The translations under genes and the position numbers were made by a program. Shown here one piece after another: positions 1-64,000 of a stretch of 64,000 bases of DNA. A model generated the notes under the pieces. That model saw nothing but the letters and a program-made list of their open reading frames with translations, was not told the origin of the DNA and did no database searches. Every line of letters begins with the position of its first letter. Position 1 is the first letter of the stretch. The stretch is taken from positions 83,557-147,556 of the forward strand of contig CAZLRH010000009.1 of the NCBI GenBank assembly GCA_964562015.1. Direction: 5' to 3'. Origin of the DNA: an uncultured Opitutales bacterium. GTDB taxonomy: Bacteria > Verrucomicrobiota > Verrucomicrobiia > Opitutales > JABDGR01.

Positions 1-312
1 GGGAATGTCATCGAGGCGGCCGAGCTTGTACTTGGTCTGGCCCATGCCGCGGATGATTTCCTTGGCCTCGTCGCGCGAGACCTCGCGGCGGGTGAACGGT
101 TGGTTCTCGCCCGCGATGCGGCGCATTTCCTTTTCGAGCTTCTCGAGATCCTCGGGCGTGAATTTGTGGTCGAGGTCGAAGTCGTAGTAAAACCCCGTGT
201 CGGTCGGCGGGCCGATGTCGAGCTGCGCCTGCGGAAAAAGCCGCAGGACGGCGGTGGCCAGGACGTGCGCGCTGGAATGGCGCAGCTCCTCAAGCGGGGT
301 CATCTTCTTCAT
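1..312 (-). CDS. thrS: Threonine--tRNA ligase, 5' part (runs off the window start; not in the ORF track)
   Basis: Manual translation from ATG at 312: [63 protein letters not shown]. RHSxAH and GPxxxxGFYYDF are ThrRS N2-domain motifs. Confidence 0.93.
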
Positions 313-434
313 GGGAAACGGAGACGATACCGCGCGCGCGGGCCGGGGGAAAGGATTTTTTCCGGTCGTGCGCTTTCCGTAGACGGCACTTTGAAGTGGA
401 GGGAGCGCTCCGTGTGCGGCTTCGGCTGAAGGCA

Positions 435-459
435 AACGCGCCCGGAGGTCGCGTTCCAC
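435..459 (-). repeat. REP-like 25-nt hairpin GTGGAACGCGACCTCCGGGCGCGTT, with a possible degenerate inverted partner starting at 396
   Basis: GTGG tetranucleotide followed by an imperfect palindrome (AACGCG...CGCGTT) with CTCCG in the loop. Same length and layout as the GTAG copies at 696-720 and 41863-41887. Confidence 0.55.
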
Positions 460-506
460 CCCGGCCTTGCCAGCGGTGGGGAAAACGGTATTTTCATCCT
501 TTTCCC

Positions 507-2048
507 ATGAGCGCCGCCGCCAAGAAGACTAAGTCAGCACGCACCCGCGTCAACGTTCGCGGGCCGATTCAGCGCGCGAAGGTGAAAAGCGCAAAGGTTA
601 CCCGCACGAAGGTGGCACGTGCCAAAGCAGGGTCGCCTCTCCGAGGCGTCCGCTCCAAGGAAAAATTGAAACTAAGTGGCCAGAAAATCAAAAACGGACG
701 CCTCGGAGAGGCGTCCCTACCCCAGAAATCCAGCGCGGCAAACAGCGCCCGGAGGTATGTTGCAAATAAGAAGAATGCTGGAATTAACGAGAACGGTGAA
801 ATTAAAGCGGGAGGTGGCATCGAGCTTGAGATCACGCCTTTCCCCAAAAAAATCGACCGCGAATCCCTGCCGGATGCCCGCGGACATTTTGGCGTCTACG
901 GTGGCATGTATGTGCCGGAGACGTTGATGACTCCGCTCCTCGACCTCGAGCGCGCCTATCGCATCGCCAAGGACGATCCCGGGTTTCAAAAGGAATTGGC
1001 CGACTTGCTGAAAAATTATGCCGGGCGGCCCACCGGGCTTTATTTTGCCGAGCGCCTGACCGCGCGGCTGGGCGGCGCGAAAATTTATCTCAAGCGCGAG
1101 GACGGCCTGCATACCGGCGCGCACAAGATCAACAACGTCCTCGGCCAGGCGCTGCTTGCGCGGCGCATGGGCAAGGGGCGGGTCATTGCCGAGACGGGCG
1201 CGGGCCAGCACGGCACGGCGACGGCGGCGGTCGCGGCGAAATTCGGCCTCGAGTGCGTCATTTACATGGGCGCGGAAGATGCGCGGCGGCAGGCCTTGAA
1301 TGTTTTTCGCATGAAACTCATGGGCGCGGAAGTGCGCGAGGTGCACGCCGGGCAGAAGACTTTGAAGGAGGCCGTCAACGAGGCCATGCGCGACTGGGTG
1401 ACGAACGTGCGCACGACGCACTACATCCTGGGCACGGCCTACGGCGCGCATCCGTATCCGATGATGGTGCGGGATTTTCACCGCGTCATTGGGCGCGAGG
1501 CCCGTGCGCAAATGCTGGCGGCGGAAGGCCGCTTGCCCGATGAGGCTGTGGCGTGCGTGGGCGGCGGCAGCAATGCCATCGGCCTGTTTTTCGAATTTCT
1601 CGAGGAGAAAAACGTCAAGCTGACCGGAGTCGAGGCCGGGGGCCGCGGGATTACGCCTGGCGAACACGCCGCGCGGTTCGCGGGCGGACGCCTCGGCGTG
1701 CTCCAGGGCTGCATGACGTATTTGCTGCAAAATAAGGATGGCCAGATTTTGGGCACGCACTCGGTGTCGGCGGGCCTGGACTACGCGGCGGTGGGGCCGG
1801 AACATGCATATTACCGCGAGGCCGGGCGCATCGACTACGCCTACGCGACGGACGCCGAAGTGATGGAAGCTTTTGAAATTCTCTGCCGGACGGAAGGCAT
1901 CATCCCCGCGCTGGAAAGCACCCACGCCGTCGCCTACGCCATCAAGCGCGCGCCGCAAATGCGCCCCGACCAGATCCTGCTCGTCAACCTCTCCGGCCGC
2001 GGCGACAAGGACGTGCAGGAAGTGGCGCGACTCAAGCAAGTGCTTTAG
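507..2048 (+). CDS. trpB: Tryptophan synthase beta chain with a ~120-aa basic N-terminal extension
   Basis: [19 protein letters not shown], [16 protein letters not shown] (PLP lysine), [24 protein letters not shown] and [12 protein letters not shown] at 507 is the only in-frame ATG upstream of the conserved core. Confidence 0.95.
627..720. repeat. Inverted REP-like doublet (627-651 plus, 696-720 minus) inside the trpB reading frame
   Basis: The reverse complement of 696-720 is GTAGGGACGCCTCTCCGAGGCGTCC, identical to 41863-41887. The copy at 627-651 differs at 2 positions. Confidence 0.8.
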
Positions 2049-2160
2049 TGCTTGGTGTTCTAGTTCTTAGTTCAATGTGACACTCCTTTAGTAATTTTTG
2101 AATGGCGCTCTCTTTCACGCTTTTTGACACCAAGCACTAGAACACTAAGCACTAAAACAC
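2044..2160. repeat. Inverted element with 7/8-nt periodic arms between trpB and yicC
   Basis: Left arm tttagtgcttggtgttctagt; right arm caccaagcactagaacactaagcactaaaacac is its near reverse complement, built from AAGCACT/AGAACACT units. Confidence 0.65.
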
Positions 2161-2167
2161 TTTTCTT

Positions 2168-3067
2168 ATGAATAGCATGACCGGATTTGGGGCGGGGACG
2201 GCGGCGCTCGCGCTGGCGGGCGGGACGGCGCGCGAAGTGGCCGTGGAGGCTTCATCGGTGAATCGCAAAGGCCTTGAAATCGCGGTCTCGCTGCCGCGCG
2301 AGTGGAATGCCCATGAAGCGCCGCTGACCGAGCTGGCGCGCGCGCGCCTGCATCGCGGCCATGTGCGCCTGACGGTGAGCCTGCGTGAACCTGCCGCCCC
2401 GGGCGCCGCCCCCGCCACGCAGGCTTGGGATTTGGCGACCGTACGCGAAAGTTTTGAGCAGTTGCGCGTGTTGGCAGACCATTTGGACGTGCCCTTCGAG
2501 CCCGATGCCGCACTCCTTTTGCGCCTCGCCCTGGGCAGTCGCAAGGAAACGCCCCTACCTCCCGCCGACGACGCCTGGCCCGCGGTGCAAAAGGCCGCCG
2601 CCGCCGCACTCGGGCAATTAACCGCCCTGCGCAAACGCGAGGGCGAAACGTTGCGCGCGGATATGAGCGGCCGCCTCAAACTTCTGGCCACGTTGCGCGG
2701 GGAAATTGCGCCGCTCGCCCCAGCCTCGGTTGCGCGTTATCGCGACACTCTGCACGCGCGCCTGCGGCAAATCGGCCTGGAAGTTGATTTAAACGACGAG
2801 CGCATCTTGCGCGAAATCGCCCTTTTTGCCGACCGCTGCGACATCACCGAGGAACTCACGCGGCTCGCCAGCCACCTCACCGAATTTGAAAAAACGCTAG
2901 GCGAGGAAGGGTCCGTGGGCCGCAAGCTCGATTTCCTCTGCCAGGAAATTCATCGTGAAATCAACACCGTCGGCAGCAAGGCCCAGCACGTGGACATCAC
3001 CCGCCGCGTGCTCGAGGCCAAGAACGAACTCGAGCGCATCCGCGAGCAGGTGCAGAATGTGGAATGA
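2168..3067 (+). CDS. yicC: YicC/YloC family endoribonuclease
   Basis: MNSMTGFG start, E.xSVNRK motif, and C-terminal D(I)TEELTRLxSH, GRKLDFLxQExxRExNTxGSK, IREQVQNVE. Confidence 0.93.
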   Translation: MNSMTGFGAGTAALALAGGTAREVAVEASSVNRKGLEIAVSLPREWNAHEAPLTELARARLHRGHVRLTVSLREPAAPGAAPATQAWDLATVRESFEQLRVLADHLDVPFEPDAALLLRLALGSRKETPLPPADDAWPAVQKAAAAALGQLTALRKREGETLRADMSGRLKLLATLRGEIAPLAPASVARYRDTLHARLRQIGLEVDLNDERILREIALFADRCDITEELTRLASHLTEFEKTLGEEGSVGRKLDFLCQEIHREINTVGSKAQHVDITRRVLEAKNELERIREQVQNVE

Positions 3068-3092
3068 TTTCCGTCCGTCGTTTCCCGCGCCG

Positions 3093-4604
3093 CTACAATT
3101 GCAGTTGGTCAAGGACTTCCTGAATTTGCCGTTTGGCGGCGGGATTGCCAATGATGATGAGTATGCGGCCGGTGTCGTTTTGATCGATCGTTAACATTTC
3201 AATCTGTTGCATGAGGCCGGAATCTTGCAACCCTGCGACCATCTTATCCGCACTACTGAAGGGAAAAGGAAAGCTCATGTATTGCAACGGCGGGGCGGAG
3301 GGGTCGGCGTCAATGCTGATGTTATTTCCCAGGAGGGCGAATTTGTACCCGAGCGGGCGAAGCACGACTTCATACACCGTTTTCCAATCCACGTGGTGAA
3401 GAGTAACGGACGTGAGGCCCGCCAGCGCCGGTGGAAAATCAACCGTGAGGTTCGCCGCGGCGGCGGTGTCGCGCAATACCGTGGGTATGTCGGCATTGGC
3501 ATAGTCCACCAAAGGAAATAGCAGCGGACGTGGTTGGGTGGGGCGGATATAAGCGCCCGGTGCCGTGGGGAGGCGGCCAGTCATGGAAGGCACGGGCGTA
3601 AAATTTCCAGTCGCTGGATCGAGGCGCGACCAAGGGATGGCGGTATTTCCCGGCGTAGTATCGGTCGTTGCAGATGCAGGAGATGACGTGGGTGGAGCGA
3701 TGCGGGTTGAGGTGCTTGCTGGAGCGTTTGCCGTTAAAGTTGACGGGACTGGTACGGGCGGCGGTGTCTGCGGGGTTGAATCTGAAGCCCCCACCGAAAC
3801 CGGCGGGCTAGGGGGCAGTTGCTGCTTGACCAAGAGCGGAGATGGAGGGCGAAAGATGAGAGTTATCCCGAGGGCGACCAAGGCCAGCACGGTCGCGATA
3901 ATGAGAGTGAGTTTGGAGGAAATCATTGAGGTGAGTGGAGAAAAGGTCAAAGGAGCCACGATGGCCGCCGGGGCCGCCATGGCGGTGGCCGAGATGGACG
4001 TCACCAAGCCGGAGGGCACTGTCGTTTTGGCTCCAACATCGAGCGAGGTGGCTAGCAGCGCAGTGGAAAGAGTGAGGCCGCGTCGGGAAAGATGTGCGCG
4101 CATTTTTTCGAGTGCGCGGGCCACTCGTTTCTGCGCCGCCGCCTCGCTCAAGGCCAGGGCGCGGCCAGTTTCCTGCAGACTGCGGCCGTCAAAGAAGCGC
4201 AATAAAAGGGCGTCCTGGTCCACGCGCTTGAGGCGGCCCAAGGCATCGTCGAGCAAAGGGGAGAGATTATCCCAGCGGGTGGCCTGATCGTTTGTTTGTT
4301 CGGCGAGATTCATGGCTTGGGTTTCCCGTTGGCGTCGGCGATGCTCGCCCCGTTGGAGGTGGAACACTTCGCGCTGGGTGGTCCGGTACAGCCAGCCCGG
4401 CAGCGTCTGGCAGCCGCGCAAGCGGGCGGCTTGGCACGAAAGTTGAATAAAGACATTTTGGGCCACGTCCTGGGCGGCGGATGGCTGTTGCAGCATCCGC
4501 AGCGCCGTCCCGTAGACCAGCGGCAAATGCCGGTGTACCAATTCCCTAAAGGCCGATTCCGATTTTTCCTCGGCGTATTTTCTCAATAATTCGGCGTCTT
4601 CCAT
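3093..4604 (-). CDS. ECF sigma-70 factor fused to a TM helix, Pro/Thr linker and STN + secretin-N-like periplasmic domains
   Basis: Sigma2 (DAELLRKY..AFRELVHRHLPLVYGTALR..AQDVAQNVF) and sigma4 (LLLRFFDGRSLQETG..AAQKRVARALEK). TM at about aa 232-250. C-terminus resembles STN (ADIPTVLRDTA..VTLHHVDWKTVYEVVLRPLGY..GNNISI) and a NolW-like domain (LIIIGNPAAKRQIQEVLDQL). Confidence 0.85.
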   Translation of the reverse strand: MEDAELLRKYAEEKSESAFRELVHRHLPLVYGTALRMLQQPSAAQDVAQNVFIQLSCQAARLRGCQTLPGWLYRTTQREVFHLQRGEHRRRQRETQAMNLAEQTNDQATRWDNLSPLLDDALGRLKRVDQDALLLRFFDGRSLQETGRALALSEAAAQKRVARALEKMRAHLSRRGLTLSTALLATSLDVGAKTTVPSGLVTSISATAMAAPAAIVAPLTFSPLTSMISSKLTLIIATVLALVALGITLIFRPPSPLLVKQQLPPSPPVSVGASDSTPQTPPPVPVPSTLTANAPASTSTRIAPPTSSPASATTDTTPGNTAIPWSRLDPATGNFTPVPSMTGRLPTAPGAYIRPTQPRPLLFPLVDYANADIPTVLRDTAAAANLTVDFPPALAGLTSVTLHHVDWKTVYEVVLRPLGYKFALLGNNISIDADPSAPPLQYMSFPFPFSSADKMVAGLQDSGLMQQIEMLTIDQNDTGRILIIIGNPAAKRQIQEVLDQLQL

Positions 4605-4611
4605 GGGGGCG

Positions 4612-4649
4612 TTTATTATAATAAGCCCGCCGCCCGCGGAAATAAGACA
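4612..4649 (-). promoter_or_regulatory. Putative ECF-type promoter of the 3093-4604 gene
   Basis: Coding strand TGTC-N15-GCGGG-CTTATTATAATAAA, 45 nt before the ATG. The same layout occurs before the other two ECF paralogs. Confidence 0.55.
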
Positions 4650-4699
4650 AAAATCTTCTTTATTCTGGAGATGAGGGATGCCGCCGGCGCGAAATCGTC

Positions 4700-4738
4700 A
4701 AAAAAAAAATCTGCCGAACCCAAACGGGTTCGGCAGAT
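4700..4738 (-). terminator. Rho-independent terminator after the 4768-6264 gene
   Basis: Perfect 13-bp stem ATCTGCCGAACCC-aaac-GGGTTCGGCAGAT next to a 10-A run (U-tract on the minus strand). Confidence 0.85.
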
Positions 4739-4767
4739 GAGGCCAAGTAAGGAACTCGGCGCGAGGG

Positions 4768-6264
4768 TTACGGCGTCTGGTCCGACGACCTGAAGGTCAC
4801 AATCTGCCCGGGGCCGCCTGGCGTGGGAAACGAGCCTGGAGTTGAGCCCGCCGGCAGGGTCTGCGTGGTGATGACGCCGTCTTTGTTCGTCGTCACCGTG
4901 ATGGTGCCATCGGGATTTTTCACGCTTTTGCTGCTGAACTTGCTGGTCGTGAAGACACCGCTCGCTGTGCCCGCCGGATTGGCCAGCATAATCGTCCCGC
5001 TGGGACCGTTGCTGACGGCGCTGCCGGACGAGAAAGTGCCGGGATTGCCACTGCTGCCGCTGATGACCACGGTGGCTCCGCCATTGCTGGAACTCGTGGT
5101 GAAGGTCCCCGAAGCGGGAACGTTGACCGTGCGCGTGGTGCTGACGCCATTTTCCGTTGTGGTGAGGGTTGTGGTTCCTTCCGCCTCTGTCTGGAGGCTT
5201 TGACTGGAAAAATCGAGGGTTCCCTCAGTCGAGGCAGGATTCAAAACGAGCACGCCCTCGGTGACCATGGTTGCAGTCCCGGAATAATCAGGGGAAGGAA
5301 CATAAGCGGAAGCCGTTTCTGTTGCTGAAACCGAAGCCTCGGTTGCGTCAGGGACATTATTGACCGCAGCGGTGACCGGCGCCGCGACTGGGGCCGCCAC
5401 CCGCGGGCCGGCCTGGCGAACAGCCGCAGATTCGGGTGCGGGGGACACCGAGGCGCGGGATTGGATGGCCGGCGGGAGGGCGCCGGATGTGGACGGTTGA
5501 TGCGGCCAAGCGTAGGCGGCAAAACCGGCGACCGCCAAAGTGGCGAGCGAAGCGAGGGCGATTTTTGAGGTAAACATGGATTTAAGGGAGGTTAGAGAAA
5601 GACTCGTGGCTGCGCCTGCGCCGCTCAGCGCCGTGGCGGAAACTTTGGCCGCCAGCCCGAACGGGGCCGGCACGGCGGCGTTGGTATCGAGCGTGGTGGC
5701 GAGCAGGGCCGTGGAAAGCGTGAGCCCCCGTTTCGTCAAAAATCCGCGCAATTTATCCAACGCGCGGGCGACCCGCTTTTGGGCGGTGTCGTCGCTGAGG
5801 CCAAGTTCACGGCCAATGCACTGAAAATCCTGTTGCTGCAAATAACGCAGCACGATGGCGTCGCGGTCCGTGGCATTGAGGCCGTTGAGCGCTTCATCGA
5901 GCACCGGCGCAATGTTTTCCCAGGCAGTGGCGCGGCCGGACTTTTCTTCGAGAGCGTTGATTTCCATAAAAATCCGGTCGCGGGAGCGCCGCCGTTGTTC
6001 CGTACGCACCGCCTTCGCTGCCGTGAAGCAGGTGTGCCGGTGCAGCCAGCCGCCCAAGATTAAGTCGGCAGGCAGGGATCCCGCCTTGCGCGCCAAATCG
6101 GTGAACACGATTTGCGTAACGTCTTGCGCGAGATGGGTGTCGCCGGCGACCAGCCGGCGGGCCGTGGCATGGACGAGCCCGACGTGACGCTCTACCAATT
6201 CCCGAAAGGCTTGGTCGGAGCCTTCACGGGCGTATTGGCGCAGAAGTTGGGTGTCGTCGTTCAT
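4768..6264 (-). CDS. ECF sigma-70 factor fused to a TM helix and a Ser/Thr/Gly-rich extracytoplasmic tail
   Basis: MNDDTQLLRQY..AFRELVERHVGLVHATARR..LAQDVTQIVF and sigma4 (RDAIVLRY..TAQKRVARALDKLR). TM at about aa 235-252. Start placed at ATG 6264 by alignment with the paralogs. Confidence 0.85.
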   Translation of the reverse strand: MNDDTQLLRQYAREGSDQAFRELVERHVGLVHATARRLVAGDTHLAQDVTQIVFTDLARKAGSLPADLILGGWLHRHTCFTAAKAVRTEQRRRSRDRIFMEINALEEKSGRATAWENIAPVLDEALNGLNATDRDAIVLRYLQQQDFQCIGRELGLSDDTAQKRVARALDKLRGFLTKRGLTLSTALLATTLDTNAAVPAPFGLAAKVSATALSGAGAATSLSLTSLKSMFTSKIALASLATLAVAGFAAYAWPHQPSTSGALPPAIQSRASVSPAPESAAVRQAGPRVAAPVAAPVTAAVNNVPDATEASVSATETASAYVPSPDYSGTATMVTEGVLVLNPASTEGTLDFSSQSLQTEAEGTTTLTTTENGVSTTRTVNVPASGTFTTSSSNGGATVVISGSSGNPGTFSSGSAVSNGPSGTIMLANPAGTASGVFTTSKFSSKSVKNPDGTITVTTNKDGVITTQTLPAGSTPGSFPTPGGPGQIVTFRSSDQTP

Positions 6265-6270
6265 CGGCTG

Positions 6271-6308
6271 GTTTATATAATAGAACCCGCCGCAAGGCGA
6301 TTCCGACA
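6271..6308 (-). promoter_or_regulatory. Putative ECF-type promoter of the 4768-6264 gene
   Basis: Coding strand TGTC-N14-GCGGG-TTCTATTATATAAA, 44 nt before the ATG. Confidence 0.55.
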
Positions 6309-6447
6309 AGAAATCGCCCCAAACCAGGGACGCCGCCGGCGGCGACCCTACGGTCCAAACGACATAATTTGTAGGCGCCGCTGGCGACGGCCCATGGTCA
6401 CGGCTTCTGTTTCAAAATATAAACCATCCCAGCCTTCCGAGTCAGGC

Positions 6448-7956
6448 TTATCCGCCCACGCCGCCGCGGCCACCACCACCGCCGCCGAAGCCGCCGCCGT
6501 TGCCCGTGCCGCCACGATTGGCGCCCGCCGCCGGTTGGGCTGGAGCCGCGCCTGCGCCAGCATTCGGATCCCACGGGGCCAGGCGGTTGGCATTATTGAC
6601 AAAACCCGCGCCCATGCGGTTGAGGCGGTTAAGGGGACGCGTGTTGGCCGGATCCAGATTGTTGACCCAATCTGAAATCGCCTGTTTTTCATCCGCGGAA
6701 ATGTTGGGGTTCGCCTGCACGAATTTAAGCCCGCTTTGCGGGTCGTTCGCGATTTGGCGCGCAATGACGGAATCAATGATGCGCCCGGTGAGATTGGGGT
6801 CGGAAACGTGGGACGTGGCCCACATCACTGCGGTTTCCGGGTCCACGCGCCCGGCGCTGGTGGCGAAATTCACGACGGCCGGATCAGTGGCGGGAGAGGC
6901 GGGCAGGGCGCCCAGAATTTGCGCGGCGCTATTGAGGTCGTAACGCGTCAACGTGCGAATGGAATTCGCCAGCGCCGTGCCGGGCTGGTCGGTGCCGTTT
7001 TGGAGCGAAGCTTGGTCGAACTGGACGGCCCAGGCCGCGGCGGCCATCGGGTCGTTGCGCGTCCACGCCGCGACGACCTGGTTGCCGAGTTGCGCGCGTT
7101 GGGCCGGGTCGGTCAGGGTGGCCACGTAGTTCGCCGCGTCTGTCGGCGAATTTTGGGCCCAGCGGTTGAGCAACTGGGTGGAGGCGGCGGTCTTGGCGTC
7201 GTCGGGCAGCGTGGAGAACAATTTCACGGCGTCCTCGAATTTGCCGTCATCGGCGAGCGCGTTCGCCACGGCCTGGTAACTCTGGCGCTGCAAATTGCGG
7301 TCCGCCAAGGTCGAGTTGCCAAAGCTGGCGACGATGTCCAGCGCGCCCTGCGGATCCGTCGCGGCCATGCCGCCGAGCGCGGCCCGGTAACGCGCATTGA
7401 TTTGCTGCGGCGGCAGCGCTTCTTTTTCCTGGCCCAGCCAGGCCAGGGCGGCCTTCGGGTCATCCTTGGCCCACGACTTCAAGGCCGTGGCTACGCCCGC
7501 CTCGCGGGCCGACGGGTTGGTGATGTTGCTATGGGCGAGGAGGAAAGTAGACGGCGCTTTTTCGGCCCAGGAGCTGACGAGGGCGGCGAACATGGCGTCG
7601 CGCTGCATCCCGGCCGGCATGTCTTGCAGCGATTGGATGAATTCGGCGTAGTCGTTCGGGTCCACGCTGTCCGCCCAGAGCTTCAGCAACGCCGGATCCA
7701 GCTTGTTCTTATTCGCCAGCATTTCCTGAAAGGTCGGCAGCTTGCCCACCAAGCCGATGGGCGAGCCATCCGCTCCCGGCGCGCCATTGCCGCCGATGCT
7801 CATGGTCGCGCCATGGTCGGTGGAAGACTTGCCGGGTTTGCCGGTGGCGACTTTGCCGGTTTCCGGCGCGTGGTGGGAGCCGGCCCAATAGGAAAGGACG
7901 CTGCTGGCGGCCCAGACGGCGGCGAAGCCGAGGTATTTGAGGGATTTCGAATTCAT
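6448..7956 (-). CDS. Membrane-anchored or secreted helical-repeat protein (W-x3-DP-xAAxxW repeats) with a Gly-rich C-terminus
   Basis: N-terminal hydrophobic segment (MNSKSLKYLGFAAVWAASSVLSYWAG) and about 9 repeats of ~33 aa (e.g. WAKDDPKAALAWL, WTRNDPMAAAAWA). Confidence 0.8.
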   Translation of the reverse strand: MNSKSLKYLGFAAVWAASSVLSYWAGSHHAPETGKVATGKPGKSSTDHGATMSIGGNGAPGADGSPIGLVGKLPTFQEMLANKNKLDPALLKLWADSVDPNDYAEFIQSLQDMPAGMQRDAMFAALVSSWAEKAPSTFLLAHSNITNPSAREAGVATALKSWAKDDPKAALAWLGQEKEALPPQQINARYRAALGGMAATDPQGALDIVASFGNSTLADRNLQRQSYQAVANALADDGKFEDAVKLFSTLPDDAKTAASTQLLNRWAQNSPTDAANYVATLTDPAQRAQLGNQVVAAWTRNDPMAAAAWAVQFDQASLQNGTDQPGTALANSIRTLTRYDLNSAAQILGALPASPATDPAVVNFATSAGRVDPETAVMWATSHVSDPNLTGRIIDSVIARQIANDPQSGLKFVQANPNISADEKQAISDWVNNLDPANTRPLNRLNRMGAGFVNNANRLAPWDPNAGAGAAPAQPAAGANRGGTGNGGGFGGGGGGRGGVGG

Positions 7957-8174
7957 GGGGTACGTGGGGATGCTGCGATGGACGAGACCGGGCAAAGAAC
8001 AAAACCGAGGTGCGGCGCAGGGTGACGCCGTCAGGGGAATCTAGGTGGTGGGCGATGGGGCTGTCAACCGGTCGTTTGTCGGCTAGAAACCGGGCGATTT
8101 CGTCTCAATAAAAAATAATGAAAGAATATTTTATCCTTGATAAAAGGTCTCACCTCCGGCTCGCTCTTTCGAAA

Positions 8175-9287
8175 ATGAGCTTTGTTTTTTGGCGTCGCCT
8201 ATTGCTCAACATTGCCCTCAGTGGAGGTGCGCTGGCCGCGCTCTCGCCTGGGGTTAGGGCAGTCGTTTCCTACACCCTGACGGATTTGGGGTCGTTGGAC
8301 AATTCCTCGAACCTCTATTCCAGTTTTGCTACTGGCATTAATGCGTCGGGCGAGGTGTCGGGTTATTCCTACACCTCGGTGAGTGCTGGAAGTCACGCCT
8401 TTCTCTATTCCGGCGGCGTGATGTCCGATATCGGCGGGGGGAATAGTGTCGCCAATGGCATCAACGATTCCGGTCAAGTCGTCGGCTACATCACGGGCAT
8501 AGATGGGTTTCATCATGCTTTTCTCTATTCCGCTGGCAATTTAACTGACCTCAGTCCGCAAGTCGGGGTCGACACGATCGCTTATGCCATCAACAACAGC
8601 GGCCAAGTCGTTGGCAAAGGCCCGACTTTTTCCAATTCCTTTTTTTATTCCGGCGGGGTCGGGACTCTCTTCAATACGCTGGGGGCCGCGCGCGCCCTTA
8701 ACGATTCTGGAAATTTCGCCGGCGGGGGCGCCAATTTTGCCTATGTGGTCAATAGTGGAATAATGACGAATTTCGGCACCCTGGCGGGCGGAGGGCCCGC
8801 CCATGGTTACGGCATGAATAATCAAGGCGACGTGGTGGGTGCTGCGGATTTCAGCTTTCCGAGCGCCTACGACTTGATCGTGTATCACAATGGGACGCTT
8901 TTGGATCTGGGCCGCGCTGCTCCCACGGCCGATACCTATGGTTATGATATAAATGCCACGGGCCAAATTGTCGGCGAGTACAGATACACTTCGATGAGCG
9001 GTTTGGTTGACCAAGGTTTCCTTTATGAGAATGGGTCGTTCACCGACATGGATAGCTTACCCATTATCAATCTTGGGACCTGGCACGACATTTTCGCGAC
9101 AGCCATCAATGACAACGGCCAGATCGCGGGCTGGGGTACGGACGGAACCGGACGGACCCATGCCCTCCTTATTTCGCCGGTGCCTGAACCGGCGGCGTTT
9201 GCCTTTGGGGTAACGCTGACGGCCGGGCTGGTTGCATTGAGCAGACGGTATTATTCTCGCGCGGTGACCCGGCGGACTAGTCGTTGA
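8175..9287 (+). CDS. PEP-CTERM surface protein with HAF-type extracellular repeats
   Basis: Signal peptide, repeats such as AxxINxSGxVxG..HAFLYSGGxMxD(L)G, and a C-terminal VPEP motif followed by a TM helix and an Arg-rich tail. Confidence 0.88.
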   Translation: MSFVFWRRLLLNIALSGGALAALSPGVRAVVSYTLTDLGSLDNSSNLYSSFATGINASGEVSGYSYTSVSAGSHAFLYSGGVMSDIGGGNSVANGINDSGQVVGYITGIDGFHHAFLYSAGNLTDLSPQVGVDTIAYAINNSGQVVGKGPTFSNSFFYSGGVGTLFNTLGAARALNDSGNFAGGGANFAYVVNSGIMTNFGTLAGGGPAHGYGMNNQGDVVGAADFSFPSAYDLIVYHNGTLLDLGRAAPTADTYGYDINATGQIVGEYRYTSMSGLVDQGFLYENGSFTDMDSLPIINLGTWHDIFATAINDNGQIAGWGTDGTGRTHALLISPVPEPAAFAFGVTLTAGLVALSRRYYSRAVTRRTSR

Positions 9288-9356
9288 TTTTAGGTGGACG
9301 CTGTTTCGCAAAGAATCTATTTTAAGGCTAGACGGTCCATAAACAGGAAACATGTC

Positions 9357-10346
9357 ATGCCGGCCTTGATTCGCAATGAACTCGTGGAGTCCCTGGTGGG
9401 CCGGCTGTTTGCGGCCTACCGCATCACCGACGTGGAGCAGGTGGCCGCGGCCATGGCCGCATTGATTGAGGGCCGCATCAAAAGCATTACCGCGCGCACG
9501 CCGTGGAATCGGCGCAAGGCCGCCGAACTAACGGACGTGGCGGACCGGTTTGTCCTCGCGCTGGACCAGCGCCTGGCGAAGGAAGGCCCAGCGCACCGCG
9601 CGCTCCTGCTGCCGCGGCGCAAGGCCTTGTCCGCGCAGCAATTTTACCTGAGCGAATGGGCCGCCGGCGGAAACTACGCGCAGGGTCGTTGGCTCGACGC
9701 CGGCCAGTGGGCCGCGCATTTCAGCACCGTGCGCATGACGGTGCCGTTGTTGCTGATCCTCGCCTTTTTTGTCGTGGTGGAATTGGGCGGTGGGCGCCTG
9801 AGGCCGGAATTTTTCTGGGCGGATGTGCTGCTCTGGCTGCTGGCGTGGGGGTTTATGGAAATGTATACATTTCAAACTTTCAAAATGGTTTTCCAGCAAC
9901 GCCGGTTTGACGCGCTGCTGCGGGGAGATCTCGCGCGCTTTGTGGAATGCCAGCGGCAGATTGCCTCTGAGGACGGACCGTGGTTCGCGCTGAATCGGGA
10001 ATTTCCCATCTGGTGCGTGCGCGGGCTCGCGGTGCTGGCCCTGTTGTTTCTATTGCTAAAGGGTGACCCGCTGAACGGGCTCGCTGCCAGCGAATCCGCG
10101 ACCTTGGCCGCCGCCCTGGCCGCCCAAGACACCACTTTGCAACGCCATGGTGAGGCGGTTGCTGAACTCACCGCCAAACTGGACGACCTCGCCGCTGATT
10201 TGCCGGCCGAGGCGGTGCCGGATGACGATTTCCCCGCCTACGATTTTGCAAGCTACGGCGTCGCAGTCCCGAACATGCGCGTTGTCGCTGGTGGCAGTTC
10301 GGGTGGGAGTTATACCATTGGACGTGTGACCGTGACCGTGCGGTAG
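9357..10346 (+). CDS. Hypothetical membrane protein (about 3 TM segments)
   Basis: Long ORF with hydrophobic stretches (VPLLLILAFFVVV, VLLWLLAWGFM, LAVLALLFLLL). No family recognised. Confidence 0.6.
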   Translation: MPALIRNELVESLVGRLFAAYRITDVEQVAAAMAALIEGRIKSITARTPWNRRKAAELTDVADRFVLALDQRLAKEGPAHRALLLPRRKALSAQQFYLSEWAAGGNYAQGRWLDAGQWAAHFSTVRMTVPLLLILAFFVVVELGGGRLRPEFFWADVLLWLLAWGFMEMYTFQTFKMVFQQRRFDALLRGDLARFVECQRQIASEDGPWFALNREFPIWCVRGLAVLALLFLLLKGDPLNGLAASESATLAAALAAQDTTLQRHGEAVAELTAKLDDLAADLPAEAVPDDDFPAYDFASYGVAVPNMRVVAGGSSGGSYTIGRVTVTVR

Positions 10347-10406
10347 GGTGGGCGCAAGGGTTCGTCCACGGATTGATTTTAGACCTAATCTAAATCGGCC
10401 AGCCCT

Positions 10407-12341
10407 TCACTGGCCGATATTCGCATGGCCCAAGATTTGTTTTTTTGCGTCGTCGGACAAACTCGTCTGATTCAGCCAGCTTGTCGCTGCCGTTGGATCA
10501 GTTCTCGTCCAATCGCGAATGACCCGGTCAATGGTGTTGGTCCGTGTCTGTTCATCGGTAAGAGACTCGGCCCAAGGCGCTGCCGCCGCTGGATTTATCG
10601 GGGACAGCACACTGACATAAGCTCTGACCGCGTTCTGTTGGGCAAAACTGGGCGGCAATGTTTTGAGCCATTCCTCAGCGGCGGCAGGGTCGGCATCCAC
10701 CCATTTGTGCATAACTCCCAGCGCGGGGCCAAATTGATTTTGGCCGGCATTGGGCAGCGTGGCGATAAAGCCCATCGCCTGGGTTGGTTCCATCACTGGG
10801 AGGATCCCGGTCATAGCCGCGGATTTGTCGGAGTCGTTTGGCAACGCATTGGCCCAATTAAACGCCGCCTGGGCGTCGGATTTGCTCAGAGTGGCACCAA
10901 GCGACATCAGTGACATCGTACGTTGGTCGCCCGCCGGCAGCGCAAGTGTTTGTTTAATCGCCGCATGGGGGTCCTTTTTCGCCCAGCTGGCCATGAGGGA
11001 GGCCAAAGTTACGGGCGACGCATCCGGCCCGGCTAATTGCACCGCAACTTCCGGGTTGGTCTGGGCCAAGATATCCAAGAATTGCGACATCATCTCGTCG
11101 CGAGCCGAGCCGTGTGGAAGCTGCTGCACCCAGGCCCAGGCTGTGCTTGGATCTTTTTGCGCCCATGCTTCAAGAATCTGGCGCACTGCGATTTGGCGGG
11201 CCCGGGTTCCTTCAATTGTTTGTGCATATGCAAGTGCGGCGGCCGGGTCTGTGCGCACCCAGCGGTCGAGGATTTCCCTCATCAACAAGTCGCGTTCGGA
11301 GCCGCCTTCATGGTCGGCGTAGGCCAGCGCCGCGGCCATGCTTTGATTATCCAGCTGGTCGAGGAATTGGTAGAAAGCCTGCTTCGATGCGTCCGAATAC
11401 GCGCCGCTTTTCATCTCCACAATGACTTCCGCCAGCGCCGCCTGAATTTCGTCGAGGTTGGATGCCTCGGCGACCGATGCACTTTGTCCCATGGATGCGG
11501 ATGGCGCCGACCGGGGCCCGAGCTTCTTGACGGTGGAATTCCGCTCGTCGAGCCGCGCCTGCAGTTGGGCAATCTCGCGGTTTTGGGAAACGATGAAGGC
11601 GGCGGCCGAGACGGCCACGGCGGCGACAAGGATGGTTTTGATTTTCATGGTCATAAAAAAGATTTTCCAAACGGCGTGCGCCAATCCGCCCGCGCTTGTC
11701 GAGCCGGCCAAGGAGGCGCCTGTAACCTTGGCCGTTAAACCGGCCGGCAAGGGCGTGGCAGCCTGAACGGTAATCGCTGTGGCCAGGAGAGCCCCCGTGG
11801 TCGTCACGCCCTGCCGGGCGAAATGCCGGCGCATTTTTTCCAAGGCGCGTTCAACTCGCTTGTTTACCGTATTTTCATCCAGATGGAGAATCGCGGCCAC
11901 TTCGCGGTAGCTTTTGCCTTGGAAAAAGCGCAAAAGCACGGCATCGCGATCAGTTTCTCCGAGTTGGCCCACCGCCTCATCCAGAACGGGCCGCAGTTGT
12001 TCCAAACTTATTTCCTGAACTGGGTTGGGTTCATGCATGGCGACAGCTTTTTGTTCACGCACCTGGCGGCGCCATTGGCTACGCAGCGTTTTATGGGAGA
12101 GATAACGCGTGCTGGTGTGCAGCCATCCCGCCAAAGTTTCATGCCCGGACAACACACGGGCCTTCCGTGCCAAGTCGGTGAACACTCCTTGCGCTACGTC
12201 TTCGGCCAGATGAGCGTCACCAGCCAACAGACGGAAGGCGGTGCTGTAGACCAGGCGCAGGTAGCGTTGCACCACTTCGGCAAAGGCGGCCTCGTCGCCG
12301 GTTTCGGCATACTCGCGCAAGAGCTCGTGGTCTGGAGTCAT
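10407..12341 (-). CDS. ECF sigma-70 factor fused to a TM helix and W-DP helical repeats
   Basis: MTPDHELLREY..AFAEVVQRYLRLVYSTAFR..LAEDVAQGVF and sigma4 (RDAVLLRFFQGKSYREVA..KRVERALEKMRR). TM at about aa 236-252, then about 9-10 W-x3-DP-xAAxxW repeats. Confidence 0.88.
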   Translation of the reverse strand: MTPDHELLREYAETGDEAAFAEVVQRYLRLVYSTAFRLLAGDAHLAEDVAQGVFTDLARKARVLSGHETLAGWLHTSTRYLSHKTLRSQWRRQVREQKAVAMHEPNPVQEISLEQLRPVLDEAVGQLGETDRDAVLLRFFQGKSYREVAAILHLDENTVNKRVERALEKMRRHFARQGVTTTGALLATAITVQAATPLPAGLTAKVTGASLAGSTSAGGLAHAVWKIFFMTMKIKTILVAAVAVSAAAFIVSQNREIAQLQARLDERNSTVKKLGPRSAPSASMGQSASVAEASNLDEIQAALAEVIVEMKSGAYSDASKQAFYQFLDQLDNQSMAAALAYADHEGGSERDLLMREILDRWVRTDPAAALAYAQTIEGTRARQIAVRQILEAWAQKDPSTAWAWVQQLPHGSARDEMMSQFLDILAQTNPEVAVQLAGPDASPVTLASLMASWAKKDPHAAIKQTLALPAGDQRTMSLMSLGATLSKSDAQAAFNWANALPNDSDKSAAMTGILPVMEPTQAMGFIATLPNAGQNQFGPALGVMHKWVDADPAAAEEWLKTLPPSFAQQNAVRAYVSVLSPINPAAAAPWAESLTDEQTRTNTIDRVIRDWTRTDPTAATSWLNQTSLSDDAKKQILGHANIGQ

Positions 12342-12350
12342 TTGGTGTTT

Positions 12351-12384
12351 TCATAGTAACACCCGCAGGCACGGAAAACTGACA
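12351..12384 (-). promoter_or_regulatory. Putative ECF-type promoter of the 10407-12341 gene
   Basis: Coding strand TGTC-N14-GCGGG-TGTTACTATGA, 43 nt before the ATG. Confidence 0.55.
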
Positions 12385-12701
12385 ATAAAGTTCAGGTTTG
12401 GATCGATAATCGCCGCACGGACCTGGACTACGGTGGTGCCGTCGTTTACGCCTGATGAAGCCCGCTGACTTCAACAAGGCGGGGATGGTCGTCGCTATCC
12501 ACTTGCTGAAATTTGCGGCTAAAAGGTGCTCCAACCCCGCCCTTAGGCCCGCCGAAAGATTGCAATTCCACGCTTGATGACCGCCGGGGGATGCCTCACT
12601 CTGGTCGGAAACCCGGAGCGATTCAGACCGAAGAGGGGGCATTTGTACTGCAACCCTGCCACTGAAGAGTGACGGCCCAGCGGCCCCCCAAAGCAGATTA
12701 C

Positions 12702-14672
12702 ATGACGGACCAAGACACCTCCGCGCCCTTGCCGGCGCCGGAACCCACCGGTTCCCACGACCCGAGTCAGGCCAGCCTTGACTTGAGCGTGCTCAAAAAC
12801 ATTTCGTTTGGCCCGGACTGGAGCGCAACGCCCAGCACGGAAGCCCTCGTCCGCAAAGTCGGCGGCCGGGGCGGCCGGGACGACGGCCGCGACCGTGGCG
12901 GCCCGCCCGGAGGCCGTGATGGTCCGCCCCGGCGCGACCGTCGGCCCGCCCGCCCGCCCGCGGGTCCCGGTGGCGGCTTCGAAAATCGCGCCCGTCCGGC
13001 GGGCGACAACGGCCCCGGCTTCTCCGGCCCGCCCATGGATCGTGGCGGCGACCGCGGTGGTCCCCGTTTTGATCGCGGCATGCGCCAGGATGGCCCCCGT
13101 GGCCGGCGCGATACGCCTCCGCCGTTCCAGCCCACGCTCAGCGTGCTGTTTTACCCGGACGACAATGCCTTTCGCGCGCTGACCAAGGCCATCCGCACCT
13201 CCTGCCGCACTTATGAATTGTTCGAGGTGGCCCATCTCATTTTGGGCAAACCGGAGCGTTTTGTGGTTGTGCTCCAGCCGCCGCCCGACCGCGACGGCAA
13301 GCCCGGGCAGGTTTTTATCGCCCAGCCCGATCACCTGCCGTTCGAGACCGAGGAAGATGCCGTCAACCACGTCTTTGACCAACACCTCGAAAAATTCTGC
13401 GACACCGAGACCGTGGACGTGGAACCGCCCAAGGGCAATTTCGTGGGCATCAGCAAATGCGGCCTCACGGGAGAATTGATCGGGCCGCCGAATTACCACC
13501 GCTATCCCCAGTTGCTCCGCGAGCACCATGCGCGCCGCCTGGGCCGCACGCCCTACGAACGCTTTGCCTCGCGGGTGGAATTGGTGAAGGAGCCCGAGGC
13601 CATCGCCGCCTGGCTCGAAAAGATGAAAAAGGCCACGCGCTACAAGCTCAAGGAGCCCATCGCCGGCGCGCCGGAGTTTTTTGAAACCGTGGACGCCGCC
13701 CGCCAGTTTTTGCTCCAGCATAAGAAGGACCTCATCGTGCGGGCGCTGGAGACGGCGCGTTACCCCGGCAAGATGATGGACCAGTTTCCGCAGGGCGACA
13801 TCCGCCGTTCCGTGGAGGCCGTGCTCGACCAGCAGCGGCGCTTCCCGCTCGACACCGCGAACAATTTGCGCGGCCGGTTGCGGCGCATGAAGTTCAATTT
13901 GTATAAGAAGGGCTCGAAGGGCGTTTCGTACGTGTGCGCCGTCAAGCGCCGCTTCCGCGATCCGCAAACCGTGCTGGCCGACCACGTGAACAAGTTGATC
14001 TCGTTCCTGGAACAGCACCCGATGATCGTGGTTTCCCGCCTGGCGCACGAATTTTTGGGTTTGCCCCTGCCGCCCACGCCGGTGGCGGCGGCTCCCGCTG
14101 CGATCGCGGCGGTGCCTGCGCCGGTCGCGGAAGTTCCCGCGCCCGTGGCCGAGGCTCCGGTGGCGACATCGGGAGAAACGCCTGCGCCGGTCGCGCCCGA
14201 AACGGCGGCTGCGCCGGTGGGCGAAAATGGTACGGCTCCGGTCGCTGCCACAGAAGCGCCGAAGAGCGAACCCGCTCCCGCCGTGCCTGCCGCGTCGCAT
14301 CTCTCTCCCGAACAACAGCAGCAATTCCGCGAATTGGTTATTAATGTGAAGTGGCTGGTGAGTTCGGGCTACGTCGTCGAGTACGGCGACGGCAAATTGT
14401 TTGCGCTGCCCGTCGTGGAACCGCCGAAGGTCAAGGCCGCCGAGGGCGGTGCCACGCCTGCGACTGGCGAAGAATCCGACGAACTCGGCGAAACCGAGGA
14501 CACCGACGAAGGTGAAGCCGCGCTCTTGTCCGGCGAAGCCCCGGAGATTCCCGGCGGCGACGAAGCGGGGCCGTTGCTCGGCACGCCCGTGGGCGAGCCT
14601 GCGGCAACGTCCGCTGCCGCCGTCGAGCCGCCGGTCGCGACGCCTGCGTCCGAATCGTCCCCCAGCGCTTAG
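12702..14672 (+). CDS. Hypothetical protein with an RGG/Pro-rich N-terminus, a globular core and an acidic Ala/Pro-rich C-terminus
   Basis: Strong GC-biased coding pattern. Core at about aa 140-460 is non-repetitive (CGLTGELIGPPNYHRYP, LRGRLRRMKFNLYKKG). Function not recognised. Confidence 0.75.
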   Translation: MTDQDTSAPLPAPEPTGSHDPSQASLDLSVLKNISFGPDWSATPSTEALVRKVGGRGGRDDGRDRGGPPGGRDGPPRRDRRPARPPAGPGGGFENRARPAGDNGPGFSGPPMDRGGDRGGPRFDRGMRQDGPRGRRDTPPPFQPTLSVLFYPDDNAFRALTKAIRTSCRTYELFEVAHLILGKPERFVVVLQPPPDRDGKPGQVFIAQPDHLPFETEEDAVNHVFDQHLEKFCDTETVDVEPPKGNFVGISKCGLTGELIGPPNYHRYPQLLREHHARRLGRTPYERFASRVELVKEPEAIAAWLEKMKKATRYKLKEPIAGAPEFFETVDAARQFLLQHKKDLIVRALETARYPGKMMDQFPQGDIRRSVEAVLDQQRRFPLDTANNLRGRLRRMKFNLYKKGSKGVSYVCAVKRRFRDPQTVLADHVNKLISFLEQHPMIVVSRLAHEFLGLPLPPTPVAAAPAAIAAVPAPVAEVPAPVAEAPVATSGETPAPVAPETAAAPVGENGTAPVAATEAPKSEPAPAVPAASHLSPEQQQQFRELVINVKWLVSSGYVVEYGDGKLFALPVVEPPKVKAAEGGATPATGEESDELGETEDTDEGEAALLSGEAPEIPGGDEAGPLLGTPVGEPAATSAAAVEPPVATPASESSPSA

Positions 14673-15835
14673 TTTTTGGTTGGTGCGTTCGGTTGGACCG
14701 TGGTCACCGCTGGCGGCGAAGTCACGCCCGGCAGCAAGCCCGCGTGCACGAGGCCGTCGAGCAAGACTTCCGCATGAATTTGCTGCCCGAGCACCGAGGG
14801 GTGGGGATCTTGCTCCGAAAGCGTGAGGGGCGGATGCCGGGCATCGGCCAGGTGCAGGCGCGCCGCTTCCTCATCGAGCCGCGTTTCCGCATCGAAACAC
14901 GGGATTTTCAATTCGTCGCAGAGGTCGCGGAGTTGCCGCGGCAGACGGTACGAACCAAAAACCACCAGGCGAAATCCGTCCGTTTGCGCGAGATTTTGCA
15001 AAGTGCGAATGCCACCGAGGACCGCCGGCCAGCCGACCAAGGCGCGATACTCCGGCGGCACCTGCTCCGGATCGCCGACGAAACCGGCGGAGTTTTCCGC
15101 ATGCGGGGCCTCTTCGAGAAACGGGTCCGCAAAACGCGGCCGCCCGCGCACGACATTTTCCGCAAATTCCCACAAGAGTGAACGGCCCGGCGACCACGGG
15201 CTGCGCGGCGCGAGGAGGAAATTCGGCAGCGTCAAATCGTTGCCGATGAAATGCACGATCACCACATCCGGTTTCCACGCGCGCCAGCGGTTCTCGAAGG
15301 CCGCCGCTTCCATCGCGGTGTTGTAGCCCGGCACGGCGGTGTTGACGGTTTCCCACCGGGTCGCCGGATAAGCCGCGTTGAGCGTAGCCGCGGTGCGCGC
15401 AAGGTACGTCTCGTCGTTACCCACGCCCCAACCGAACATCACCGAATCCCCCAACCCCAGGATGCGAAAGTCGCCGGGGCTGCGCGGGCGGGGTACCAAG
15501 GCGCCGCGATAACCATCGGCGTTGATAGTCACGTTCGCGTTTTGAAAAATCACCTGCTGGTTCGGAATGAATTCAAAAATCACCCGCGCGTCCGCGCTCG
15601 CGCGCAGCATCTGGCCGAGCTTCACCGTGGCGCCCGGCGGCGGGGGCGCGACATCCGCATGGCCAAGGTTGGCGAGCGCGGCCGTTTCGCGGCGGTTGGC
15701 CAGCCAGGCCACGACGCGCAACCCGAATTCCGCCACCAGCAGCGTCAGCAACACCGTGCCCAGCGCCAGCGCGAGCAGGGCTTTCCGGGAGGCGGCGCGC
15801 GGCGCGCGGCCGGGAGTGGCGGACGGGATGGGCAT
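14669..15835 (-). CDS. SGNH/GDSL hydrolase family protein with an N-terminal TM anchor
   Basis: Block I LGDSVMFGWG, block II NTAVPGYNT, block III GND, block V DPHPS; LLVAEFGLR anchor. Confidence 0.85.
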   Translation of the reverse strand: MPIPSATPGRAPRAASRKALLALALGTVLLTLLVAEFGLRVVAWLANRRETAALANLGHADVAPPPPGATVKLGQMLRASADARVIFEFIPNQQVIFQNANVTINADGYRGALVPRPRSPGDFRILGLGDSVMFGWGVGNDETYLARTAATLNAAYPATRWETVNTAVPGYNTAMEAAAFENRWRAWKPDVVIVHFIGNDLTLPNFLLAPRSPWSPGRSLLWEFAENVVRGRPRFADPFLEEAPHAENSAGFVGDPEQVPPEYRALVGWPAVLGGIRTLQNLAQTDGFRLVVFGSYRLPRQLRDLCDELKIPCFDAETRLDEEAARLHLADARHPPLTLSEQDPHPSVLGQQIHAEVLLDGLVHAGLLPGVTSPPAVTTVQPNAPTKN

Positions 15836-15900
15836 GGGTCGAAAATACATCAAACTCAAAACTCGAAACGGCGCGAGATTTGGTTTAGCGTCACCGCCCG

Positions 15901-16833
15901 ATGACTGACCCTTGGGAATTGCTCAAGCTCGTGGCCGACCCGACGCGCCTGCGCCTCGCGTGCCTGCTCGCGCGGGAGGAATTGTCGGTCGCCGAGTTGC
16001 AGGAAATTCTCGGCATGGGCCAGTCGCGCATTTCCTCGCACCTTGCGCTGCTGCGACAGGGCGGCTTGGTGACTGATCGCAAGGAGGGCAAAAAGACTTT
16101 CTACATCTGCAATCCGGAATTGCCTGAGGCGCAGCGCCACCTCGTCGAGGCCGCCGCGCACTCCGTGGCCGACCGGCCCGCCGTCAAGGACGACCGCGCG
16201 AATTTGCAGCGCATTCTGGATAAGCGCCGCCGCCGGGCCGAGGAATATTTTAATACCGTCGCGGGCCGCCTGGGAAAAAATTACTGCCCCGGCCGCTCGT
16301 GGGAAGCCCTCGGCCATTTACTGCTCCGGCTCACGCCAACCATCCGTATTGCTGACCTCGGCGCGGGCGAGGGCGTGCTCTCGCAATTGCTCGCGCGGCA
16401 GGCGGAGTTCGTCCACTGCATCGACAACTCGGAAAAAATGGTCGAGTTCGGCAGCGAACTGGCGCGCCGCCACGGCATCGCGAATCTGGAATACAAGCTC
16501 GGCGACATCGAAAATGTCCCGCTCCCGGCAGCCAGCGTGCACCTCGCGCTTTTGAGCCAGGCGCTCCACCATGCCGAGCATCCGCCGCAGGCGCTGGCTG
16601 AGGCTTACCGCATTTTAAAACCCGGTGGTAAAGTCCTCGTCCTCGACCTCAAGGAGCACACGTTCGAAAAAGCCCGCGAACTTTACGCCGACCGCTGGCT
16701 CGGCTTTACGGAAAACACCCTCTATCAATGGCTGCGCAAAGCCGGCTTTGCCCAAGTGGAAGTAGAAATCGTCGCCCGCGAGGAAAAAGAACCGCACTTC
16801 GAGACCCTGCTGGCCAGCGGGGTGAAGAAGTAG
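15901..16833 (+). CDS. ArsR-family HTH regulator fused to a class I SAM-dependent methyltransferase domain (SahR-like)
   Basis: ADPTRLRLACLL..ELSVAELQEILGMGQSRISSHLALLRQGGLV; IADLGAGEG motif I; QALHHA; LKPGGKVLVLDL. Confidence 0.9.
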   Translation: MTDPWELLKLVADPTRLRLACLLAREELSVAELQEILGMGQSRISSHLALLRQGGLVTDRKEGKKTFYICNPELPEAQRHLVEAAAHSVADRPAVKDDRANLQRILDKRRRRAEEYFNTVAGRLGKNYCPGRSWEALGHLLLRLTPTIRIADLGAGEGVLSQLLARQAEFVHCIDNSEKMVEFGSELARRHGIANLEYKLGDIENVPLPAASVHLALLSQALHHAEHPPQALAEAYRILKPGGKVLVLDLKEHTFEKARELYADRWLGFTENTLYQWLRKAGFAQVEVEIVAREEKEPHFETLLASGVKK

Positions 16834-16837
16834 CGTT

Positions 16838-16964
16838 TAACCGCAGATTTCGCAGATTAACGCAGATGAAAGCGAAAGCAGGATTAGCCGCGAAGGCATG
16901 ACGGTCGTGAAGAGTCCTGCTGTTTTGATTTTGAATCTGCGCGTATCTGCGCCATCTGCGGTTA
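16838..16964. repeat. Inverted element with 9-nt periodic (CGCAGAT) arms between convergent genes
   Basis: Left arm TAACCGCAGATTTCGCAGATTAACGCAGAT; right arm ATCTGCGCGTATCTGCGCCATCTGCGGTTA, whose end supplies the TAA stop of the M14 gene. Confidence 0.8.
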
Positions 16965-17741
16965 CTTCTTTGTTTCTTTCTCCCATTCCGCAATCGCCGC
17001 TTTGACGCCCATCACATGCGCCGCGACGCGGCGGGGCAAATCCTGCGCGGAGGGCGCTTCGAGCGTCAGGCAGTGGTCCGTGTGCTTGAGCGCGAGGTAG
17101 ATGGCCTCGGGGAAAACGGGCCGGTTGCGCAGGTCATCCACTGGGCGGGTGATGAGGCCGTTTTTTGCTTCCATGCCTTCGATGATGGGCGAACGGTCCA
17201 CGCCGCAAATGGATTCCACCGCCGCCAAAATGGCGTTGCCATAAAGCGGCCCGGTGGTGCCGTTGAGTTCGTACAAATAATAGCCGGAAGTCTCCCAATC
17301 CTCGTGGAGGCAGATGGCCAGGGCGTAACGGCGGCGGGCCATTTCCTCGCGCACGAGCCACGCGGTATGCTGCCGGGCCTCGGGCGACTGGCTGTTGCAA
17401 TAATCGCGATTCACATCCACGCCCGCCGGATTTTCCCGCGTTTTGGCCGCCAGTCCGCCGGGATTCAGCGCGGGGAATAACAGCCAGTGATAACGAGCAT
17501 CGAGCGCGCCTTCGCGGAGCAATTCCAAAATCGCCAGCGGCCCGGCGGGTTCGTCGCCATGAATACCGGAAGAGATATAAAGCGTCGGCGCCGCGGGATC
17601 GGCAGCGTCGCGCCGCAACAGGAGCAACGGCCAGCCGGCTGCCTCGCCGAAAGTCTCAATCGCGAAGCCGGCGGCTGTCGCCGCGGCTTTCACGTCGGCG
17701 AAAAAGGGCAGCAAGTCGAGCGCGGGGCCTTGGTAGGACAT
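16962..17741 (-). CDS. M14 family metallocarboxypeptidase / succinylglutamate desuccinylase-like protein
   Basis: GIHGDEPAG (HxxE), LNPGGL..TREN..GVDVNRDY, LHEDWE, TLEAPS. Start ATG at 17741. Confidence 0.85.
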   Translation of the reverse strand: MSYQGPALDLLPFFADVKAAATAAGFAIETFGEAAGWPLLLLRRDAADPAAPTLYISSGIHGDEPAGPLAILELLREGALDARYHWLLFPALNPGGLAAKTRENPAGVDVNRDYCNSQSPEARQHTAWLVREEMARRRYALAICLHEDWETSGYYLYELNGTTGPLYGNAILAAVESICGVDRSPIIEGMEAKNGLITRPVDDLRNRPVFPEAIYLALKHTDHCLTLEAPSAQDLPRRVAAHVMGVKAAIAEWEKETKK

Positions 17742-17747
17742 TGCAGA

Positions 17748-17789
17748 AGAAGGTAGAATGGAGAAGGTAGAAGGTGGAATGCAGAAGGC
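17748..17789. repeat. Degenerate heptamer tandem array (NGAANGN x6) directly 5' of the M14 start codon
   Basis: AGAAGGT AGAATGG AGAAGGT AGAAGGT GGAATGC AGAAGGC. Confidence 0.8.
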
Positions 17790-17966
17790 AAGGCGAGTTG
17801 AGCTTGTTGTCATGGAAGCCTCTCCAAGGGTCTGTGGACGGCTTAGAAAGCCTTCCCTGTACCAAACCGCAAATTGCCGACTGCCCATGAGCTTCTCGTC
17901 TTGATTGGCGGGTGGGTTATTCGGCAGACTTCCTGTTGCGGTTCTTGTGCCGCACCCCTCTCTCCC

Positions 17967-20966
17967 ATGAAATTCTGTTCCGCCAAGACTTTATCTCTTC
18001 GTCTGCTCGCTGCCCTCCTCGCGTTTACCGCAGCCAGCTTGGCGCGGGCCCAGCCGGTGGAAATCGTGCCGGTGCGTGATGCCGCCGCGCGCCAGTCGCT
18101 CGACGGCCCCTGGAAATTCCGCTACGTCGCCGGTCCGGTGACCGAGGCGGACGCCGCATTTTCCGCCGCCGCCTTTGACGACAAGGCCTGGGCTTCTATT
18201 CCCGTGCCCTCGCATTGGGAACTGGAGGGTTTCGCGGAGCCGAAATACGCCAAAGTGGATGAGGGCGCGGGCTACTACCGCCGCACTTTCCAGGTGCCCG
18301 CCGCCTGGCGCGGCCAACGTGTGATGCTGCGTTTTGATGGCGCGCTCTACGGGCTCGAAGTCTGGGTCAACGGCACGCGGGTGGGCGAGTGGGCCAGCAG
18401 CTATAATCCCGTCACTTTCGACATCACCGACGCCCTCAAGACCGCCGCCGACAACGTGCTCGCCGTGCGCGTCACAACGCATCCGAAGGGCTGGGAGTTT
18501 GACACCAACGATTGCTGGGCACTCTCGGGCATCTACCGCGAAGTCACGCTCATGGCCGTGCCGCCCACGCATTTTCAGCACTATACCGCGCGGACGACGT
18601 TGACGCCCGCCGGCGGCGCGAAGCTGCAACTCACCACGCTCCTGGCCGGTGATCCCGCGGGCGCGACCGTCCACGGAAAGTTGCGCGCGCCCGGCGGCGC
18701 ACTCGTGCAGGACTTCACGGTGCCGTTGAACGGCGCGCAGGGCGAAACGGCCATCGAGGTGGCGCAGCCCGAGTTGTGGACCGCCGAGACGCCGAATTTG
18801 TACGGGCTCGAACTCGTGCTCGAGCGGCCCGGCCAGCCCGCGCAGACGTTGAACGAGAAAATCGGCCTGCGCCAAATTTCGATCATCGACGGCATCCTCT
18901 GCCTCAACGGCCAGCCGGTGAAGCTGCGCGGCGTGGACCATCACGACATCTGGCCGGTCGCGGGCCGCGTGGCCACGGAGGAGTTAATGCGTCACGACCT
19001 GGAAATGATCAAGGGCGCCAACGCAAATTTCATCCGCACTTCGCACTACCCGCCGCATCCGCGTTTCATTGAGCTGTGCGACGAAATGGGCGTTTACGTG
19101 ATGGATGAAGTGCCCTTCGGCTTCGGCGACAACCACCTCACTGACCCGAGTTACCAGGACATTTTGCTCACCCGCGCGCGGGCCACCGTCCTGCGCGATG
19201 AGAATCACCCGAGTGTCATCGTCTGGAGCGTGGGCAATGAAAACAACAACACCCCGCTGACCCTCGCCACCGGCGCGCGCGTGAAGGAACTCGATCCCTC
19301 GCGCCCGATTTGCTTCCCGCAAGTCGGCTCCTATTTCGGCCGCAGTTATCGTGAGTTGCCGGATTTCGTGGACATTTACGCCCCGCACTATCCCGAGGTG
19401 AACACCGTTCGCTCCTACGCGACGCAACTCTCGCGCCCGGTGATATTCACGGAGTATGCCCACGCGCTCGGCCTGGCCACCGACCGCATTCAAAGCGAAT
19501 GGGCCATCATGCAGGCCAGCCCGCGCCTGGCCGGCGGCGCGGTGTGGATGTTCCAGGACCAGGGCATCCTGCGCACCAGCGAAAAATCCGCCGATGAGCG
19601 TGAAGCCAATCCCTACGTCTGGCTCGACGCGCATCATTATTACGACACCAACCAACTCGACGGCATGGACGGCATCGTCTATTCCGACCGCACTCCGCAG
19701 CCGGATTATTTCGAAGTACGCAAAGTTTATTCGCCTGTGCAAATCGCCACGACCAGTGCGCCCGTGCAGCCGGGCGCGAATGAAGTGACGCTCCCGGTGG
19801 AAAACCGTTTCGATTTTCGCAGCCTCGAACATTACACGCTCGAGTGGACTGTGCGCGACAACCGCTCCATCCTCGCCGAAGGCCGGGTGCCTCTCCAGGC
19901 CGCGGCGCACGCGACGGAGCAGGTGAAGATTCCGGTCAAATTGCCCGACAACTTATCCGGCGATTTCTTTACGCTGGCGCTACGCTGCGTGGATGAAAAG
20001 GGCAACTCCCTTTACGAGCGCATGGTGCGGCTGGAACCTTCGGCCGCGTTGAACCCCGCTCAAGCCGTGGTCCAGGGCGCGGCGGCTTCGCCGTTGCAAC
20101 TGACGGAAACGCCGGACGCTTTCGTCGTGCGGCATCCGCTGATTTCGCTTTCCCTCGACCGGCACACCGGAGAATTGACCTTGAGCGATCCGGCGGGCGC
20201 GGTGCTGGCGCGCGGGCCGCTGCCGCACACGGGCCGCACGCGCATCACGCAGACAGAGGAATTGCGCGCCAAGGCCGATTCGCTCTGGCTCGGCTCCACG
20301 CTCAGCCATCCAGCGGATTTGGCCACCACCGCCACGCAGAAGGCCGACGGCATCACGCTGCATGTGCAGGGCAAATATTCGCGCAACGACATTCCCGCGC
20401 AATTCATCGTGGGCGGGTTCACGGCCACGCTGCGCCCGACGGGGGCGCTCGAAATCAGCTACGAATTCACGCCGGAACAGGCGGATGGGCGCATGATTGA
20501 AGCGGGCGTTTCCTTCGTCGCGGCCCCGGCGGCCACGGAATTTCGCTGGGTGGGCCAGGGGCCGTATCCTGGCTATCCGGCGAAGGATGCGCTCGACGAA
20601 TTCGGCATTTTCCACCTCAGCCGCGACGACCTTTATTTCGGCGGCAACCGCCGCGGTACCGAAGTCGCCGTGCTTTCGACTCCGGCTGGCAACGGCTTTG
20701 CACTGCTCAGCCCGCCGGCGGATATTGCGGTGGAAGTCACGCCCGAGGGCGTGATTCTCAGCCACAACGCCGCGCTTTCCAGCCGCGGTAACAAGGGGAA
20801 TTCCGCTGAAGTGCCCTTGCGCGTCTCGTCCTTGAAGACGATTGCCGGGCAATTCACCTTGCTGCCGCTCGGTTCAGCGTGGCCAGTGGCGCTCGCGCGC
20901 TGGGTTGGCCCGCCGACAGAAAACGTGGCGGTGCAAAAGCCTTTCTACCGCAGTTACGATCAATAA
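17967..20966 (+). CDS. Secreted GH2 beta-galactosidase-like glycoside hydrolase (LacZ/EbgA architecture)
   Basis: Signal peptide; SLDGPWKF, VPSHWELEG, RFDGALY, LSGIYREV, LNGQPVKLRGVDHH, RTSHYP, WSVGNE (acid/base), TEYAHALG (nucleophile); C-terminal Bgal_small-like domain. Confidence 0.9.
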   Translation: MKFCSAKTLSLRLLAALLAFTAASLARAQPVEIVPVRDAAARQSLDGPWKFRYVAGPVTEADAAFSAAAFDDKAWASIPVPSHWELEGFAEPKYAKVDEGAGYYRRTFQVPAAWRGQRVMLRFDGALYGLEVWVNGTRVGEWASSYNPVTFDITDALKTAADNVLAVRVTTHPKGWEFDTNDCWALSGIYREVTLMAVPPTHFQHYTARTTLTPAGGAKLQLTTLLAGDPAGATVHGKLRAPGGALVQDFTVPLNGAQGETAIEVAQPELWTAETPNLYGLELVLERPGQPAQTLNEKIGLRQISIIDGILCLNGQPVKLRGVDHHDIWPVAGRVATEELMRHDLEMIKGANANFIRTSHYPPHPRFIELCDEMGVYVMDEVPFGFGDNHLTDPSYQDILLTRARATVLRDENHPSVIVWSVGNENNNTPLTLATGARVKELDPSRPICFPQVGSYFGRSYRELPDFVDIYAPHYPEVNTVRSYATQLSRPVIFTEYAHALGLATDRIQSEWAIMQASPRLAGGAVWMFQDQGILRTSEKSADEREANPYVWLDAHHYYDTNQLDGMDGIVYSDRTPQPDYFEVRKVYSPVQIATTSAPVQPGANEVTLPVENRFDFRSLEHYTLEWTVRDNRSILAEGRVPLQAAAHATEQVKIPVKLPDNLSGDFFTLALRCVDEKGNSLYERMVRLEPSAALNPAQAVVQGAAASPLQLTETPDAFVVRHPLISLSLDRHTGELTLSDPAGAVLARGPLPHTGRTRITQTEELRAKADSLWLGSTLSHPADLATTATQKADGITLHVQGKYSRNDIPAQFIVGGFTATLRPTGALEISYEFTPEQADGRMIEAGVSFVAAPAATEFRWVGQGPYPGYPAKDALDEFGIFHLSRDDLYFGGNRRGTEVAVLSTPAGNGFALLSPPADIAVEVTPEGVILSHNAALSSRGNKGNSAEVPLRVSSLKTIAGQFTLLPLGSAWPVALARWVGPPTENVAVQKPFYRSYDQ

Positions 20967-20976
20967 CGGAAAGCCC

Positions 20977-22887
20977 TTACTGATTCGCAATGTTCTGCGC
21001 GGTCTTCAGCAAGTCCGCGCGCAGGGATTCCGGAATCTGCGCCGACTGAATCGCGGCGATCGCGGCGGGCGCGTCTTTCTTGGCCCACTGCGTGGTCACC
21101 GCGCGCAGGGTCGTGGTGCGATTGGCGCTGTCGTTGATGGAGCCGGCCCAGTTGAAGGCCGAGGGCAAATCATTCGGGCCTTCGGTGGCGATGAGTTTTT
21201 GCACGGCGTTGTCGCGGCCCTCGCCCGCGGGCAACGTGTTAATCCATTCGGAAGCCGCGAGCGGATCCTGCTTGAGGTAACTGTCGGCGACCTTGGCGAT
21301 GGCGTCGGACTGAATTTTCGGGTCGGTCAAGCTGCCCAGCAGCGCCGCGGCCTGCGCCGGATCCTGGGCGCTCCACGTGCTGATGATGTTGCCGAGCGTG
21401 CGGTTGCGGTTGTCGCCGGCGGGCAAGTCGGCGGCGTAGTTCCAGGCCGCTTGCGGATCGACACTGGCCACGGCACTGATGGCGCCGCGCACCGCCGAGT
21501 CCTGCCCGGTGCCCGCGGGCAGCGCTTCCGCCCACGCGAGGGCGCCCTTGGGGTCGGCGTTGGCCCAATTGGTGGCAACCTGGCCGGTCAGTTTGCTGTA
21601 ATTGGGATCGTTCCCCATCGTTTGAATATAGGCGGCGGAACCGGCGGGATCGCTGGAGATCCAGGTGCCGAGCACATTTTGCATGGCGGCCTGGCGCACA
21701 GCGGCATTGTCGGACGGCAGGGATTGCGCCCAACTGAGCGCGGCTTGAATATCCTGACGGGCCCAGGCGCTGGCCAATTCCGGCACGCCCTTGTCGCGAA
21801 TGGCGGTGTCACTCATGTTCATGAGATAAGTGGCGGTGCCGGCGGGATCGACCTGGCTCATTTGCATCAACGCAGTGGTCATGGCCTTGTCGTGCGTCTG
21901 GCCGGTGGCCACCGTATCGATCCAGGCGAGCGTGGCGGCCGGGTCTTTTTGCGCCCAGGTTTGGGCGATGGTGCCGATCAAGCTGTCGCGGCGGTCGCCA
22001 TTGGGCAGGGTGCCCACATAAGCGGTGGCCGCCTGCGGATCCTGAGTGGCGAGCGAAGTCAAAACGCTACTCACCGCACTGTTGCGGGCGCTGGCGATGG
22101 GAAGATTGCCGGCCCAGGCGAGCGCAGCCTGCGGGTCTTCCTGCGCCCAGGCGCTGGCGACATTTTGCAGGGCCTGATTGCGGGCCTGGCTGGCCGGGAG
22201 GTCGAGCGCGGCGGCGGCGGCGGCCGTGGAGTCCTGTTTGGCCCAGGCGGAGAAGACACTGCCATAAAGCTGGGCCGACTGCTGGCCCACGGGCAATTTA
22301 CGCACGGTGTCGAGCGCACCCGTCGGGTCTTTCATGGCCATGTTGGACAGCACGTTTTGCTGGATGGCGCTGCGTATGCCTGCGTTTTCAATTTTGTCGA
22401 GGCTCGCGAGTGCCGCGTTCGGATCCTTGGCCGACCAGGAATCAAAAACCAGGTAAAGGTCGGTGGTGCGTTCGTTGGCATTGGGTTGTCCTTTGGCCCA
22501 ATCCAGCGCGGCCGCCGGATCCGCGTCGGCCCAGCGCGCGGCGATGATGGCTTTGGCGAGCTGGTTGTCCGAGGTCGCGGGCATTTTGGCGAGCGAGTCG
22601 AGCAGCGAGTGGGCGCCCGCGGGGTCGAGATTGCTGGCAAAATCGAGCAAATCCCGATAGCGGGCGACGATACCGGGCGCCGTCAGGATTTTGGTCAGCT
22701 TGGATTGCTGGGAAGCGACGGAGCCGGAAGCCGTGGTTTTAGCGGTGGCCTTTTCCGCCGCGCCGGCCGGGCCGTGGCTCTGGGCCGCAGCGAGTTCCTC
22801 GCCCAAGCGGGAATTTTGACGATACTGCCAGCCGATGACGGCGAGGGCGGCGATGATGAGCGCAGTGAGCAGGGAATTTGATTTCAT
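20977..22887 (-). CDS. Membrane-anchored W-DP helical-repeat protein (about 17 repeats)
   Basis: N-terminal TM (LLTALIIAALAVIGWQY) followed by ~33-aa repeats such as WADADPAAALDWA, WAQEDPQAALAWA, WANADPKGALAWA. Confidence 0.85.
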   Translation of the reverse strand: MKSNSLLTALIIAALAVIGWQYRQNSRLGEELAAAQSHGPAGAAEKATAKTTASGSVASQQSKLTKILTAPGIVARYRDLLDFASNLDPAGAHSLLDSLAKMPATSDNQLAKAIIAARWADADPAAALDWAKGQPNANERTTDLYLVFDSWSAKDPNAALASLDKIENAGIRSAIQQNVLSNMAMKDPTGALDTVRKLPVGQQSAQLYGSVFSAWAKQDSTAAAAAALDLPASQARNQALQNVASAWAQEDPQAALAWAGNLPIASARNSAVSSVLTSLATQDPQAATAYVGTLPNGDRRDSLIGTIAQTWAQKDPAATLAWIDTVATGQTHDKAMTTALMQMSQVDPAGTATYLMNMSDTAIRDKGVPELASAWARQDIQAALSWAQSLPSDNAAVRQAAMQNVLGTWISSDPAGSAAYIQTMGNDPNYSKLTGQVATNWANADPKGALAWAEALPAGTGQDSAVRGAISAVASVDPQAAWNYAADLPAGDNRNRTLGNIISTWSAQDPAQAAALLGSLTDPKIQSDAIAKVADSYLKQDPLAASEWINTLPAGEGRDNAVQKLIATEGPNDLPSAFNWAGSINDSANRTTTLRAVTTQWAKKDAPAAIAAIQSAQIPESLRADLLKTAQNIANQ

Positions 22888-23099
22888 GAAGGTGGGTTGC
22901 TACCTAGGTTATACGATAACGGGCGCGGATGTTTCCGAATATTACAATGGGCGGTGATTTTTATAGAGGATGGAACGGCGCGAGGCCTGGGCGCCCGGCT
23001 GGATGGGCGGTTGAAAGCGGGGAGTGGCACCGGCGATTGCTTTCCACCTTACATTAGGCACCGGCATCCCGTTGAGTTTACAAAAAATTTATGTTCTCT

Positions 23100-23813
23100 C
23101 TAACTGGCCGGCTGCAACAGCCACGCTGTGGTGCGTTGTTGGCGGGCATGGGCAATTAAAAGTACTAGCAGCGGCACGGTGGCTTCCGGCCAGTTCGAAT
23201 TTAGCGCAGGGAGAAACCAATGGTGAAAGCCGCCATAAATCCCGAGCATGAAACTATGCGGCTCCAAATTGGCGTGAAAAAAAAGCGCGTACAGCGAGCA
23301 TAGTCCGCACGCCAGCACCGACCAGGCGAAGTTCAAGGCCGCGCGGCGGGCCAGCCTGTGATAGATGGCGGCGATCAATCCTATCGCGGCAAATTTGCCC
23401 AGGCCCACTCCTATCAGCATCACGCCAAATTGCGCCGGCACGTCGAAATAGAACTGGAACCCCGTGCGGCCCACGAGCACGGAGCTATAAACCGCGACGA
23501 GCCAAAACAGTATCCACAACACCGGCGTCGCCAAAATCGGCACGAGGCCAAAGCCCAAACGCGGATGCCGCCCCCACCACGAGGATTCGCGCAACCTCGT
23601 CAAATGCTGTTCCGCCAGTGCCGCGGGTTCACCGAGGCACAGGGCGGCCTGCGCGCTGGCCGCGGTTTCGGTGAGCCCGCCCGCGAGTCCGGCTTGGCGC
23701 AGATCCTCCAAGTGGTCGGCCGTTTCCGCGACGATGCGCTTCGCCACGGCGAGCGGGCAGCCGAGTTCGGCCAGTCGCCGGCGCAATTGCAGAATGGGGG
23801 CAGGGTTAGACAT
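23100..23813 (-). CDS. Membrane protein with a permease-prefix/HAAS-like N-terminal helical domain (PadR partner)
   Basis: RRLAELG..RIVAETADHLED..AAQAALCLGEPAALA followed by 4 TM segments; overlaps the padR stop by 8 nt. Confidence 0.75.
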   Translation of the reverse strand: MSNPAPILQLRRRLAELGCPLAVAKRIVAETADHLEDLRQAGLAGGLTETAASAQAALCLGEPAALAEQHLTRLRESSWWGRHPRLGFGLVPILATPVLWILFWLVAVYSSVLVGRTGFQFYFDVPAQFGVMLIGVGLGKFAAIGLIAAIYHRLARRAALNFAWSVLACGLCSLYALFFHANLEPHSFMLGIYGGFHHWFLPALNSNWPEATVPLLVLLIAHARQQRTTAWLLQPAS

Positions 23814-24141
23814 GTTGCCCTCCCATCACCAAGGCCACGGCATCGGTTACGCGCGCCCATTCGCTGGTCAGGGCCTCGAGGCGTTTCTGGCCGCGCGCCG
23901 TCAAGTCATAGTAGTGGCGGCTGCGGCCCTCGATTTGGCGGCGCTCGCTGCGGACAAATTTTTCGGCTTCGAGATAATGCAGGTACGGATAAATGCAGCC
24001 CTCGCCGAAAGTCAGGGCGTCCTTGGTCTGCACCTGGATTTCCTTCACGATTTCATAGCCATACATCGTGCGGCGGGCCAGCAGCCGCAGGACGAGCAGT
24101 TCGGGCACCCCATTCAAGAAGCTGGGATTGGTTTTCTTCAT
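23806..24141 (-). CDS. PadR family transcriptional regulator
   Basis: LLVLRLLARRTMYGYEIVKEI..EGCIYPYLHYLE..GRSRHYYDLTARG..W. Confidence 0.92.
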   Translation of the reverse strand: MKKTNPSFLNGVPELLVLRLLARRTMYGYEIVKEIQVQTKDALTFGEGCIYPYLHYLEAEKFVRSERRQIEGRSRHYYDLTARGQKRLEALTSEWARVTDAVALVMGGQHV

Positions 24142-24161
24142 GGCGGCGGTTTTGCCTCAAG

Positions 24162-24185
24162 GTTCAAGGTACGTCAACCTTGAAC
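24162..24185. promoter_or_regulatory. Palindromic operator candidate upstream of padR
   Basis: Perfect 9-bp inverted repeat GTTCAAGGT-N6-ACCTTGAAC, 21 nt upstream of the padR ATG. Confidence 0.6.
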
Positions 24186-24239
24186 TGTGAGGTATGAAGG
24201 TGGGCGCGGGCAGAAGGAATGAAACGAGTTCAACTCGGC

Positions 24240-25916
24240 TCAGTTCTTTGCGCCCGCGCGGCGGCCTTTCCACGCCTGCCACAGGGGCCACAGCACGAAC
24301 AGCATCGGCAGCCAGCAAAGCACGAGGAACCAGCGCGAGCCGGCCAAGCCATCCTGCGCCACTTTGAAAAACGTCCGCCCTTGAATAAATGCTTTGGCGG
24401 CTTCGTCATTGGCATGGAGCGCGGAGGCCGCGCCCCCGAGCGCGAATTGTTTCGCGACCGCCGCTCCGCCGCAGGCCGCCTCCCACGCCAGGGCGCAACC
24501 GCCAAACGCAAAGTTGCCCACGGCCACTCCACCCATCGCCCACCAGCCGGCGGCCACGCCGCCGCCCGCCCAAATTCCCAGCGCGGCCCCGCCAACGGCC
24601 AGCAAGCCAAAGGCCGCGCCGCCAAAGCTAATCAACCCCACGGTCATTCCACCGAAACTTAACGGTGCGATCGCCACGCCGCCTGCAGCGCACAATCCTC
24701 CAATGGCGAAATCTCCGCCCGCAATCCAGCCGACCGCCGGGCGCAACTTTTCCTCGTCCCGCCGGCCGGCGCGGATATGCACCAGAGGCAAACCCAGAAA
24801 ACTCCAAGCACTGCGGTATTCTTTGACCGGCCAGAAATCGAAACGCACTTTGCTCGGTTCGACGGGTGTGGGTCCCACATTTTGTTCCGCTCGCAATTGC
24901 CGCAATCGTTGATTGGAACGCAGCGCGAACGGGACCAGCAGCGCCACATACGCGGCCCAAATTCCCGCAAACCCCAGCACCGTCAGCAACGGATTAACCG
25001 CCCACAAATCTTCGAAGAAAATACTCCAAAGGGCGGTCAAGACCACGACCACGGCCACCAGCGCCACGATGGTCCAGGCATTTTTCTTGATCATTTTTTT
25101 CTCTTCGGCGGAGCGCGCGAACTTGAGTTGCACACTGACGCCGACCCACCCGCCCACGATTCCCAGCACCGGGCCCAGCACCGTGGCCGCGAGTCCCGCC
25201 CAGCCCAGGCCGCCGGCCATCGCTCCGCCCTTGGCCATGCCGGCGCCCATGGCGCCAATTTTTCCCGACACAGCCAGCATCGGCAGCGCGGCCTGTACGC
25301 TGAGCGTAAAAGCAGTCCCCGGTCCGCTGCGACCCAGTGCCGTTTCCACAAAGGCGAGCATGCGCTCCTGCAACATTTTCCGCCCGCGGGACAGGCGCTG
25401 CATGACCGCGTCCTCGCTTAGTTCCAAGGCTTCAGCTACGCGTGCCACCGACTGTTCGCCGCGATAATACAACACCAGGGGCTCGCGATAGAGTTCCGGC
25501 AGTTGCCCGAGTTCGCGCCAGAGCAGGGCGGATTCCTCGCGGCTGATGGCTTGGGCCGCGGGCGGTGGTTCCGACGCGGGCAGATTTTCTGCGGCCTCCA
25601 GCGTTGCGGCGGCATGCGACGGCTCGCGTCCCAACTGCCGCCGGTCTTGGTTAATAGTGTGGCGCGCAATGCCGCACAACCAGGAGCGAAGTTTGGCGGG
25701 CTCGCGCAGTTCGCCCAGGTGCTGCCAGGCCGCGATGAATGTCTTCTGCGCCAGGTCTTCGCTTTGGCTTACGTTGCCGGTGGCGCTGTAAGCCAGGGCG
25801 CAAACGAGCGCCTGGTAGCGCGCGACGATTTGCCCGAAGGCCTCGCGCTGGCCTTCGAGGCTTTGGGCCACGAGCGCGGCGTCTGGGGCGGGTGCGATGG
25901 ATTCAGTGGTTGGCAT
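24240..25916 (-). CDS. ECF sigma-70 factor fused to a polytopic membrane domain with Gly-rich hydrophobic repeats
   Basis: DAALVAQSLEGQREAFGQIVARYQ..SEDLAQKTF..LRSWLCGIARH; LPELYREPLVLYY..QRLSRGRKML; then several TMs and EYRS..FLGLPLVHI..GWIAGGD..GG repeats. Start ATG 25916. Confidence 0.85.
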   Translation of the reverse strand: MPTTESIAPAPDAALVAQSLEGQREAFGQIVARYQALVCALAYSATGNVSQSEDLAQKTFIAAWQHLGELREPAKLRSWLCGIARHTINQDRRQLGREPSHAAATLEAAENLPASEPPPAAQAISREESALLWRELGQLPELYREPLVLYYRGEQSVARVAEALELSEDAVMQRLSRGRKMLQERMLAFVETALGRSGPGTAFTLSVQAALPMLAVSGKIGAMGAGMAKGGAMAGGLGWAGLAATVLGPVLGIVGGWVGVSVQLKFARSAEEKKMIKKNAWTIVALVAVVVVLTALWSIFFEDLWAVNPLLTVLGFAGIWAAYVALLVPFALRSNQRLRQLRAEQNVGPTPVEPSKVRFDFWPVKEYRSAWSFLGLPLVHIRAGRRDEEKLRPAVGWIAGGDFAIGGLCAAGGVAIAPLSFGGMTVGLISFGGAAFGLLAVGGAALGIWAGGGVAAGWWAMGGVAVGNFAFGGCALAWEAACGGAAVAKQFALGGAASALHANDEAAKAFIQGRTFFKVAQDGLAGSRWFLVLCWLPMLFVLWPLWQAWKGRRAGAKN

Positions 25917-26010
25917 GTCACCCCTTAAGTGGCGCAAACGGACGCCAACCTGACCGGAAATTTTGCGCCTGCCGATTCGGCTGCAAATCCGCGGCGAAGT
26001 TCGCCCGCAT

Positions 26011-28401
26011 TCAATAAACGACAATCACTTCATGATCAACCACCGTGGCCACCGTGAAGCGCACCCAATTGTCCGCGACCGTCAAATTCGTCACTTTCGG
26101 GCCCACGAGTGCATCGGCGACGGGATGCAAAATGTCCGGCGGCAGTTTAATACCGACATCGAGCGGGCCGACGGGGATGAACTCTTCCGCCGGGGCGCGC
26201 CAGGTCGAGGCATTGGTCAGGTTGACGAGGTGCAGAATCAGGCGCGGCGGTTTCCGGTCTTTGGTAATGGGATCAAGGTGCGTTGCCTGGTAATAAAGTT
26301 GGCAGTCGATAAAGCCGGGCCCGGAGACGGCCAGCGGTATGCAAACCTGGGCATTATCGTCATTGGCGGCCCAACGCGCGATGTTGGCGAGGAGGTCGCC
26401 GTGGTCCGGGATGTTGTCCCGCGCATACCGGCGGTCCAAATCGGCCAGCAGGTAGGCGACCCGCGCCGTGCCGAACGAATGCAGCACCAGGGCCGTGGCA
26501 TCGGATTTCGTGACTTCCATGTAGGCCTCCTCCGTGGGCGTCGTTTGGAACGGCGGCACGAAGGTCACGGTATCCAATTCGTCGGGCTCGACATGGGCGG
26601 GCACCAGCGTGCCGCCGTACGGAATAAGATTCGTCGCCTCGAAGCCGGCCAGCACCGGATGCCGTTTGACGGTGGAGTCGGAGCTTCCGTCAGTCTTGGG
26701 ACCGTCGATGTCCGGGCTCATTTCCGGCGTGAGGCGCAAATAAGACTGCACGTTTTCTCCGGCGGCCTGCACCCGCGCGGCCTCCTGGCGCACCCGCGCA
26801 CCATCGGGAATTTGCGAACGGAAGAGGTCCGACAGCGCAAAGTCCGGCAGCGCGTCGCCATTTTCATCAAACAAACTCGTGAGTCCGGTGGCGAAAACGC
26901 ACCCGCCATTTTTGACCCAGGCTTGCACTTGTTTGACCTGGGGGTCCGTCATCACGCCGAGGTTGGGAAAAATCAAAAGCTGCAGCGGGCCGGGCTTGGC
27001 GGGCAGGTCGTCGGCATGGATCATCACGTACGGAATCCGCGCCCGTAACAAAGCCTGCGTGATGCCGCGCTGCGGCAGGTTGACCATCAATTCCGCGTGG
27101 TCGCGCCCGAAATAGTCGTTGTTGCGCTGGGACCACACCACGCCGACGGTCGCCATGGGGACGCGGTTGTAAAGGAAGTCCTCCTGGGTTTCATGCCACT
27201 TGAACAGGGACACGGGAGTGGGGTACATGCGCCGGTCTTCACCATAAGCGCCCACATAGTGCCAGCTGGGCTGGATGCCGCCGGCATAGCCATCGAGGGT
27301 CCACAGGCGTACCTCCGACTCGGGCTTGGTGACGCCCCGGAACACCGGATCCGCCAAGTCGTACATGGCCTGGCTTTCAGCGACGGGTTTTTGCCAGCCC
27401 AGCATCTGATGGTAAAGCTTGCCGGCCTCGCCATTGGCCTGCACGCCGGTGCGGTCGGTGCGGCGCTGGTAGTCGAGGTAGATGATTTCCGAGCGGTGGC
27501 AGATTTCCCGGACATCGCGGAAATTCGCCGCCTGGACTTCGACCGTGCCGTCATTCATGCCGAGCCAGAGGCAGTCTTTGCCGCCCGCGCTGCGGGTAAG
27601 GTTGTTGTTGGCGTCCCACAAGGTGAGGCGCAGCCCGTAATTCCAGTCGAGCCAGGTGCGGTAGGTGGGATCCTCCCAGTCCTTTTTCGGGGGCAAATCC
27701 AGTTTGTACTTCTTGAAAAAGGCCGTGACACAGTTCTGGCAGTAGCAGATGAGGTCGCGCGGCAGGCCGCTCCAACTGGTGTCCACGAAACCATCGGGGC
27801 GATAGACCTTGAGCACCATGCGGATCATATTTCCGATCCAGACCGAATAGTACGGACTGTTAACACAAGGAATATAAAGGCCGCGCCCCAGATAATGCTG
27901 CCCCTTGGCGTCCACGGTAAACCAGTCCGGGTTGGCGTCGAAGGCCATTTGCTTCGCACCGCTGGAGTCCATCCGCGCCAGCACAATCAAATGCTCCTCG
28001 CGGGCGGCCTTGGTCAGCGCGCCGAACAAGTCGAAATTATTCAGGTATTTTGCCTGCTCGTACGGCGGGAGCACCGGGAAGAACTCCACGATGCCGCCGG
28101 CGTCGATCACCACGGCCTGGATCTTCGTGCGCCGCCACTCCTCGCGCCACCAAGCGATGTCATAATGGGCCGGGTCCCTTTCGGTGATGCTCGTGTGGCC
28201 CCAGCGGCGCGCCCACTTGTACCACGGGTCCGTGTGCACGATGCCCGCGGCGTCGGTAAAGGTCGGCGTGGCCTGGGCCGTGGCGGCGGCCAGCGGGCCC
28301 AGCCGCGCCCCAGCCAGCGCAGCCGAGGTGAGCACGGTTTTTTTCAAAAAGCTCCGGCGGGTTTCGAGGCCCGGCGCCGGCGTGGGGTCATCGGCATGCA
28401 T
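26011..28401 (-). CDS. Tat-exported putative glycoside hydrolase (GHL6-like TIM barrel plus beta-galactosidase trimerisation-like domain)
   Basis: Twin-arginine signal TRRSFLK; QAVVIDAGGIV, DLFGALTKAAR, PCVNSPYY, PDGFVD, CYCQNC; C-terminal LLIFPNLGVMTD..GG. Start ATG 28401. Confidence 0.7.
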   Translation of the reverse strand: MHADDPTPAPGLETRRSFLKKTVLTSAALAGARLGPLAAATAQATPTFTDAAGIVHTDPWYKWARRWGHTSITERDPAHYDIAWWREEWRRTKIQAVVIDAGGIVEFFPVLPPYEQAKYLNNFDLFGALTKAAREEHLIVLARMDSSGAKQMAFDANPDWFTVDAKGQHYLGRGLYIPCVNSPYYSVWIGNMIRMVLKVYRPDGFVDTSWSGLPRDLICYCQNCVTAFFKKYKLDLPPKKDWEDPTYRTWLDWNYGLRLTLWDANNNLTRSAGGKDCLWLGMNDGTVEVQAANFRDVREICHRSEIIYLDYQRRTDRTGVQANGEAGKLYHQMLGWQKPVAESQAMYDLADPVFRGVTKPESEVRLWTLDGYAGGIQPSWHYVGAYGEDRRMYPTPVSLFKWHETQEDFLYNRVPMATVGVVWSQRNNDYFGRDHAELMVNLPQRGITQALLRARIPYVMIHADDLPAKPGPLQLLIFPNLGVMTDPQVKQVQAWVKNGGCVFATGLTSLFDENGDALPDFALSDLFRSQIPDGARVRQEAARVQAAGENVQSYLRLTPEMSPDIDGPKTDGSSDSTVKRHPVLAGFEATNLIPYGGTLVPAHVEPDELDTVTFVPPFQTTPTEEAYMEVTKSDATALVLHSFGTARVAYLLADLDRRYARDNIPDHGDLLANIARWAANDDNAQVCIPLAVSGPGFIDCQLYYQATHLDPITKDRKPPRLILHLVNLTNASTWRAPAEEFIPVGPLDVGIKLPPDILHPVADALVGPKVTNLTVADNWVRFTVATVVDHEVIVVY

Positions 28402-28522
28402 GGGGTGAGGCGGCAACCACGGATAATTATTGCCAAGGGGGCCGTTAGTTAAAGCAAATTCGCGGGTGTGATTTCCGGCTTTTCCTTTCGGGCGGCACCT
28501 GCCAGTCTTGCCGGTTTCACCG

Positions 28523-29896
28523 ATGTCCACGCCCACCGTCCGCGTCCGTTTTGCCCCGAGCCCCACCGGGTATTTCCACATTGGCAGCGCCCGCACCGCG
28601 CTGTTCAACTGGCTGTACGCGCGCCACACCGGTGGCACCTTTGTGCTGCGCATCGAGGACACCGACAAGGAGCGCAACACCCCCGAGGCCTTGCGCGTCC
28701 TGCTCGAGGGCATGCGCTGGCTGGGCTTGGAATGGGACGAGGGCCCGGAAAAGGGCGGCGACTGCGGGCCTTATTTCCAGAGCCAGCGCGGTGTTCTTTA
28801 CCAAAAATACCGCGACCAGCTTTTCGCCGCGGGCCGGGCCTACGAAAAGGACGGCGCGGTTTATTTCAAGCTCCTCGGCGAGCGTTACCAGGCCTGGGAC
28901 GACCACAAGCAAAAGCACGTCGAAAAGGTCAAATCGCCGCCGCCGGTGATTGAGGACGCCGTGCGCGGACGCGTCGAGCGCGAGCTGGACGAGGATTTCG
29001 TCATCTTTCGCGCCAATGGCGATCCCGTGTTCCACTTTGTGAATGTAGTGGACGACATCGCCATGCGCATCACGCACGTCATCCGCGGCGAGGACCATTT
29101 GTCCAACACGCCCCGGCACGTCGCCCTCTTCCAGGCTTTCGGCGCGCCGCTGCCGCAGTACGCCCACATCCCGCTCATTCTCAAAACCCATGGCGCGGGC
29201 AAAATGAGCAAACGCGACCAGGGCGCCCTCATCGAGGAGTATCAGAAAAAGCATTATCTGCCCGAGGCCGTGCGCAACTACCTGTGCCTGCTCGGCTGGT
29301 CGCCCAAGGACGACCGCGAGATTCTGCCCATCGATGAAATCATCCGGCTCTTCGATTTGCCCGCCATCAACCAGAACAACGCGCGCTTCGACGAAAAGAA
29401 AATGGCGCACATCAACACCCATTATGTCCGCGCCCTGCCCGCCGGCAACCTGGGCTGGCTGGGCCGGCCCATCCTCGCCGAAGCCGGCCTGGTGAAGGAC
29501 GAAACGCCGGAGGATTACGTGCAGGCCGTGCTCTTGCTCTGCCAGGAAAAAATCCGCGCCCTCGACGAGCTGCCGCATTTTTCCGCCTACTTCTTCCGCG
29601 ACGAATTTCCCATCGACGAGGCCGCCAAGGCCAAATTACTGAAGACCGGCGACCCGCTGGCGCGCCTGCGTGAACTGCGCGCCGCCCTCGTGGCGCAGGC
29701 CGATTGGTCCGACGCCGCGCTCGAAAAGCGCGTGCAGGAACTCGCGGCCGAGCACAACGTCAAGACCGCCGATTACATTCACAGCGCGCGGCTCGCAGTC
29801 TCCGGCGTCAGCGTCGGCCCGAGTTTTTACGGGATGCTGCGCGTGCTCGGAAAAGAGAAAATCCTCGCGCGGCTCGACCGGTTTTTACAGAGTTGA
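28523..29896 (+). CDS. gltX: Glutamate--tRNA ligase
   Basis: [15 protein letters not shown] (HIGH), [30 protein letters not shown] (KMSKS). Confidence 0.96.
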
Positions 29897-29968
29897 ACCG
29901 CTGAGAACGCAGAGTGCGCTGAGAGCGATCTTTAGCGCACTTCTTTTCTCGGTGTGCTCTGTGGTTCA
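29894..29968. repeat. Inverted element with ~9-nt periodic (CAGAG/CTGAG) arms between convergent gltX and hpnDE
   Basis: Begins TGAACCGCTGAGAACGCAGAG (including the gltX TGA stop) and ends CTCGGTGTGCTCTGTGGTTCA. Confidence 0.6.
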
Positions 29969-29973
29969 AATTC

Positions 29974-32160
29974 TTACGCCAGATCAATGGTGCGGGCCGC
30001 AGCCTCGCCGCTGAGGGCCGCGCCTTCGAGCGTCGCGGGCAGGCCGGTGTCCGTCCAGTCGCCGGCCAGGAAAAAATTCTTCCACGGCGTACGCGGGCCG
30101 GGGCGGAAGCCTTCGGCGGCGGGCGTGGCGGCGAAGGTCGCGTCCTTCGTCTTGATGACCAATTCGCGGCTGAATTTGGCCTCGCTGACCGCCGGGAAGA
30201 AACGCGCGAGCTCAGTGCGCAGCGCGGCCAAAATCTCGTCGCTCTTGCGATTGAGCCAGGTCTCGCCCGCGGCGCTCATTGTGACTGCGTAGAGAAATTC
30301 CTTGCCCTGTCTCTCGGTCGGCAAATGGTCCGAACGGTCGAAGACCCAATGGAAGGGTGAATCGAGCAGGCCCGCGAAGGGCACGTCGAACAAGGGCCGG
30401 TCGCACAGCAAATGGATATTCAAAATCCCCGCCGGCTTGAGTTCCTGAAGTTGCGTGCGCAAGGGCGCGTCTTCCGGCAGTACCGCCCGCAGCGCCATCC
30501 ACGGCAGCGCGGAAATAAAATAATCCGCCGCGATGGTTTCGCCGCGTGAGGTTTCGGCCGACACCACTTTGCCGCCGGCAAAATTTAATTGGGAAAGTTG
30601 CGTGCCGTAATGCAAAGAACCTCCCGTGGCCGCCAGGAACCGCTCCGCCTCGGGCCGGAACAAGTCGCTCAACCCGACGCGGGAAAAGAAAATCGCCGAG
30701 TCTCCACGTTTCCCAAAAAGCGAGCGCCGCAAGGTTTCGTGCAGCAAGCGCGCGCTCGCGGTGGCGAGCGGTTCGTTCAACGCCGCGATGCAAAACGGTT
30801 CCCAGAGCGCGCGGATCGCCCCGGGTGTCTGGCCGTTTTCCTCCAGCCACGCCGCGGCGGTCTGATTCGCATTCGGCCGCCAGCCCCAGCGCATGAACAG
30901 GCCCAGTTTCAAAATGGCGGTGCGGTCTTCGACGTTGAGCGCGCCAAACCCGAGCAGCGCGGTCAGCAAGTGCAAGGGCGCAGGGAGTTCACCAGCTTGC
31001 ATGCGCGACCGTTTCCCGCCGGGCTCAACATAGTCGACCGCCAACCCCGCCGCTTCGGCGAGACGGTCGCGCGTGCCTAATCGATCCAACAGGCGCAGAA
31101 ATCCGTGGTAGCAACCCATGACGATATGCTGGCCATTATCCAACGTCAGTCCGCTAGGGGCGTCGCGCAAACTCGAGGCGCGGCCCCCCGGAAAAGTTTT
31201 CGCCTCGTAAACATCGACGGCAAAGCCCTGCTCGGCCAGTTGCATTGCCGCCGTGAGGCCCGCGACCCCCGCGCCAAAAACCGCCACGCGGCCCGGCTGC
31301 GCCAGTCGTTGGCCCGTCCGCCGCCGCGCGCCCAGCGTGCGGGCGACCAGTTGAAATTTCCTGAATTTGCTCAAACGGACGCGTTGTTCCGTAAGCTGAA
31401 AATTTCCCGCCGCGATTTTTTCCAAAATATCCTCATAAAAGGCGGCCATGATCAACGCTGCCTGCAAGCGTGGCCGGTCCGCTTCGGGCAGCAAACGGCG
31501 GGCCTTGTGGAAATAATGTTTCGCGCGGAAATACTGGAGGCGAAACAGCCGCGCGCACGCCGGCTGCGCATTCGGTTCTTCAAGGTCGCTCGCGGACACC
31601 CCGCAGGCGGTCATTTCGTCCTGCGGCAGGTAGATGCGCCCGTACAGGCGCTTGTCCTCCACCACGTCGCGCAAAATATTGGTCAACTGCAAGGCATAGC
31701 CGAGGTTTTCCGCAAATTCCGGGCAACGCGCATCACGGCAGCCGAAAATCTTGATGGACACCAGCCCCACTGCGGAGGCGACACCGTAGCAGTACTGGCG
31801 CAATTCCTCAAAATTCGCGTAGGTACGCGGCGCGATGTCGTGCGCCACCCCGGCCACGATTTCATGCAAATCTTTCACCACGACGCCAAAACGTGCCACG
31901 ACGGGCGCCAATTCCCGCGCCAGCGGCTGCGCGGGTGTCCGCCCATTCGCGATGGCGTCGAGGTCCGTCCGCCACGCATTGAGCGCGGCCGTTTTGGCGG
32001 CGGCCGGCGTGGCCGGGTCGTCCGAAATATCGTCCACCTGCCGGCAAAAGTCATAAAAAACCGACATGGCCGCGCGTTCCTCCGGTTGCAACGAGAGGAA
32101 GGAAAAGGCGAGGTTGGACTGGCGTCGCGCCTCGACGGCGGTGGACGGCACGGAAGACAT
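29974..32160 (-). CDS. hpnD-hpnE: Fused presqualene diphosphate synthase (HpnD) and hydroxysqualene dehydroxylase (HpnE)
   Basis: N-half: SNLAFSF..YDFCRQVDDISDD, YCYGVASAVG, LQLTNILRDV.ED..GRIYLP. C-half: VAVFGAGVAGLTAA (FAD), GGRASS, LDNGQHIVMGCY, FLAGDWTDTGLPATLEGAALSG. One uninterrupted 728-aa ORF. Confidence 0.88.
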   Translation of the reverse strand: MSSVPSTAVEARRQSNLAFSFLSLQPEERAAMSVFYDFCRQVDDISDDPATPAAAKTAALNAWRTDLDAIANGRTPAQPLARELAPVVARFGVVVKDLHEIVAGVAHDIAPRTYANFEELRQYCYGVASAVGLVSIKIFGCRDARCPEFAENLGYALQLTNILRDVVEDKRLYGRIYLPQDEMTACGVSASDLEEPNAQPACARLFRLQYFRAKHYFHKARRLLPEADRPRLQAALIMAAFYEDILEKIAAGNFQLTEQRVRLSKFRKFQLVARTLGARRRTGQRLAQPGRVAVFGAGVAGLTAAMQLAEQGFAVDVYEAKTFPGGRASSLRDAPSGLTLDNGQHIVMGCYHGFLRLLDRLGTRDRLAEAAGLAVDYVEPGGKRSRMQAGELPAPLHLLTALLGFGALNVEDRTAILKLGLFMRWGWRPNANQTAAAWLEENGQTPGAIRALWEPFCIAALNEPLATASARLLHETLRRSLFGKRGDSAIFFSRVGLSDLFRPEAERFLAATGGSLHYGTQLSQLNFAGGKVVSAETSRGETIAADYFISALPWMALRAVLPEDAPLRTQLQELKPAGILNIHLLCDRPLFDVPFAGLLDSPFHWVFDRSDHLPTERQGKEFLYAVTMSAAGETWLNRKSDEILAALRTELARFFPAVSEAKFSRELVIKTKDATFAATPAAEGFRPGPRTPWKNFFLAGDWTDTGLPATLEGAALSGEAAARTIDLA

Positions 32161-32217
32161 GAACGTGAAGAAAGGTGAAAAGTGTAAAGTAAAAGAGGGA
32201 AAAGAAAAGGGCTGAAG
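32161..32217. repeat. Purine-rich degenerate ~7-nt array directly 5' of the hpnD-hpnE start codon
   Basis: GAACGT GAAGAAAGGT GAAAAGT GTAAAGT AAAAGAG GGAAAAG AAAAGGG; more degenerate than the other arrays. Confidence 0.45.
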
Positions 32218-32232
32218 CGGAACCCGCCCTTG

Positions 32233-33105
32233 CTACCGGCTAATCAACGCTTTGAGCAGGATGCGCACTTTGTCGCCCTTGCCGACCTTGGGCCGCGCGC
32301 GCAACGTATCACAATCTTGGGCAATGACTTTGTCGAGAATGGCACTGCCGCCCAGCCACGTCACGCGGATTTCCAGGCTCAACGGAAAGGGCAGGGAGCG
32401 CGGCAGGGGCCGGCCTTGGGCAAACAGCCCGCGTGTGCGCTCGACCTGAAACCGCAGGCACGCCTTAAATCCCGCCGAGGCCGCGGGCGCCGCGAAGTCG
32501 GCCTCCGTCACCCCAAACCGCGACCAGTCCTCCTGGGGCACATACACGCGTTGGTCCTTGCGCCAGTCCACCGCCACATCCTGCCAGAAATTGGCCAGTT
32601 GCAACGCCGTGCAAATCGCATCCGATTGCGCAAAGCGTTCCTCATCACGAAAGCCGTGGAGCAAAAGCACCAGCCGGCCCACGGGATTCGCACTGCGCCG
32701 GCAATAATCGAGCACGCTCGCAAAGGTCGCATAGCGTTTCACCGTCACGTCCTGGCTGAAGGCGGACACCAGGTCGGTGAACAGCGAAAGAGGTAATTGG
32801 TGCTCATAGCGGGTGTCGGCTAGTGCGGTAAAGATCCAGTCCCATTCCACCGGCACCGGTTGACTACGGTCGCTGGCGAGCAAGGCATTTTCGAACGCGC
32901 GCAACTGGTCCAGACGCTCCTGCGGCTGGCGGCGGTTCGGGCCTTCATAATCCTCGTCCGCCATGTCATCCGCCGTCCGGGCGAAGGCATAAACTGCCGC
33001 GACTGCCGGTTGCAGGCGCCGGGGCACGAGCCGGGCCACCGGAAAGTTTTCATAGTGGTCCCGGGTCAGTTGCAGGCAGCGGGCATAGGCCTCGTCGAGT
33101 TGCAT
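32233..33105 (-). CDS. hpnC: Hydroxysqualene synthase HpnC
   Basis: HYENFPVA, VYAFARTADDMADE, YCRRSANPVGRLVL, SDAICTALQLANFWQDV, ELRxTWLGG-like C-terminus. Confidence 0.92.
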   Translation of the reverse strand: MQLDEAYARCLQLTRDHYENFPVARLVPRRLQPAVAAVYAFARTADDMADEDYEGPNRRQPQERLDQLRAFENALLASDRSQPVPVEWDWIFTALADTRYEHQLPLSLFTDLVSAFSQDVTVKRYATFASVLDYCRRSANPVGRLVLLLHGFRDEERFAQSDAICTALQLANFWQDVAVDWRKDQRVYVPQEDWSRFGVTEADFAAPAASAGFKACLRFQVERTRGLFAQGRPLPRSLPFPLSLEIRVTWLGGSAILDKVIAQDCDTLRARPKVGKGDKVRILLKALISR

Positions 33106-33288
33106 GGGTGGCGGCGGGGGTCGTTTGTAGAGAGGCGCGGGCGCGGTGACGAGTAATGAATGCAGTTCGCGGCGGACGGGTTAACGGCATGGGGGAAAAC
33201 CCGTATTTGGCCTGCTGACCGTGCATTTAACCTTGTCCGTGGCCCAGGTTACGAGTAGGCAACAGGGTTTACCCATCGGGAGTCAACC

Positions 33289-34635
33289 GTGCCCATTTTC
33301 TTTTCTCAACGGAATGCCGCCAAGCTGGGGTTGGTGGCGCTGGTTTTGGCCTGGCCGATGACCCTCTGGGGCCCGGCAAATCCAAACCCGAACTTCCAGC
33401 AGGGCCCCACCAATCCGTTCATTTTTGACGGGGCCAAGGCCGACGGTCGTCTGGTGCCGGAAGGTGGCGTCGTTCATATCGCCGCCCCCGCCGGAATGCA
33501 GGGTCCGGCCATTGTCGCCAAGTTGCTGGTCAAGACCGACGATTGGGTCGAGGCTGGCCAGCTTTTGGCGGTGCTGAATACCCAGCCTTTATTGGAGGCG
33601 CAGTACAACGTGGCCTTGGGCGAGCAAGCCGCCGCCACCTCCGCCCTCGTCCAGACCAAGGCCGCTGAAACCCGGGTCAATGCCGAGATGCAAATGCAGT
33701 TGGCGGATTTTGAGGCCCGCGCGGCGCTTGCCGATGCCAACGCCCACAAGGCCGCCGAAAGCAGCCGCCTTGCCCTCGAATCCGCCCAACGCGACCAAGC
33801 CGCCGCGCAAACTGCCCTCGCGGCCGGTCAGCGCTTGGAGCCGGTGGTCATTGCCAATGCCACCGCCGCCATCGGGGTCGTGCAAGTGCAGGTCGACATC
33901 ATTCCCAAAGGCCGGGATGAACATAAAGTGGCAGCAGCCCAACTCGAGCAAGCCAAGGCCGGCGCCGACCGTGCCAAACTGGAAATGGCCGGGCAGATCG
34001 AGCAATTGCAGGCGCAGGCGGATTTGGCTGCTCTGCGCTTGAAACAGGCCCAGGCTAATTTGATTTTGGAACCTGCGCCCAGCGATGCCTCCCTGCTTGC
34101 GCCCGTGCAAATCGAGGCCCGCTCAGCCAAGGCCGCCTTTGATTTGGAGCATATTTTAGTGGATGCCGCCAAAGCCGAGCAGGCCGCCAATGTCGCGGGC
34201 GCCCAAGGTCGTCTGGCCGCGGCGGACACCGCCGTCGCCCTGGCCAAGGCCCAATTGGCGCTGGCGGAAATTCACGCGCCGTCGGCTGGGCGCGTCCTCG
34301 TCGTGCGCGCCAAGCCGGGTGAGGCCGTGGGTCCCGCCGGCATTTTGGATTTGGGCGACACGCGGACGATGTACGTGGATGCGGAAGTGCCTTACAGCGA
34401 TATCCGGGGCGTGCGCATCGGCCAGCCCGCGCTGGTCTCGGGTGACGCCTTTCCCGAAAACCTCAAGGGCAAGGTCGTGGCCGTCAACGCCATCATTGGC
34501 AACAGCACCATCACGAGCACCGACGTGCTGAAATTTTCCACCGATGCCGTGGTCCTGGTCCGGGTGATGCTCGACAATCCCAGCCAGGTTTCCAATCTCG
34601 TCAACGGCCAGGTCACGGTGCAAATTAATCCATGA
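33289..34635 (+). CDS. DevB-type membrane fusion (periplasmic adaptor) protein
   Basis: GRLVPEGGVVHIAAP, VAKLLVKTDDWVEAGQLLAVL, long coiled coil, IHAPSAGRVL, AEVPYSDI..VRIGQ. Confidence 0.82.
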   Translation: MPIFFSQRNAAKLGLVALVLAWPMTLWGPANPNPNFQQGPTNPFIFDGAKADGRLVPEGGVVHIAAPAGMQGPAIVAKLLVKTDDWVEAGQLLAVLNTQPLLEAQYNVALGEQAAATSALVQTKAAETRVNAEMQMQLADFEARAALADANAHKAAESSRLALESAQRDQAAAQTALAAGQRLEPVVIANATAAIGVVQVQVDIIPKGRDEHKVAAAQLEQAKAGADRAKLEMAGQIEQLQAQADLAALRLKQAQANLILEPAPSDASLLAPVQIEARSAKAAFDLEHILVDAAKAEQAANVAGAQGRLAAADTAVALAKAQLALAEIHAPSAGRVLVVRAKPGEAVGPAGILDLGDTRTMYVDAEVPYSDIRGVRIGQPALVSGDAFPENLKGKVVAVNAIIGNSTITSTDVLKFSTDAVVLVRVMLDNPSQVSNLVNGQVTVQINP

Positions 34636-35837
34636 TGCGGGCGGCGCGGCGTGTCGGAGTCCTGTTGCGCGAACGGTTTTTTCCGCTCGGCATTCCCCTC
34701 GCATGGCGGCAACTGGTGGCCGAAAAAAAACGTTTCGCCGCCGCGGTGGCCGGCATCACTTTTGCCGTGACCATGATGCTGTACCAGATGGGCCTCGAGT
34801 CCGCGTTGTTTGACCAGGTGGTCGCGCCCCTGCTGCAAATGAACGGCGATATTGTGCTCATCAGCCCCCAGTACGAATATTTCGGCATCAGCCGCGAATT
34901 CCCGCAGACGCGCCTCACCCAGGCCTCCTCCCTGCCCGAGGTGTTCGACACCGCGGCGTTGTTGCAGGGCACGCTGCCGTTTAAAAATCCGCAAACGGGC
35001 CGTGACCGCGACATCTTCGTCATGGCGTTCAACCCGTCCGATTATCCGTTTACCAATCCGGACATCGTGAACCACCAGGCGCTGTTGAAGCGGGACCGCA
35101 TGGTGTTGTTCGACACCCTGTCCCGCGCCGATTACGGACCTATTGGCGAACTCTTTGCGCAAAAAGGCGAAGTCACCACGGAGATCGCGGGCAAGAGCGC
35201 GAAGGTCGTTGGCGTCTTCGAAATGGGCCCGACGTTCGCCGCCGACGGCAACCTGCTCATGGGGCGCGACGCCTTTCTTGCCCTCTGGCCGAGCGCTCGC
35301 GAAAATCAGATCAGCATCGGCTTGTTGCAACTAAAGCCCGGCGCCGACCCCAACGCCGTCGCGCAGAAATTGCGCACCAAGCTCACCGCCGGCGACGTGG
35401 ACGTGTACACGCGCGACGAATTCATCCAGAAGGAAAAAACATACTGGTCCCAGCGCACACCCATCGGCTTCGTCATCGGCGCATCGCTGCTGGTCTCGCT
35501 GATTGTCGGCGCCGTCATCGTTTACCAGATTTTGTACACCGACGTGACGGACCACCTGCACGAGTACGCCACGCTGAAATCCATCGGCTTCACCGACGGC
35601 TTTTTCGTCAAGCTCGTGCTCCAGGAATCGCTCATCCTTTCCATCCTCGGCTTCGTGCCGGGCACCGGCCTCGCGGCCCTGCTGTATTGGCTGACGCAGA
35701 CGCTCGGCCACATGCCGACGAAGCTCTATGCCATCAATGTGCTGGGCGTTTTCGGCCTCTCCTTGATGATGTGCCTGCTGGCCGGCGGCCTGGCCACCCG
35801 CAAGCTCCGCCAGGCGAACCCCGCCGATATTTTTTAA
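34632..35837 (+). CDS. DevC-type ABC exporter permease (FtsX-like)
   Basis: PLAWRQL..KKRFAAAVAGITFAVTMMLYQMG, VIVYQILYTDVTDHLHEYATLKSIG, RKLRQANPADIF. Confidence 0.9.
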   Translation: MMRAARRVGVLLRERFFPLGIPLAWRQLVAEKKRFAAAVAGITFAVTMMLYQMGLESALFDQVVAPLLQMNGDIVLISPQYEYFGISREFPQTRLTQASSLPEVFDTAALLQGTLPFKNPQTGRDRDIFVMAFNPSDYPFTNPDIVNHQALLKRDRMVLFDTLSRADYGPIGELFAQKGEVTTEIAGKSAKVVGVFEMGPTFAADGNLLMGRDAFLALWPSARENQISIGLLQLKPGADPNAVAQKLRTKLTAGDVDVYTRDEFIQKEKTYWSQRTPIGFVIGASLLVSLIVGAVIVYQILYTDVTDHLHEYATLKSIGFTDGFFVKLVLQESLILSILGFVPGTGLAALLYWLTQTLGHMPTKLYAINVLGVFGLSLMMCLLAGGLATRKLRQANPADIF

Positions 35838-35841
35838 TCCC

Positions 35842-36531
35842 ATGCCTGCCGACGCCATCATCCGCGTGCGCGACTTGCACCACTCCTTCACTGAAGGGAT
35901 GGCGGCCAAGGAGGTCCTGCATGGCATCGACGCCGATTTTGCGCGCGGGGAAATCTGCCTCATCATGGGCCCTTCCGGCTCGGGCAAGACCACGCTGTTA
36001 AAACTCATTGGCGGCCAGCGCGGCCTGCAAAAAGGCAGCATCGTCGTGGACGGCCGCGAACTCGCCGGCGCGAAGCAGCGCGACCTCGTCGCCGTGCGGC
36101 GCAAGATTGGTTTCATCTTCCAAGGCCACCACCTGCTCGATGCGCTCACGGTCTGCCAAAATGTGCAGATGCCGTTGAGTTTTGACCCCGCGCAAACGGG
36201 CGCCACCTCGCGCGCCGCCGCGCTCGAGATGCTCCGCCGCGTGGGGCTGGAGGATCATGCCGAGAAAAAACCCGAGCACCTTTCCGGCGGCCAGAAGCAG
36301 CGTGTGGCCATCGCCCGTGCCTTGATTCACAAGCCCTCCATTATTCTGGCGGACGAACCGACCGCCTCGCTCGATAAAAAAACGGGCCGCGAAGTCGTGG
36401 ATCTCCTCCAGCACCTCGCCAAGGAAGTCGGCTGCACCATTGTGTTAGTCACCCACGACAGCCGCATCATGGACGTCGCCGACCGCCTCATCCACCTCGA
36501 GGACGGCCGCCTGGCCGCGCTGGAGGGTTAA
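35842..36531 (+). CDS. DevA-type ABC ATP-binding protein
   Basis: GPSGSGKTT, LSGGQKQRVAIARAL, ILADEPTASLD, LVTHD. Confidence 0.92.
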   Translation: MPADAIIRVRDLHHSFTEGMAAKEVLHGIDADFARGEICLIMGPSGSGKTTLLKLIGGQRGLQKGSIVVDGRELAGAKQRDLVAVRRKIGFIFQGHHLLDALTVCQNVQMPLSFDPAQTGATSRAAALEMLRRVGLEDHAEKKPEHLSGGQKQRVAIARALIHKPSIILADEPTASLDKKTGREVVDLLQHLAKEVGCTIVLVTHDSRIMDVADRLIHLEDGRLAALEG

Positions 36532-36560
36532 GCGGCATCTTGAAATCCGGAACCGGAGTT

Positions 36561-36638
36561 TTGACAGAATTTACAAAATTTCCAGAATTGAAATCCCGGT
36601 TTGGTTTGAATTTTTTCAATTCTGTTAATTCTGTCCAA
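36561..36638. repeat. Inverted element with 9-nt periodic (CAGAATT) arms between convergent devA and ispD
   Basis: Left arm TTGACAGAATTTACAAAATTTCCAGAATTG; right arm CAATTCTGTTAATTCTGTCCAA. Confidence 0.7.
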
Positions 36639-36674
36639 ACTCTTTCAGAAACGGGACAGACGGTGGCTCCTCTA

Positions 36675-37388
36675 CTAACCTTTTGTTCGCCCCAGCAGCA
36701 ACTCCACCCACGCAAAATCCTCCGGGTGTGTGAGCTTCGGGTTGGGGGAGGGGTTTTCCACGATGGTTACGGGGTGGCCGAGTGCCGTGACAGCGGCCAC
36801 GTCATCGGTCACACGGAGCTTTTTTGCGCGAACTTTTTCGTAGGCTCGCAAAATCAATTCCCGCGCGAAGGCCTGGGGCGTTTCCATCGCCCACAGCGTT
36901 TCGCGGCGCAGGTCGCGTAGCTTTTGTCGCTCCAGCTTTTTTTCGGCGCGCACTTGCTTGATGGTGTCTGTTACCCGATGCGCGAGCACCGCCGCCTGGT
37001 CCTTTTGCACTGCCGCCAGCAACGTTTGCAGCACGGCGGGCGTGATCAGTGGCCGCGCGCAATCGTGGATAAACACACAGTCCACCTTCGTCGATAATTT
37101 GCGCACGCCGTTGTAAACCGAATCCTGCCGTTCCGCTCCGCCGCGCACGTAGAGCGCTTTCGCATTTTTTCCACGCGCGACTTGGGCAAACAGCTTTGCA
37201 ATCGCCCGCTGCTGTTCGGTGTCGCGCACGACAAAGACAAATTGATCGACAATCCCCGCCGCGAGAAAGGCTTGAATCGAATACGCCAGCGCCGGGCGGC
37301 CCGCGAGCGGGGCCAGCACTTTGTCGGCCACCGCGCCTTGCATGCGGGTGGCGCGTCCGGCGCAGAGCATCACGGCGGCGTGGGCCAT
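36675..37388 (-). CDS. ispD: 2-C-methyl-D-erythritol 4-phosphate cytidylyltransferase
   Basis: LCAGRATRM..DKV, GGAERQDSVYNG, IHDCARP, ETPQAF, TDDVAAV, NPKLTHPED. Confidence 0.92.
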   Translation of the reverse strand: MAHAAVMLCAGRATRMQGAVADKVLAPLAGRPALAYSIQAFLAAGIVDQFVFVVRDTEQQRAIAKLFAQVARGKNAKALYVRGGAERQDSVYNGVRKLSTKVDCVFIHDCARPLITPAVLQTLLAAVQKDQAAVLAHRVTDTIKQVRAEKKLERQKLRDLRRETLWAMETPQAFARELILRAYEKVRAKKLRVTDDVAAVTALGHPVTIVENPSPNPKLTHPEDFAWVELLLGRTKG

Positions 37389-37399
37389 CGGCAAATTTT

Positions 37400-38110
37400 T
37401 TAGGAATTGCACGCGCCGTGCAAGGTGGCGTGCAGCGCGGCCAGGGCGGCGCGGGGATCGGCGGCCTGCAACAGCGGCCGGCCCACCACGAGCAAATCAG
37501 CGCCCGCGGCGGCGGCGGCGGCGGGCGTGAGCGAGCGTTTCTGATCGCCGGGGTCTGAGCCCGGCGGGCGAATGCCGGGCGTGACGAGCAGGGGCGTGGG
37601 GCCGAAACGCGCGCGCAACGCGGGCAACTCTTCCGGCGAGCACACCAGGCCTGGAATGCCGGTGTCGAGGGCCAGCGCGGCCAGACGCTCGACCTGGCTG
37701 GCCGGCGTGGCGGGAACACCCGTGGCCACCAGCGCTTGCGCATCCAGTGAAGTCAGGACCGTCACCGCGAGCAGGCGCAAATTCGGCGACGTTTCCGCCG
37801 CGGCCATCACCGCCTGCCGCAGCATTTCCGGCCCGCCCGCGGCGTGCACCGTCAGTAACTCGCACGGCCGGTCGCGCAGACTCCGAATGGCCGAGGCCAC
37901 GGTGTGCGGGATGTCATGCAATTTGAGATCAAGAAAAATGCGATGGCCACGCCGGGCGACCACGTCGAGCAGTGCGGGCCCTTCGCGCACAAATAGCTGC
38001 AGGCCGATTTTGACCCATTTCAGATTCGGGCCAATCCGGTCCAGAAAAGCTTCGGCCTCGACGCGCGAGGGCACGTCGAGGGCCAGGACGATTTCGCAGG
38101 GAGAACGCAT
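37400..38110 (-). CDS. pyrF: Orotidine 5'-phosphate decarboxylase
   Basis: LALDV, VKIGLQLF, FLDLKLHDIPHTV, AVTVLTS, TPGIRP..DQKR, VVGRP. Confidence 0.95.
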   Translation of the reverse strand: MRSPCEIVLALDVPSRVEAEAFLDRIGPNLKWVKIGLQLFVREGPALLDVVARRGHRIFLDLKLHDIPHTVASAIRSLRDRPCELLTVHAAGGPEMLRQAVMAAAETSPNLRLLAVTVLTSLDAQALVATGVPATPASQVERLAALALDTGIPGLVCSPEELPALRARFGPTPLLVTPGIRPPGSDPGDQKRSLTPAAAAAAGADLLVVGRPLLQAADPRAALAALHATLHGACNS

Positions 38111-38114
38111 GCGG

Positions 38115-38156
38115 GAAAGTTAGAAGTCGGAATGCAGAATGCAGAAGTCTGAAGCA
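38115..38156. repeat. Degenerate heptamer tandem array (x6) directly 5' of the pyrF start codon
   Basis: GAAAGTT AGAAGTC GGAATGC AGAATGC AGAAGTC TGAAGCA. Confidence 0.75.
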
Positions 38157-38226
38157 AATACGCAAAGGAAAAAACTTGGGCCAGTAACGGAGCATGGATA
38201 TTCTTTGCCTCACCCGGAGGAAACTC

Positions 38227-38255
38227 TTGACGGGGCCGGGTGGGCGCGCTTAAAT
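38227..38255 (+). promoter_or_regulatory. Sigma-70-like promoter of tRNA-Ala
   Basis: TTGACG-N17-TTAAAT, 20 nt before the tRNA 5' end. Confidence 0.6.
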
Positions 38256-38275
38256 CAACGTTTCCGCAGTCGACT

Positions 38276-38351
38276 GGGGTCGTAGCTCAGTTGGAAGAGC
38301 GCCACAATGGCATTGTGGAGGTCGTGGGTTCGAGCCCCATCGGCTCCACCA
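38276..38351 (+). tRNA. tRNA-Ala (GGC)
   Basis: 76-nt cloverleaf, anticodon loop AT-GGC-AT, G3:U70 alanine identity pair, GGTTCGA T-loop, encoded CCA. Confidence 0.97.
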
Positions 38352-38408
38352 GTCGCATGATAAAAAAGACGGAGGGAAAGACGGAAGCTGGACGTAAGGG
38401 GCGGTTAA

Positions 38409-39629
<1,221 letters not shown>

Positions 39630-39639
39630 TTCAAAACGA

Positions 39640-39712
39640 AACCGCAGTTGACGCGGGGGAGCGCAGATTTTTAAATCCGAAAATCTGTGTAAATCTGCGC
39701 CATCTGCGGTTA
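39640..39712. repeat. Inverted element with 9-nt periodic arms between gap and pgk
   Basis: The right arm ATCTGCGCCATCTGCGGTTA (39693-39712) is identical to 16945-16964; the left arm AACCGCAG..GCGCAGAT is degenerate. Confidence 0.75.
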
Positions 39713-39729
39713 ATTCTTATCTTCTTCTC

Positions 39730-40932
39730 ATGCCTCGCACCAAGACCGTTCACGACCTGAATCTCGCCGGCCAGCGCGTGTTTGTGCGCGTGGATTTCAA
39801 TGTCCCGCTCGACGAGCACGGCCACGTTTCCGACGACACTCGCATTGTCGAGTCGCTGCCCACCATTCGGCACCTGGTCAGCCAGGGGGCGAAGGTGATC
39901 TTGGCCAGCCACCTCGGGCGGCCCAAGGGTAAGCGCGATCCGAAACAGTCGCTCAAGCCCGTCGCGGCGATCTTGTCCAAGCACCTCGGTACGACGGTGG
40001 CCTTTGCGGACGACTGCGTCGGCCCAGTCGCGGAAGCCGCGGCGGCGGCGTTGAAAAACGGCGAGGTCCTGCTGCTCGAGAACGTGCGCTTTTACGCGGC
40101 CGAAGAAAAGAACGACGCCGCTTTTGCCCAGCAGTTGGCGAAACTCGCGGAAGTTTTTGTCAACGATGCCTTCGGCTCGGCCCACCGGGCCCATGCCTCG
40201 ACCGCCGGCATCGCGGCGCATCTGCCCGCGCGGGTCGCCGGTTTGCTCATGCAAAAAGAGTTGGCCTTCCTCGGCGATAAAACCGCCCAGCCGGTGCGGC
40301 CTTTCTGCGTCATCCTCGGCGGCGCCAAAGTCAGCGACAAAATCAAGGTCATCGACACCCTCCTCGACAAGGCGGACTCCATGCTCATCGGCGGCGCAAT
40401 GGCTTACACCTTCGGCCTCGCGCTGGGCAAGAAAGTCGGCAAGAGCCTCACCGAGCCCGACAAAATCGGCCTCGCCCAATCCGCTATCGACAAGGCCAAG
40501 GCCAAGGGCGTGAAGCTGCTCCTGCCGGTCGATAATCTGATTACCGACAAGCTGGATTTCGCCAACGCGCAGGTCGGCGCCACCCAAATCGTCGCCGGTG
40601 ACATTCCCGACGGCTGGGAAGGCGTGGACATCGGGCCCAAGACCATCGAGCTTTTCAATGCGGAAATCGCCCGGGCCAAGACCATCTTGTGGAACGGCCC
40701 GATGGGCGTGTTCGAAATCAAGGCCTGCAACCAAGGCACTTTCGCGGTGGCTGGCGCGGTCGCGGCCAACTCCGGCGCCATTTCCATCATTGGTGGCGGC
40801 GACTCCGTGAAGGCCGTCAAAAAGAGCGGCCAGGCTGGAAAAGTGACGTTCATCAGCACCGGCGGCGGCGCGAGCCTCGAGTTCCTCGAAGGCCAGGTGC
40901 TGCCCGGCGTGGCTTGTCTGGAAACTGTTTGA
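39730..40932 (+). CDS. pgk: Phosphoglycerate kinase
   Basis: RVDFNVP, SHLGRPKG, LLENVRF, NDAFGSAHRAHAS, GGAKVSDK, WNGPMGVFE, STGGGASLE. Confidence 0.97.
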   Translation: MPRTKTVHDLNLAGQRVFVRVDFNVPLDEHGHVSDDTRIVESLPTIRHLVSQGAKVILASHLGRPKGKRDPKQSLKPVAAILSKHLGTTVAFADDCVGPVAEAAAAALKNGEVLLLENVRFYAAEEKNDAAFAQQLAKLAEVFVNDAFGSAHRAHASTAGIAAHLPARVAGLLMQKELAFLGDKTAQPVRPFCVILGGAKVSDKIKVIDTLLDKADSMLIGGAMAYTFGLALGKKVGKSLTEPDKIGLAQSAIDKAKAKGVKLLLPVDNLITDKLDFANAQVGATQIVAGDIPDGWEGVDIGPKTIELFNAEIARAKTILWNGPMGVFEIKACNQGTFAVAGAVAANSGAISIIGGGDSVKAVKKSGQAGKVTFISTGGGASLEFLEGQVLPGVACLETV

Positions 40933-41001
40933 GTTTGGGCCGGCACTTGTGCTAGGGATGGCCTTCGCGCGCGGCCTTTTTCGCCGCGCCCGCCATTTCC
41001 C

Positions 41002-41790
41002 ATGTCCAAAAGCGTTCGCAAATTTCTCATCGCCGGCAACTGGAAGATGAACAAGACCGCCGCCGAAGCGGTGGACTTGATTCAGCAAATCGCCACCGAA
41101 GTAGGCAAGGAAACCGACGTCACCGTTGCCGTCTGCCCGCCCTTCACGGCGCTCGAAAGCGCGGCCCGCGCCCTCGAGAATTTCCAGGTCAAGCTTGGCG
41201 CGCAAAACCTGCACCCCGAGCCGTCGGGCGCCTTTACCGGCGAGATTTCCGCGCATATGCTGCGCACTCTTTTTGTCACCTACGTGATCCTCGGCCACAG
41301 TGAACGCCGCCAGTATTTTGCCGAGACGGACGCCTTCATCAACCGCAAGGTGCTCGCCGCGCTCGAAGCCAACCTCAGCCCCATTCTTTGCGTCGGTGAA
41401 ACGCTCGCCGAGCGCGAGGCCGGCAAGACGATGGACGTCGTGCGCCGCCAGCTCGAAGGCGGCCTGACCGGCGTCGGCGCCGTGCACGCTGAAAAACTCG
41501 TCATCGCCTATGAGCCCGTATGGGCCATCGGCACCGGCAAGACCGCGACGCCCGCCATGGCGCAGGAAGTCCATGGCGCCATCCGGTTGCTGCTGAACAG
41601 CCAGTTGGGCGCGGCCGGGGGTGCCAAGGTGCGTATTCTTTACGGAGGCTCCATGAAGCCCGACAATGCCGACGCGCTGATGGCCGAGGCGGACATCGAC
41701 GGCGGGCTCATCGGCGGAGCCTCGCTCGAAGCCAAGTCCTTCGTGAAAATCATCCAGGCCGCGCAGCACCATGCGAAGCGCCGGAATTAA
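41002..41790 (+). CDS. tpiA: Triosephosphate isomerase
   Basis: AGNWKMNK, GAFTGEIS, ILGHSERR, AYEPVWAIGTG, LYGGS, GGLIGGASL. Confidence 0.97.
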   Translation: MSKSVRKFLIAGNWKMNKTAAEAVDLIQQIATEVGKETDVTVAVCPPFTALESAARALENFQVKLGAQNLHPEPSGAFTGEISAHMLRTLFVTYVILGHSERRQYFAETDAFINRKVLAALEANLSPILCVGETLAEREAGKTMDVVRRQLEGGLTGVGAVHAEKLVIAYEPVWAIGTGKTATPAMAQEVHGAIRLLLNSQLGAAGGAKVRILYGGSMKPDNADALMAEADIDGGLIGGASLEAKSFVKIIQAAQHHAKRRN

Positions 41791-41862
41791 GCGGCGCTCA
41801 TTTTCGGATCCGTGCTAAATTTTAGCGCGGTTTAAATTAACGTGCAGCCCGTAGCTTGGGTG

Positions 41863-41922
41863 GTAGGGACGCCTCTCCGAGGCGTCCGGCACCAGCTACG
41901 GACAGCTCGGAGCCGTGCCAAC
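41863..41922. repeat. REP-like doublet downstream of tpiA
   Basis: GTAGGGACGCCTCTCCGAGGCGTCC (41863-41887) plus a degenerate inverted partner GGACAGCTCGGAGCCGTGCCAAC (41900-41922). Confidence 0.75.
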
Positions 41923-41968
41923 CTCGGCAAGGACTTGGACACGACCTCAGCTTTTTGAAAATGCTCTT

Positions 41969-42064
41969 TTAATACCACACGACCCACGTCAGGGCGGTGG
42001 CGGCAATTACGAGCAGCACCGTCAAAGCGCGGGCCTCCGTGCGCGTGAGCTGGAAAAAGTGCAT
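41969..42064 (-). CDS. Candidate 31-aa small membrane protein (not in the ORF track)
   Basis: ATG 42064 to TAA 41969: MHFFQLTRTEARALTVLLVIAATALTWVVWY; one TM-length hydrophobic stretch, mostly G/C third positions. Confidence 0.35.
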   Translation of the reverse strand: MHFFQLTRTEARALTVLLVIAATALTWVVWY

Positions 42065-42148
42065 GGCGCTTTTTATTTTTTCGCTCCAGGTCGGTGCGTT
42101 CCAAGGTAAACGTCAACCACCGTTAAACGACGTCAACACCGCTAAAAT

Positions 42149-42223
42149 TGGTGGGCCGGCGGGGACTCGAACCCCGAACCAACGGCTTAAAAGGCCGCTG
42201 CTCTACCATTGAGCTACCAGCCC
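42149..42223 (-). tRNA. tRNA-Lys (TTT)
   Basis: GGGCTGGTAGCTCAATGGTAGAGCAGCGGCCTTTTAAGCCGTTGGTTCGGGGTTCGAGTCCCCGCCGGCCCACCA; anticodon loop CT-TTT-AA, encoded CCA. Confidence 0.96.
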
Positions 42224-42336
42224 GCGGGCGAGACGGGTCTTTTGCCATGCGCCCAAAGAAAGCTTCTAAAGCAGTCACGCTGCCTTTGGCAAGCCGGTTT
42301 GAGCCCAGGGCAATAAAATCGCACATCCCGCCGGTC

Positions 42337-42927
42337 TCACAGAAATTTAATCAGCAACCCCCAGAAAACACAGCCGGCCACCGCCAGCGCGACCGCCAGC
42401 AGGCGCACCCGCCGGGCGAGTTCGCCACTTCCGCGCGCGGCCAGCGCGCCCGCCAGTTTTAGGACGAACCACGCGAGGGGCGGAAAAATAAACGACAGGC
42501 CGCACAGCGTGTACGCACGGCTCGCGAAGGCCGGGTCCGCTGGATTCGAGCCGAGAAATTCTGCCAGCACGGGCACCACGCCGGCCTGGCGTGGCCTGAC
42601 CGCTGACGACGAGGAAGAGGCTCCAGGGCGGGCGCTCGCCGGAAGGGTGGTGGTGTCGGCGGCGGCCTTTCCGTCCGCGGTGGTGTCAGCGATTCCTTCC
42701 GCTGTGGATGAGGCGGTGCCGTTCGAGGCCGCGCCGCTCAACAAATGTGCCCAGCGCCCGCCCTCGGCCTGTTGCAATAACTGCCGCAGGGGCACCGACC
42801 CTTGATCCGTTTCCACGCGATGCAGCAGGCTGATTTCACCGCGTTGGAGCAACTCCGCCAATTGCTCGACTGAGTACGGACCGTCGTGTCGCCCCTTCCA
42901 GGAAACGAAATAGGTGGAGGCGGGCAT
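42337..42927 (-). CDS. GYF_2 (DUF4339)-like domain protein with C-terminal TM hairpin
   Basis: YFVSWKGRHDGPYSVEQLAELLQRGEI pattern, low-complexity linker, and two hydrophobic C-terminal segments. Start ATG 42927. Confidence 0.75.
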   Translation of the reverse strand: MPASTYFVSWKGRHDGPYSVEQLAELLQRGEISLLHRVETDQGSVPLRQLLQQAEGGRWAHLLSGAASNGTASSTAEGIADTTADGKAAADTTTLPASARPGASSSSSAVRPRQAGVVPVLAEFLGSNPADPAFASRAYTLCGLSFIFPPLAWFVLKLAGALAARGSGELARRVRLLAVALAVAGCVFWGLLIKFL

Positions 42928-42932
42928 TGGAA

Positions 42933-43010
42933 GAAAGGCAGAAGGTAGAACGTAGAATGCAGAAAGCTGAACGCAGAAGTTAGAATGGAGAAAGTAGAAG
43001 TTGGAATTAC
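42933..43010. repeat. Degenerate heptamer tandem array (about 10-11 units) directly 5' of the GYF gene start codon
   Basis: AGAAGGT AGAACGT AGAATGC AGAAAGC TGAACGC AGAAGTT AGAATGG AGAAAGT AGAAGTT GGAATTA. Confidence 0.85.
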
Positions 43011-43080
43011 AGATTGAGCAATGCAAGCACGGGGTTGCCAGCCTGGTGCAACAGCAAATATTTTCAGGACTCGTTTCCCT

Positions 43081-45987
43081 TTACGGCGTCGCCGGAATAT
43101 CGCGCGAGAACAGCAGCGGGGTCAAGCGCGCGGGCGGGGCTGTCGGGGTGTTGCTGCCAGCGCCATAAAGCGGCCGCCAGTTTCCCGCGGTGTCCATGCC
43201 CCACAGCGGCCACGCGCCGGTGGGCGGGTTGACGATGACGGCCTTTTGGTCGAGGTCCACGAAGCCGGCGAATTGAAAGGTGGTGGCCCGCAAGGTGAGA
43301 AGTTTTTGCAGGTTCTGCGCCGCTTCGTCGTAATAACGGTGGCCCGCGGTGCGTGTGTAAAAGGCGGCCAGATCCGCGGCCAGGTGGGAACTCGCGGCGG
43401 GAAACAACCAGTCCGCCGGCTGCAATTTGCCGCCGGTGAGGCGGTCCAGCTCGGCGGCCTCCATTTGCGCGGTGGGCGAAAACGCCAGGCCCCAGTCGTT
43501 CGGGCGGTTCTTCGCGATGGCGATGATCTCCTGCTGCAAATACGCCTTGAGGATGGGCGAGGCGTCGGCATCGGCGCGCACATCATCCAGCACGCGCAGG
43601 AGCGGCTCGCGAATCGTGCCGGCGCGGGGCTCATAGGCCTGTTTCAGACGCGCCACCAGTTGCGACTCCGGCGTCATTTGCAGCCCGTCGAACAAATCGC
43701 CGCTGGGCGATTGGTTGTAATTTTTCCAAAGGACCTGGCGGATCGTGGTCGTGCCGTCCGGATTGATGATGCTGCCGGACTCGCGCACCAGGACATTATT
43801 ACCCGTCAAGGCTTCGTCCGAGCGCGTGATTTGCCCCGCCAAAAACACCGGCGTCGTCGCTGTCACGTTGCCATTTTCGTAATGCACGAGATTGGCGCGG
43901 TAGGTGTTCGCCAGGAGGTCGCTGATGACGCGGCGCGCGTACGCGAGGTCCTCGTTTTGCGCGCTGGCGGCGGGCTGGAGGCGGGTGTCTTTGACCGCGC
44001 CCAAGTACGTCCACTGGGCGGATTCGCCCGGCAGCAGGATGCGCTGCGCGAGGTTGTTCCAGTCAAATTTATCGCCCAGCAGGGCGTGGGCGGAAGCGAC
44101 CGCGGCGTCGCCCACGATGGGATTCGCCGCGAGGCGGTCGAGCGGCCCGCGATACTCCTCGAGCGAGTGGGCCTGGGGATACTGGCTTTCCGCCGCCAGC
44201 GCGTCACGGGCGGCGGCGTCGAGCACGTCGAGTTGGGTGGTGAACGCCATGATTTGCGCGCGGGCGTTTTCTTCGCCGGGCGACTCGTGGCCCGGATTGG
44301 GCGCAATGGCCCCGGCCTCCGCGAGGATGGCCCGCGCGGGCGCAATGGCCGCCGCCACGGTTTCCGCATTGGCCGTTGTCGGCAATTTTTCGGCAAAATA
44401 CTGGCCGAGGCGATTCGCAATTTCCGCCAACGTGGCCGCCCGTTGCTCCTGCACTTGCGCCAGTTGCTGCGTCCAGCGCGTGCGGCGGTCGGCCACGGCT
44501 GACTGGATTGGCGCGGCAGATTCGGCGTCCAGTTTGGCGGCGCGCTTCTCCATGTCCGCCAGCGCCGCCAGCCCCTCGGCGAGTTGCGCCGGGTTGGGGG
44601 CATGGGCGACGAGGGCATCGATGCGGGCGAAATCTTTTTGGAAACCGTCCTGCACGGAAGCCTGCGCGCCAACAAAGGTGCGCGCCCGCGCCAGCAACGG
44701 CGAGAGCGTGGGATCGTCGTTGAGGTCGGCGTAATGCGCGTCGAAATCCTTGAGCGCCTCGGCCAGGGGCGCATAGGCCTCATGCTGGAGTAATTCATCG
44801 AAGCGGTTGATTTGCGCCTCCCGCCGCTGTTGGCGAAAATGGCCCCACATCGCCAGGCCCACGACCAGCGCCACCACCGCCGCCGCCGCCAGGCCCAGCC
44901 CTACGCGGTGCAGGCGGCGCCGTTTGAGTTCGGCGCGCACGCGGGCGATTTGGTCGTCGAAGCGCGAGCGCAGCGGACCAGCGGGCGCGGCCCCCTTGGC
45001 CGCCATGGCGTCGATCCGCATCTGCAAGTCGTCCAATCGTGCAGCCACGGCGGCATCGGTTAACGGCCGCAGCGATTCTCCCGCGAGACGCTCAAGGTGC
45101 GCGGCCAGTTCGCGCTGGGCGTGTTGCTGCTCCTCGGCCCGGCGCTGTTCCGCGAGCAGGCCGGCGGACCAGGTGCGCACGGCGTCGGTCAAGCTTTCCG
45201 TTTCCGGCGCGAGGGTGAAGGAAAACTGGCTGCGCAAGGCGTCCCATTCGGCCAGCAAGGGCAGCGATTCGCTCCACTGCGCGGACTCCCGCAATTGGTG
45301 CAAGGCGCCCGCCAGTTCCTGGCAACGGGCGCGGGCGTTTTCGAACTGGTGTTGTTCGCGCACGACCACGGCGCGCTGCCACCCGGCATCCTGCTCGAGG
45401 GCGGCCCAGCCATCCGCTTCCAGTGATTCCATCAAGCCCAGCAGGCGCGCGGTGTCATTGCGCTCCAGCGCCACGGCCAGCTCGGCCAGCTTGTGTTCGG
45501 CCAGCTTGCGCGACAGGCGGGCCACCTCGGCATGAGCGTTGGCGTCCTCGGGGTTGACCCGCAAAATAGACTGCAAAACGCGCAGGGCCTGCTCCTCCTG
45601 CCGGGTGCGCATGGCCTGCCGGTAGTCCCGGTACAACGGATGGGATTCGCCAATAGTTTTTCCGTAAAGTTGATTGACGAGGTCCACCTGCCGCTCGTCG
45701 AACGGCGGGGCCACCGGCAGGCCGCGCCGCTGGCAGAAGGCCCGCCAGGCTTCGACTTCGGCAAACGACAATTGCCGGGCGACATCCAGCACCGGCGGGG
45801 GTGCCTCTGCAATTTGCAAGGCCTGGTAATCCTGCCCGCTGCGAATTAGCGGGACGATTTGCTCGATCCGGCGCGCCGCCGCCGCGCACGCTTCCACATA
45901 TTCAGCGGCAAGCGCGCGCTGCTCGAATTCCGAGGCGTAATCCTGCAACGCGGCGCGAATGCGGTTAAGGAGTCGATCCAGTTGCAT
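43081..45987 (-). CDS. Large helical/coiled-coil single-pass membrane protein of the GTPase/GAP1 operon
   Basis: Ala/Glu/Arg-rich helical N-terminus, TM (GLGLAAAAVVALVVGLAMWG) at about aa 365-385, long extracytoplasmic part; start overlaps the upstream gene's stop by 23 nt. Confidence 0.8.
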   Translation of the reverse strand: MQLDRLLNRIRAALQDYASEFEQRALAAEYVEACAAAARRIEQIVPLIRSGQDYQALQIAEAPPPVLDVARQLSFAEVEAWRAFCQRRGLPVAPPFDERQVDLVNQLYGKTIGESHPLYRDYRQAMRTRQEEQALRVLQSILRVNPEDANAHAEVARLSRKLAEHKLAELAVALERNDTARLLGLMESLEADGWAALEQDAGWQRAVVVREQHQFENARARCQELAGALHQLRESAQWSESLPLLAEWDALRSQFSFTLAPETESLTDAVRTWSAGLLAEQRRAEEQQHAQRELAAHLERLAGESLRPLTDAAVAARLDDLQMRIDAMAAKGAAPAGPLRSRFDDQIARVRAELKRRRLHRVGLGLAAAAVVALVVGLAMWGHFRQQRREAQINRFDELLQHEAYAPLAEALKDFDAHYADLNDDPTLSPLLARARTFVGAQASVQDGFQKDFARIDALVAHAPNPAQLAEGLAALADMEKRAAKLDAESAAPIQSAVADRRTRWTQQLAQVQEQRAATLAEIANRLGQYFAEKLPTTANAETVAAAIAPARAILAEAGAIAPNPGHESPGEENARAQIMAFTTQLDVLDAAARDALAAESQYPQAHSLEEYRGPLDRLAANPIVGDAAVASAHALLGDKFDWNNLAQRILLPGESAQWTYLGAVKDTRLQPAASAQNEDLAYARRVISDLLANTYRANLVHYENGNVTATTPVFLAGQITRSDEALTGNNVLVRESGSIINPDGTTTIRQVLWKNYNQSPSGDLFDGLQMTPESQLVARLKQAYEPRAGTIREPLLRVLDDVRADADASPILKAYLQQEIIAIAKNRPNDWGLAFSPTAQMEAAELDRLTGGKLQPADWLFPAASSHLAADLAAFYTRTAGHRYYDEAAQNLQKLLTLRATTFQFAGFVDLDQKAVIVNPPTGAWPLWGMDTAGNWRPLYGAGSNTPTAPPARLTPLLFSRDIPATP

Positions 45988-48493
45988 CGGCGGAGAATTC
46001 AATCAGGGGAGAAAGGTGGGCGGCGTCGGGGCCGTAAAGCAAGGCCCAGGGGGCGGTGGTGCGGGCCCAGTTGGGCTGGGTGGCGGCCAGGGCCTGGGCC
46101 TCGTCCTGTGTGATGGTGTTTTTTAATTTTTCCACAGCTAGGCGGGTTTGGTCAACATCAACGGGATCCGGTCGTTCGCCGACTGGATTGTCGCGCAACT
46201 GCTTTTCGAGGCTGGCAAGGGTCTCCTGTAGCTGGGCCAAATCCGTTTTTTCGCTGAGTGCGGCCTGGCGGCGCTGGTCGGCGAACCACGCGGGGGTGTA
46301 TCCGACGCTGGCAAGTTCAGTCGCCGGTTTCCCCGCGAGCGCCGCGAACCCCGCCGCCACTATGGTGCTGCGATTCGGCGGCAACAGCCAAAACGGCGCG
46401 GGCGCATGAATGGTTAATCCGCGGGCCAGCCACGCAGGGAGGGCGAGCCGGGTGGGTTCGTTTTGCGCAGCGAGCCAGGCCACCGGCAGGCGCAGGGGTT
46501 TCCACGTCGGCGCCCCGCCGGGCGGCAGGCGTAATAGCAAATAAACGGCCGGGCCGGAGTCACGGCTTAGCCGCACCCAAAAATGGTCGGTGCCCGCCCG
46601 CAACGCCGCATTGCCGGGATTTTGTTTGAAAAAATCACTCTCGGCGGTGAAGACCCGCCACGTCAAACGCACGGCACCCGGACCTTCGGCCAGCAATTGC
46701 AGGAAGCGGCCGCCGGAAGCTCCGCGCGAGGCATCCGGCAATACGATAAAATCGCCGGGCGAGAAATCCTCGCCGCGCAGGTCAAAATGAAACCACTGGT
46801 CGTCGGGCGGCAGGCTGAAATTGGCGGCGGTCACCGCCGCGGCGTGAATCGCCAGGGTGGGCGACTGGAGCAGCGCGGTGACTTCAGGTATTTTAAGCGT
46901 GCCGCTGAATTCCTGGTAGTCGGGGCCTGCGCCTGCGCTGGTGAGATGGTCCACGAGCCAGACCGGGGCGTTGGGCAATCGGGCGATAACGGCCAGTTCG
47001 CTGTCGATTCTGGACCACGCTTGCGTAAGGGCTGCGGCGTCGGGCAAAGGCCAGGTGGTGGGAAAATCACGCAAATCCGCCATCTGCGCGGCCAACGCCT
47101 GCCGGGCGGCGGCGTCCAAGGGCCCGGCCTCGAGGCGCGCCGTGATTTCCTGCAGTTGATTTTGCCAGTCCTTTTGCGCGCCGGGCAAAAGGGTTGAGCG
47201 GAAATAGTCTTCATGCACCTGCGCGAGCTCCGGCGAAGAGACGACCAGGGTCTTCCATAATCCGAGGGCTTTATAAAATTGGCCATCCCGCGCCAGATTT
47301 TGAAGATCGATAAACTGCTGCTGATTGGCGATGGCAGTCGTCGCGGAACTGAGGGTGGTCGCGGGCGAGGGCGGTTGTTGATTCGGCACGCTGGCCGAAG
47401 GTTTGGTCGGGGCCGTAACTGTCACTGTTTCCGGCGGGGGCGGCGCCGGAGTGGGTGCTGCCGGCACCAGCCACATCCACAGAAGTACCCCCACGCCTCC
47501 GGCCAACAACACCCCGAGGCCAATCACCAATCCATTCACCTTTTTATCCACGGTCGTCTTGGACGCCGTCGTGTTTGTAACAGGCGGTGCGGGCAGCGCC
47601 GCCGCCGGTGGCGCGGCTGGCGGAGTTTTCGCGAGGGGCAATGATGGGGTTGAAGTTGTCGCAGCGACCGGCGTGCGCGGACGGGGAGGGGCGGCGCCCG
47701 CGGCGTCACCTTGTCGCGCGCGGCGTGAAACCGCATTCGCGGGTGGAGCCGGCAATAGGGAAAGCTGGGTGAGGTCGAGCATCTCTATGGGCCGCGTGGT
47801 CGCGCCTTCGGCCGGCAAGTCTTTGCGTTGCGCGGCCCAGCAGAAATCTGTCGCACTGTCGGAGCTTTGGAGCGCGGTGACAAACTCGGTGCGCCACGCC
47901 TCGGAGTTATCCATCAACGCCGAGGATTCGCGGAAAAGAGGCAGCAAAAGATTTTCTTGCGCGGAGGTGCAGCGCACCAAGCGCCGGGCGGGTCGCACGC
48001 CTTCGAGCAGGAGGGCGGCGTGGCCGGCATCGCCGGTAAGATTCTGCCAGGTCCGCGCCGGCAACGCGGGCTGCGGGGCGGGCGGCAGTTGCTGCAAGTC
48101 CACCAAGGCGGCGTCGTCCAGCCAGCGAGGCTCAGCGTCCCAGCGATTGAGCCAGCCGGGCCAGCGCAGAAAAATATCCGCCGGCGTCGGCAACCCGGCA
48201 ATTTCCGCCGGTTCCAGCAACAAATGATGCGCTAGAAAATTGGTGCGGCGGGTATAATCGTGGCCGGCGTCCACCAGCCGTGACAACAGCGGAAAGCGCT
48301 GGCCCGCGAGTTCCAGCAAGCGGAATGAGCAAATCACCGGCGCGGGCTGCCAGCCGTGCGGATACACGCTCAGGCCCTCAATCATCGGCACCAGCCTTTC
48401 GCGCAAATCGCCGTGCCGCGCCACCGTGCAAAAGCCTGTGCGGCCGGGCGTCAACCCCTGCGGGGCGCTGGTAAACACAAGTTGCCGGGCCAT
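45965..48493 (-). CDS. GAP1-N2/GAP1-M-like domain protein with Pro-rich linker, TM helix and extracytoplasmic domain
   Basis: N-terminus QLVFTSAPQGLTPGRTGFCTVA..YTRRTNFLAHHLLL..W matches the GAP1-N2 pattern as I recall it; TWQNLTGDAGHA..W..F.T resembles GAP1-M; TM at about aa 322-344. Confidence 0.75.
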   Translation of the reverse strand: MARQLVFTSAPQGLTPGRTGFCTVARHGDLRERLVPMIEGLSVYPHGWQPAPVICSFRLLELAGQRFPLLSRLVDAGHDYTRRTNFLAHHLLLEPAEIAGLPTPADIFLRWPGWLNRWDAEPRWLDDAALVDLQQLPPAPQPALPARTWQNLTGDAGHAALLLEGVRPARRLVRCTSAQENLLLPLFRESSALMDNSEAWRTEFVTALQSSDSATDFCWAAQRKDLPAEGATTRPIEMLDLTQLSLLPAPPANAVSRRARQGDAAGAAPPRPRTPVAATTSTPSLPLAKTPPAAPPAAALPAPPVTNTTASKTTVDKKVNGLVIGLGVLLAGGVGVLLWMWLVPAAPTPAPPPPETVTVTAPTKPSASVPNQQPPSPATTLSSATTAIANQQQFIDLQNLARDGQFYKALGLWKTLVVSSPELAQVHEDYFRSTLLPGAQKDWQNQLQEITARLEAGPLDAAARQALAAQMADLRDFPTTWPLPDAAALTQAWSRIDSELAVIARLPNAPVWLVDHLTSAGAGPDYQEFSGTLKIPEVTALLQSPTLAIHAAAVTAANFSLPPDDQWFHFDLRGEDFSPGDFIVLPDASRGASGGRFLQLLAEGPGAVRLTWRVFTAESDFFKQNPGNAALRAGTDHFWVRLSRDSGPAVYLLLRLPPGGAPTWKPLRLPVAWLAAQNEPTRLALPAWLARGLTIHAPAPFWLLPPNRSTIVAAGFAALAGKPATELASVGYTPAWFADQRRQAALSEKTDLAQLQETLASLEKQLRDNPVGERPDPVDVDQTRLAVEKLKNTITQDEAQALAATQPNWARTTAPWALLYGPDAAHLSPLIEFSADATGSTP

Positions 48494-48534
48494 GGAAGAT
48501 TCGCGGATCGCAGTAAAAATTCAGGAAGCCAAAT

Positions 48535-50967
48535 TCAAGCCTTGGTCGGCGAGCCCGCCACGGTTGCCGGGGCCGGCGTCACGTGCACCACCACGGTTCC
48601 GCGGATGTCATCTGAGGCTGCGCCGACGCGCAATTCGTACGCGCCCGGGTTCACAATATAGCTGTGTGTGGTCGCGTCCCACCGCCGCAAAACTTCGGCC
48701 CGAATTTTCAAATTCACGGTCACTTGCTGGCCCTTCGCAAGGGCGACGCGTTGAAAGGCGCAGAGGCGCTCGCGGGGCAGGTTAGGCGCGGTGGAGTCGG
48801 CTTCATGCGCATAAATTTGCACGACTTCCTCGCCGTCACGCTCACCCGTGTTGGCCACGTCCACCGTCACTTCGATGGTTTCCGTCGCTCCGACACTTTC
48901 CTGGCCGAGCTTCACCGCGCCGTACTTGAACTGGGTAAAGCTCAGGCCATGACCAAAGGCAAATTCGGGCTTCCCGGAAAAATAGCGGTAAGTACGGTTG
49001 GACATGCTGTAATTTTCGAACGCCGGCAAGTCTGCCGTGCCACGGTAAAAGGTGATGGGCAGGCGGCCGGCGGGATTGTAGTCGCCAAAGAGCACATCGG
49101 CCACCGCGGTGCCGCCGTTTTCGCCGGGATACCAGGCCTGCAAAATGGCCGGGAGATTGTCGGCCTCCCAGCGCATGGCCATGGCGCTGCCACTGCAATT
49201 CACGAAAATGACGGGCTTGCCCAGCGCCTGCAGGGCCTGGAGCAACTCCGTCTGCACCGCCGGCAATTCGATGCGGGTACGGTCGCCGCCGGAAAAACCG
49301 TCGACATCGATGCTCATTTCTTCGCCCTCCAGTTGCGCGGTGATACCGCCGACAAAAATCACCGCATCGGCCTGGCGCGCGAGGTCGAGGGCAACCGCCG
49401 GATCCGGTGCCGCGATATTGGCGTTCCGATTTCGTGCGCCATAATAGCCCGTAACCAGCGGGCACCCCGGCGCATAGGTGACCTCGATGCCGGTGATATT
49501 CGCGGCGTTGCGGATGCCTTGCAAAATGGTGATGGGATGCGAGGGCGTGCCGTTGTAATTGCCCAGCAGCATCGTCAGTGAATCCGCATTGGGGCCGATG
49601 ACCGCGAGGCGCTTGACTTTCGTGCGGTCAAGTGGCAGCACGCCCGCGTTTTTCAACAGGACCATCGATTCGCGGGCGGCCTGGAGCGCGAGGGCGGAAT
49701 GCGCGGGCGTATCCACATCCGCGAGGCTGAGTTTCGCAAATGGCACTTTTTCCGGTGGGTCGAACAAGCCCAATTGAAAGCGCCCCGCCAGCACGCGATG
49801 CAGCGCGAGGTTGATGTCGGCTTCACTGACCAAACCTTGTTGCGCCGCGGCGATGAGATAGTTGAAGGTGCGCCCGCAGTTGAGGTCGTCGCCCGCTTTG
49901 AGCGCGACGGCCGCGGCCTCGGCGGGCGTGGCCACCAGCAGGTGGGTTTGGAAAATGTCCGCCACGGCGTCGCAGTCCGACACGACATAGCCCTTAAACC
50001 CCCACTGATTGCGCAAAATCTGCGTGAGCAGCAGGGGGCTACCGGTGGCCGAGGCGCCGTACACGCGGTTGTACGCACTCATCACGCAGCCGACGTTCGC
50101 CTCGCGCACCGCCGCCTCGAAATGCGGCAGGTAGTTGTCGAAAAAATCCGTTTCCGTCGGTTCCACGTCCACCTCGTGGCGCGTGGATTCCGGTCCGCTG
50201 TGCACGGCAAAATGTTTGGCGCAGGCCAGCGCCTTCACGTAATTCGGATCGTCGCCCTGCAAGCCCTCGATGAAAGCCACGCCCATGCGCGCCGTCAAAA
50301 AAGTATCCTCGCCGTAAGTCTCCTGGCCCCGGCCCCAGCGCGGATCGCGAAAGAGATTGATGTTCGGCGTCCAGAAAGTGAGGCCGAAATAGCGGGCGCT
50401 GCCGCCGTAGGTGGCGAAATAGTCGTTGTACTTGCCGCGCGCTTCGGTGGCGATGGTGTCGGCGACGGTCTGGACCAGCGGCGTGTCCCACGTCGCCGCG
50501 AGTCCGATGGTTTGCGGGAAAACCGTGGCCACGCCCGCCCGCGCCACCCCGTGCAGCGCCTCGTTCCAATAATCATAGGCGGGCAAATTCAGCCGGCGAA
50601 TCGAAATCGCACCATTGAGCAGCTGGCTCACTTTTTCCCGGAGAGACATCCGGGCGATCAAATCATCCACGCGTTCATCCCGCGGCTTGGAGGGGTCGGT
50701 GTAAATCACCGGCGTGGTCACATTCGGAATCGCATCCACTTCGACCGGCCCGGGCAGCGCGGGGGCCTCCAGTGCGCCATACACCAAACCTGGCGCATGC
50801 CAAACCGGCAGCGCCTCCCACGAGGCGAAACGCATAAAACCGCCAAGGGGCTTGGCGCTGGCGGAGGGCGCGGCGGGGACGTTGCAACCGCAATCGCTGT
50901 CCTCCACCACGTCCGCGCGGGCCAGCACGGCGAGGAGGGCGGCGGCCAGGATGGCGGGAAATTTCAT
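48535..50967 (-). CDS. Secreted GH3 beta-glucosidase/xylosidase with a C-terminal Fn3-like domain
   Basis: Signal peptide MKFPAILAAALLAVLARA; WNEALHGVAR, TVFPQTIG, NINLFRDPRWGRGQETYGED, KHFAVH, VVSDC (nucleophile Asp), EGEE, YPGENGG, GEEVVQIY. Confidence 0.93.
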   Translation of the reverse strand: MKFPAILAAALLAVLARADVVEDSDCGCNVPAAPSASAKPLGGFMRFASWEALPVWHAPGLVYGALEAPALPGPVEVDAIPNVTTPVIYTDPSKPRDERVDDLIARMSLREKVSQLLNGAISIRRLNLPAYDYWNEALHGVARAGVATVFPQTIGLAATWDTPLVQTVADTIATEARGKYNDYFATYGGSARYFGLTFWTPNINLFRDPRWGRGQETYGEDTFLTARMGVAFIEGLQGDDPNYVKALACAKHFAVHSGPESTRHEVDVEPTETDFFDNYLPHFEAAVREANVGCVMSAYNRVYGASATGSPLLLTQILRNQWGFKGYVVSDCDAVADIFQTHLLVATPAEAAAVALKAGDDLNCGRTFNYLIAAAQQGLVSEADINLALHRVLAGRFQLGLFDPPEKVPFAKLSLADVDTPAHSALALQAARESMVLLKNAGVLPLDRTKVKRLAVIGPNADSLTMLLGNYNGTPSHPITILQGIRNAANITGIEVTYAPGCPLVTGYYGARNRNANIAAPDPAVALDLARQADAVIFVGGITAQLEGEEMSIDVDGFSGGDRTRIELPAVQTELLQALQALGKPVIFVNCSGSAMAMRWEADNLPAILQAWYPGENGGTAVADVLFGDYNPAGRLPITFYRGTADLPAFENYSMSNRTYRYFSGKPEFAFGHGLSFTQFKYGAVKLGQESVGATETIEVTVDVANTGERDGEEVVQIYAHEADSTAPNLPRERLCAFQRVALAKGQQVTVNLKIRAEVLRRWDATTHSYIVNPGAYELRVGAASDDIRGTVVVHVTPAPATVAGSPTKA

Positions 50968-50990
50968 GGCAGGGATTCGACCGGCTTGGC

Positions 50991-52838
50991 TCACGCCCGG
51001 CCGGACGCTGGCACCAAATGGGGCGCCAGCTTGGAAAGCGCCCACAGCGTCGGGATTTCGATCTGGATGGGAAGAATCTGGCGCGGATCGGGGGCGAGAA
51101 ACCCCGCGGCCGGGCCGGTTTCAATGTGTGCGGGCGAATGGCCAAAGGCACTGACCGGAAAATAGCGCACATGGTGCGCCAGGCCCTCGGCGTGGGCGAC
51201 AATCACCGGGTCCACCTTGATCATGAATTCGCGCAGCCGCTCCGAATTCGCATCCACGATGGCATGGTCAAGCCGGCCGTCATGCAGCGGGGACTTGAAC
51301 GCCGGCCAGTCCACCAAATGCTTCCACACGTCGCACTTGCCGATGAGCATCGCGAGCGGGGTCTCGATTTTGCGGCCCGGTTCGAGCACGAGCAGGCGCT
51401 TCACGCGCATTTCCATCTCGGCCAGGATGCTGTCCTGCTGGTCCAGCCGCGTTTGCTGCGAGATTTGCGGGTCGCTCGAATCGGTCAGGATGGAGCGAAA
51501 GCCGAAATTCGAGGTCGGGTCGAACAGGAAGAAGATGGCGGCGGAGCTGGCCACGTGCAGCGCCCCTGGCGAATCGTCGAGGTCCACGCCCGGCTCGAAA
51601 TGCTCGCCCGCGTTGTCGTAAAAAATGACGGAACAATCCGCGCCTTGGGCGGCCTCGTCCGCGGCGGCCTCCTCGGCGGCGGCAAATTCCCGGTGTGCGG
51701 CGTGGCCCAGGGTGTAAATGAAGGGGCGGGGCAGGGCCACCATCTTGCCATAACGCGGAAACCGCTCGTACATCGCGCCCTCGAGCGCGGTTTTCGCCAG
51801 CACGGCGTCCTGCGGCTTCGAGGCCGAGAACAACCGGCTTTTCATTTGGTTGAGCAGCATGTTGCCCGTCGGGTCGCCGTCCTTCAGCACCAATCCGAAT
51901 TCCCGGTAGAGCGCGTGCTGGAGCGTGCGCAGGAGAATGGCCAGGTAATAGGACTTGCCCGCGCTGGGCGCGCCCACAATGGAAAAAATGTGATGGGGAA
52001 TATCCAGAAATCCCGGTGGAAGCTTGCGGCGGCAATGCGGGCAGGCCAGGTCCGCCGAGGGCATCCCCATCGGGTCGATGGCCTGGCCGAGATCGTTGAA
52101 GCGCGTCGGAAAAAACCGCAGGCGGGCGTCTTCGCCGAGCACCGGGTCGCCGCGCAGGCTGTCGTGGGCCGCGATGTTCATGGCGTCGCCAATGTCAAAC
52201 TTCTGCCAGCACACCGGGCACGTCAGCGCGCCGTGCGTGCCGTCCAGCGTCACGGCTTCGGACGGCGTGGCGGGCGGCGGCTTTATCTCGACGCCGAGCA
52301 CGCCGAAAACCTGCGTCAGGTAAAATCCCGCGTTCAGGCCCAGCGGAGCGGCGGCGAACTGCGCCGGGTTCAACCCGCGCTGTTGGATGAAGCCCGGCAC
52401 GTCGCGAAATCGCGTGACGCCGACCGTCTCGCCATTATCCAGCCGGTAAATGCGCCAGTCGTCGGCTTGCACTTTGGCCAACGCTTGTTCGGCTTCGTCG
52501 CCGGCCGCGAGCGCCACCAGGTCGCGGCCAATTTGCAACGACGCCAAGCCGGCCGCGGGCAAGTCCGTCGCGACCGTCAGGGCCTGCCCATTGAGATAGG
52601 CGATGCCCGGTGATTCCGGCGTCACGCGAAAACCATTGGGCGTCGTATCGACGAGACAGCCGGCTTCGCCCGGCGCGAGGCTTAGGGCCGTCCAGGCGGA
52701 ATCAGCGCCATGGCCCAGCCGGCAGGGAAATTTGCCCAATTCACTTTGCTGCCCGCGCAAACAATCAAGCAAAACCAGATGCGGACGCCCCAGCGACTTC
52801 TTGGCCAGCGAGAGCAGGTTGGGCAGGGGCAGGGACAT
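50991..52838 (-). CDS. TRAFAC-class GTPase (DO-GTPase2-like) with N-terminal FHA-like and GYF-like domains and a Zn ribbon
   Basis: CPVC...CPHC; Walker A GAPSAGKS; G3 DNAGEHF; FLFDP; G4 GKCD; C-terminal YFPVSAFG. Start placed at ATG 52838. Confidence 0.8.
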   Translation of the reverse strand: MSLPLPNLLSLAKKSLGRPHLVLLDCLRGQQSELGKFPCRLGHGADSAWTALSLAPGEAGCLVDTTPNGFRVTPESPGIAYLNGQALTVATDLPAAGLASLQIGRDLVALAAGDEAEQALAKVQADDWRIYRLDNGETVGVTRFRDVPGFIQQRGLNPAQFAAAPLGLNAGFYLTQVFGVLGVEIKPPPATPSEAVTLDGTHGALTCPVCWQKFDIGDAMNIAAHDSLRGDPVLGEDARLRFFPTRFNDLGQAIDPMGMPSADLACPHCRRKLPPGFLDIPHHIFSIVGAPSAGKSYYLAILLRTLQHALYREFGLVLKDGDPTGNMLLNQMKSRLFSASKPQDAVLAKTALEGAMYERFPRYGKMVALPRPFIYTLGHAAHREFAAAEEAAADEAAQGADCSVIFYDNAGEHFEPGVDLDDSPGALHVASSAAIFFLFDPTSNFGFRSILTDSSDPQISQQTRLDQQDSILAEMEMRVKRLLVLEPGRKIETPLAMLIGKCDVWKHLVDWPAFKSPLHDGRLDHAIVDANSERLREFMIKVDPVIVAHAEGLAHHVRYFPVSAFGHSPAHIETGPAAGFLAPDPRQILPIQIEIPTLWALSKLAPHLVPASGRA

Positions 52839-53020
52839 GACTGGGTAACGGGCGCGAGCGTGGGTGGGGAACAAGGCGCGACGCGGCCCTCATTGTCCCG
52901 CAATCCCCGTAGGTTTGCCAATCCTGAAAAATCACCCGGTGTGGCCGTCCCTTGAACCGCAAATAGCGGTGGACAAACCGGCCCGGCCCGCGAACACTGG
53001 CCCCCGGAAAATTTTTCTGC

Positions 53021-53419
53021 ATGGATCCCGACGAACAACAAATCCGCGACCTGATTGATGCTTGGATGCAGGCTTCCCAGGCCGGCGACGCCGACCGCCT
53101 GCACGGCATGATGGCGGAAGATGTCGTATTCCTCCGGCCCGGCCTGCCGCCGATGCGGGGTCGCGCGGCCTTTGTGGCGGGTTTCCGGAACGCGATGGAT
53201 CACGTCCGCCTCGAACTGCTTTCGAACATCCAGGAAATCACCCTTTCAGGCGACCTCGCCTTTTGCTGGAATCAGTTGAACGTGACCGCCATTCCCCGGC
53301 GCGGCGGACCCGCCATGCGCCATTCCGGCAACGTGCTCTCCATGTTGCGCAAGCTGCCTGAGGGCAACTGGGTCATCGCCCGCGATGCCAACATGCTCAT
53401 CCCCGAAGCGATGCAATAA
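53021..53419 (+). CDS. NTF2-like SnoaL/DUF4440 (SgcJ/EcaC-like) protein
   Basis: DEQQIRDLIDAWMQASQAGD..EDVVFL..PMRGR..GNVLSMLRK..GNWVIARD. Confidence 0.85.
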   Translation: MDPDEQQIRDLIDAWMQASQAGDADRLHGMMAEDVVFLRPGLPPMRGRAAFVAGFRNAMDHVRLELLSNIQEITLSGDLAFCWNQLNVTAIPRRGGPAMRHSGNVLSMLRKLPEGNWVIARDANMLIPEAMQ

Positions 53420-53434
53420 ACCGAAGAGCGGGTT

Positions 53435-54682
53435 CTAGCTCGCCTTGCCGACTACGATAACATCGAGGAAGGAAGGCCCGTTGTTGCCACCGCCGCCACG
53501 GCGGCCACCGCCTGCGCGGGCGCCTGCCGGAGGAGCGCCTGCACCGGGAGCCGCCGCCACGCTGGCCGGAGCACCTGCTGAAGTCGTGGCCGGAGCTGCC
53601 GCTGCCGCCGGAGCGGGAGTTGCTGCCGCGGTGGTTGCGGGAGGCGTGGCGGCCGGGGCCGCTTCCGTGGTGATGACGATGACGTGACCGGTCTTCGCAT
53701 CGAGCGTGCAGGTCTTTGCGCCCTGCTGGGTCGTCACGGTCGGCTCCAAGGCAAAACTCGTCGGGCTGTTTTCCTTGATGATGGAAAGGGTGCCGTTGCC
53801 GTGGGAGCTAAAGGCTTCCATGGTGGCCGGATTGAAAACCGCGCCATCGCTGCTGCCGGCGAGCGGTAGGGTGGTGATGATTTTGCCGTCCGTGGCGCTG
53901 AGAATCACGCACGTCGGCCCGCCGCTGCCCGCGGAACCGCGGCACATGGCAAACAGAATGTGATTTTTGTTATCCAAGGCCAGGCCCGCTGCCCCGCCGC
54001 CCGACGGACCGAGGTCGTAGTGCCCCGTGACCTTGAGGGTCTTGGCATCCACCACGGCGATGCAGCCTTGGTCCTCGACGTCGAAATAAAGATGGCCTTG
54101 GCCATCCGAAGCTCCCTGCTCGATGGCGCCATTGGTGTCGTCTTTGCCGAGTTTGTCCACCGTGCCGACAATGGAGCCGTCCTTCGAATCGATGACCAGC
54201 AAGTTAGGCGCGCGGTGGCTGAGAATGAAGAAATGATGTGTCGCGGCGTCGAACAAGATGCCGTCGGCGCCGGGCGCGGGAATGGTTTTGATCTGTGCCA
54301 GCGTTTCGATATTCCACATCACCGCCGGGTCGCCCGAGCAAATGCCCGTTTTGTTTTCCGGGTCCACCACCGCGCCGTGCGCGCGCGCGTTGGAGATGTT
54401 ACCCACGGCTTTCAGTGTATCGAGATCGTAGATGCCGACCTCAGTGCCGCGCGGGACGTAAAGACGCCGGTTCGCGCTGTCCGCGAAAACGTAATCGAGG
54501 CCGCCGGTGCCCATGAACTGGGCCTTGTTGACTACTTTATAAGTGGCGGGGCCGGTGGGGGCGGCGGGAGCAGCCGCCGGAGTGGCGGGGGCGGGTTGGG
54601 CAAAAATCGTCGTGGCTGGGAGCATGGCTCCAACTACCAGCAACGCGCGCAAAACAGGAGAAGAGGTATTCATCGTGCGCAC
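53435..54682 (-). CDS. Secreted YncE/YVTN-type beta-propeller protein
   Basis: Signal peptide; GGLDYVFAD..RRLYVPRG, GADGILFD, LYFDVED, TQQGAKTCTLD; Ala/Pro-rich loop before the last strand. Confidence 0.8.
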   Translation of the reverse strand: MRTMNTSSPVLRALLVVGAMLPATTIFAQPAPATPAAAPAAPTGPATYKVVNKAQFMGTGGLDYVFADSANRRLYVPRGTEVGIYDLDTLKAVGNISNARAHGAVVDPENKTGICSGDPAVMWNIETLAQIKTIPAPGADGILFDAATHHFFILSHRAPNLLVIDSKDGSIVGTVDKLGKDDTNGAIEQGASDGQGHLYFDVEDQGCIAVVDAKTLKVTGHYDLGPSGGGAAGLALDNKNHILFAMCRGSAGSGGPTCVILSATDGKIITTLPLAGSSDGAVFNPATMEAFSSHGNGTLSIIKENSPTSFALEPTVTTQQGAKTCTLDAKTGHVIVITTEAAPAATPPATTAAATPAPAAAAAPATTSAGAPASVAAAPGAGAPPAGARAGGGRRGGGGNNGPSFLDVIVVGKAS

Positions 54683-54802
54683 GTTGTAGCAGGCCCACCA
54701 TTACCTCAAGATTATGCGTTCGTGACGCTCAATGAAGATATATTTCATCGCCGTTATGGTATTTATCCACCCACCATCAAGTATGATCACGGTCCAGTCG
54801 CC

Positions 54803-55324
54803 TTAATCACGAGCATGTTTTTCCAGCAACCCCTCAATCAACTCCGCCAGGGGCTGAAAGTTTTCCGCGAGCCGGAGTATAATCTTCACACTTTCCTCCG
54901 GGCTGGCTTTGACCCAGCCTTGCATAAGGGTTTGCGGGCCGAAATCCGTCCGCACCTTGGGCCAGTGTTTCTTGTAGGGGCGAAAGCCCGCGCGAAAAGC
55001 CGCCGCAAACTTTCGGCTCTCCAACGCATAGCCTTCCAATTGCCGCAATTTCAGCGCGTGGATGTTGTAATGCATCCGGCCCGCTGCGGCAAATTGCTCA
55101 TCGACCCACACGGAAAAGAAAAGGCCGGAGGCATTGCGCACTGCGGCGGTCGGGTCGTTACTCCAATGCGCCCGCCGCAATTTAAACACGACGCATTCCG
55201 GTTTCGCATGGCTCGGCGACCAGCCCGTCTTACACACCCAATCGTCCGCGAACCACGGCTCATATCGGATACGCGCTTGGGCTTGCGCAAAGGGCCGGAA
55301 ATAGCAATTGAACAAGGGCGTCAT
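54803..55324 (-). CDS. Hypothetical protein
   Basis: 173-aa non-repetitive ORF (FFSVWVDE, HYNIHALKLRQL, FGPQTLMQGW); no function recognised. Confidence 0.6.
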   Translation of the reverse strand: MTPLFNCYFRPFAQAQARIRYEPWFADDWVCKTGWSPSHAKPECVVFKLRRAHWSNDPTAAVRNASGLFFSVWVDEQFAAAGRMHYNIHALKLRQLEGYALESRKFAAAFRAGFRPYKKHWPKVRTDFGPQTLMQGWVKASPEESVKIILRLAENFQPLAELIEGLLEKHARD

Positions 55325-55411
55325 GGGTAATCACACGCAGCGAATCAGCATCATATTAACGCGTGAGGGACGCGAGGCATCTTGCCCCGATGCCATGGTG
55401 GCCTTCAACCC

Positions 55412-55943
55412 TTACTTTGTGGTGGCCGTGCCGTCCGGCTGCGCCAGTCGAGCGAGCTCCGCGCGGGCGAGTTGGTATTCATCATAAGTTTGTTTGCCGG
55501 TCCCGACGCACTTTTGAAAATAATCCCGGGCGGCGGTTTGCTCATGCTTGGCCAGACACAGCATGCCGAGATGGTAATAGGCTTCGCAGGTTTGGCCTTG
55601 GACCGTCAAGGAGTCGCCCGTTTCCGCCGCTTGCAGGAGCGTGGCGGCGTCAATCTCGCCCGCCAAATACCGGCCCAGGGTCTTGTTCCAGCCATCCTTC
55701 CACGTCGCGACCTGCGCGCCAAAGCCGGGCGACGCCGGCTCCGTCCAAGTCGTTGGCCTGGAGCTTGCGACCGCCGCTGGCCACGAGTTGGTCGGCCGTG
55801 GAAGCCGCAGCGGCCTGCAGGATGTCGTCCGTCGTTTGGGCGGCGCAGATATCCGGCTGCGAGACGGCGAACGCGATCAGAAAAAGGCCAAGGAGCCAGG
55901 GCGATCTGCCGACCCAAGGAAGAAGCTTTTTGAGCATGTCCAT
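55412..55943 (-). pseudogene. Disrupted TPR/NlpI-like protein (internal deletion with frameshift)
   Basis: Frame A gives a signal peptide and the start of a TPR (ASGGRKLQANDLDGA). Frame B, offset by 1 nt, gives WKDGWNKTLGRYLAGEIDAATLL..CEAYYHLGM..ARDYFQKCV.TG..YDEYQLARAEL, the typical C-terminal cap. No TPR array lies between them. Confidence 0.7.
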
Positions 55944-56026
55944 AAAGACCAATAGCCGGAACCAGCAAAATCTCACAAAAAAGGTCTCCTTCTCTATTCC
56001 CACTCCCAGCTTCCCGGGTCAAGCCT

Positions 56027-57037
56027 CTACGCGCACCGGTCGTGAATCCAACTGAAGGCGGTGGGCGGGTGCCGCTTGGCTTTGCGGGTCACGGAATCCG
56101 CGATACTTTCCAGGCGGACGGCTTGCAGGCACAAAAATTCCTGCGCCGCGGCGGCCGGCCCAGACAGCGACAGCGTGGCGACGCCCCAGGTGTCGATGAG
56201 ATGCTGGAGAATTTGCGCGTAGTCGCGCACCGTGTAAACGCCCAGCCGTTGCGCCACCAACGCGAAATGTTCGAAGAGGTCGGCATCTTTTCCGTCGGTC
56301 ATCGTGCGGCCCGGCATGGCGATGACGCGCCGCATCAAATTCGCAAACACCACGACGCCGCGCTCCGGGTCGCGCTCCATCACCTCCGCCATCATGCGGG
56401 TGTAAAATTCCTCGTGGCGCGATTCGTCGCCCGCGATTTTACGGCAGATTTTGGCCAGATTGTCGTCGCCGTCGCGCGCGGCGAGGCGGCCGACGTTGCC
56501 GTGCGAAATCTTCGTGGCGCGTTCCTGGAAGGACGTGTAAATGAGCCCGGCGTAGGGGTCCTCCGCGTGGCGCGGGTCGAACCCGGCGGAGATGAGGTGC
56601 TGCACGGTGACCTCGACGGAGCGCATGTTCACGCGGCCCGTCAGTCGGAGAAAAGCGTTGAGCAAATCGCCGTGGCGGTTTTCCTCGGCCACCCAGCCGC
56701 GCATCCACAGGGCCCAGGGCTGCTGGCCGGTGCCCTGCTCATCGCCCGCCAAATTATTCAGTGAGATGGCGTAATTGGGCAGGGCCTCCTCGGTCACCAT
56801 GTCGCCCACCAGCACGACGAGCACCTCGTCGCTGAGTTCCTGCGCGGGCTCGCGAAACTTGGCCAGTTGCTCGCTCCAGTCCTCGCCCGTCAAATCGGGC
56901 AGATAATCCGTGGGTTGCCAGGCTTGCTCAATGGGGAGGAGCAAGTTGAGGTTTTTTTCTACGACGCTTTGCAGGCTTCGCAATAACTCGAGTTGGGAGG
57001 GAAGACGAGTGATCTCTTCATCGGTAATCAACGGCAC
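56027..57037 (-). CDS. Soluble acyl-ACP desaturase (ferritin-like di-iron, FA_desaturase_2)
   Basis: WQPTDYLP, DMVTEEALPNY, WVAEENRHGDLL, YTSFQERATKISHGN, IAGDESRHE (two ExxH iron motifs). Confidence 0.9.
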   Translation of the reverse strand: MPLITDEEITRLPSQLELLRSLQSVVEKNLNLLLPIEQAWQPTDYLPDLTGEDWSEQLAKFREPAQELSDEVLVVLVGDMVTEEALPNYAISLNNLAGDEQGTGQQPWALWMRGWVAEENRHGDLLNAFLRLTGRVNMRSVEVTVQHLISAGFDPRHAEDPYAGLIYTSFQERATKISHGNVGRLAARDGDDNLAKICRKIAGDESRHEEFYTRMMAEVMERDPERGVVVFANLMRRVIAMPGRTMTDGKDADLFEHFALVAQRLGVYTVRDYAQILQHLIDTWGVATLSLSGPAAAAQEFLCLQAVRLESIADSVTRKAKRHPPTAFSWIHDRCA

Positions 57038-57317
57038 AGCCCCTTTTTAATCCGCTTGGGCGCCGGAAGCAAGGGTCATAAACGACTTCGCCCATTTGTC
57101 ATAATGTGCCCCTGCGGTACAAAAGATAGACCTTGCTTCAGCGGGCGATTGCGGCGATGCTTGCGGCTTCGTCGAGCGTTGGGTCACTGGGTTTACCGGT
57201 TTTCATGGCGTTCGGAACCCAGCGGGCATCTCTCCGAGAAGTGGCCGTGCAGCGGTCCTTTAATTCCTCGGATTTTAGCATTTACGGGAGGCACTCTAGC
57301 CTTGCCGTTTTTACACC

Positions 57318-58790
57318 ATGACTGACAGCCAGCCTACCCAGACCACGTTTGCCCAATTGGGCCTTGCGGCCCCGCTTTTGCGGGCGCTCGCCGAAAAAAA
57401 CTATACGCAGCCTTCGCCCATCCAGGCGGGTGCGATTCCGCATTTGCTCGCCGGCCGCGACATCATGGGCTCCGCCCAGACCGGCACCGGCAAGACGGCG
57501 GCCTTTGCGCTGCCCATCCTGCATCTCCTTTCCGCGCGCCCCGCAGCCAAGACCCCGTCGATGCCGCGCGCCTTGATTTTGACGCCCACGCGCGAACTCG
57601 CCGTGCAAATTGGCGTGAACTTCAGCGCCTATGGTCGCTATCTGCCGCTGCGCCATGTCGTCATTTACGGCGGAGTGGGGCAGGGCAACCAAGTGCGCGG
57701 CCTTGCGCAAGGCGCGGAAATCGTCATCGCCACGCCCGGCCGCCTCCTCGACCTCGCCCAGCAAGGCGAAGTGCGTTTTGATCGCGTGGAAATTTTTGTG
57801 CTCGATGAAGCCGACCGCATGTTGGACATGGGCTTTGCCCCGGCCATCAAGCGCATCACGGGTTGGCTGCCGCCCCAGCGCCAGTCCCTGCTCTTTTCGG
57901 CGACGCTGCCTTCGAGCATCTTGAGCCTCGCGTCGCGCATCGTGCGCGACCCCGTGCGCGTCGAGATGAAATCCGAGACGCCCGCCGCCGAAGGCATCGC
58001 GCAGGAGGTCTGCCATGTGGCCCAGGGCGACAAGTACGCGTTGCTCCGCCATGTGCTCGATGAAAGTGAAAAAGGCCTCGTGCTGGTGTTTTCGCGCACG
58101 AAGCACGGCGCGAAGAAGTTGGCGAAAAATCTGAGCAAGGACGGCTATCCGTCCGAGGACATTCACGGCAACAAGTCGCAGAGCGCCCGGCAGCGCTCGC
58201 TCGAAAATTTCCGCTCCGGCAAGGTCCGCGTGCTGGTGGCGACGGATGTCGCGGCGCGCGGGCTCGACGTGAAAGGCATCGCGCTCGTGGTCAATTACAA
58301 CATTCCCCACGAACCGGAAGCTTATGTGCATCGCATTGGCCGCACCGCGCGCGCCGGCACCCTCGGTCGCGCGCTGTCGTTCTGCGAACCCGCCGAGCGC
58401 GGGCAATTGCGCGACATTCAAAGGCTTCTGCGCACCACGATTCCCGTCCGCGACGATCATCCCTTTACGAAATCTTCTCCGGCATCCCGCGACACGTCGG
58501 TGATGGAACACTCCTCTTCGCCGCCGCGCCAGCACGACCACCACCGGGCGCACAGTCACTCGGTGCCGAATCGCAATCACCGGCACGACGAACACCGGCA
58601 TTTTGAACAGCGTTCGTCCATGCCTGTCTCATCGTCGTCGGCTGGCTCAGCGCCGCGCCGCGAGGATGACCGCGCACCGCAAGGCGCGCCGCGCGAGGGC
58701 GGACCCCGCCGGTCGCCTTTTCCGCCAGCCAAGCACGGCTGGTTTGTGCGCCAGCGCCGCGGCGGCCAGCGTTCGAATTGGGATCGATAA
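57318..58790 (+). CDS. rhlE: DEAD-box RNA helicase (RhlE-like)
   Basis: Q motif, AQTGTGKT, PTRELA, TPGR, DEAD, SAT, HGNKSQ, ATDVAARGLD, YVHRIGRTAR; Arg/His-rich C-terminal tail. Confidence 0.9.
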   Translation: MTDSQPTQTTFAQLGLAAPLLRALAEKNYTQPSPIQAGAIPHLLAGRDIMGSAQTGTGKTAAFALPILHLLSARPAAKTPSMPRALILTPTRELAVQIGVNFSAYGRYLPLRHVVIYGGVGQGNQVRGLAQGAEIVIATPGRLLDLAQQGEVRFDRVEIFVLDEADRMLDMGFAPAIKRITGWLPPQRQSLLFSATLPSSILSLASRIVRDPVRVEMKSETPAAEGIAQEVCHVAQGDKYALLRHVLDESEKGLVLVFSRTKHGAKKLAKNLSKDGYPSEDIHGNKSQSARQRSLENFRSGKVRVLVATDVAARGLDVKGIALVVNYNIPHEPEAYVHRIGRTARAGTLGRALSFCEPAERGQLRDIQRLLRTTIPVRDDHPFTKSSPASRDTSVMEHSSSPPRQHDHHRAHSHSVPNRNHRHDEHRHFEQRSSMPVSSSSAGSAPRREDDRAPQGAPREGGPRRSPFPPAKHGWFVRQRRGGQRSNWDR

Positions 58791-58900
58791 GGCCTGACAA
58801 AATTAAGGCAAGAAAGGCATTATCGGCATGATTCTGCTGGGCCGAATGGACGCACCATTAGAGATTGAAACATCAGAAATAAAAATGACAAAATAAGGGC

Positions 58901-59485
58901 GTGGATGACGAATTTGATACCCAACCCCAATGGGTGAAGGAAGCCGGGTCGCGGCGCGCGTCCGCACCGCCCCAACCCGTCGGCGTAAGATCGTTGCCTC
59001 ATCGCGCGCCGGATTTGTCGCCGGCAACGGATGATCTCGCGGAATACGTTCTGCCTAATGCTTACGCCTTCTGCGGGATGATTTCCGCCGCCTTGGCTGG
59101 ATTGGGCGTGGACTTTCCAGTCATGTATACTTCTTTTGTTGATGTTAACATGATTTCCGAAGAACACTTTGCCTATGGTTTCATTGTAGCTCTTCTCGCC
59201 CTAGGCGCCATTGTGGCCCTTTTGGTCCGAAAATATACTTTTGCGGCAGGCTTATCAGTTCTCATACTCATAACAGCTGGCCTTGATCTCTGGAAAGTTT
59301 TGCAAAAACTACAAGAGATGAAGGCGTTATTGGCCGACCCTCAGAATGACCTAGGCCCTGTCTTCGCCATTTTCTCCAGATCCGGTGTCGATTTTGGACT
59401 GCCATTTATCATGATCACGAGCGTCATAACTTTCATACTGTGCATTTGCGCGCGGCAACGTGAGCGCAATGAAAGTTATCCCTAA
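58901..59485 (+). CDS. Hypothetical membrane protein (about 4 TM), AT-richer than its neighbours
   Basis: GTG start after AAGGG; several hydrophobic segments; no family recognised. Confidence 0.6.
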   Translation: MDDEFDTQPQWVKEAGSRRASAPPQPVGVRSLPHRAPDLSPATDDLAEYVLPNAYAFCGMISAALAGLGVDFPVMYTSFVDVNMISEEHFAYGFIVALLALGAIVALLVRKYTFAAGLSVLILITAGLDLWKVLQKLQEMKALLADPQNDLGPVFAIFSRSGVDFGLPFIMITSVITFILCICARQRERNESYP

Positions 59486-59593
59486 CACCATCAGGTCGGG
59501 TTTCGCAGTTGGTTCAAGGCCCGCAACCTTTGTAAACCACCAGCCCCTTTCCTGATGACAAGGATTTTACATGGGTTACAGGCTGAACACTAC

Positions 59594-59625
59594 TCATTTA
59601 TGGTCAATTACTTACGCATAAATGA
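59594..59625. promoter_or_regulatory. Inverted-repeat operator candidate in the AT-rich region upstream of the ECF sigma gene
   Basis: TCATTTATG-N14-CATAAATGA, perfect 9-bp arms. Confidence 0.4.
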
Positions 59626-59789
59626 AGGTATTTTCTTTGCGCGTGAAGAGCAATTTGATGCGACAATTCAACGAGAATCGGAATAATGGAGTCATACACG
59701 TCATCCGACTTACCAGATTCGGCCACGAGGCCGCCACCGCCGGCTCCCACTGCTCCAGCGATGGCACCTAGGCCGAACGCTGACTTGCC

Positions 59790-60386
59790 ATGAACGCTTC
59801 TGAAACCACTCCCGACAAAGATCTCCTCAATCGTTACCGCTCCGGCGATGACCGCGCCTTTGACGACATCGTGCGGCTCTACCGCGACCGGATTTTTCGC
59901 CGCGTGTTCGGCATGTTGAAAAATCACGAGGACGCCGAGGAAGTCACCCAAGACACCTTCCTGCGCGCCCGCCGGGGCCTGGAAAGCTTTAGGGGCGACG
60001 CCGCCTTTTCCACCTGGCTTTATCAAATCGCCACCAACCTGGCCCACAACCGCTACTGGTTTTGGTGGCGCCGCCGCCGCCATGCGTCCGTGTCGCTCGA
60101 CGCCGCCCTCGGGCCCGAGACCACCTTGACGCTCGAAGAAGTGCTGCCGGACGAGCAGCCCAATCCCGGCGAGGAAGCCGTGACGCAGGAACTCGTCGAG
60201 CGCGTCGAGGCCGCCATGGAGAAGCTCAGCCCGGCCCACCGGGAAATCTTGACCTTGCGCAATGTCCGCAATCTGTCATATGAAGAAATTGCCGCCCGCT
60301 TGGATCTCAGCCTGGGCACGGTAAAAAGCCGGATTGCCCGGGCGCGGGATGCCCTCAAACAATCCCTGGGCGAACAAGCCGCATAA
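59790..60386 (+). CDS. Stand-alone ECF sigma-70 factor (RpoE-like)
   Basis: GDDRAFDDIVRLYRDRI, DAEEVTQDTF, FRGDAAFSTWLYQIATN, LSYEEIA..GTVKSRIARAR. Confidence 0.93.
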   Translation: MNASETTPDKDLLNRYRSGDDRAFDDIVRLYRDRIFRRVFGMLKNHEDAEEVTQDTFLRARRGLESFRGDAAFSTWLYQIATNLAHNRYWFWWRRRRHASVSLDAALGPETTLTLEEVLPDEQPNPGEEAVTQELVERVEAAMEKLSPAHREILTLRNVRNLSYEEIAARLDLSLGTVKSRIARARDALKQSLGEQAA

Positions 60387-61345
60387 TGGACGACCGGTTC
60401 GAAGATCTCGTCAACCTCTACCTCGACAAGGAAATTGGCCGGCAAGAGTTGGACGAGTTGAAACGCGCGATCAAGGACAACCTCGTGCGGCGGCAGCAGT
60501 TTGAACGCGCCTGCAAGTTGCACCAGGCCGCGCGCAAGGCGTTGGTCGAGCGTTCCGGCAGCTCGCCCAAGCGCGGCGGGGTCGTGGCGCCGGCGAGTTC
60601 GTCGCGGCTGCCTTCCCCCAAGGAGCGGCACGCGAGCCTGAACGCCGCCCATGAACAGGCCCATGTGAACGCCCGCGTACCGACGATGGCCTCGCGGCAG
60701 GAAAAGCAGGGGGCCGCCGCCAGCATTTCCATCAAAGCGGCCGGCAAGAAAAGTAAAGCAACCAAGGGGCACTCCGCTGCCGGCAAGCAGCCGGTGCGCT
60801 TTCAATCGGCTTTGTTTTTGACCTCGGTCGTCATGCTGGCTGCCGGGTTGATGTACGTCTTGAATCCGGCGGCAAAAAATCCGGACGCGCCCCTGCCCGT
60901 GGATTCCACGCCGCACTATAATTTCAGCGTCAATCCCCCGGAAAACGGCGTGGCGGGGCTGCCCCCCACGGCGGCGGAAGAATCCATTCGGGCGCGGGTT
61001 TATGCCTCGGTGTTGTCGGAGGGCACGGTCTCGCAATCGTTTATGATGGAGGGCCTGGGCAACGGCGCGGAAAATGCCATGACCGGCGACGCCGGTGCAG
61101 CACGCTCCTCGCTTTTCTCCAACGGACGGATTCTGCTGGGTTCGAGCACCTGGTCGACGGAGCGATGGGAACTGGGACAAACTCCCGCGTCCACCAGCCT
61201 GGCGCCCTCACTCGCGCCCCAACCGCCCTTGTTGGAACCAGCCTTGTTGCCCGCGGCCTCCGGAAATGGCGAAGCGCCGCTGGAGGTGGGCCGTGGTGGC
61301 AATACCATGGCCAATCGCCCGGTCGCTGATCGACCCGCCCCATGA
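60386..61345 (+). CDS. Putative anti-sigma factor (single TM)
   Basis: Coupled to the sigma stop (TAATG); N-terminus RFEDLVNLYLDKEI..EL resembles an anti-sigma domain without full ZAS ligands; one TM at about aa 135-157. Confidence 0.65.
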   Translation: MDDRFEDLVNLYLDKEIGRQELDELKRAIKDNLVRRQQFERACKLHQAARKALVERSGSSPKRGGVVAPASSSRLPSPKERHASLNAAHEQAHVNARVPTMASRQEKQGAAASISIKAAGKKSKATKGHSAAGKQPVRFQSALFLTSVVMLAAGLMYVLNPAAKNPDAPLPVDSTPHYNFSVNPPENGVAGLPPTAAEESIRARVYASVLSEGTVSQSFMMEGLGNGAENAMTGDAGAARSSLFSNGRILLGSSTWSTERWELGQTPASTSLAPSLAPQPPLLEPALLPAASGNGEAPLEVGRGGNTMANRPVADRPAP

Positions 61346-61419
61346 GCCAACCTTGACACCACCGGCACCCTCCCGTAGCGGTCAGTCCAGGTCCGGCGTC
61401 GTTCGCCCCTTTATAAATT

Positions 61420-62274
61420 ATGAAACGAATTCTGCTTTGCGCCGATGGTTCCGCCTACAGCGAGGTCTGCTGCCGTTACGCCGCGTGGGTGGCGCACCGC
61501 GCCGGTTACGCCATCGACGGCGTTTACGTGTCCGACGTGTGGCGCTACGAAACTTCCTTCCTCACGGACCTGGGCGGCAGCCTGGGTATCCAGCCTTATC
61601 AGGATATGTTAGGGCGGCTCGGGGCGCTCGAGGAACAGAAGTCGCACCTCATCGAGGCCGCCCTGCGCACGCGGTTAAAAGCCGACGGCCTCGAAGCCCG
61701 GCTGGCGTTTCACCACCGCACCGGGAGCGTGGTCGATAATCTGGCGGCGTTTGAAAAAGGACCCAACGCGGTTTCCCTCGTGATGATGGGGCGGCGCGGC
61801 GAAAACGCCATCGCCAACCCCGAGCACCTCGGCTCCACCATGGAGCGCTTGCTGCGCGCGAGCACGAAGCCGTGTCTTGTCACCACGCAAAAATTCCGGC
61901 CCATCCACAAATTGCTGCTGGCCTACGACGGCAGCCCTAGCGCCACCAAGGCCTTGCACTGGCTCGTCCAGGCGGATCCGTTCAAGGATTTGAAAATCCA
62001 CCTCGTCACCGCCGGTGGCCCGCACGGCGACGACGCCTCCGCCCGGATTTTGCGGGACGGGGAAAATATTTTGCGCGCCGGCGCCTGGAAGCCCGTCTGC
62101 CAGTTGCTCACCGGCGAACCCGGCGACGCCATCGCGGATTATGCCGCGCAGCAGGACGTGGACTGTCTCATCATGGGCGCCTACGGCCACGGTGCCATCC
62201 GGCACCTCATCATCGGCAGCACCACGACGGAACTCATCCGCCGCTGCCAGGTGCCGGTGCTGCTGTTCCGGTAG
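61420..62274 (+). CDS. Tandem-domain universal stress protein
   Basis: KRILLCADGS, LVMMGRRG..LGSTMERLLRAS.KPCLV, LLLAYDGSPSA, LIMGAYGHG..IGSTT..PVLLFR. Confidence 0.9.
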   Translation: MKRILLCADGSAYSEVCCRYAAWVAHRAGYAIDGVYVSDVWRYETSFLTDLGGSLGIQPYQDMLGRLGALEEQKSHLIEAALRTRLKADGLEARLAFHHRTGSVVDNLAAFEKGPNAVSLVMMGRRGENAIANPEHLGSTMERLLRASTKPCLVTTQKFRPIHKLLLAYDGSPSATKALHWLVQADPFKDLKIHLVTAGGPHGDDASARILRDGENILRAGAWKPVCQLLTGEPGDAIADYAAQQDVDCLIMGAYGHGAIRHLIIGSTTTELIRRCQVPVLLFR

Positions 62275-62289
62275 GATGTGTGTCGCCCG

Positions 62290-62673
62290 TCACTTCAAAT
62301 CCAGTTTCTTTCCGGGAACCAGCCGGTGGCCCACGAAGTCAATCGCAGCTTGGCACTGTTCGAGTGGTATGTAACCAATGATGGGCTCGTAGGTGCCGCG
62401 TTCCTCTTTCATTTCCACGAAAACAATTTCGGAAAAAACCGGCTCGAAGCCTTTGAGGGTGATTTTCACCGGGCCGCACACGGTGCCGGTCACGGTGTCC
62501 TGGTTGGCCAGGCTCATGTGAATCTTCCTGATTTCTTCGAGCGGCCCCAACTGTTCCCGCCACGCGGCAGGAAGAATCAGATGGCTCGCCCCGGAATCAA
62601 CCAGTCCGGTAAAAGTCATCTTCTTGTGCTCAATGATGTTTTCAAGCAAAACACTGGTGACGATGCGGCCCAT
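62290..62673 (-). CDS. Clan AA (retropepsin-like) aspartic protease
   Basis: GLVDSGASHLILP catalytic motif and C-terminal PIIGYIPLE..IDF. Confidence 0.75.
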   Translation of the reverse strand: MGRIVTSVLLENIIEHKKMTFTGLVDSGASHLILPAAWREQLGPLEEIRKIHMSLANQDTVTGTVCGPVKITLKGFEPVFSEIVFVEMKEERGTYEPIIGYIPLEQCQAAIDFVGHRLVPGKKLDLK

Positions 62674-62721
62674 GGATAAATCCTTTTCGCCAGTCTATGC
62701 GCCCAAACGCCGCGTGGCAAG

Positions 62722-63543
62722 TTATCTTGCCACCAGGTGAAATAAATAATACGCCGTGGGAGCGGCCAGGAGCAGGCTGTCGGCGAGGTCGAGTGCGCCG
62801 CCGATGCCGGGGATGCGCCGGCCCGAGTCTTTCACGCCCGCGCGGCGTTTGAGCGCGGATTCGGATAAATCGGAAATAATCCCCGCAAGGCCGATGGGCA
62901 CGGCGAGGAGCGCCGCCCGTTCCGGGGTCAGCCAGCCGGGCAGCCAGTCGGGCAGGTACTTTGCGGCGGCATAACCCACGCCCGCTGCGAACGCCAGCCC
63001 GCCGGCGACGCCTTCCCAGGTCTTGCCGGGGCTGATGGACGGCGCGAGCTTGTGCCGGCCAATCGCCCGGCCCACGGCGTAGCCGCCCACGTCGGTGAAC
63101 TTCGCCGCCGCAATCACCCACACGGCGAGGCCCACGCCGCCGCCCTGGGGAATCCCCGCGCCGAAGTCCCGCATAATCAAAGCGTAGTATTGCATGAGTC
63201 CCGGCACATAAATCACCGCGAAGAGGGAACCGGCCAGCCGGGGCAGCGCGGCGGCGTCCTGCACGGCCGCAAAAGCGCCGACCATCAACCCCACCGCCGC
63301 CGCCAGCCAGAGGGAATTTCCGTCCGGACACAAGCCCGCGCCCAGCACGATGCCGGTGCCCAGCGCCAACGCGGGCACCCGCCACGGCGGCAGGCCGGAC
63401 TTTTCCAAAAGCCCCTGCAATTCAAATTGCGCCAGCGCGCTGAGGACTGCGAGCAGCGCCAGTCCTCCGTAAGCGCCGCCAAAATGAATCGCCGCGATCA
63501 CGAGCGCCCAGAGCGCAATGGTGCTGAGAATGCGGGTAATCAC
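62722..63543 (-). CDS. cdsA: Phosphatidate cytidylyltransferase
   Basis: TDVGGYAVG..GRHKLAPSISPGKTWEG, SDLSESALKR..VKDSG..IPGIGGALDLADS. Confidence 0.95.
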   Translation of the reverse strand: MITRILSTIALWALVIAAIHFGGAYGGLALLAVLSALAQFELQGLLEKSGLPPWRVPALALGTGIVLGAGLCPDGNSLWLAAAVGLMVGAFAAVQDAAALPRLAGSLFAVIYVPGLMQYYALIMRDFGAGIPQGGGVGLAVWVIAAAKFTDVGGYAVGRAIGRHKLAPSISPGKTWEGVAGGLAFAAGVGYAAAKYLPDWLPGWLTPERAALLAVPIGLAGIISDLSESALKRRAGVKDSGRRIPGIGGALDLADSLLLAAPTAYYLFHLVAR

Positions 63544-64000
63544 TTCGGCAACGCGGCTTCGGCCGCGGCGGGGCGCACTTGTTCGCCCGTCTGGCCGAAC
63601 CGGCGCTCGCGGCGTTTAAACGCTTCAATCGCTTCCACGAGGTGCGCGCGGCTGAACTCGGGCCAGTACACCGGGCTGAAATACATTTCCGCGTACGCGG
63701 CTTGCAGGAGGAGAAAATTGCTCAGGCGGCTTTCGCCGGAGGTGCGGATGATTAAATCCGGGTCAGGCATCCCCGCCGTGTGGAGGTACGAGGAAAAGCG
63801 CGGCCAGTCGAGCGCGCTCACGTCTTCGCGCCCGGCTTTCACGGCTTCGGCGTAGGCGCGGACGGCTTCGAGGGTTTCCTGCCGGGAGCCGTAATTGAGC
63901 GCGAGCACCAGCGTGCGTTCGGTAAAACCCGCCGTGCGCGCCAGCGCGCGTTCGAGGCAGGCGAGCGGGCGCGCCGGCAATTCCTCATAGCGCCCGATGA
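63540..64000 (-). CDS. uppS: Undecaprenyl diphosphate synthase, 3' part (start lies beyond the window)
   Basis: LALNYGSRQE, PDPDLIIRTSGESRLSNFLLLQAAYAE..WPEF..RERRFG. Confidence 0.93.
   Translation of the reverse strand, partial: IGRYEELPARPLACLERALARTAGFTERTLVLALNYGSRQETLEAVRAYAEAVKAGREDVSALDWPRFSSYLHTAGMPDPDLIIRTSGESRLSNFLLLQAAYAEMYFSPVYWPEFSRAHLVEAIEAFKRRERRFGQTGEQVRPAAAEAALPK

Follow-up and report, generated by a model that had tools for sequence, protein, structure and literature searches.

A predicted membrane-anchored ECF sigma factor with a secretin-type N0-N1 module in an uncultured Opitutales bacterium

We have analyzed a stretch of 64,000 nucleotides (hereafter the window) from an uncultured Opitutales bacterium. 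Near its left end lies ORF 3093-4604, whose product is arranged, from the N-terminus, as sigma factor, juxtamembrane segment, transmembrane (TM) helix, linker, N0 and N1 (Table 1). The protein P0001 is identical to this product, and the same protein with the same synteny was found in a second sample, in an independently assembled run; an assembly chimera was ruled out by this recurrence. The two contigs carrying the gene differed by 1 mismatch over 10,181 bp, indicating that they come from the same population, so that comparing them gives no sign of selection. We also ruled out a truncated secretin pseudogene, since only 25 bases lie between the stop codon and the convergent yicC gene and the identity to secretins is about 30%.

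Table 1. Features of gene 3093-4604 and its upstream region (coordinates refer to the window)
Feature	Coordinates	Strand	Remarks
Whole ORF	3093..4604	-	503 aa, ATG start, stop codon 3093-3095
Sigma-70 region 2, aa 22-88	4341..4541	-	Pfam PF04542 (Sigma70_r2), 36.1 bits vs 24
Sigma-70 region 4, aa 118-170	4095..4253	-	PF08281 (Sigma70_r4_2, aa 118-168), 37 bits; PF04545, 29.6 bits
Predicted cytoplasmic juxtamembrane segment, aa 176-231, ~55 aa	3912..4079	-	Ala/Ser/Thr-rich; conserved in sigma-TM-X family
Predicted single transmembrane helix, aa 232-252	3849..3911	-	Kyte-Doolittle peak 2.74, centre aa 241
Predicted periplasmic Pro/Thr/Ser/Ala-rich linker, aa 253-365, ~110 aa	3510..3848	-	Low-complexity
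Secretin-type N0 / STN domain, aa 366-433	3306..3509	-	phmmer, query-free profile, model, Foldseek
Secretin N1-like (Secretin_N / KH-like) domain, aa 441-500	3105..3284	-	Collinear alignment, model, Foldseek
Upstream element directly 5' of ATG	4611..4650	-	TTGTC..TTTCCG..GCGGG..TTATTATAATAAAC
Intrinsic terminator of upstream paralogue gene	4699..4738	-	13-bp stem, T10

The gene is predicted to be monocistronic. The strong terminator of the upstream paralogue makes it a separate transcription unit, and yicC, on its downstream side, is convergent. The element directly before the start codon is possibly a promoter and has a recognisable form common to the paralogues 4768-6264 and 10407-12341. We found no anti-sigma gene adjoining 3093-4604 and no protease gene near it. 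Besides, secretin or pilus genes and genes for TonB-dependent receptors or transducers were absent from the window and from the 7 kb past its left end, and no other N0, N1 or secretin was found in the window.

Regarding the N-terminal half, the Pfam families PF04542, PF08281 and PF04545 were all above their cut-offs, and TIGR02937 (sigma70-ECF) gave 69.2 bits over a cut-off of 42.9, while the other sigma regions (sigma1.1 and sigma3) had no match in the ORF. These domains identify the protein as a predicted ECF (group 4) sigma-70 factor. Among the best 25 of 78 NCBIfam matches, the general ECF model alone exceeded its cut-off and there was no FecI-type sigma model. In the juxtamembrane segment that follows, neither a Cys/His zinc motif nor an anti-sigma domain can be recognised; the whole of aa 171-231 is devoid of Cys and of anti-sigma Pfam matches. 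Then comes the TM helix, for which the Hessa-scale sum over aa 232-250 is -3.7 kcal/mol, against +4.0 for the runner-up segment. We ruled out aa 199-217 as a further TM helix, with which the C-terminus would be cytoplasmic, by the insertion energy of +4.0 kcal/mol. The protein is predicted to be single-pass, as proteolytic release requires, with sigma2-sigma4 in the cytoplasm, the TM helix as the only anchor and a linker of some 110 residues carrying N0-N1 into the periplasm. Pro, Thr, Ser and Ala make up 63% of aa 253-356. No cleavage motif was identifiable in the protein. A preliminary description of this DNA had named the sigma regions, the TM helix and the Pro/Thr linker in this order, which Pfam, TIGR02937, hydropathy and composition confirm. 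It had also suggested that the protein acts with no separate anti-sigma factor, and none is encoded next to the gene, between the terminator upstream and the convergent yicC downstream.

When 1.84 billion representative proteins were searched by phmmer with aa 345-503, 158 matched at E<=1e-3, and 51 of these gave end-to-end alignments with aa 366-501. The end-to-end matches that we checked are true secretins, carrying the Pfam domains Secretin, Secretin_N, STN and type_II_gspD_N0. In the alignment N0 and N1 follow each other in the order and with the spacing found in secretins, at 18-32% identity, and the protein ends directly after the last N1 helix. We made a profile of 27 secretin N0-N1 segments leaving the query out, and when the 741 six-frame ORFs of the window were compared with it, ORF 3093-4604 was the only one detected (68.5 bits, E=2e-20). 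The N0 half by itself reached 52 bits and N1 by itself 9.9 bits; N1 by itself had no phmmer matches. Actually, the N0 domain is equally near the secretins and the N0/STN repeats that BlaR1-type M56 membrane sensors carry, the best single phmmer match for N0 being one of these sensors (P0132, 52.5 bits). In the PDB, phmmer of the C-terminus found nothing at E<=10; the alignment profile found GspD, PilQ, HofQ and LspD only, with no TonB-dependent transducer or FecR chain at E<=0.01. Pfam was less responsive, with no STN match in the whole protein or in C-terminal fragments and a subthreshold Secretin_N match (13.7 bits vs 28.2, E=0.075). The ORF had no Pfam match to the secretin beta-barrel (PF00263), and none to FecR (PF04773) at E<=1. 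There is no N-terminal signal peptide, the sigma domain forming the N-terminus.

An AlphaFold2 model of the C-terminal module, which depends on the sequence evidence because its input alignment consisted of secretin segments, reached a pLDDT of 87.4. Its topology is beta-alpha-beta-beta-alpha-beta-beta for N0 followed by beta-alpha-beta-beta-alpha for N1. When this model was compared with the PDB by Foldseek, the best 43 matches were all secretin N0-N1 structures. The matches cover both domains, those to N0 including GspD, PilQ and LspD; the signalling domains of FpvA and PupA came at ranks 44 and 50. In the same list there are complexes with inner-membrane partners, namely 3oss (GspC-GspD), 6hcg (PulD with the PulC HR domain), 6rwk (MxiD N0N1 with MxiG) and 6pem (InvG N0N1 with PrgHK). 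The model made from the single sequence was poor (pLDDT 52, and low at its start, on the linker side), and its fold search yielded only KH-like structures and a few secretins, all of them above E=1e-3.

Taken together, the N0 assignment is strongly supported. The STN domain that had been suggested at aa ~363-430 is there as N0, at aa 366-433, by the profile (52 bits), phmmer, the model and Foldseek, and this STN-fold domain belongs to the secretin N0 subtype. The N1 assignment finds its support in context only, from the collinear alignment and the model. Accordingly, the Secretin_N repeat proposed for aa ~440-503 is backed by these and by Foldseek, but neither by Pfam, where it stays below threshold, nor by the score of N1 alone. 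Over the C-terminal ~140 aa as a whole, the 68.5-bit profile match and the predicted structure agree with secretin domains. The beta-barrel is lacking as had been said, with no PF00263 match and a stop codon right after N1.

We searched for relatives of the sigma part and obtained 305 at E<=1e-5, the best of them covering the N-terminal 35-70% only. In a profile of 123 family members, the conserved part reaches as far as the TM helix and no farther, and the neighbouring paralogue is 45% identical over aa 2-245, through the juxtamembrane segment. Four proteins of this kind, ORF 3093-4604 included, are encoded in the window, and gene 3093-4604 sits within a tandem array of diverging paralogues. 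In 119 sigma relatives we found other C-terminal modules (DUF3738, CarboxypepD_reg, POTRA, SecDF_P1_head, PDZ, HEAT, RCC1 and TPR), as would be expected if the sensor domains are interchangeable. By these comparisons, the protein belongs to a large Verrucomicrobia family, which we call sigma-TM-X, in which sigma factor, juxtamembrane segment and TM helix are kept and the periplasmic module is swapped. The family has no name, its members being annotated as sigma-70 family only. No other sigma factor with N0-N1 appeared among 149 listed N0 relatives or the 119 sigma relatives. Scans of genome contigs with the C-terminus and with the secretin P0131 found no related locus, and a scan of metagenome contigs with the C-terminus found nothing. 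ORF 3093-4604 is a singleton at 90% identity, and what we propose is limited to this singleton protein of an uncultured organism. In the literature searched, we found neither a sigma-secretin-domain fusion nor the Verrucomicrobia sigma-TM-X family described, and we know of no experimental study of Verrucomicrobia-type sigma-TM-X fusions, nor of experimental work on BlaR1-type M56 sensors made of N0/STN repeats.

On balance, ORF 3093-4604 probably encodes a proteolytically released one-component ECF sigma factor with a secretin-type partner-binding sensor. We base this on the domain order, the single-pass topology, the identity of N0-N1, a monocistronic gene with no neighbouring anti-sigma and a family whose members are alike as far as the TM helix and vary in the module beyond it. 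The sigma factor would be inactive while tethered to the membrane; as the protein has no canonical anti-sigma domain, this off state is an assumption. The N0-N1 module would bind an envelope partner protein, most likely one that docks on secretin N0-N1, either an HR-domain protein of the GspC/PilP type or the secretin's own periplasmic rings; the docking-site role of the module is suggested by the Foldseek complexes with inner-membrane partners. When the contact is lost or changed, the periplasmic part would become exposed to a site-1 protease (of the Prc/CtpA or DegS type), and an RseP-type site-2 protease would then cut within the TM helix, so that the sigma domain is freed and binds RNA polymerase. 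A sequential release by two proteases as proposed here has been shown for IutY (PMC5411451). We counted against the released-sigma reading that the protein is a singleton, that protease, secretin, pilus and transducer genes are absent nearby and that N1 is weak alone.

It is possible, as the preliminary description proposed, although we hold it doubtful, that the protein monitors a secretin machine, its N0-N1 joining or competing with the N-domain rings of the cell's own T4P/T2SS secretin (type IV pilus or type II secretion) or competing for a PilP/GspC partner; plausibly, the assembly state of the machine would then set the release of the sigma factor. The alignment profile, which points to secretins in the PDB and not to transducers or FecR, and the top of the Foldseek list, all secretin N0-N1, speak for it, as does the secretin arrangement of N0 and N1. 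Besides, the closest secretin, P0131, is preceded by four genes with pilMNOP-like sizes, the third weakly similar to PilO (E=0.004). However, secretin and pilus genes are not linked to 3093-4604, the identity to secretins is low and N0 has its best single match in an M56 sensor. The first gene upstream of P0131 (PilM-sized, 349 aa) had no Pfam or PDB-sequence match at threshold, and the gene sizes with the faint PilO match hint only weakly at a pilMNOPQ locus. We think it unlikely that the protein works in cell-surface signalling, where, as in FecR, PupR and IutY, the C-terminal STN fold would bind a TonB-dependent transducer at its STN signalling domain, and ligand binding at the outer membrane would trigger sigma release. 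The terminal STN of FecR-type regulators does contact the transducer STN (PMC7186176), IutY is a sigma factor fused to such a regulator (PMC5411451), and the PupA and FpvA signalling domains are in the Foldseek list. Nevertheless, FecR-type regulators have no N1 domain, the alignment profile found no PDB transducer or FecR chain, no TonB-dependent receptor gene is adjacent, and the sigma factor was not assigned to the FecI type; the missing PF04773 match means that there is no sequence support for a juxtamembrane (CJM) subdomain.

The two remaining explanations seem to us very improbable. In one, the sigma factor acts from the membrane unreleased, in the manner of ToxR/CadC-type factors, or N0-N1 serves solely to place it at an envelope machine. 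This would suit a long flexible linker and a protein in which neither an anti-sigma domain nor a cleavage motif can be identified, but a sigma factor must join the RNA polymerase core and open promoters, and IutY, the sole tested sigma of such design, requires proteolytic release (PMC5411451). The other holds that a sigma-TM paralogue has recently acquired the 5' portion of a secretin-like gene, giving a functionless product of domain shuffling. The singleton status, the failure to find a further sigma with N0-N1 and the location in a tandem array of diverging paralogues are what this would leave. Against it, the ORF is uninterrupted, its domains are cleanly delimited and it ends at the last N1 helix of the secretin alignment, the model is confident (pLDDT 87.4) and the gene is its own terminator-bounded unit with the family upstream element. 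The capture was not recent, as judged by an identity of only about 30% to any secretin.

If the released-sigma model is true, gene expression would be coupled very compactly to the state of an envelope machine, with the sensor (a copy of secretin docking domains), the membrane tether and the sigma factor in one protein. A bolder version, which we consider improbable but worth stating, is that N0-N1 could be a decoy of secretin docking domains that competes for a PilP/GspC-type platform or joins the N-domain rings, and that the sigma-TM-X family would consist of assembly checkpoints wired to transcription. The assembly or occupancy of a pilus or secretion machine would then be read directly as sigma release, and the borrowed modules would include secretin N0-N1, the POTRA of Omp85/TpsB and the P1 head of SecDF. 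The analysis points to two large Verrucomicrobia-type protein groups, the sigma-TM-X fusions and the M56 sensors with N0/STN repeats, and suggests that secretin N0-N1 domains may be general periplasmic signalling modules outside secretins. Modular sigma switches made of one protein would also be attractive parts for synthetic sensing circuits.

Several known systems share part of this design. With the secretins PilQ and GspD the protein has in common N0 followed by N1 in the same order, spacing and predicted folds, over the 51 secretin-type end-to-end alignments. It differs in having no signal peptide, N2/N3 domains or beta-barrel, and N0-N1 stands at the C-terminus of an inner-membrane protein, whereas in secretins it is at the N-terminus of an outer-membrane protein. 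The BlaR1-type M56 sensors (P0121-P0124, P0130, P0132, P0134) contain N0/STN repeats, Secretin_N and often TonB_C, and are the highest-scoring whole-protein phmmer matches to aa 345-503. They are also transmembrane signal transducers with extracytoplasmic N0(-N1) modules, but their output is an M56 protease domain instead of a sigma factor. Since P0130, for example, likewise ends in N0-N1, the module also provides the extracytoplasmic input in a different class of transducers.

The FecR/PupR regulators are, again, single-pass inner-membrane proteins that control an ECF sigma factor and have an STN fold at the extreme periplasmic C-terminal region for protein-protein contact. In PupR, this C-terminal STN domain binds the STN-fold signalling domain of the transducer PupB (PMC7186176), and a TonB-dependent transducer is reported to shield its anti-sigma factor against proteolysis (PMC11637429). 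The STN fold in the C-terminal periplasmic region, typical of FecR/IutY-type regulators, is found here at aa 366-433. FecR and PupR are proteins separate from the sigma factor; they carry an anti-sigma domain at the N-terminus and an all-beta juxtamembrane subdomain, and lack N1. In ORF 3093-4604 the fusion includes the sigma factor, and N1 comes after an STN domain with the features of the secretin N0 subtype. In Actinobacteria, the ECF52/ECF53 sigma factors (e.g. SCO4117) have a C-terminal extension with a TM helix, a proline-rich extracytoplasmic region and a binding domain, and proteolytic activation has been proposed for them (PMC8999054, PMC5826349). The TM helix and the proline-rich region are shared with our protein; the zinc-finger anti-sigma domain before the helix and the carbohydrate-binding domain outside are theirs only, no HxxxCxxC-type zinc-binding anti-sigma domain being present between sigma4 and the TM helix of ORF 3093-4604.

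Among characterised proteins, IutY of Pseudomonas putida (ECF243) comes closest. In this sigma/anti-sigma hybrid, one TM helix connects the sigma factor with a FecR-like regulator, and release is by proteolysis through Prc and RseP in succession (PMC5411451; PMC8999054). Both proteins have an N-terminal cytoplasmic ECF sigma factor, one TM helix, a periplasmic part and no separate anti-sigma. In IutY the periplasmic part resembles FecR and acts together with the aerobactin receptor IutA, whereas in ORF 3093-4604 a secretin-type N0-N1 follows a long Pro/Thr linker, with no FecR match and no receptor gene nearby. The preliminary description knew of no characterisation of this architecture. That holds for the exact combination only; experiments have been done on IutY, where a sigma factor and a periplasmic regulator are fused via one TM helix (PMC5411451; PMC8999054).

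The product of the ORF at 3093-4604 (-), 503 aa with the N-terminus MEDAELLRKY, matched the general ECF model TIGR02937 with 69.2 bits (cut-off 42.9), and no more specific sigma model was above cut-off among the best 25 of its 78 NCBIfam matches. The sigma domains are followed by a transmembrane (TM) helix and a linker, and the last ~140 residues, up to the C-terminus, are ordered. A second TM helix was ruled out by the runner-up segment (+4.0 kcal/mol on the Hessa scale). A sigma domain is necessarily cytoplasmic and, there being a single TM helix, we infer from this topology that the C-terminal part is periplasmic.

Features of the 3093-4604 (-) product (aa) and of its upstream flank (window positions)
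Feature	Position	Strand	Description
Sigma70_r2	aa 22-88		Pfam
Sigma70_r4_2/r4	aa 118-170		Pfam
Ala/Ser/Thr-rich segment	aa 176-231		Between sigma4 and TM helix
TM stretch, strongly hydrophobic	aa 232-252		Kyte-Doolittle peak 2.74; Hessa-scale sum -3.7 kcal/mol
Linker	aa 253-356 (range measured)		63% Pro/Thr/Ser/Ala
N0	aa 366-433		beta-alpha-beta-beta-alpha-beta-beta; AlphaFold2 with A1
N1 (probable)	aa 441-500		beta-alpha-beta-beta-alpha; AlphaFold2 with A1
Terminator	4738-4709	-	13-bp stem + T10 tail; between 3093-4604 and upstream paralogue

The preliminary description had read the C-terminus as STN (aa 363-430) plus Secretin_N (aa 440-503), lacking a secretin beta-barrel. In Pfam, STN matched neither the product nor its C-terminal fragments, Secretin_N (aa 445-501) reached 13.7 bits (E=0.075), below its gathering score of 28.2, and phmmer found no match to the C-terminus among PDB sequences. 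With aa 345-503 as query, phmmer run exhaustively over 1.84 billion representative proteins retrieved 158 matches at E<=1e-3. Composition was counted over the 149 non-self matches listed: a secretin barrel was present in 60 and an M56 peptidase domain in 13, and of the other 76, 65 were shorter than 350 aa and resembled N-terminal secretin fragments. The alignment crossed aa 366-501 without large gaps in 51/149. Representative matches (P0131, P0136, P0138, P0140, P0141 and P0144) carried Secretin, Secretin_N, STN and type_II_gspD_N0 in Pfam. Identity to the 27 secretin N0-N1 segments of alignment A1 was 18-32%. When a profile was built from these segments without the query, 3093-4604 was the sole match among the 741 six-frame ORFs of the window (68.5 bits, E=2e-20), with 52 bits for the N0 half and only 9.9 for the N1 half. 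Against the PDB, the A1 profile retrieved N0-N1 of GspD and PilQ (E ~1e-23 to 1e-17) and no TonB-dependent transducer or FecR chain.

AlphaFold2 gave the module a pLDDT of 87.4 with A1 as alignment, a model that drew on secretin sequences and is to that extent not independent. Its best 43 Foldseek matches in the PDB were all secretin N0-N1 structures (probability 1.0), and superpositions of N0 only were at ~2.4-3.2 A. The single-sequence model showed an identical order of elements (pLDDT 52); its fold search gave nothing at E<=1e-3, with KH-like and a few secretin matches. The STN-type half of the earlier reading is firmly established as an N0, and the Secretin_N half is a probable N1, supported in context only. 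The boundaries initially proposed were accurate, and the ORF indeed ends where the last N1 helix does, with no barrel.

We found 305 relatives of the whole protein at E<=1e-5, all matching only its N-terminal 35-70%. The best named ones belong to metagenome bins of Opitutales and further Verrucomicrobia; going by these matches, which are at the level of paralogues, the source organism is probably of the same phylum. The sigma core and juxtamembrane segment are conserved, up to the TM helix, where conservation stops. Four sigma-TM fusions, each encoded on the - strand, occur in the window itself (3093-4604, 4768-6309, 10407-12341 and 24240-26024), and the adjoining paralogue shares 45% identity with 3093-4604 over aa 2-245, the likeness again ending at the TM helix. 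The 3093-4604 product clearly belongs to an unnamed Verrucomicrobia family, sigma-TM-X, with a variable periplasmic module. Among listed relatives this module was DUF3738/TIGR03435 in 12 of 120, and elsewhere CarboxypepD_reg, POTRA (P0022), SecDF_P1_head (P0034), PDZ, HEAT, RCC1 or TPR. N0 or N1 was absent from all 119 listed sigma relatives and a sigma domain from all 149 listed N0 relatives, so the combination is unique within the sequences searched; the design itself is common. The source organism is uncultured, and the protein is a singleton.

Several of the end domains in P0022, P0034, P0098, P0012 and P0017, sigma relatives outside the window ending in POTRA, SecDF_P1_head, PDZ or CarboxypepD_reg, are periplasmic domains of envelope machines, in parallel to secretin N0-N1. 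The periplasmic part differs in each of the three other fusions of the window, being Thr/Ser/Gly-rich without Pfam match in 4768-6309 (-) and made of helical 'DPxxAxxW' repeats in 10407-12341 (-). The single-pass protein at 6448-7995 (-), without a sigma domain, has repeats matching the latter (BLASTP E=2e-10, 23% identity) and may be a free-standing copy of a sensor module. For 4768-6309 and 24240-26024, translation probably begins 15 and ~36 codons, respectively, past the first possible start. Directly upstream of the ATG, three paralogous sigma genes share an element (4611-4650, 6265-6310 and 12342-12390, -; TTGTC..TTTCCG..GCGGG..TTATTATAATAAAC and variants) whose end lies ~10 nt from the start codon; as a promoter, it would leave room for only a very short leader.

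Two contigs, one of 187 kb in ENA and one of 10 kb assembled from a different run, carry the identical protein with the same neighbours and differ by one base in 10,181. Identity in two separate assemblies excludes an assembly chimera; the two contigs are no independent lineage and are uninformative on selection. The gene is monocistronic and has no separate anti-sigma gene beside it, because a terminator lies upstream and a convergent yicC downstream, ending 25 bases past the stop codon. Genes for secretins, pili, type II secretion, TonB-dependent receptors or site-2 proteases were not found in the window or the 7 kb to its left.

Elsewhere in the window, 8118-9287 (+) encodes a DUF3466-like repeat protein whose C-terminus reads as a PEP-CTERM sorting signal (VPEP, hydrophobic stretch, Arg-rich tail). 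Large proteins are encoded at 45965-48493 (-) and 50991-52874 (-), matching GAP1-N2 (E=2.6e-19) and, weakly, Double-GTPase 2; between them lie a GH3 glycosidase and a 973-aa ORF without Pfam match, and the whole is possibly a conflict system centred on GTPases. At 29974-33105 (-) a squalene/phytoene synthase domain is fused to an amine-oxidase (HpnE-like) domain, and a second SQS_PSY gene adjoins it; this is the HpnCDE-type squalene route, two of whose three steps are fused here. The span 12543-14672 is taken up by two long ORFs (593 and 667 aa) without Pfam match, which overlap on opposite strands; the gene call in locus L004 is a 656-aa product here.

Inner-membrane platform proteins dock on secretin N0-N1 domains, and the Foldseek list includes complexes of both (3oss, 6hcg, 6rwk, 6pem). 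The partner preferred here is one of the secretin world and would be either an HR domain of the PilP/GspC type or the rings of the secretin itself: the N0 is of the secretin subtype, an N1 is present, and the closest secretin, P0131, comes after four genes of pilMNOP-like sizes, the third with a weak PilO match. However, 3093-4604 is unlinked to such genes in the window plus 7 kb, and, for N0 as a single domain, the best match is an M56 sensor. A FecA-type partner is less probable, given that the product has no FecR domain, its sigma is not FecI-type and no receptor gene is nearby. P0131 (784 aa; L002 7096-12355, L003 3025-8284) is preceded by genes of 349, 212, 197 and 196 aa, with exbB/exbD-like genes upstream and a 2259-aa RCC1/WD40 protein downstream.

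The tethered sigma would be inactive and its N0-N1 module would bind an envelope protein; an altered contact would let periplasmic trimming proceed, followed by intramembrane cleavage and sigma release. Three precedents suggest this scheme. IutY of P. putida joins sigma and periplasmic anti-sigma domain in a single polypeptide, with Prc and RseP as its activating proteases (PMC5411451; PMC8999054). In FecR/PupR, a C-terminal STN subdomain contributes to binding the outer-membrane transducer at its STN-fold signalling domain (PMC7186176), and the title of PMC11637429 describes a transducer shielding the anti-sigma factor from proteolysis.

BlaR1-type M56 sensors likewise have N0(-N1) modules as their extracytoplasmic part, so the use of these modules as signalling input is not confined to the 3093-4604 protein. 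Outside the window, P0121-P0124, P0130, P0132 and P0134 are such M56 peptidase membrane proteins (up to 1228 aa). In them, N0/STN repeats number one to several, a TonB_C domain often forms the C-terminus, and Secretin_N is sometimes present. We know of no experimental work on M56 sensors with N0/STN repeats.

The product is not a secretin, since it has neither barrel nor signal peptide. We read it as a one-component, membrane-tethered ECF sigma whose predicted sensor is a secretin-type N0-N1 pair, an unusual combination suggesting a testable link between an envelope machine and transcription. Its working mode would resemble that of IutY and of the ECF52-type fused sigma factors, although the former has a FecR domain and the latter a zinc-finger anti-sigma domain, both missing here.

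Follow-up and report, generated by a model that had tools for sequence, protein, structure and literature searches.

A tail-varied family of ECF sigma factors with a single predicted membrane anchor in an uncultured Opitutales bacterium

In the genome of an uncultured Opitutales bacterium, three genes located next to yicC, here termed E1, E2 and E3, code for proteins that combine an ECF sigma factor with different C-terminal extensions following a predicted transmembrane (TM) helix. The initial annotation of the locus had described them as paralogous fusions of a constant sigma half with swapped sensors and had proposed a diversifying array generated by recombination just ahead of the TM segment. 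We became interested in whether the three genes indeed constitute such an array and in how a sigma factor that is part of a membrane protein could be controlled. The analysed stretch of DNA, in the following referred to as the window, encompasses 64,000 nucleotides, and its relevant features are collected in Table 1. As described previously, yicC directly precedes the block, and a stand-alone gene encoding a protein with W-DP repeats is located between the sigma genes. The reading frame of E2 formally reaches upstream to a TTG at 6309, and its start is assigned to the ATG at 6264 because both the alignment of the heads and the upstream element place it there. A partial match to Xoo8 at the terminator following E2 was found to be spurious. 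In the protein encoded at 8118-9287, HAF repeats are clear and the translated C-terminus shows VPEP, a hydrophobic stretch and RRYYSRAVTRRTSR, with no match to a PEP-CTERM model at E<=0.01.

Table 1. Coordinates of features of the window, with strand and supporting evidence.
Feature	Position	Strand	Evidence or remark
yicC (YicC/YloC endoribonuclease)	2168..3067	+	PF03755, PF08340; TIGR00255 185 bits; conserved left border of block
E1: ECF sigma, linker, TM, Pro/Ser/Thr spacer, secretin N0(STN)+N1; 503 aa	3093..4604	-	
E1 sigma2-sigma4 core, aa 1-175	4080..4604	-	Sigma70_r2 aa 22-88; Sigma70_r4_2 aa 118-168
E1 conserved linker, aa 176-215, two helices, RGxTxSxALLATxL...PxGL motif	3960..4079	-	family alignments and AF2
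E1 pre-TM Met227 (SMISSK) and predicted TM helix aa 232-250	3855..3926	-	hydropathy peak 2.74
E1 periplasmic N0(STN)+N1(Secretin_N)-like domains, aa 362-501	3102..3521	-	match to own secretin
E1 upstream element TTTTGTC..TTTCC-GC-rich-TTATTATAATAAAC, ends 6 nt before ATG	4611..4655	-	PWM 41 bits
Intrinsic terminator after E2; 13-bp stem, then T10	4709..4738	-	
E2: ECF sigma, linker, TM, Ser/Thr/Gly-rich tail; 498 aa	4768..6264	-	
E2 family-specific upstream element	6270..6314	-	PWM 37 bits
Stand-alone signal-anchored W-DP repeat protein; likely start ATG at 7956	6448..7995	-	
HAF-repeat protein, putative PEP-CTERM-type C-terminus (VPEP, TM, Arg-rich)	8118..9287	+	TIGR02913 E=1.4e-31
Membrane protein, 350 aa	9294..10346	+	no Pfam or NCBIfam match
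E3: ECF sigma, linker, TM, short coiled coil, W-DP repeat solenoid; 644 aa	10407..12341	-	
E3 family-specific upstream element	12346..12390	-	PWM 45 bits

All three open reading frames match Sigma70_r2 (PF04542), Sigma70_r4_2 (PF08281) and TIGR02937 (69-77 bits compared to a cut-off of 42.9) and, with sigma2 and sigma4 as the only sigma regions found, show the composition of ECF (group 4) proteins. They can be aligned up to residue ~250, a region hereafter called the head, which includes the motif KRVxRALEKxR...RGxTxSxALLATxL...PxGL and one predicted TM helix, and their sequences share nothing beyond this helix, in agreement with the layout proposed initially. The designation of the sigma half as constant was overstated, with heads that are only 41-45% identical and that lack similarity at the DNA level. 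Nevertheless, the relationship is far beyond chance, since a head HMM built from E1, E2 and E3 yields 257-426 bits on 14 paralogs of this genome and less than 60 on every other genomic ECF protein. The complete 250-position model, including linker and TM, is matched by 138 of 138 collected relatives, and a single hydropathy peak at residues ~227-268 is present in 14 of 14 paralogs. Judged from the Lys residues preceding the TM and from tails that belong to exported-type domains (secretin, serpin, propeller), the topology reads as N-in, C-out. No anti-sigma gene adjoining E1, E2 or E3 was found among the neighbours in the ORF list or by Pfam and NCBIfam searches, and the proteins thus display the features of one-component sigma/anti-sigma hybrids with a TM extension: a predicted cytoplasmic sigma factor, one TM and an exported-type tail in place of a separate anti-sigma gene.

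The head contains, besides the sigma core and the TM, a linker whose predicted structure is of particular relevance. In the AF2 head model (pLDDT 81.6, pTM 0.73), the sigma core of E1 is mostly predicted with a pLDDT above 88 and the linker helices 181-192 and 200-210 with values of 83-89, and residues 215-231 appear flexible (pLDDT <50). The model superposes best on ECF proteins bound to their anti-sigma factors, namely SigW/RsiW, AlgU/MucA and CnrH/CnrY (rmsd 7-9 Å), and fits RNA polymerase-bound sigma forms far more poorly (rmsd ~27 Å), a comparison that has to be read in light of the fact that AlphaFold tends to draw ECF sigmas compact in any case. A search of the linker profile against PDB chains at E<=10 has identified no solved anti-sigma domain that resembles it, and a zinc-binding HxxxCxxC motif, or any conserved Cys or His, is absent from the linker alignments. 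An assignment as class I anti-sigma domain, a four-helix bundle of ~80-90 residues, was rejected for a segment of only ~40-55 residues with two predicted helices. More similar are the class II anti-sigma factors CnrY (with CnrH) and NepR, where a short two-helix segment, located next to a TM in CnrY, holds sigma2 and sigma4; the predicted head superposes comparatively well on CnrH/CnrY and RpoE/NepR, although CnrY and NepR are separate proteins that share no sequence similarity with the linker of E1-E3. Linker and TM together would constitute a compact regulatory module that, by its sequence, appears unlike known anti-sigma domains.

The tails are of the types that had been noted at first sight. 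In E1, the tail is homologous to the N0 (STN) and N1 (Secretin_N) domains of the secretin encoded in the same genome (30% identity over 145 residues, E=2e-17), covering residues 148-287 of a protein with PF21305, PF07660, PF03958 and PF00263, and its identity as secretin N0+N1 rests on this homology to a bona fide secretin, as Pfam by itself returns just a weak match to Secretin_N (E=0.056). E1 is not a whole secretin, since it ends after N1 with no match to the beta-barrel (PF00263), and no full-length homolog was found in 5.8e9 proteins. The Ser/Thr/Gly-rich tail of E2 has no Pfam match, and that of the family member C7_180424 contains 62 residues only; such Ser/Thr-rich or very short tails do not resemble ligand-binding domains. 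In the E3 tail, the motif W-x(1-4)-[DN]P (W-DP) occurs five times, and ~40 W-DP proteins encoded in this genome match it, with the stand-alone W-DP protein of the locus sharing only 22% identity and belonging to a different subfamily. Within the genome and its homologs, the same ~250-residue head is found with secretin N0-N1, W-DP, serpin (3e-100), RCC1 propeller (RCC1-like, 1e-42), DUF3738, CarboxypepD_reg, POTRA, HEAT, PDZ and TPR tails, and in many members coiled coils follow the TM. Outside the genome, the E1 tail is most closely related to C-terminal sensor ends of Peptidase_M56 proteins. BlaR1/MecR1-type sensors of this class in Verrucomicrobia and Acidobacteria share STN/N0 and Secretin_N as C-terminal modules and, via head homologs, also the DUF3738 and CarboxypepD_reg domains, although only the input end is common to both, the output being in their case a membrane metalloprotease that targets a repressor of the BlaI type. 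The tails of the family and the input ends of these sensors would thus appear to derive from a common set of periplasmic domains.

Taken as a whole, our analysis makes it reasonably probable that E1, E2 and E3 are one-component sigma/anti-sigma hybrids of a tail-varied family that would be released by regulated proteolysis. Each protein is composed, in this order, of a cytoplasmic ECF sigma2-sigma4 unit, a conserved two-helix linker of ~40 residues, a pre-TM motif that is rich in Lys and in most cases includes a Met, a single TM and a periplasmic spacer, either Pro/Ser/Thr-rich or coiled-coil, which ends in the variable domain. In the resting state, the sigma factor would be held at the membrane, with the linker probably docking on sigma2/sigma4. 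Once a signal reaches the periplasmic domain, possibly through binding of a ligand or partner or through loss of a partner, the protein would become accessible to site-1 cleavage, whereupon an RseP-type site-2 protease would cut within the TM helix to free the sigma factor for binding to RNA polymerase. The genome encodes an RseP-like M50 protease (C1:64666-66306), whose presence says little because RseP is nearly universal.

Related mechanisms have been described or predicted elsewhere. IutY from Pseudomonas putida, a FecI/FecR-type sigma/anti-sigma hybrid (ECF243), equally combines an N-terminal ECF sigma factor, a single TM and a periplasmic C-terminal part in one polypeptide, and its sigma factor is freed by cleavage by Prc and then RseP (PMC8999054). 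E1-E3 were rejected as IutY/FecI-FecR hybrids, with no FecR (PF04773) match at E<=0.01 and no FecI-type NCBIfam above cut-off; they also differ in that no TonB-dependent transducer partner is evident and that the tails of their family, with 14 copies in this genome, span at least 12 domain types. Proteolytic activation as for IutY is predicted for ECF48, ECF52 and ECF53 of Actinobacteria (PMC8999054), which likewise contain a fused membrane-spanning extension and of which ECF52 (SCO4117) possesses a binding domain behind a Pro-rich periplasmic region (PMC8999054), resembling spacer and domain of E1. These groups carry a zinc-finger (ZAS-type) segment, and E1-E3, whose linkers lack conserved Cys/His, were not assigned to them; they also stem from another phylum, and the tail repertoire of the E1-E3 family is far more diverse. 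Verrucomicrobia are not mentioned in the main text of the ECF classification 2.0 (Casas-Pastor 2021).

A possible refinement of the proteolysis model concerns the region preceding the TM. A Met within 12 columns ahead of the TM is found in 87% of 138 members, compared to 5-20% in neighbouring windows, and the 20 nucleotides before its ATG contain 62% A+T vs 39% at other internal ATGs of the same genes (p=2e-14). In the L093/L094 lineage, an AAGGAG sequence 11 nucleotides upstream of this ATG is conserved at synonymous sites, and stand-alone tail paralogs start alike with M-x-x-K-x-K followed by a TM. These properties would be expected if each gene gave rise to two products, the full-length sigma-TM-sensor protein and a sigma-less TM-sensor from the conserved pre-TM ATG, the shorter of which would compete for signal, partner or protease and thereby set a threshold, in a manner compatible with proteolysis. 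However, a motif at the membrane interface with its Lys, Phe, Ile, Met and Asn residues may by itself account for the A/T richness, the Met could have a structural role or be left over from the initial fusion of the genes, and the family overall shows no enrichment of Shine-Dalgarno-like motifs before the pre-TM ATG (27% vs 20%, p=0.22), which leads us to consider a second product as rather unlikely.

A different mode of action, where the sigma factor is never released and instead works from the membrane in a manner similar to ToxR/CadC, would assign the linker a role as spacer, with a conformational change or oligomerisation allowing RNA polymerase to engage at the membrane. A linker of ~55 residues together with the flexible segment preceding the TM could give the required reach, and the coiled coils following the TM suggest dimerisation. 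We know of no sigma factor that works while anchored to the membrane, and the linker is conserved in sequence, a constraint not expected for a simple spacer. Since, moreover, IutY, the hybrid that has been characterised, depends on cleavage (PMC8999054), we regard such permanent tethering as improbable.

It could also be argued that the tails have no sensory role, being accidental products of read-through or insertion, and that regulation takes place elsewhere. An origin by 'fortuitous insertion' was proposed in a study of Planctomycetes, where ECF proteins have duplicated sigma2-sigma4 and gained new C-terminal extensions (Pinto and da Fonseca 2020, PMC7671368). These proteins of the PVC superphylum resemble the family described here by conserved sigma2/sigma4 regions, non-homologous extensions with many Pfam domains and discordance of head and tail trees (PMC7671368), and differ from it in that the conserved unit of the E1-E3 family also includes the linker, the pre-TM Met motif, the TM and a 45-nucleotide upstream element and in that E1, E2 and E3 are old genes and not recent duplicates. 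The orphan status of E1 and the short or low-complexity tails of some members would be in line with an accidental origin. It is opposed by intact folded domains such as serpin, RCC1-like and N0+N1, by the persistence of E3-type fusions across genera, by the use of the same domains as sensor ends of M56 transducers and by the conserved TM that places all tails in the periplasm, and we thus find this explanation very unlikely.

The history of the family bears on the question of an array. Its copy number, 14 in this genome, ranges from 2 to 37 in relatives, with a patchy distribution across Verrucomicrobiota and common tandem arrays. On the head tree, the tail class changes 40 times, compared to a minimum of 19 and to 62-73 with shuffled labels, and the heads carrying one of the tail types are not monophyletic according to the AU test (p=1e-4). 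The 45-nucleotide element scores 37-45 bits in front of E1, E2 and E3 compared to 21.9 for the best non-family site and, in a PWM scan of the genome, occurs only before the family's own genes. Tails were exchanged many times in the course of evolution, with the head and its own upstream element as conserved unit. The claim of a modular one-component family with exchangeable periplasmic domains is therefore upheld, whereas that of a recombining cluster is not. E1, E2 and E3 fall into three separate, well-supported deep head clades (AU test, p=4.6e-42), their nucleotide similarity does not exceed 84 nucleotides at 75%, and within the window third-codon identity remains at background everywhere, including the junction where DNA-level recombination had been suggested. 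While yicC and its upstream gene are syntenic in the loci L011-L015, E2 and the stand-alone W-DP gene are conserved in synteny next to yicC in two related genomes: the E2 counterpart in L011 shares 64% identity in the head and weak similarity in the tail, and W-DP homologs with 41-42% identity are present in L011 and L012. No full-length E3 counterpart is found in these two loci, and E3-type sigma-W-DP fusions of sister genera match over their full length (36-40% identity over ~625 residues). E2 and the W-DP gene are thus an old syntenic core next to yicC, the E1 fusion with secretin N0N1 is a lineage-specific addition and orphan combination, and all three are anciently diverged members of a Verrucomicrobiota family and not recent duplicates.

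As to the site of exchange, near-identical metagenomic heads carry unrelated tails, and their identity extends across the TM helix and is lost directly behind it, which contradicts the suggested breakpoint ahead of the TM in recent cases. Support for that breakpoint comes from L093, a metagenomic contig with a tandem array of seven genes, where a pre-TM segment of ~60-90 nucleotides shows a third-codon identity of 0.81 compared to ~0.45 in the sigma domain. From this homogenised segment, a process centred on the junction may exist in the family, although none is visible in the window. Tail swapping is consequently real at the level of the family and old at the E1-E3 locus. That the locus is a locally diversifying cassette array, in which pre-TM recombination shuffles sensors among neighbouring sigma genes, is most improbable, as the tandem arrays of relatives, the L093 segment, whose appearance would fit gene conversion or a recombination junction, and the likeness of the conserved Met to the start of stand-alone anchored proteins are outweighed by the divergence of the three heads, the lack of DNA similarity and of a third-position peak in the window, the distance between the W-DP gene and the E3 tail, the synteny of both E2 and the W-DP gene in relatives, and the breaks behind the TM. 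A combined role of the junction as putative translation element for a free sigma-less sensor and as homology tract for the exchange of heads and tails in arrays such as L093 appears doubtful; if true, a built-in competitor isoform and a site of cassette exchange would be combined within one family of sigma factors.

Verrucomicrobia occur in large numbers in soil, water and the gut, and to our knowledge next to nothing has been learned about the way in which they perceive their environment. With 14 copies in this genome and up to 37+ in relatives, each with a different periplasmic domain, the family is probably a main route of envelope or surface signalling in the phylum. The tethered-ECF architecture is already known in outline, and a parallel pattern has been published for Planctomycetes; as both architecture and tail swapping have precedents, the general picture of ECF biology is unchanged. 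Being common to BlaR1-type sensors, the tails can be viewed as portable input modules, and the family offers a catalogue of candidate sensor domains comprising secretin N0-N1, serpin, RCC1 propeller, W-DP solenoid and DUF3738, as well as natural chimeras of heads and tails that could be used to study how a signal is passed on to a sigma factor.

The three minus-strand genes near yicC that encode ECF sigma factors fused to a transmembrane (TM) helix and a variable tail, termed E1, E2 and E3, all contain the domains Sigma70_r2 and Sigma70_r4_2 and score above the cut-off of TIGR02937, a generic ECF model, while none reaches that of a curated ECF subfamily model. Their sequences can be aligned up to about residue 250 and have nothing in common beyond the TM helix, in agreement with the initial annotation, which described a common head followed by total divergence past the membrane. 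From N- to C-terminus, this common part consists of the sigma core (up to about residue 175), a segment of the pattern RGxTxSxALLATxL...PxGL, a Lys-rich motif that usually includes a methionine and a single hydrophobic helix. With an identity of only 41–45% between the three heads, the sigma half cannot be regarded as constant, as had been proposed. The features of the locus are listed in the table. The strong intrinsic terminator between E2 and E1 defines these adjacent sigma genes as separate transcription units. The open reading frame of E2 reaches a TTG at 6309, and its start was set at the ATG at 6264 based on the alignment of family members and on the upstream element described below. 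A displacement of gmk by the block was rejected: in a crude scan for P-loops, only one of the 55 Verrucomicrobial loci in which yicC was located showed a Gmk-like ORF behind yicC, and there is no sign that gmk had ever occupied this site in this lineage.

Features of the yicC-proximal locus (positions in the window)
Feature	Position	Strand	Basis or context
yicC	2168-3067	+	ORF listing and domain scans
E1, ECF fusion, 503 aa	3093-4604	-	ORF listing and domain scans
E1 pre-TM Met227	3924-3926	-	family alignment
E1 upstream element	4611-4655	-	matrix match
Intrinsic terminator, strong, 13-bp stem and T10	4709-4738	-	between E2 and E1
E2, ECF fusion, 498 aa	4768-6264	-	ORF listing and domain scans
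E2 pre-TM Met230	~5575-5577	-	family alignment
E2 upstream element	6270-6314	-	matrix match
Signal-anchored W-DP repeat protein	6448-7995	-	ORF listing
HAF-repeat protein with putative PEP-CTERM-type end	8118-9287	+	domain scans (HAF repeats), translation (C-terminal end)
Membrane protein, no family assigned	9294-10346	+	ORF listing and domain scans
E3, ECF fusion, 644 aa	10407-12341	-	ORF listing and domain scans
E3 pre-TM Met230/232	~11646-11654	-	family alignment
E3 upstream element	12346-12390	-	matrix match

A hidden Markov model of the three heads detects 14 paralogs at 257–426 bits in the genome (4.43 Mb), with every other ECF scoring below 60, and the whole head model, including linker and TM helix, is matched by all 138 collected relatives. 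Genomes of the same taxonomic family carry 2–37 copies, frequently in tandem arrays, and other families of the order mostly contain none at E≤1e-20. In a phylum-wide sample, which includes complete genomes with at least ten copies, the complete head was found in 22 of 251 genomes and 17 of 123 genera. A fourth ECF fusion in the window (594 aa, 24240-26024, minus strand), whose long C-terminal extension has no Pfam match, belongs to a different ECF lineage and scores no more than 53 bits against the head model of the family.

The tails differ in composition and origin. The C-terminal 140 residues of E1 can be aligned over their full length to the N0 (STN) and N1 (Secretin_N) domains in a secretin of the same genome (C1:232809-234722; 30% identity, E=2e-17), whose barrel is absent from E1. 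An exhaustive HMMER search of 1.84 billion representatives identified 154 relatives of this tail. Among the ten best, all of which contain STN or N0-type domains, five including the top match are BlaR1-type Peptidase_M56 membrane sensors, two of them with an additional TonB_C domain. No full-length homolog of E1 was found among 5.8 billion proteins, and P0002, whose head is the nearest at 62% identity, has a different tail. Foldseek matches of the E1 tail, secretin N0-N1 entries among them, were not significant, with a poor single-sequence AF2 model (pLDDT 50) as query. Speculatively, E1 may take its input from partners of secretin N0 domains. The tail of E2 is rich in Ser, Thr and Gly and has no family match, and the tail of E3 consists of a short coiled coil followed by W-DP repeats (with W-x(1-4)-[DN]P motifs), with matches to about 40 W-DP proteins encoded in the genome. 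The latter are mostly signal-anchored proteins of 480–1180 residues (such as the one encoded at 20977-22887 on the minus strand), and no Pfam family covers their domain. Other paralogs in the genome carry small beta-rich domains, of which stand-alone paralogs are encoded right next to the fusion genes. A serpin (PF00079, 3e-100) and an RCC1-like beta-propeller (1e-42) form the tails of the members at C7:96414-98840 and C6:188747-191392. Two fusions (C15:62117-64501 and C2:9340-13446) adjoin small stand-alone secreted paralogs of their own tails (E=1e-9 and 7e-6), which suggests either that the tail was captured locally or that the sensor mimics products under its control. Tails of the 138 collected relatives include DUF3738, CarboxypepD_reg, POTRA, HEAT, RCC1, PDZ and TPR domains. 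The occurrence of STN/N0 and Secretin_N and, in head homologs, of DUF3738 and CarboxypepD_reg, modules shared with M56 sensors, supports the view that the tails are true input domains.

The cluster had been interpreted as an array generated by local recombination at the boundary preceding the TM helix, a proposal that is contradicted by the head phylogeny, DNA comparisons, third codon positions and synteny. In a careful maximum likelihood tree, E1, E2 and E3 fall into three separate, well-supported head clades, whose forced union lowers the log-likelihood by 166 units (AU p=4.6e-42), and their nearest paralogs are located on other contigs. At the DNA level, E1 matches neither E2 nor E3, and the latter two share only a stretch of 84 nt at 75% identity. 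The third-position identity of the window genes equals background along the whole alignment, including the junction. Gene conversion was not seen among the genome paralogs, where the longest exact match amounts to 44 nt (in a pair on contig C2) and the window genes show none. The adjacent W-DP gene was rejected as donor of the E3 tail, to which it is only 22% identical, as it belongs to a different subfamily, with five closer paralogs of its own elsewhere; W-DP genes were likewise discarded as general neighbors of the family, since only two independent loci show this arrangement. In the related locus L011, where YicC is 70% identical, yicC is followed by an ECF fusion of the type of family member C9_35219, an E2-like ECF fusion (43% identical to E2 over both full lengths) and a W-DP homolog, and the locus L012 contains yicC, a 626-aa ORF, a W-DP homolog and three ECF fusions. 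This gene content indicates that E2 and the W-DP gene form an old core beside yicC with remaining slots varying between lineages. Full-length fusions of the E3 type are found in sister genera (36–40% identity over about 625 residues), and E3 and the other W-DP fusion of the genome are sisters in the head tree, which fits vertical descent.

At the level of the family, tail swapping is real. With strict tail classes, 40 changes are required on the head tree, compared to 19 for perfect congruence and 62–73 for shuffled labels, with part of the excess originating from the poor resolution of the tree, which was obtained by a quick method. One coiled-coil tail, 'ANGDP' (49% identity over 51 residues, E=6e-16), occurs on heads from two clades whose grouping as one clade is rejected (AU p=1e-4), and in a metagenomic group, heads with about 95% identity up to and including the TM helix continue into unrelated tails. 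In these recent swaps, the break thus falls just after the TM helix and not before it, as had been suggested. The same pattern was described for ECFs of Planctomycetes, where the sigma2-sigma4 unit was proposed to duplicate and gain new extensions (PMC7671368). Proteins of this kind, ECF sigma factors joined to a membrane-spanning sensor and with extensions that are exchanged in evolution, are already known. We found no published account of this Verrucomicrobial family, which is probably already contained in the global ECF classification, since homologs occur in complete genomes of the order Opitutales.

The topology is N-in/C-out, as implied by the Lys-rich motif before the TM helix and by tails of the exported type. 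A separate anti-sigma gene is absent, and the genome encodes an RseP-like protease. In a confident AF2 model of the E1 head (pLDDT 81.6, pTM 0.73), two linker helices (pLDDT 83–89) precede a floppy stretch in front of the TM helix. The model superposes best on anti-sigma-bound ECF sigma factors (rmsd 7–9 Å) and far worse on RNAP-bound ones (rmsd ~27 Å), although AlphaFold may prefer such a compact state anyway. This superposition fits a mechanism where the linker, which in the model topologically resembles the two-helix CnrY, would lock sigma2 and sigma4 together. The linker could not be assigned to a known anti-sigma domain, as solved PDB chains yielded no sequence match. By analogy to the proteolytic release in IutY and that predicted for ECF48/52/53 (PMC8999054), a signal would trigger site-1 cleavage of the periplasmic part, upon which RseP would cleave within the TM helix and thereby release the sigma factor.

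A methionine is found within 12 columns before the TM helix in 87% of 138 members, compared to 5–20% in adjacent windows. The 20 nt ahead of its ATG contain 62% A+T, as opposed to 39% at the remaining internal ATGs in these genes (p=2e-14), a bias that could stem from the residue composition of the membrane-interface motif. SD-like motifs show no overall enrichment before this ATG (p=0.22). On a metagenomic contig (L093:1467-12469), seven tandem family fusions, all on one strand, have diverged in their sigma domains (third-position identity ~0.45), whereas a 60–90-nt pre-TM segment encoding STLTLIKGALKIMAWTKAKT is near-identical in all seven copies (amino-acid identity 0.90, third-position identity 0.81) and contains the Shine-Dalgarno-like arrangement AAAGGAG-N11-ATG before the pre-TM Met. 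Its homogenization could be due to gene conversion at the junction or to selection for translation initiation within the gene. The conserved Met may mark such an internal start or be a relic of gene fusion, and the production of two proteins per gene from this site is regarded as a lead rather than an established result.

A second conserved feature is an element of about 45 nt, which ends 3–8 nt before the ATG in 12 of the 14 paralogs and is also found in homologs of other genera. It consists of TTTTGTCnGnTTT, about 16 GC-rich nt and TTATTATAnAAAC. With a matrix of 11 sites, its own sites score 34–49 bits, compared to 21.9 for the highest-scoring site elsewhere in the genome, and the element is therefore tied to genes of the family and moves with the head. 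No canonical sigma-70 promoters were found ahead of E1, E2 and E3. The TATAAT-like box of the element is very near the ATG, and if it acted as –10 element, transcripts would have almost no leader. Weak complementarity exists between the GC-rich arm and the nucleotides directly preceding the ATG, and cognate arms around the AT box pair better than non-cognate ones (p=0.0015). Searches for RNA structure yielded no RNAalifold consensus, nothing real in Rfam and weak single-sequence z-scores (mean –0.66). Candidate roles of the element are those of an autoregulated ECF promoter, a variant of a housekeeping promoter or a translation element. Together with the pre-TM start codon and the orphan fusion of a sigma factor to secretin N0N1 domains, this family-specific upstream element constitutes a lead that is worth pursuing at the bench.

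Follow-up and report, generated by a model that had tools for sequence, protein, structure and literature searches.

Three genes of an uncultured Opitutales bacterium, each encoding an ECF sigma factor fused to a long C-terminal extension, carry at a fixed position upstream a bipartite signal that is very probably the promoter from which these membrane-anchored sigma factors activate their own expression. We read the element as the cognate, autoregulatory promoter of an ECF (group 4) sigma family with a membrane-spanning C-terminal extension that occurs throughout the Verrucomicrobiota and, from sequence comparison, we give this reading a probability of about 0.82. The window, by which we mean the whole stretch of 64,000 nt that was analysed, comprises positions 83,557-147,556 of the forward strand of contig CAZLRH010000009.1 (assembly GCA_964562015.1). 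All three ORFs begin with Sigma70_r2 and r4_2 domains followed by the extension, and two of the three copies adjoin each other. The genes and their upstream elements are as follows.

3093..4604, minus strand: ECF sigma fusion 1 (503 aa; sigma domain approximately residues 1-175; ATG at 4604)
4620..4631, minus strand: GGCGGG and the -10-position hexamer CTTATT of fusion 1 (matrix score 18.7)
4640..4649, minus strand: -35 element of fusion 1, TGTCTTATTT (4649 to 4640; family block A)
4709..4738, minus strand: intrinsic terminator (13-bp stem and T run) 3' of fusion 2, which isolates the fusion 1 promoter
4768..6264, minus strand: ECF sigma fusion 2 (498 aa; ATG at 6264)
6280..6291, minus strand: GGCGGG and the hexamer TTCTAT of fusion 2 (matrix score 26.0)
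6299..6308, minus strand: -35 element of fusion 2, TGTCGGAATC
10407..12341, minus strand: ECF sigma fusion 3 (644 aa; ATG at 12341)
12356..12367, minus strand: TGCGGG and the hexamer TGTTAC of fusion 3 (matrix score 25.0)
12375..12384, minus strand: -35 element of fusion 3, TGTCAGTTTT

A preliminary description of this DNA had reported a shared TGTC followed by GCGGG and a T-rich stretch before the three genes, and this was confirmed. On the minus strand TGTC occupies 4649-4646, 6308-6305 and 12384-12381, with its first T lying 45, 44 and 43 nt, respectively, before the A of the ATG, and GCGGG followed by a T/A-rich stretch is present at every site. The spacer after the -35 block is 8 nt in fusion 1 and 7 nt in fusions 2 and 3, and the hexamers lie 15, 15 and 14 nt from the ATGs. 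The minimal form TGTC-N14-GCGGG is not above chance in the window (2 matches against 1.3 expected, with 37 of 100 shuffles reaching 2); the significance of the three sites comes from the wider motif and from its fixed position before homologous genes. Because the window hexamers are poor and better TA-rich hexamers occur 3-5 nt further downstream, their register rests on the family alignment. At fusion 1, TATAAT at 4620-4615 overlaps the CTTATT hexamer.

Across the family, the full motif consists of TGTCsGATTT, a spacer of 7 (sometimes 8) nt, GGCGG, one base and a TAyTAT-like hexamer. Of 136 sites, 130 have one of these two spacer lengths (95 with 7 nt, 35 with 8 nt), and the information sits in the two blocks, with only 0.0-0.6 bit per position in the spacer. 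The source genome contains 14 copies of the family, and five other genomes gave between 3 and 21 matches each at E of 1e-15 or better. Thirteen of the 14 close paralogs in the source genome have the motif 40-60 nt 5' of the start codon, and the fourteenth comes after two small genes that themselves sit behind a motif-bearing site. Scored with a matrix from other species, 11 of these 13 sites reach 16-26, and the site of fusion 2 is the genome's best match to the family matrix. The remaining two (9.8 and 10.5) still exceed the maximum of 8.5 among 1500 random 100-mers, for which the mean was -13.2 and the 95% and 99% points were -1.9 and 2.3. Among homologous loci in MAGs of other Verrucomicrobiota, at least 78 of 80 have the motif upstream, as do 42 of 49 further paralogs in the five other genomes. 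Block A matched at 7 or more of its 10 positions in 76 of the 80 loci, and two of the four misses scored 30.2 and 29.1 after start correction.

The exact strict pattern, which matches 14 of the 80 other-species loci, occurred in none of 401 sampled Verrucomicrobiota genomes; the canonical form is thus lineage-restricted, or the relevant lineages are missing from the sample, and the blank reflects the strictness of the pattern and the choice of genomes. Two looser versions proposed earlier did not hold up against the family matrix: the one before the ECF gene at 25916 scores -14.2, compared with a random mean of -13.2, and the one before the repeat gene at 22887 scores -0.8, near the 95th percentile of random 100-mers.

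The motif is placed almost exclusively before genes of the family. A genome scan, with the matrix trained on other species only, returned 10 matches at a score of 20 or more, compared with 0.67 in shuffles; ECF paralogs make up 8 of the top 10 matches and 11 of the 40 at 15 or more. With up to 3 mismatches allowed, the strict pattern gave 14 matches in the five other genomes against 3 for a reversed control, and 10 of the 14 sit 11-23 nt before a family gene. For non-sigma targets, the source genome yielded just the C15 operon and one weak site in the window:

55949..55977, minus strand: candidate further motif site, TGTGAGATTT-N7-TCCGGCTATTGG (score 21.8; block B 1.6)

A small ORF with a signal-peptide-like N-terminus (55650-55943) has its ATG 5 nt after this site, which is no more than a candidate, because its -10 block is weak. 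The scarcity of such targets counts against our reading, since a sigma regulon should hold target genes.

A housekeeping sigma-70/sigma-A promoter (TTGACA-like -35, TATAAT-like -10) was considered and rejected. No sigma-70-like site was found within 4560-4800, and TGTCTT and TATAAT at fusion 1 are 23 nt apart, compared with a sigma-70/sigma-A spacer of 16-18 nt. Of 44 regions upstream of tRNA genes, 32 contain TTGMC, compared with only 2 of 13 upstream of ECF genes; the converse holds for TGTBNNNTTT (1 of 44 and 9 of 13).

Evidence that each sigma factor reads the promoter in front of its own gene comes from co-variation between sigma residues and promoter bases. We derived the rules on 87 sigma-promoter pairs and replicated them on 42 new loci. 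Over 135 pairs, base 4 of the -35 element follows residue 159: lysine goes with C (102/102), methionine with G or T (23/23) and glutamine with A (2/2). Mutual information between the two is 0.80 of 0.98 bits, the next best column reaching 0.38, and in the new loci the rule held for lysine with C in 28 of 28 and for methionine with G or T in 10 of 10. The base immediately 5' of the hexamer follows residue 82 in the same 135 pairs (Q with C, 20/20; D with C, 11/12; K with G, 21/22), and base 7 of the -35 element follows residue 158 more loosely (Q with A, 60/73; R with G, 22/35). The pattern of residue 159 and base 4 involves at least 15 changes on the tree, and the co-variation extends even to L087 and L088, two nearly identical paralogs within a single genome.

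Tree-aware tests gave 7.4 pairs in the same direction and none in the opposite direction (p ~0.016) for base 4 with residue 159, and the identical result for C with Q or D at residue 82; the residue 158 pair was weaker (p 0.03-0.06). These tests draw on just 8-9 well-supported independent pairs, over which p is ~0.016-0.03 apart from residue 158. Several further associations were not supported by the same test: the second hexamer base with residue 54 (p 0.125) and with residue 79 (p 0.375), base 5 = A with N158 (p 0.5), and base -13 = G with K82 (p 0.125, despite the raw agreement of 21/22). The co-varying pairs came from a screen of many column pairs, a concern that the replication set and the match to positions named in the literature reduce but do not remove.

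That match is as follows. By profile alignment to AlgU (6in7_B), residues 82, 158 and 159 correspond to its Asn, Arg and Ser, in a numbering that we take to be equivalent to that of RpoE with an offset of one. The specificity positions given for RpoE in the available passages of Todor et al. (2020, PMC7776599) are Asn84 for -13 and -12, Arg171 for -31 and Ser172 for -34. The 3 nt from base 4 to base 7 equal the distance from -34 to -31; with base 4 taken as -34 and the pre-hexamer base as -13, the spacing falls 2 nt short of that implied by RpoE numbering. Because co-variation falls at known specificity positions, and was upheld in the second set and in the tree-aware tests, each sigma factor very probably reads its own promoter.

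The preliminary description had proposed the motif as an autoregulatory promoter of this ECF group, and the comparisons bear this out. What we observe is a bipartite motif directly 5' of the ECF gene, with little variation in spacer length, its conservation (13 of 14 paralogs; at least 78 of 80 other-species loci), its near-exclusive placement before family genes, and residue-base co-variation at the positions of RpoE Ser172, Arg171 and Asn84, weaker at residue 158. In the mechanism that we propose, sigma region 4.2 would read the -35 element TGTCsGATTT, and region 2.4 would read the base just 5' of the TAyTAT-like -10 hexamer, which follows the almost invariant GGCGG. Because the promoter is placed directly before the sigma gene, a released sigma domain would raise its own synthesis (positive autoregulation). 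The start site, the activity of the promoter, release of the sigma domain from the membrane and autoregulation as a dynamic behaviour are the predicted parts of this mechanism.

Cross-activation among paralogs, also suggested earlier, is possible among the three window genes, which share the determinants K159/C and K-or-H82/G, but genome-wide the paralogs form two or more classes of -35 specificity, one pairing K with TGTC and one pairing M with TGTG or TGTT.

We weighed three other explanations. The promoter might be read by another sigma factor, either a single master ECF or a housekeeping sigma with an activator, with all paralogs forming one regulon. The near-invariance of the TGT, TTT and GGCGG parts between paralogs would suit such a reader, as would the concentration of nearly all strong sites in the source genome before ECF fusion genes, with few elsewhere, as if they served a dedicated regulator. 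A single external reader, however, cannot explain why the variable bases track the downstream sigma (102/102 and 23/23 for lysine and methionine at residue 159) through at least 15 changes on the tree and between L087 and L088, and the motif is unlike tRNA-type promoters; we consider this explanation improbable. We regard as very improbable the view that a DNA-binding repressor or activator uses the conserved blocks as an operator that overlaps an unrelated -10 element: GGCGG and the T-rich blocks could be protein-binding sites and no sigma-70-like -35 is present, but the motif is non-palindromic with a strict 7-8 nt spacer, its distance to the start codon is fixed, the bases that do vary in it follow sigma residues at known DNA-reading positions, and no conserved regulator gene was seen beside the loci in the window. 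That the similarity is a functionless leftover of gene duplication copying upstream DNA is scarcely credible, since, though the genes are paralogs and two window copies are adjacent, the sigma domains are just ~35-50% identical, the spacer between the two informative blocks is unconserved, and the same blocks are kept in 136 sites from many species.

Under the cognate-promoter reading, transcription is predicted to start ~6-8 nt after the hexamer, which would give leaderless mRNAs in most family members. In 83 of 136 family loci, 7-9 nt separate the end of the hexamer from the first in-frame start, an arrangement that, judged by distance only, looks leaderless; an in-frame stop bars a longer ORF in 87 of the 136, and 32 use GTG starts. 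For the window genes, the distance of 14-15 nt predicts a short leader of ~7-9 nt and not a leaderless mRNA, and all three are without a Shine-Dalgarno sequence. The earlier suggestion of very short leaders lacking a Shine-Dalgarno fits both layouts. For leaderless mRNAs of Actinobacteria and Deinococcus, 6-7 nt separate the -10 hexamer from the ATG or GTG. The family resembles them in the closeness of hexamer and start, the common GTG starts and the frequent in-frame stop just upstream, but differs in that its layout is tied to an alternative-sigma promoter and in the longer distance of the window genes. A limited literature search found no description of leaderless transcripts in Verrucomicrobia or of this promoter.

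Comparison with known systems places the family near several described groups. As far as the available text of Todor et al. (2020, PMC7776599) goes, the promoters treated there share the bipartite -35/-10 arrangement directly 5' of the ECF gene and the co-variation with specificity residues; ours differs in its sequence (TGTCsGATTT ... GGCGG-N-TAyTAT), in the invariant GGCGG that abuts the -10, in the spacing 2 nt shorter than the RpoE numbering and in the apparently leaderless arrangement of most members. By their descriptions in the portions available of Casas-Pastor et al. (2021, PMC7826278), ECF22 (predicted -35 TGTGATTTT, -10 GCGAAT(C/A)AT) and ECF250 (predicted -35 TGTCAC or TGTCCCTTT, -10 GTTATATA) have the same TGT-initial, T-rich -35 and AT-rich -10. 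These are motif look-alikes only; they encode a separate anti-sigma at +1 (four TM helices, or DUF4367/DUF4179) without fusion, unlike the fused window proteins. ECF57, as described in the same source, is 100% Planctomycetes and carries a C-terminal extension of ~2 TM helices; one Cys in sigma-2 and another in sigma-4 are conserved throughout the group, which lacks a conserved promoter motif. It resembles the window proteins as an ECF sigma with a fused membrane-spanning C-terminal extension from the PVC superphylum, but we rejected identity: the three window sigma domains have no invariant Cys, their relatives are Verrucomicrobiota, and their promoter is strongly conserved. No mainly Verrucomicrobia ECF group was found in the supplementary text of PMC7826278 as searched, and among named NCBIfam/TIGRFAM ECF subfamilies none scored above its curated cut-off, just the generic superfamily model TIGR02937 passing for all three proteins. 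IutY of Pseudomonas putida, a sigma/anti-sigma hybrid activated by regulated proteolysis (PMC5411451), likewise combines a cytosolic ECF domain, one membrane segment and a periplasmic domain in one polypeptide; its extracytoplasmic domain differs, and the target reported in the passages available is the iutA receptor promoter, with autoregulation unmentioned there.

An ECF gene behind its own conserved promoter is what specialists would expect. A wider reading, to which we give somewhat less than even odds, is that single-residue exchanges repeatedly rewired promoter specificity within one sigma family, turning paralogs into insulated, self-amplifying leaderless circuits, with GGCGG as an ECF-type "extended -10". 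On the tree, at least 15 changes couple a K-to-M exchange at the position of RpoE Ser172 with a change of C to G or T at -34, and replacements of N, K, Q or D by one another at the position of Asn84 accompany changes of the -13 base. If this reading is true, a single genome's 13-21 membrane-tethered paralogs would form mutually insulated circuits, and R85, R89, R90 and R93, which are nearly invariant and lie on the helix after the specificity residue, would read GGCGG next to the -10. An ECF-type "extended -10" of this kind may be undescribed, as we have met no description of one. The motif and the co-variation supply a promoter that can be tested, together with a predicted specificity code, for a large family of uncharacterised one-component membrane sigma factors, in a phylum with almost no promoter data, and the natural K/M and N/K/Q/D variants are ready sigma-promoter pairs for tests of the code outside model phyla and for orthogonal switches. 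The leaderless layout would, in addition, tie alternative-sigma control to Shine-Dalgarno-independent translation.

Three minus-strand genes of the window encode fusions of an ECF sigma domain with a membrane-spanning C-terminal extension, and each is preceded by a candidate bipartite promoter (hereafter the motif), made up of a TGTC-type -35 block, a spacer of 7-8 nt, and GGCGG followed by one base and a -10 hexamer. The features concerned are these:

3093-4604, minus strand, ECF fusion gene 1 (Sigma70_r2 + Sigma70_r4_2)
4649-4646, minus strand, TGTC of gene 1, its T 45 nt before the ATG
4738-4709, minus strand, strong intrinsic terminator with a 13-bp stem, separating gene 2 from the gene 1 promoter
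4768-6264, minus strand, ECF fusion gene 2 (Sigma70_r2 + Sigma70_r4_2; ATG at 6264)
6308-6305, minus strand, TGTC of gene 2, its T 44 nt before the ATG
10407-12341, minus strand, ECF fusion gene 3 (Sigma70_r2 + Sigma70_r4_2)
12384-12381, minus strand, TGTC of gene 3, its T 43 nt before the ATG

The sigma domains occupy the first ~175 residues of all three proteins and are followed by extensions of 320-470 residues; the sole NCBIfam model to pass its cut-off was the generic ECF superfamily model. The preliminary description had taken TGTC-N14/15-GCGGG with a T-rich -10 as the promoter consensus of this ECF group. We re-found TGTC at the same positions and distances from the three ATGs, with GCGGG and then a T/A-rich stretch downstream of each. 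By count alone, the minimal pattern TGTC-N14-GCGGG does not stand out from chance, the window having 2 matches with 1.3 expected. A sigma-70-like promoter was looked for in 4560-4800, and none was found there.

Enrichment of the motif upstream of paralogs had been named as a check, and it is borne out in the source genome (4.43 Mb in 67 contigs, 60.9% G+C), which encodes 14 close sigma-domain paralogs (E 2e-35 or better). When upstream regions were aligned on the start codon, 13 of the 14 shared a longer motif, tttc-TTTGTs-cGgTTTT, a spacer, gGcGGG and a T/A-rich block. The information content is 1.3-2.4 bits per position for the blocks as against 0.0-0.6 for the spacer, which is unconserved. 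The remaining paralog (contig C15:64475-62117, minus strand, outside the window) has no motif of its own and is the third gene after a TGGCGGATTT-type site; the two small genes between (192 and 159 aa from their ATGs) have signal-peptide-like N-termini, and the whole looks like an operon.

The same arrangement is found in other species. A scan with the three window sigma domains, taking one genome per species, yielded 80 loci, mostly labelled as Verrucomicrobiota MAGs (Limisphaerales, Opitutales, Pedosphaera and others), with start codons assigned by rule. In 76 of them a match to TGTCCGATTT at 7 or more of its 10 positions lies no further than 65 nt from the assigned start, and the second block reads GGCGG-N-TAyTAT. 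Two of the four non-matching loci, L019 and L030, scored 30.2 and 29.1 once the start had been placed correctly; the others, L040 (a TGTT variant) and L011, scored 3.5 and 1.7. Five other genomes supplied another 49 paralog loci, 42 of which have the motif in that position at a score of 10 or more. Over 136 sites the base counts are T132 G135 T129 C109 (C77/G37) G109 (A75/G33) T128 T131 T119 for the first block and G100 G113 C115 G131 G115 N T88 (A78/G42) Y T95 (A79/T49) (T66/A51) for the second, with a spacer of 7 nt in 95 and 8 nt in 35.

Placement of the motif is specific. A weight matrix made from the other species only, run over both strands of the source genome, gave 10 matches at a score of at least 20 (0.67 in shuffled sequence) and 7 at 22 or more (0.33 in shuffled sequence); eight of the best 10 are ECF paralogs. 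Lowering the threshold to 15 gave 40 matches; 11 belong to ECF paralogs, whose ATG follows after 3-17 nt, and the majority of the rest fall within long ORFs. The other two motif-bearing paralogs scored 9.8 and 10.5, more than any of 1500 random 100-mers (maximum 8.5). Searching five other whole genomes for the strict pattern, with up to 3 mismatches allowed, gave 14 matches, compared with 3 for the reversed pattern as control: 10 lie 11-23 nt before a family gene, 1 before a small membrane-protein ORF, and 3 elsewhere. In its exact form the pattern occurred in none of 401 sampled genomes of the phylum, though in 14 of the 80 other-species loci, so either the canonical form is lineage-restricted or the sample missed the carrying lineages.

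Stand-alone tRNA genes of the source genome are preceded by cTTGAC or cTTGCC, ~17 nt, and TTTAAG or TTAAnT, likely the housekeeping promoter of this organism. That the ECF motif is of this type can be dismissed: TTGMC lies upstream of 32 of 44 stand-alone tRNA genes and of 2 of 13 ECF genes (24% of random 100-mers contain it), whereas TGTBNNNTTT precedes 1 of the 44 tRNA genes and 9 of the 13 ECF genes (1.4% of random 100-mers). Apart from these scattered tRNA genes, there are tRNA arrays with T-rich linkers outside the window, one of 15 genes within 2 kb (C26:43246-45206) and one of 5 at the start of C13 (C13:57-386).

As to which sigma factor reads the motif, we matched every promoter to the sigma domain of the gene behind it and calculated mutual information for each combination of a variable base with a protein column (residue numbers follow the protein of 3093-4604). 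Among the first 87 pairs, residue 159 (recognition helix, region 4.2) best predicted the fourth base of the -35 block, and residue 82 (region 2.4) best predicted the base immediately 5' of the hexamer. The 42 new loci gave K159 with C in 28/28, M159 with G/T in 10/10, and K82 with G before the hexamer in 7/7. For all 135 pairs, K159 goes with C (102/102), M159 with G/T (23/23) and Q159 with A (2/2), a mutual information of 0.80 of 0.98 bits, with the next column at 0.38. Residue 82 co-varies with the base before the hexamer (Q with C 20/20, D with C 11/12, K with G 21/22, N mostly with T/A), and residue 158 with -35 base 7 (Q with A 60/73, R with G 22/35).

A tree built without the recognition helix implies a minimum of 15 changes at base 4 and 18 at residue 159. 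It was screening that brought up the co-varying pairs, and the independent evolutionary pairs are few in number; with that in mind, on supported branches residue 159 and base 4 gave 7.4 pairs in the same direction, 0 opposite and 0.6 unchanged (p ~0.016), C before the hexamer with Q/D82 gave 7.0 and 0 (p ~0.016), base 5 = C with R/K158 gave p ~0.008, and base 7 with residue 158 gave p 0.03-0.06. Other base-residue pairs did not hold in this test. Two near-identical paralogs of one genome (L087 and L088) differ in K/M and C/G together.

The family profile puts residues 82, 158 and 159 on Asn, Arg and Ser of AlgU (6in7_B), whose numbers are one above Asn84, Arg171 and Ser172 of E. coli RpoE; we take AlgU to be the RpoE orthologue, with numbering offset by one. 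Motif bases 4 and 7 are 3 nt apart, as are -34 and -31. Todor et al. (PMC7776599) report that precisely the Asn84, Arg171 and Ser172 positions determine -13/-12, -31 and -34, respectively. Co-variation at such specificity positions would be hard to explain if anything but the downstream-encoded sigma read the motif; each sigma very probably reads its own promoter. Occurrence at 13 of 14 paralogs, placement before family genes and base-residue co-variation favor the earlier proposal of a cognate promoter for this ECF group.

The motif very probably belongs with the autoregulatory promoters of ECF sigmas that Casas-Pastor et al. 2021 and Todor et al. 2020 have catalogued. Similar-looking promoter motifs are described for ECF22 and ECF250, but those groups have separate anti-sigma factors, unlike the window fusions, from which the sigma domain may be released by proteolysis. 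Identity with ECF57, as that group is described, fails on the Cys pair and on taxonomy. The literature searched yielded no published description of the motif or of leaderless transcription in Verrucomicrobia, and the datasets of Todor et al. may contain the motif.

The co-variation sets the base before the hexamer at -13 and the hexamer at -12 to -7. Between the end of the hexamer and the first in-frame start codon lie 7-9 nt at 83 of the 136 loci, 13-17 nt at 32 and over 17 nt at 10 (ATG 100, GTG 32, TTG 4), and an in-frame stop bars a longer ORF in 87. By distance, the 7-9 nt class looks leaderless or nearly so. For window genes 1, 2 and 3 the distance to the ATG is 15, 15 and 14 nt (ATAATAAACGCCCCC, TATATAAACCAGCCG, TATGAAAACACCAA), none of these stretches contains a Shine-Dalgarno-like run, and leaders of ~7-9 nt are predicted, in keeping with the very short leaders first suggested. 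The window-gene hexamers (CTTATT, TTCTAT, TGTTAC) are weak and have TA-rich alternatives slightly further downstream, so their register was set by the family alignment and by the K82/G rule, to which genes 2 and 3 conform. Beyond the -13 specificity residue, five positions hardly vary (n=138: 85 R124/K10, 89 R134, 90 R133, 93 R124, 94 E137) and could form a reading head for the invariant GGCGG.

Two looser versions in the preliminary description are not instances of the motif. Upstream of the unrelated ECF at 25916 the family matrix scored -14.2, close to the random mean of -13.2; CTTAAG, which resembles the tRNA-promoter -10, lies exactly 7 nt ahead of the ATG of this fusion (24240-25916; upstream region 25917-25960, minus strand), a leaderless-looking layout. 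Upstream of the repeat gene at 22887 the score was -0.8, about the 95th percentile of random sequence.

Among 11 tabulated source-genome paralogs, five, including the three window genes, combine K159 with C at base 4 (four TGTC, one TGAC), another five combine M159 with TGTG or TGTT, and the last pairs V159 with TGTC. All three window genes moreover have G at -13 together with K82 or H82, and given these common determinants cross-activation among them is plausible; the K159 and M159 classes should be insulated from each other.

Few non-sigma genes lie behind the motif. Besides the two small genes of the C15 operon, there is an ORF of 65-69 aa with two hydrophobic helices (MLKWNTILWLAAM...) and its own perfect motif copy, just upstream of a motif-bearing ECF gene in two species (L052, 1058-1349; L019, 1151-1432), which may be an accessory regulated together with the sigma fusion. 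At L081 (128-567; G401:C2:1113727), a 132-aa ORF without a sigma domain is preceded, at 12 nt, by a motif copy carrying 2 mismatches. The window itself holds one further candidate:

55977-55949, minus strand, weak candidate motif site (TGTG class, C at -13) before the small ORF 55650-55943

Its determinants agree with those of the M159/D82 paralog at C16:69786. The ORF (minus strand) has a signal-peptide-like N-terminus and is followed in another frame by a TPR-like ORF (55412-55666, minus strand), with a possible frameshift between the two.

Follow-up and report, generated by a model that had tools for sequence, protein, structure and literature searches.

The 64,000-nucleotide stretch of Opitutales DNA analysed here, referred to as the window, contains one gene that very probably encodes a bifunctional HpnD-HpnE enzyme, which together with HpnC would supply squalene for hopanoids and would go back to one early verrucomicrobial fusion whose domains later became integrated. 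The underlying chemistry leads from farnesyl diphosphate via presqualene diphosphate and hydroxysqualene to squalene; the three-protein HpnC/HpnD/HpnE pathway was reportedly described by Pan et al. in 2015.

The fused gene was listed as one ORF of 728 aa on the minus strand (29974..32160, ATG start, end coordinate including the TGA stop) with 0 internal stops, and profile matches to both families fall within it, which bears out the uninterrupted frame and the natural HpnD-HpnE fusion described in a first-pass annotation of this DNA. Within the protein, the HpnD domain covers residues 12-276 and the HpnE domain residues 292-725; a basic connector of 27 residues joins them. The hydroxysqualene synthase gene hpnC is separate and lies upstream, as had also been stated: a 290-aa ORF at 32233..33105 (minus strand), 72 nt upstream of the fused ORF, scores 314.2 bits against TIGR03464 (HpnC), above the curated equivalog cut-off of 250.45. 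The C-D-E synteny is kept at hpnC-hpnDE, and hpnC is found directly upstream of hpnDE in loci L005, L006, L008 and L023 as well. A promoter and terminator scan around the hpnC-hpnDE operon gave no signal above chance, and the divergent MFP/FtsX/ABC exporter, considered as a conserved partner, was absent beside hpnC in the flanks examined at other loci.

The presqualene diphosphate synthase (HpnD) domain at 31333..32127 (minus strand) aligns with positions 4-265 of the 267-position TIGR03465 profile. With 270.8 bits this is the best model for the N-terminal half, as compared to 163.9 bits for HpnC and 123.6 bits for CrtB, although the score stays 8 bits under the curated equivalog cut-off of 278.6. 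The same half matches SQS_PSY (PF00494) with 217.7 bits. Both Mg2+/diphosphate-binding motifs of the head-to-head prenyl synthase fold are present, namely DDISD at residues 43-47 (D43, D44 and D47; 32020..32034, minus strand) and DVVED at residues 165-169 (D165 and D169; 31654..31668, minus strand), the latter inside NILRDVVED, and each is invariant in 197/197 fused sequences. When the tree is rooted on HpnC, a branch with an SH-aLRT of 100 parts the HpnD sequences from HpnC, and the window's domain is placed inside the verrucomicrobial HpnD clade (SH-aLRT 96). Judged by phylogeny and synteny, the N-terminal half is orthologous to HpnD, and not to HpnC, CrtB or Sqs.

The C-terminal half carries the FAD-dependent hydroxysqualene dehydroxylase (HpnE) domain at 29986..31287 (minus strand), covering positions 1-428 of the 430-position TIGR03467 profile with 410.9 bits, well over the curated equivalog cut-off of 283.05. 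The amine-oxidase fold is recognised by PF01593 (161.5 bits), and the model finds its best structural match in rice phytoene desaturase (5mog; target-normalised TM-score 0.86). The FAD-binding GxGxxG motif reads GAGVAG (G296-G301; 31258..31275, minus strand) and is followed by E319 and GGR325-327; G296, G298, G301 and E319 are invariant in 197/197 fused sequences. By this conservation of motifs both halves look intact and active.

The genome encodes two SQS_PSY genes, hpnC and the fused gene, the latter being its only HpnD-like gene and its only HpnE over the cut-off. That the window lacks a squalene-hopene cyclase, as noted in the first-pass annotation, was confirmed; the genome's only cyclase match (668 bits) adjoins HpnH (518 bits) on contig C3, while the window is located on contig C9. 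Since no CrtI/CrtN-family gene over the cut-off was found in the genome, a squalene route to C30 carotenoids was rejected and hopanoids are the likely sink of the squalene, as far as gene content tells. Among the sampled genomes with hpnD and hpnE, HpnC and the cyclase are over their cut-offs in 12/12, and HpnC was found in 0/8 of the sampled HpnD-only genomes. These observations also bear on the reading that one half is degenerate or repurposed, so that the synthase half would lack presqualene diphosphate activity or the product would be other than squalene. The score of the HpnD half under the TIGR03465 cut-off, shared by other fused HpnD halves with 259.9 and 253.3 bits, would fit such a loss. 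We nevertheless regard it as highly improbable, as the match extends over almost the whole profile, the catalytic-motif residues are invariant, the HpnD half falls within the HpnD clade, and no second HpnD-like or HpnE-like gene exists in a genome that does encode HpnC, the cyclase and HpnH.

The first-pass annotation had suggested a database search for recurrence of the junction, and the fusion does recur: the best 120 of 872 matches are all full-length fusions with 45-77% identity and 95-100% coverage, isolates of Ruficoccus, Rubellicoccus and Cerasicoccus being among these 120, and the closest of them reach 75-77% identity at 100% length coverage. Uninterrupted full-length matches were found in 11/401 sampled genomes of the phylum, coming from five families. 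An assembly or sequencing artefact, in which an overlooked stop codon or an indel would have merged two genes, can be regarded as excluded, because the uninterrupted frame and the connector length recur together in well over a hundred independent assemblies, complete isolate chromosomes among them. In a scan across all phyla, the Verrucomicrobiota loci were fused in 7/7 cases and the loci of other phyla split in 72/72. The fusion is thus no singular oddity; on the sequences compared, with hundreds of examples in the databases, it is the standard inherited form of hpnD/hpnE across the class Verrucomicrobiae (Opitutales, Puniceicoccales-type isolates, Methylacidiphilales and Verrucomicrobiales).

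In the tree of HpnE halves, 40 fused rows form one clade with an SH-aLRT of 100. The sole non-fused row within the verrucomicrobial HpnE clade, P0139, was rejected as a split case, being a fragment with a truncated N-terminus that begins only at query residue 311. Trees of the HpnD half concur on the verrucomicrobial fusion clade (SH-aLRT 97 and 96). Because the verrucomicrobial fusions fall into one clade in both half-trees, a single origin is indicated there by phylogeny, and the window protein bears the marks of this clade with its one frame, its K268-G296 spacing and the position of both halves in the respective clades. Other Verrucomicrobia carry HpnD genes on their own, and these group with the fused HpnD domains in a single clade (SH-aLRT 96), inside which the branching is without resolution. 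Neither the all-phyla scan nor the HpnE tree showed a return to split genes within the verrucomicrobial clade. An Opitutales genome (G258) with hpnD and hpnE in the same frame and a TAA between them was considered as a secondary fission and rejected, as both halves nest inside the Acidobacteriaceae; its split pair more likely reflects horizontal transfer or a binning error, judging from these placements.

How the two genes may have been joined can be read from the split loci, in 72/72 of which hpnE adjoins hpnD in the ancestral C-D-E order. In 22/72, both genes lie in the same frame and nothing but one or more stop codons separates them, exactly one in 19. Since the two genes are adjacent ancestrally and often in the same frame, no special reason has to be sought for why steps 1 and 3 were fused. 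D-E fusions also occur in Planctomycetota and one Acidobacteriaceae-like lineage, with longer, variable linkers. The HpnE tree forces at least 5 state changes between fused and split, and the Planctomycetota fusions are best read, from their tree positions, linkers and low identity, as independent events. Going by gene arrangement, these recurrent independent fusions and the 22/72 same-frame split loci demonstrate that joining of the two genes comes about readily, without necessarily bringing a kinetic advantage.

These observations make it quite possible, though we do not favour it, that the fusion was neutral, meaning that a stop between co-transcribed neighbours was lost and the enzymes work as if apart, with no HpnC docking or channelling and fixed 1:1 co-expression as the sole effect. 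The adjacency of the split genes, the repeated independent D-E fusions, the variable linkers of 35-82 residues outside Verrucomicrobiota and the Methylacidiphilales-type genomes, in which hpnC is not linked to hpnDE, all agree with such an origin. Against it stands the connector itself. Taken between the invariant residues K268 and G296, it comprises residues 269-295 (FQLVARTLGARRRTGQRLAQPGRVAVF; 31276..31356, minus strand) and holds the linker originally pointed out, ARTLGARRRTGQRLAQPG (residues 273-290, window 31291-31344). Among 137 verrucomicrobial-type fusions, it measures 27 residues in 99 and 28 in 25 (together 124/137), a length held across lineages down to about 38-45% identity, and its net charge ranges from +2 to +10. 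AlphaFold2 predicts the fused protein as a rigid two-domain unit with a pLDDT of 94.3 and, from an input alignment of fused sequences only, a pTM of 0.93, in which the domains are confidently placed relative to each other. The connector region is modelled as a helix (265-278), a coil (279-290) and a strand (291-295) with a pLDDT of 87-90. The lack of observed reversion in the verrucomicrobial clade and the existence of C-D, C-E and D-E fusions likewise speak against a neutral event. Taken together, these points argue for structural integration, while a kinetic benefit is no more than possible.

In our preferred reading of a bifunctional, integrated enzyme, the N-terminal HpnD domain would convert 2 farnesyl diphosphate to presqualene diphosphate, the separate HpnC would carry out the middle step to hydroxysqualene, and the C-terminal HpnE domain, a putative flavoprotein, would reduce hydroxysqualene to squalene. 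The hpnC gene and the fused gene are probably located on one transcript, and the squalene would be passed to the squalene-hopene cyclase and HpnH, whose genes lie on another contig, to yield hopanoids. The fusion would have originated early in Verrucomicrobiota, with loss of the stop codon between adjacent hpnD and hpnE as the simplest route, and would have been inherited since then. Over time, the two domains may have become one structurally integrated unit whose basic connector was fixed at 27-28 residues. Such a rigid unit could keep the first and the last active site in fixed geometry near the membrane and would guarantee a 1:1 dosage, and it may offer a docking surface for HpnC, by which the lipophilic intermediates would be passed on locally.

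The rigid D-E prediction, the fixed connector length and the occurrence of C-D, C-E and D-E fusions lend indirect support to an HpnC-HpnDE complex, and a channelling complex of this kind is plausible in view of the model; real substrate channelling we consider rather doubtful. All three pairwise pathway fusions exist, including the C-D fusions P0185 and P0248 and the C-E fusion P0197, and no triple C-D-E fusion was found among the top 150 representatives. A Rosetta-stone reading of the repeated, independent pairwise fusions would suggest that the three enzymes are physically assembled into one complex for squalene synthesis across bacteria in general, which we view as a tentative and on balance unlikely proposition. 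If true, the verrucomicrobial D-E protein, with its predicted rigid interface between the domains and its basic connector of fixed length, would be the naturally stabilised core of this squalene complex, and presqualene diphosphate would be handed to HpnC and hydroxysqualene taken back with no release. The fusions counted for this reading are D-E in Verrucomicrobiota, Planctomycetota and the Acidobacteriaceae-like lineage, C-D in several phyla, and at least one C-E.

The current view of the squalene pathway is left as it is by the fusion. For enzymology, a fused and apparently rigid HpnD-HpnE represents a convenient single-chain object for structural work, and we know of no solved structure of either HpnD or HpnE. 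With the fused protein it can furthermore be tested directly whether the three steps of bacterial squalene synthesis proceed in a complex, and for engineering the fusion cuts the pathway to two genes. NCBI names the verrucomicrobial fusions 'hydroxysqualene dehydroxylase HpnE' only, because the HpnD half falls just under the model cut-off, and as a consequence gene-presence surveys can miss HpnD or miscount hpnD/hpnE in Verrucomicrobiota and Planctomycetota.

Compared to the three-protein pathway, the window encodes the same enzyme families in the C-D-E gene order, with the expected chemistry and a product that would feed a squalene-hopene cyclase. The difference is that steps 1 and 3 reside here on one 728-aa polypeptide and only HpnC is separate, whereas hpnC, hpnD and hpnE are separate genes in Planctopirus limnophila (PMC9907078). 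Fused HpnC-HpnD is described as a lineage trait from Acidobacteria subdivision 2, some Actinobacteria and some Alphaproteobacteria (Sinninghe Damste et al. 2017, PMC5462960). Those proteins likewise come from a natural fusion of neighbouring squalene genes, but they combine the consecutive steps 2 and 1 in two synthase-fold domains, while the window protein combines a synthase with a flavoprotein. Pan et al. 2015 aside, we found no published description of a D-E fusion, only C-D fusions being described (PMC5462960). The Planctomycetota D-E fusions, known from Pirellulales and Planctomycetaceae MAGs and the isolate Telmatocola sphagniphila, have the two domains in the order seen here, yet fall into a clade of their own in each domain tree, have linkers of 35-82 residues and are only 32-37% identical. 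Closest are the other verrucomicrobial fusions in GenBank/RefSeq, for example those of Ruficoccus sp. ZRK36, Ruficoccus amylovorans, Rubellicoccus peritrichatus, Cerasicoccus spp. and Methylacidiphilales/Opitutales MAGs, for which we found no biochemical characterisation. With these, the window protein shares architecture, connector length, motifs and clade and differs by sequence divergence only; it is an additional member of a family already in public data, where the fusion is common.

The fused gene occupies positions 29974-32160 of the minus strand and is read from an ATG start through 728 codons without internal stop, encoding an SQS_PSY domain (Pfam, residues 14-267, 217.7 bits) followed by an Amino_oxidase domain (Pfam, residues 299-725, 161.5 bits). 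Against the NCBIfam models, residues 12-276 score 270.8 bits for HpnD (TIGR03465), 8 bits short of the curated cut-off of 278.6 and far ahead of the HpnC (163.9) and CrtB (123.6) models, while residues 292-725 score 410.9 bits for HpnE (TIGR03467, cut-off 283.05). A separate hpnC lies 72 nt upstream (32233-33105, minus strand; 314.2 bits vs. a cut-off of 250.45), and the short linker described in the first-pass annotation was located at residues 273-290 (31291-31344, minus strand). The single HpnD-HpnE frame with its own upstream hpnC was thereby confirmed as first observed; the interpretation attached to it is supported in part. The coding strand of the spacer between the two genes (32161-32232) is strongly enriched in pyrimidines (CTTTTCTTTTCCCTCTTTTACTTTACACTTTTCACCTTTCTTCACGTTC), and the spacer lies downstream of a weak hairpin; a terminator scan around the operon gave no more sites than chance. 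Transcribed divergently from hpnC are an HlyD-type membrane-fusion protein, a MacB/FtsX permease and an ABC ATPase (33289-36531, plus strand), an exporter not found next to hpnC at the other fused loci within the flanks examined.

A search of 90%-identity protein clusters with the fused protein returned 872 matches, the best 120 of which are all full-length two-domain proteins (695-820 aa, query coverage 95-100%, identity 45-77%). Among these 120 are proteins from isolates (Ruficoccus, Rubellicoccus and Cerasicoccus) and from MAGs that bear the labels Opitutales, Puniceicoccales, Methylacidiphilales and Verrucomicrobiales. Of 401 evenly sampled Verrucomicrobiota genomes, with two candidates at most scored in each, 11 from five families contained an uninterrupted full-length match. 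Whether the fusion recurs in databases, a question left by the first-pass annotation, is thus answered in the affirmative, and an assembly error in the window genome is excluded, since independent genomes including isolates carry the same fusion.

When 1.84 billion 50%-identity representatives were searched exhaustively with HMMER, the top 150 matches contained 36 full-length fusions, 21 of verrucomicrobial type and 15 of a second tier at 32-37% identity. All named proteins of this second tier come from Planctomycetota (MAGs of Pirellulales and Planctomycetaceae, and the isolate Telmatocola sphagniphila). Loci were furthermore sampled as the best 80 of an all-phyla scan in which each GTDB species was represented by a single genome, and called fused if one stop-free frame joined the HpnD and HpnE matches. 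Among these 80, each of the seven Verrucomicrobiota loci that have both domains is of the fused type and all 72 loci of other phyla are split in the gene order C-D-E, the latter including Acidobacteriota, Actinomycetota, Pseudomonadota, Ignavibacteriota, Chloroflexota, Binatota, Elusimicrobiota, Gemmatimonadota and two Planctomycetota MAGs. At 22 of the 72 split loci, hpnD and hpnE lie in the same reading frame with nothing but stop codons between them; 19 of these loci have exactly one stop, and there one substitution would suffice for fusion.

In the HpnE-domain tree (161 entries), all 40 verrucomicrobial fused entries form one clade (SH-aLRT 100), the sole other member of which, the database protein P0139, is a fragment starting at query residue 311. 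Planctomycete fusions group in a clade of their own (SH-aLRT 94), which lies among Actinomycetota, Chloroflexota and Acidobacteriota, a further fused protein (P0142) is placed within Acidobacteriaceae, and well-supported branches force at least five changes between the fused and split states. The HpnD-domain trees are concordant (SH-aLRT 97 and 96 for the verrucomicrobial clade). Together, the trees indicate a single origin of the D-E fusion in Verrucomicrobiota and independent origins elsewhere. Connector length also supports these separate origins: of 137 verrucomicrobial-type fusions, 99 have K268 and G296 spaced by 27 residues and 25 by 28 residues, vs. 35-82 residues between the equivalent positions of non-verrucomicrobial fusions. 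The connector is of basic net charge (+2 to +10) in all 137.

One Opitutales genome (G258) has hpnD and hpnE in one frame with a single TAA between them, within a split hpnC-hpnD-hpnE cluster (L022, G258:C46:205500-210216) adjoined by a squalene-hopene cyclase (C46:201139-203067). Fission of a verrucomicrobial fusion was considered here and rejected, because both halves nest within Acidobacteriaceae in the domain trees; the cluster was more probably acquired by horizontal transfer or misplaced in binning. Lone HpnD-like genes of ~280 aa, with no HpnC and frequently no cyclase, occur in about 60 of the 401 Verrucomicrobiota genomes (loci L114-L133 among them), and a published statement that many Verrucomicrobia retain hpnD alone fits this count. 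Nineteen of 21 such genes share a clade with the fused HpnD domains (SH-aLRT 96), the other two (L128 and L129) being of a different synthase lineage; the branching inside the shared clade is compatible both with truncated fusions and with genes that were never fused.

The Asp-rich motif residues D43, D44 and D47 (DDISD) and D165 and D169 (DVVED), as well as the FAD-binding residues G296, G298, G301 and E319, are invariant in all 197 aligned fused sequences. The window genome (4.43 Mb, 96.7% complete) holds just two SQS_PSY genes, hpnC and the fused gene, the latter being its one HpnE over cut-off, and no CrtI/CrtN-family gene over cut-off. Its contig C3 encodes a squalene-hopene cyclase (668 bits vs. 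a cut-off of 431) adjoined by HpnH (518 bits). Within this stretch of C3 (L024, G000:C3:180000-199000), the cyclase lies at 9740-11695 and hpnH at 6400-7686; close to the cyclase are a CcrM-like DNA methyltransferase (4081-5349), a CckA-like hybrid histidine kinase (12519-15239, minus strand) and two neighbouring ORFs (5381-6151 and 8553-9641) with no NCBIfam match. This gene content argues that the organism needs squalene, that the fused gene would be its only route to it and that hopanoids are the likely product. Among 20 genomes sampled overall, all 12 with hpnD and hpnE encode HpnC (286-349 bits) and the cyclase (635-718 bits) over the cut-offs; of the eight HpnD-only genomes, none has HpnC and three have the cyclase. 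In Opitutales-type loci hpnC lies directly upstream of hpnDE, and in Methylacidiphilales-type genomes (2.2-2.5 Mb) it is unlinked.

AlphaFold2, supplied with an alignment of 97 fusion sequences, modelled the whole chain with a mean pLDDT of 94.3 and a pTM of 0.93; as this pTM applies to a two-domain chain, the relative placement of the HpnD and HpnE domains is predicted with confidence. The connector (pLDDT 87-90) runs from a helix (265-278) through a short coil into the first Rossmann strand (291-295). The HpnE half resembles the phytoene desaturase of plants (5mog, target-normalised TM-score 0.86). This desaturase sits on the membrane surface and has a hydrophobic tunnel for its substrate. 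Loss of the stop codon between neighbouring hpnD and hpnE, an easy step, was probably followed by structural integration of the two domains into a rigid bifunctional unit, in which HpnD and HpnE would be made 1:1 and the active sites of the first and the last step kept together near the membrane. Among the proteins examined, P0185 and P0248 are HpnC-HpnD fusions, and P0197 (754 aa) is an apparent HpnC-HpnE fusion (TIGR03464, 249.6 bits, residues 5-280; TIGR03467, 411.3 bits, residues 317-740), whose sister within the planctomycete-type HpnE clade is P0210, an HpnD-HpnE fusion. Each pair of the three enzymes thus occurs as a fusion, which is classic Rosetta-stone evidence that HpnC, HpnD and HpnE may associate. 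These fusions are not evidence for substrate channelling, which was inferred in the first-pass annotation and is plausible though less likely than not.

The HpnC/HpnD/HpnE squalene pathway and its chemistry were reportedly established by Pan et al. in 2015. An HpnC-HpnD fusion has already been described in print (PMC5462960), and no published description of the D-E fusion was found in the literature searched: evolutionary surveys handle the three enzymes as separate families without mention of fusions (PMC7306690, PMC9907078), and a Methylacidiphilales genomics paper merely lists hpnCDE (PMC9543262). Fused D-E proteins are nevertheless plentiful in GenBank/RefSeq, where they are named HpnE. 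Like that of the window protein, the HpnD halves of P0125 and P0148 fall below the TIGR03465 cut-off (259.9 and 253.3 bits), and NCBI therefore calls the whole protein HpnE, so that HpnD appears absent from annotation-based surveys where it is fused. Besides exposing this annotation pitfall, the fused gene is a ready natural construct for asking whether the bacterial squalene pathway works as a complex. The window gene belongs to a large, ancient fusion family, present in databases and undescribed in the literature searched, and its protein is 75-77% identical to its nearest relatives.
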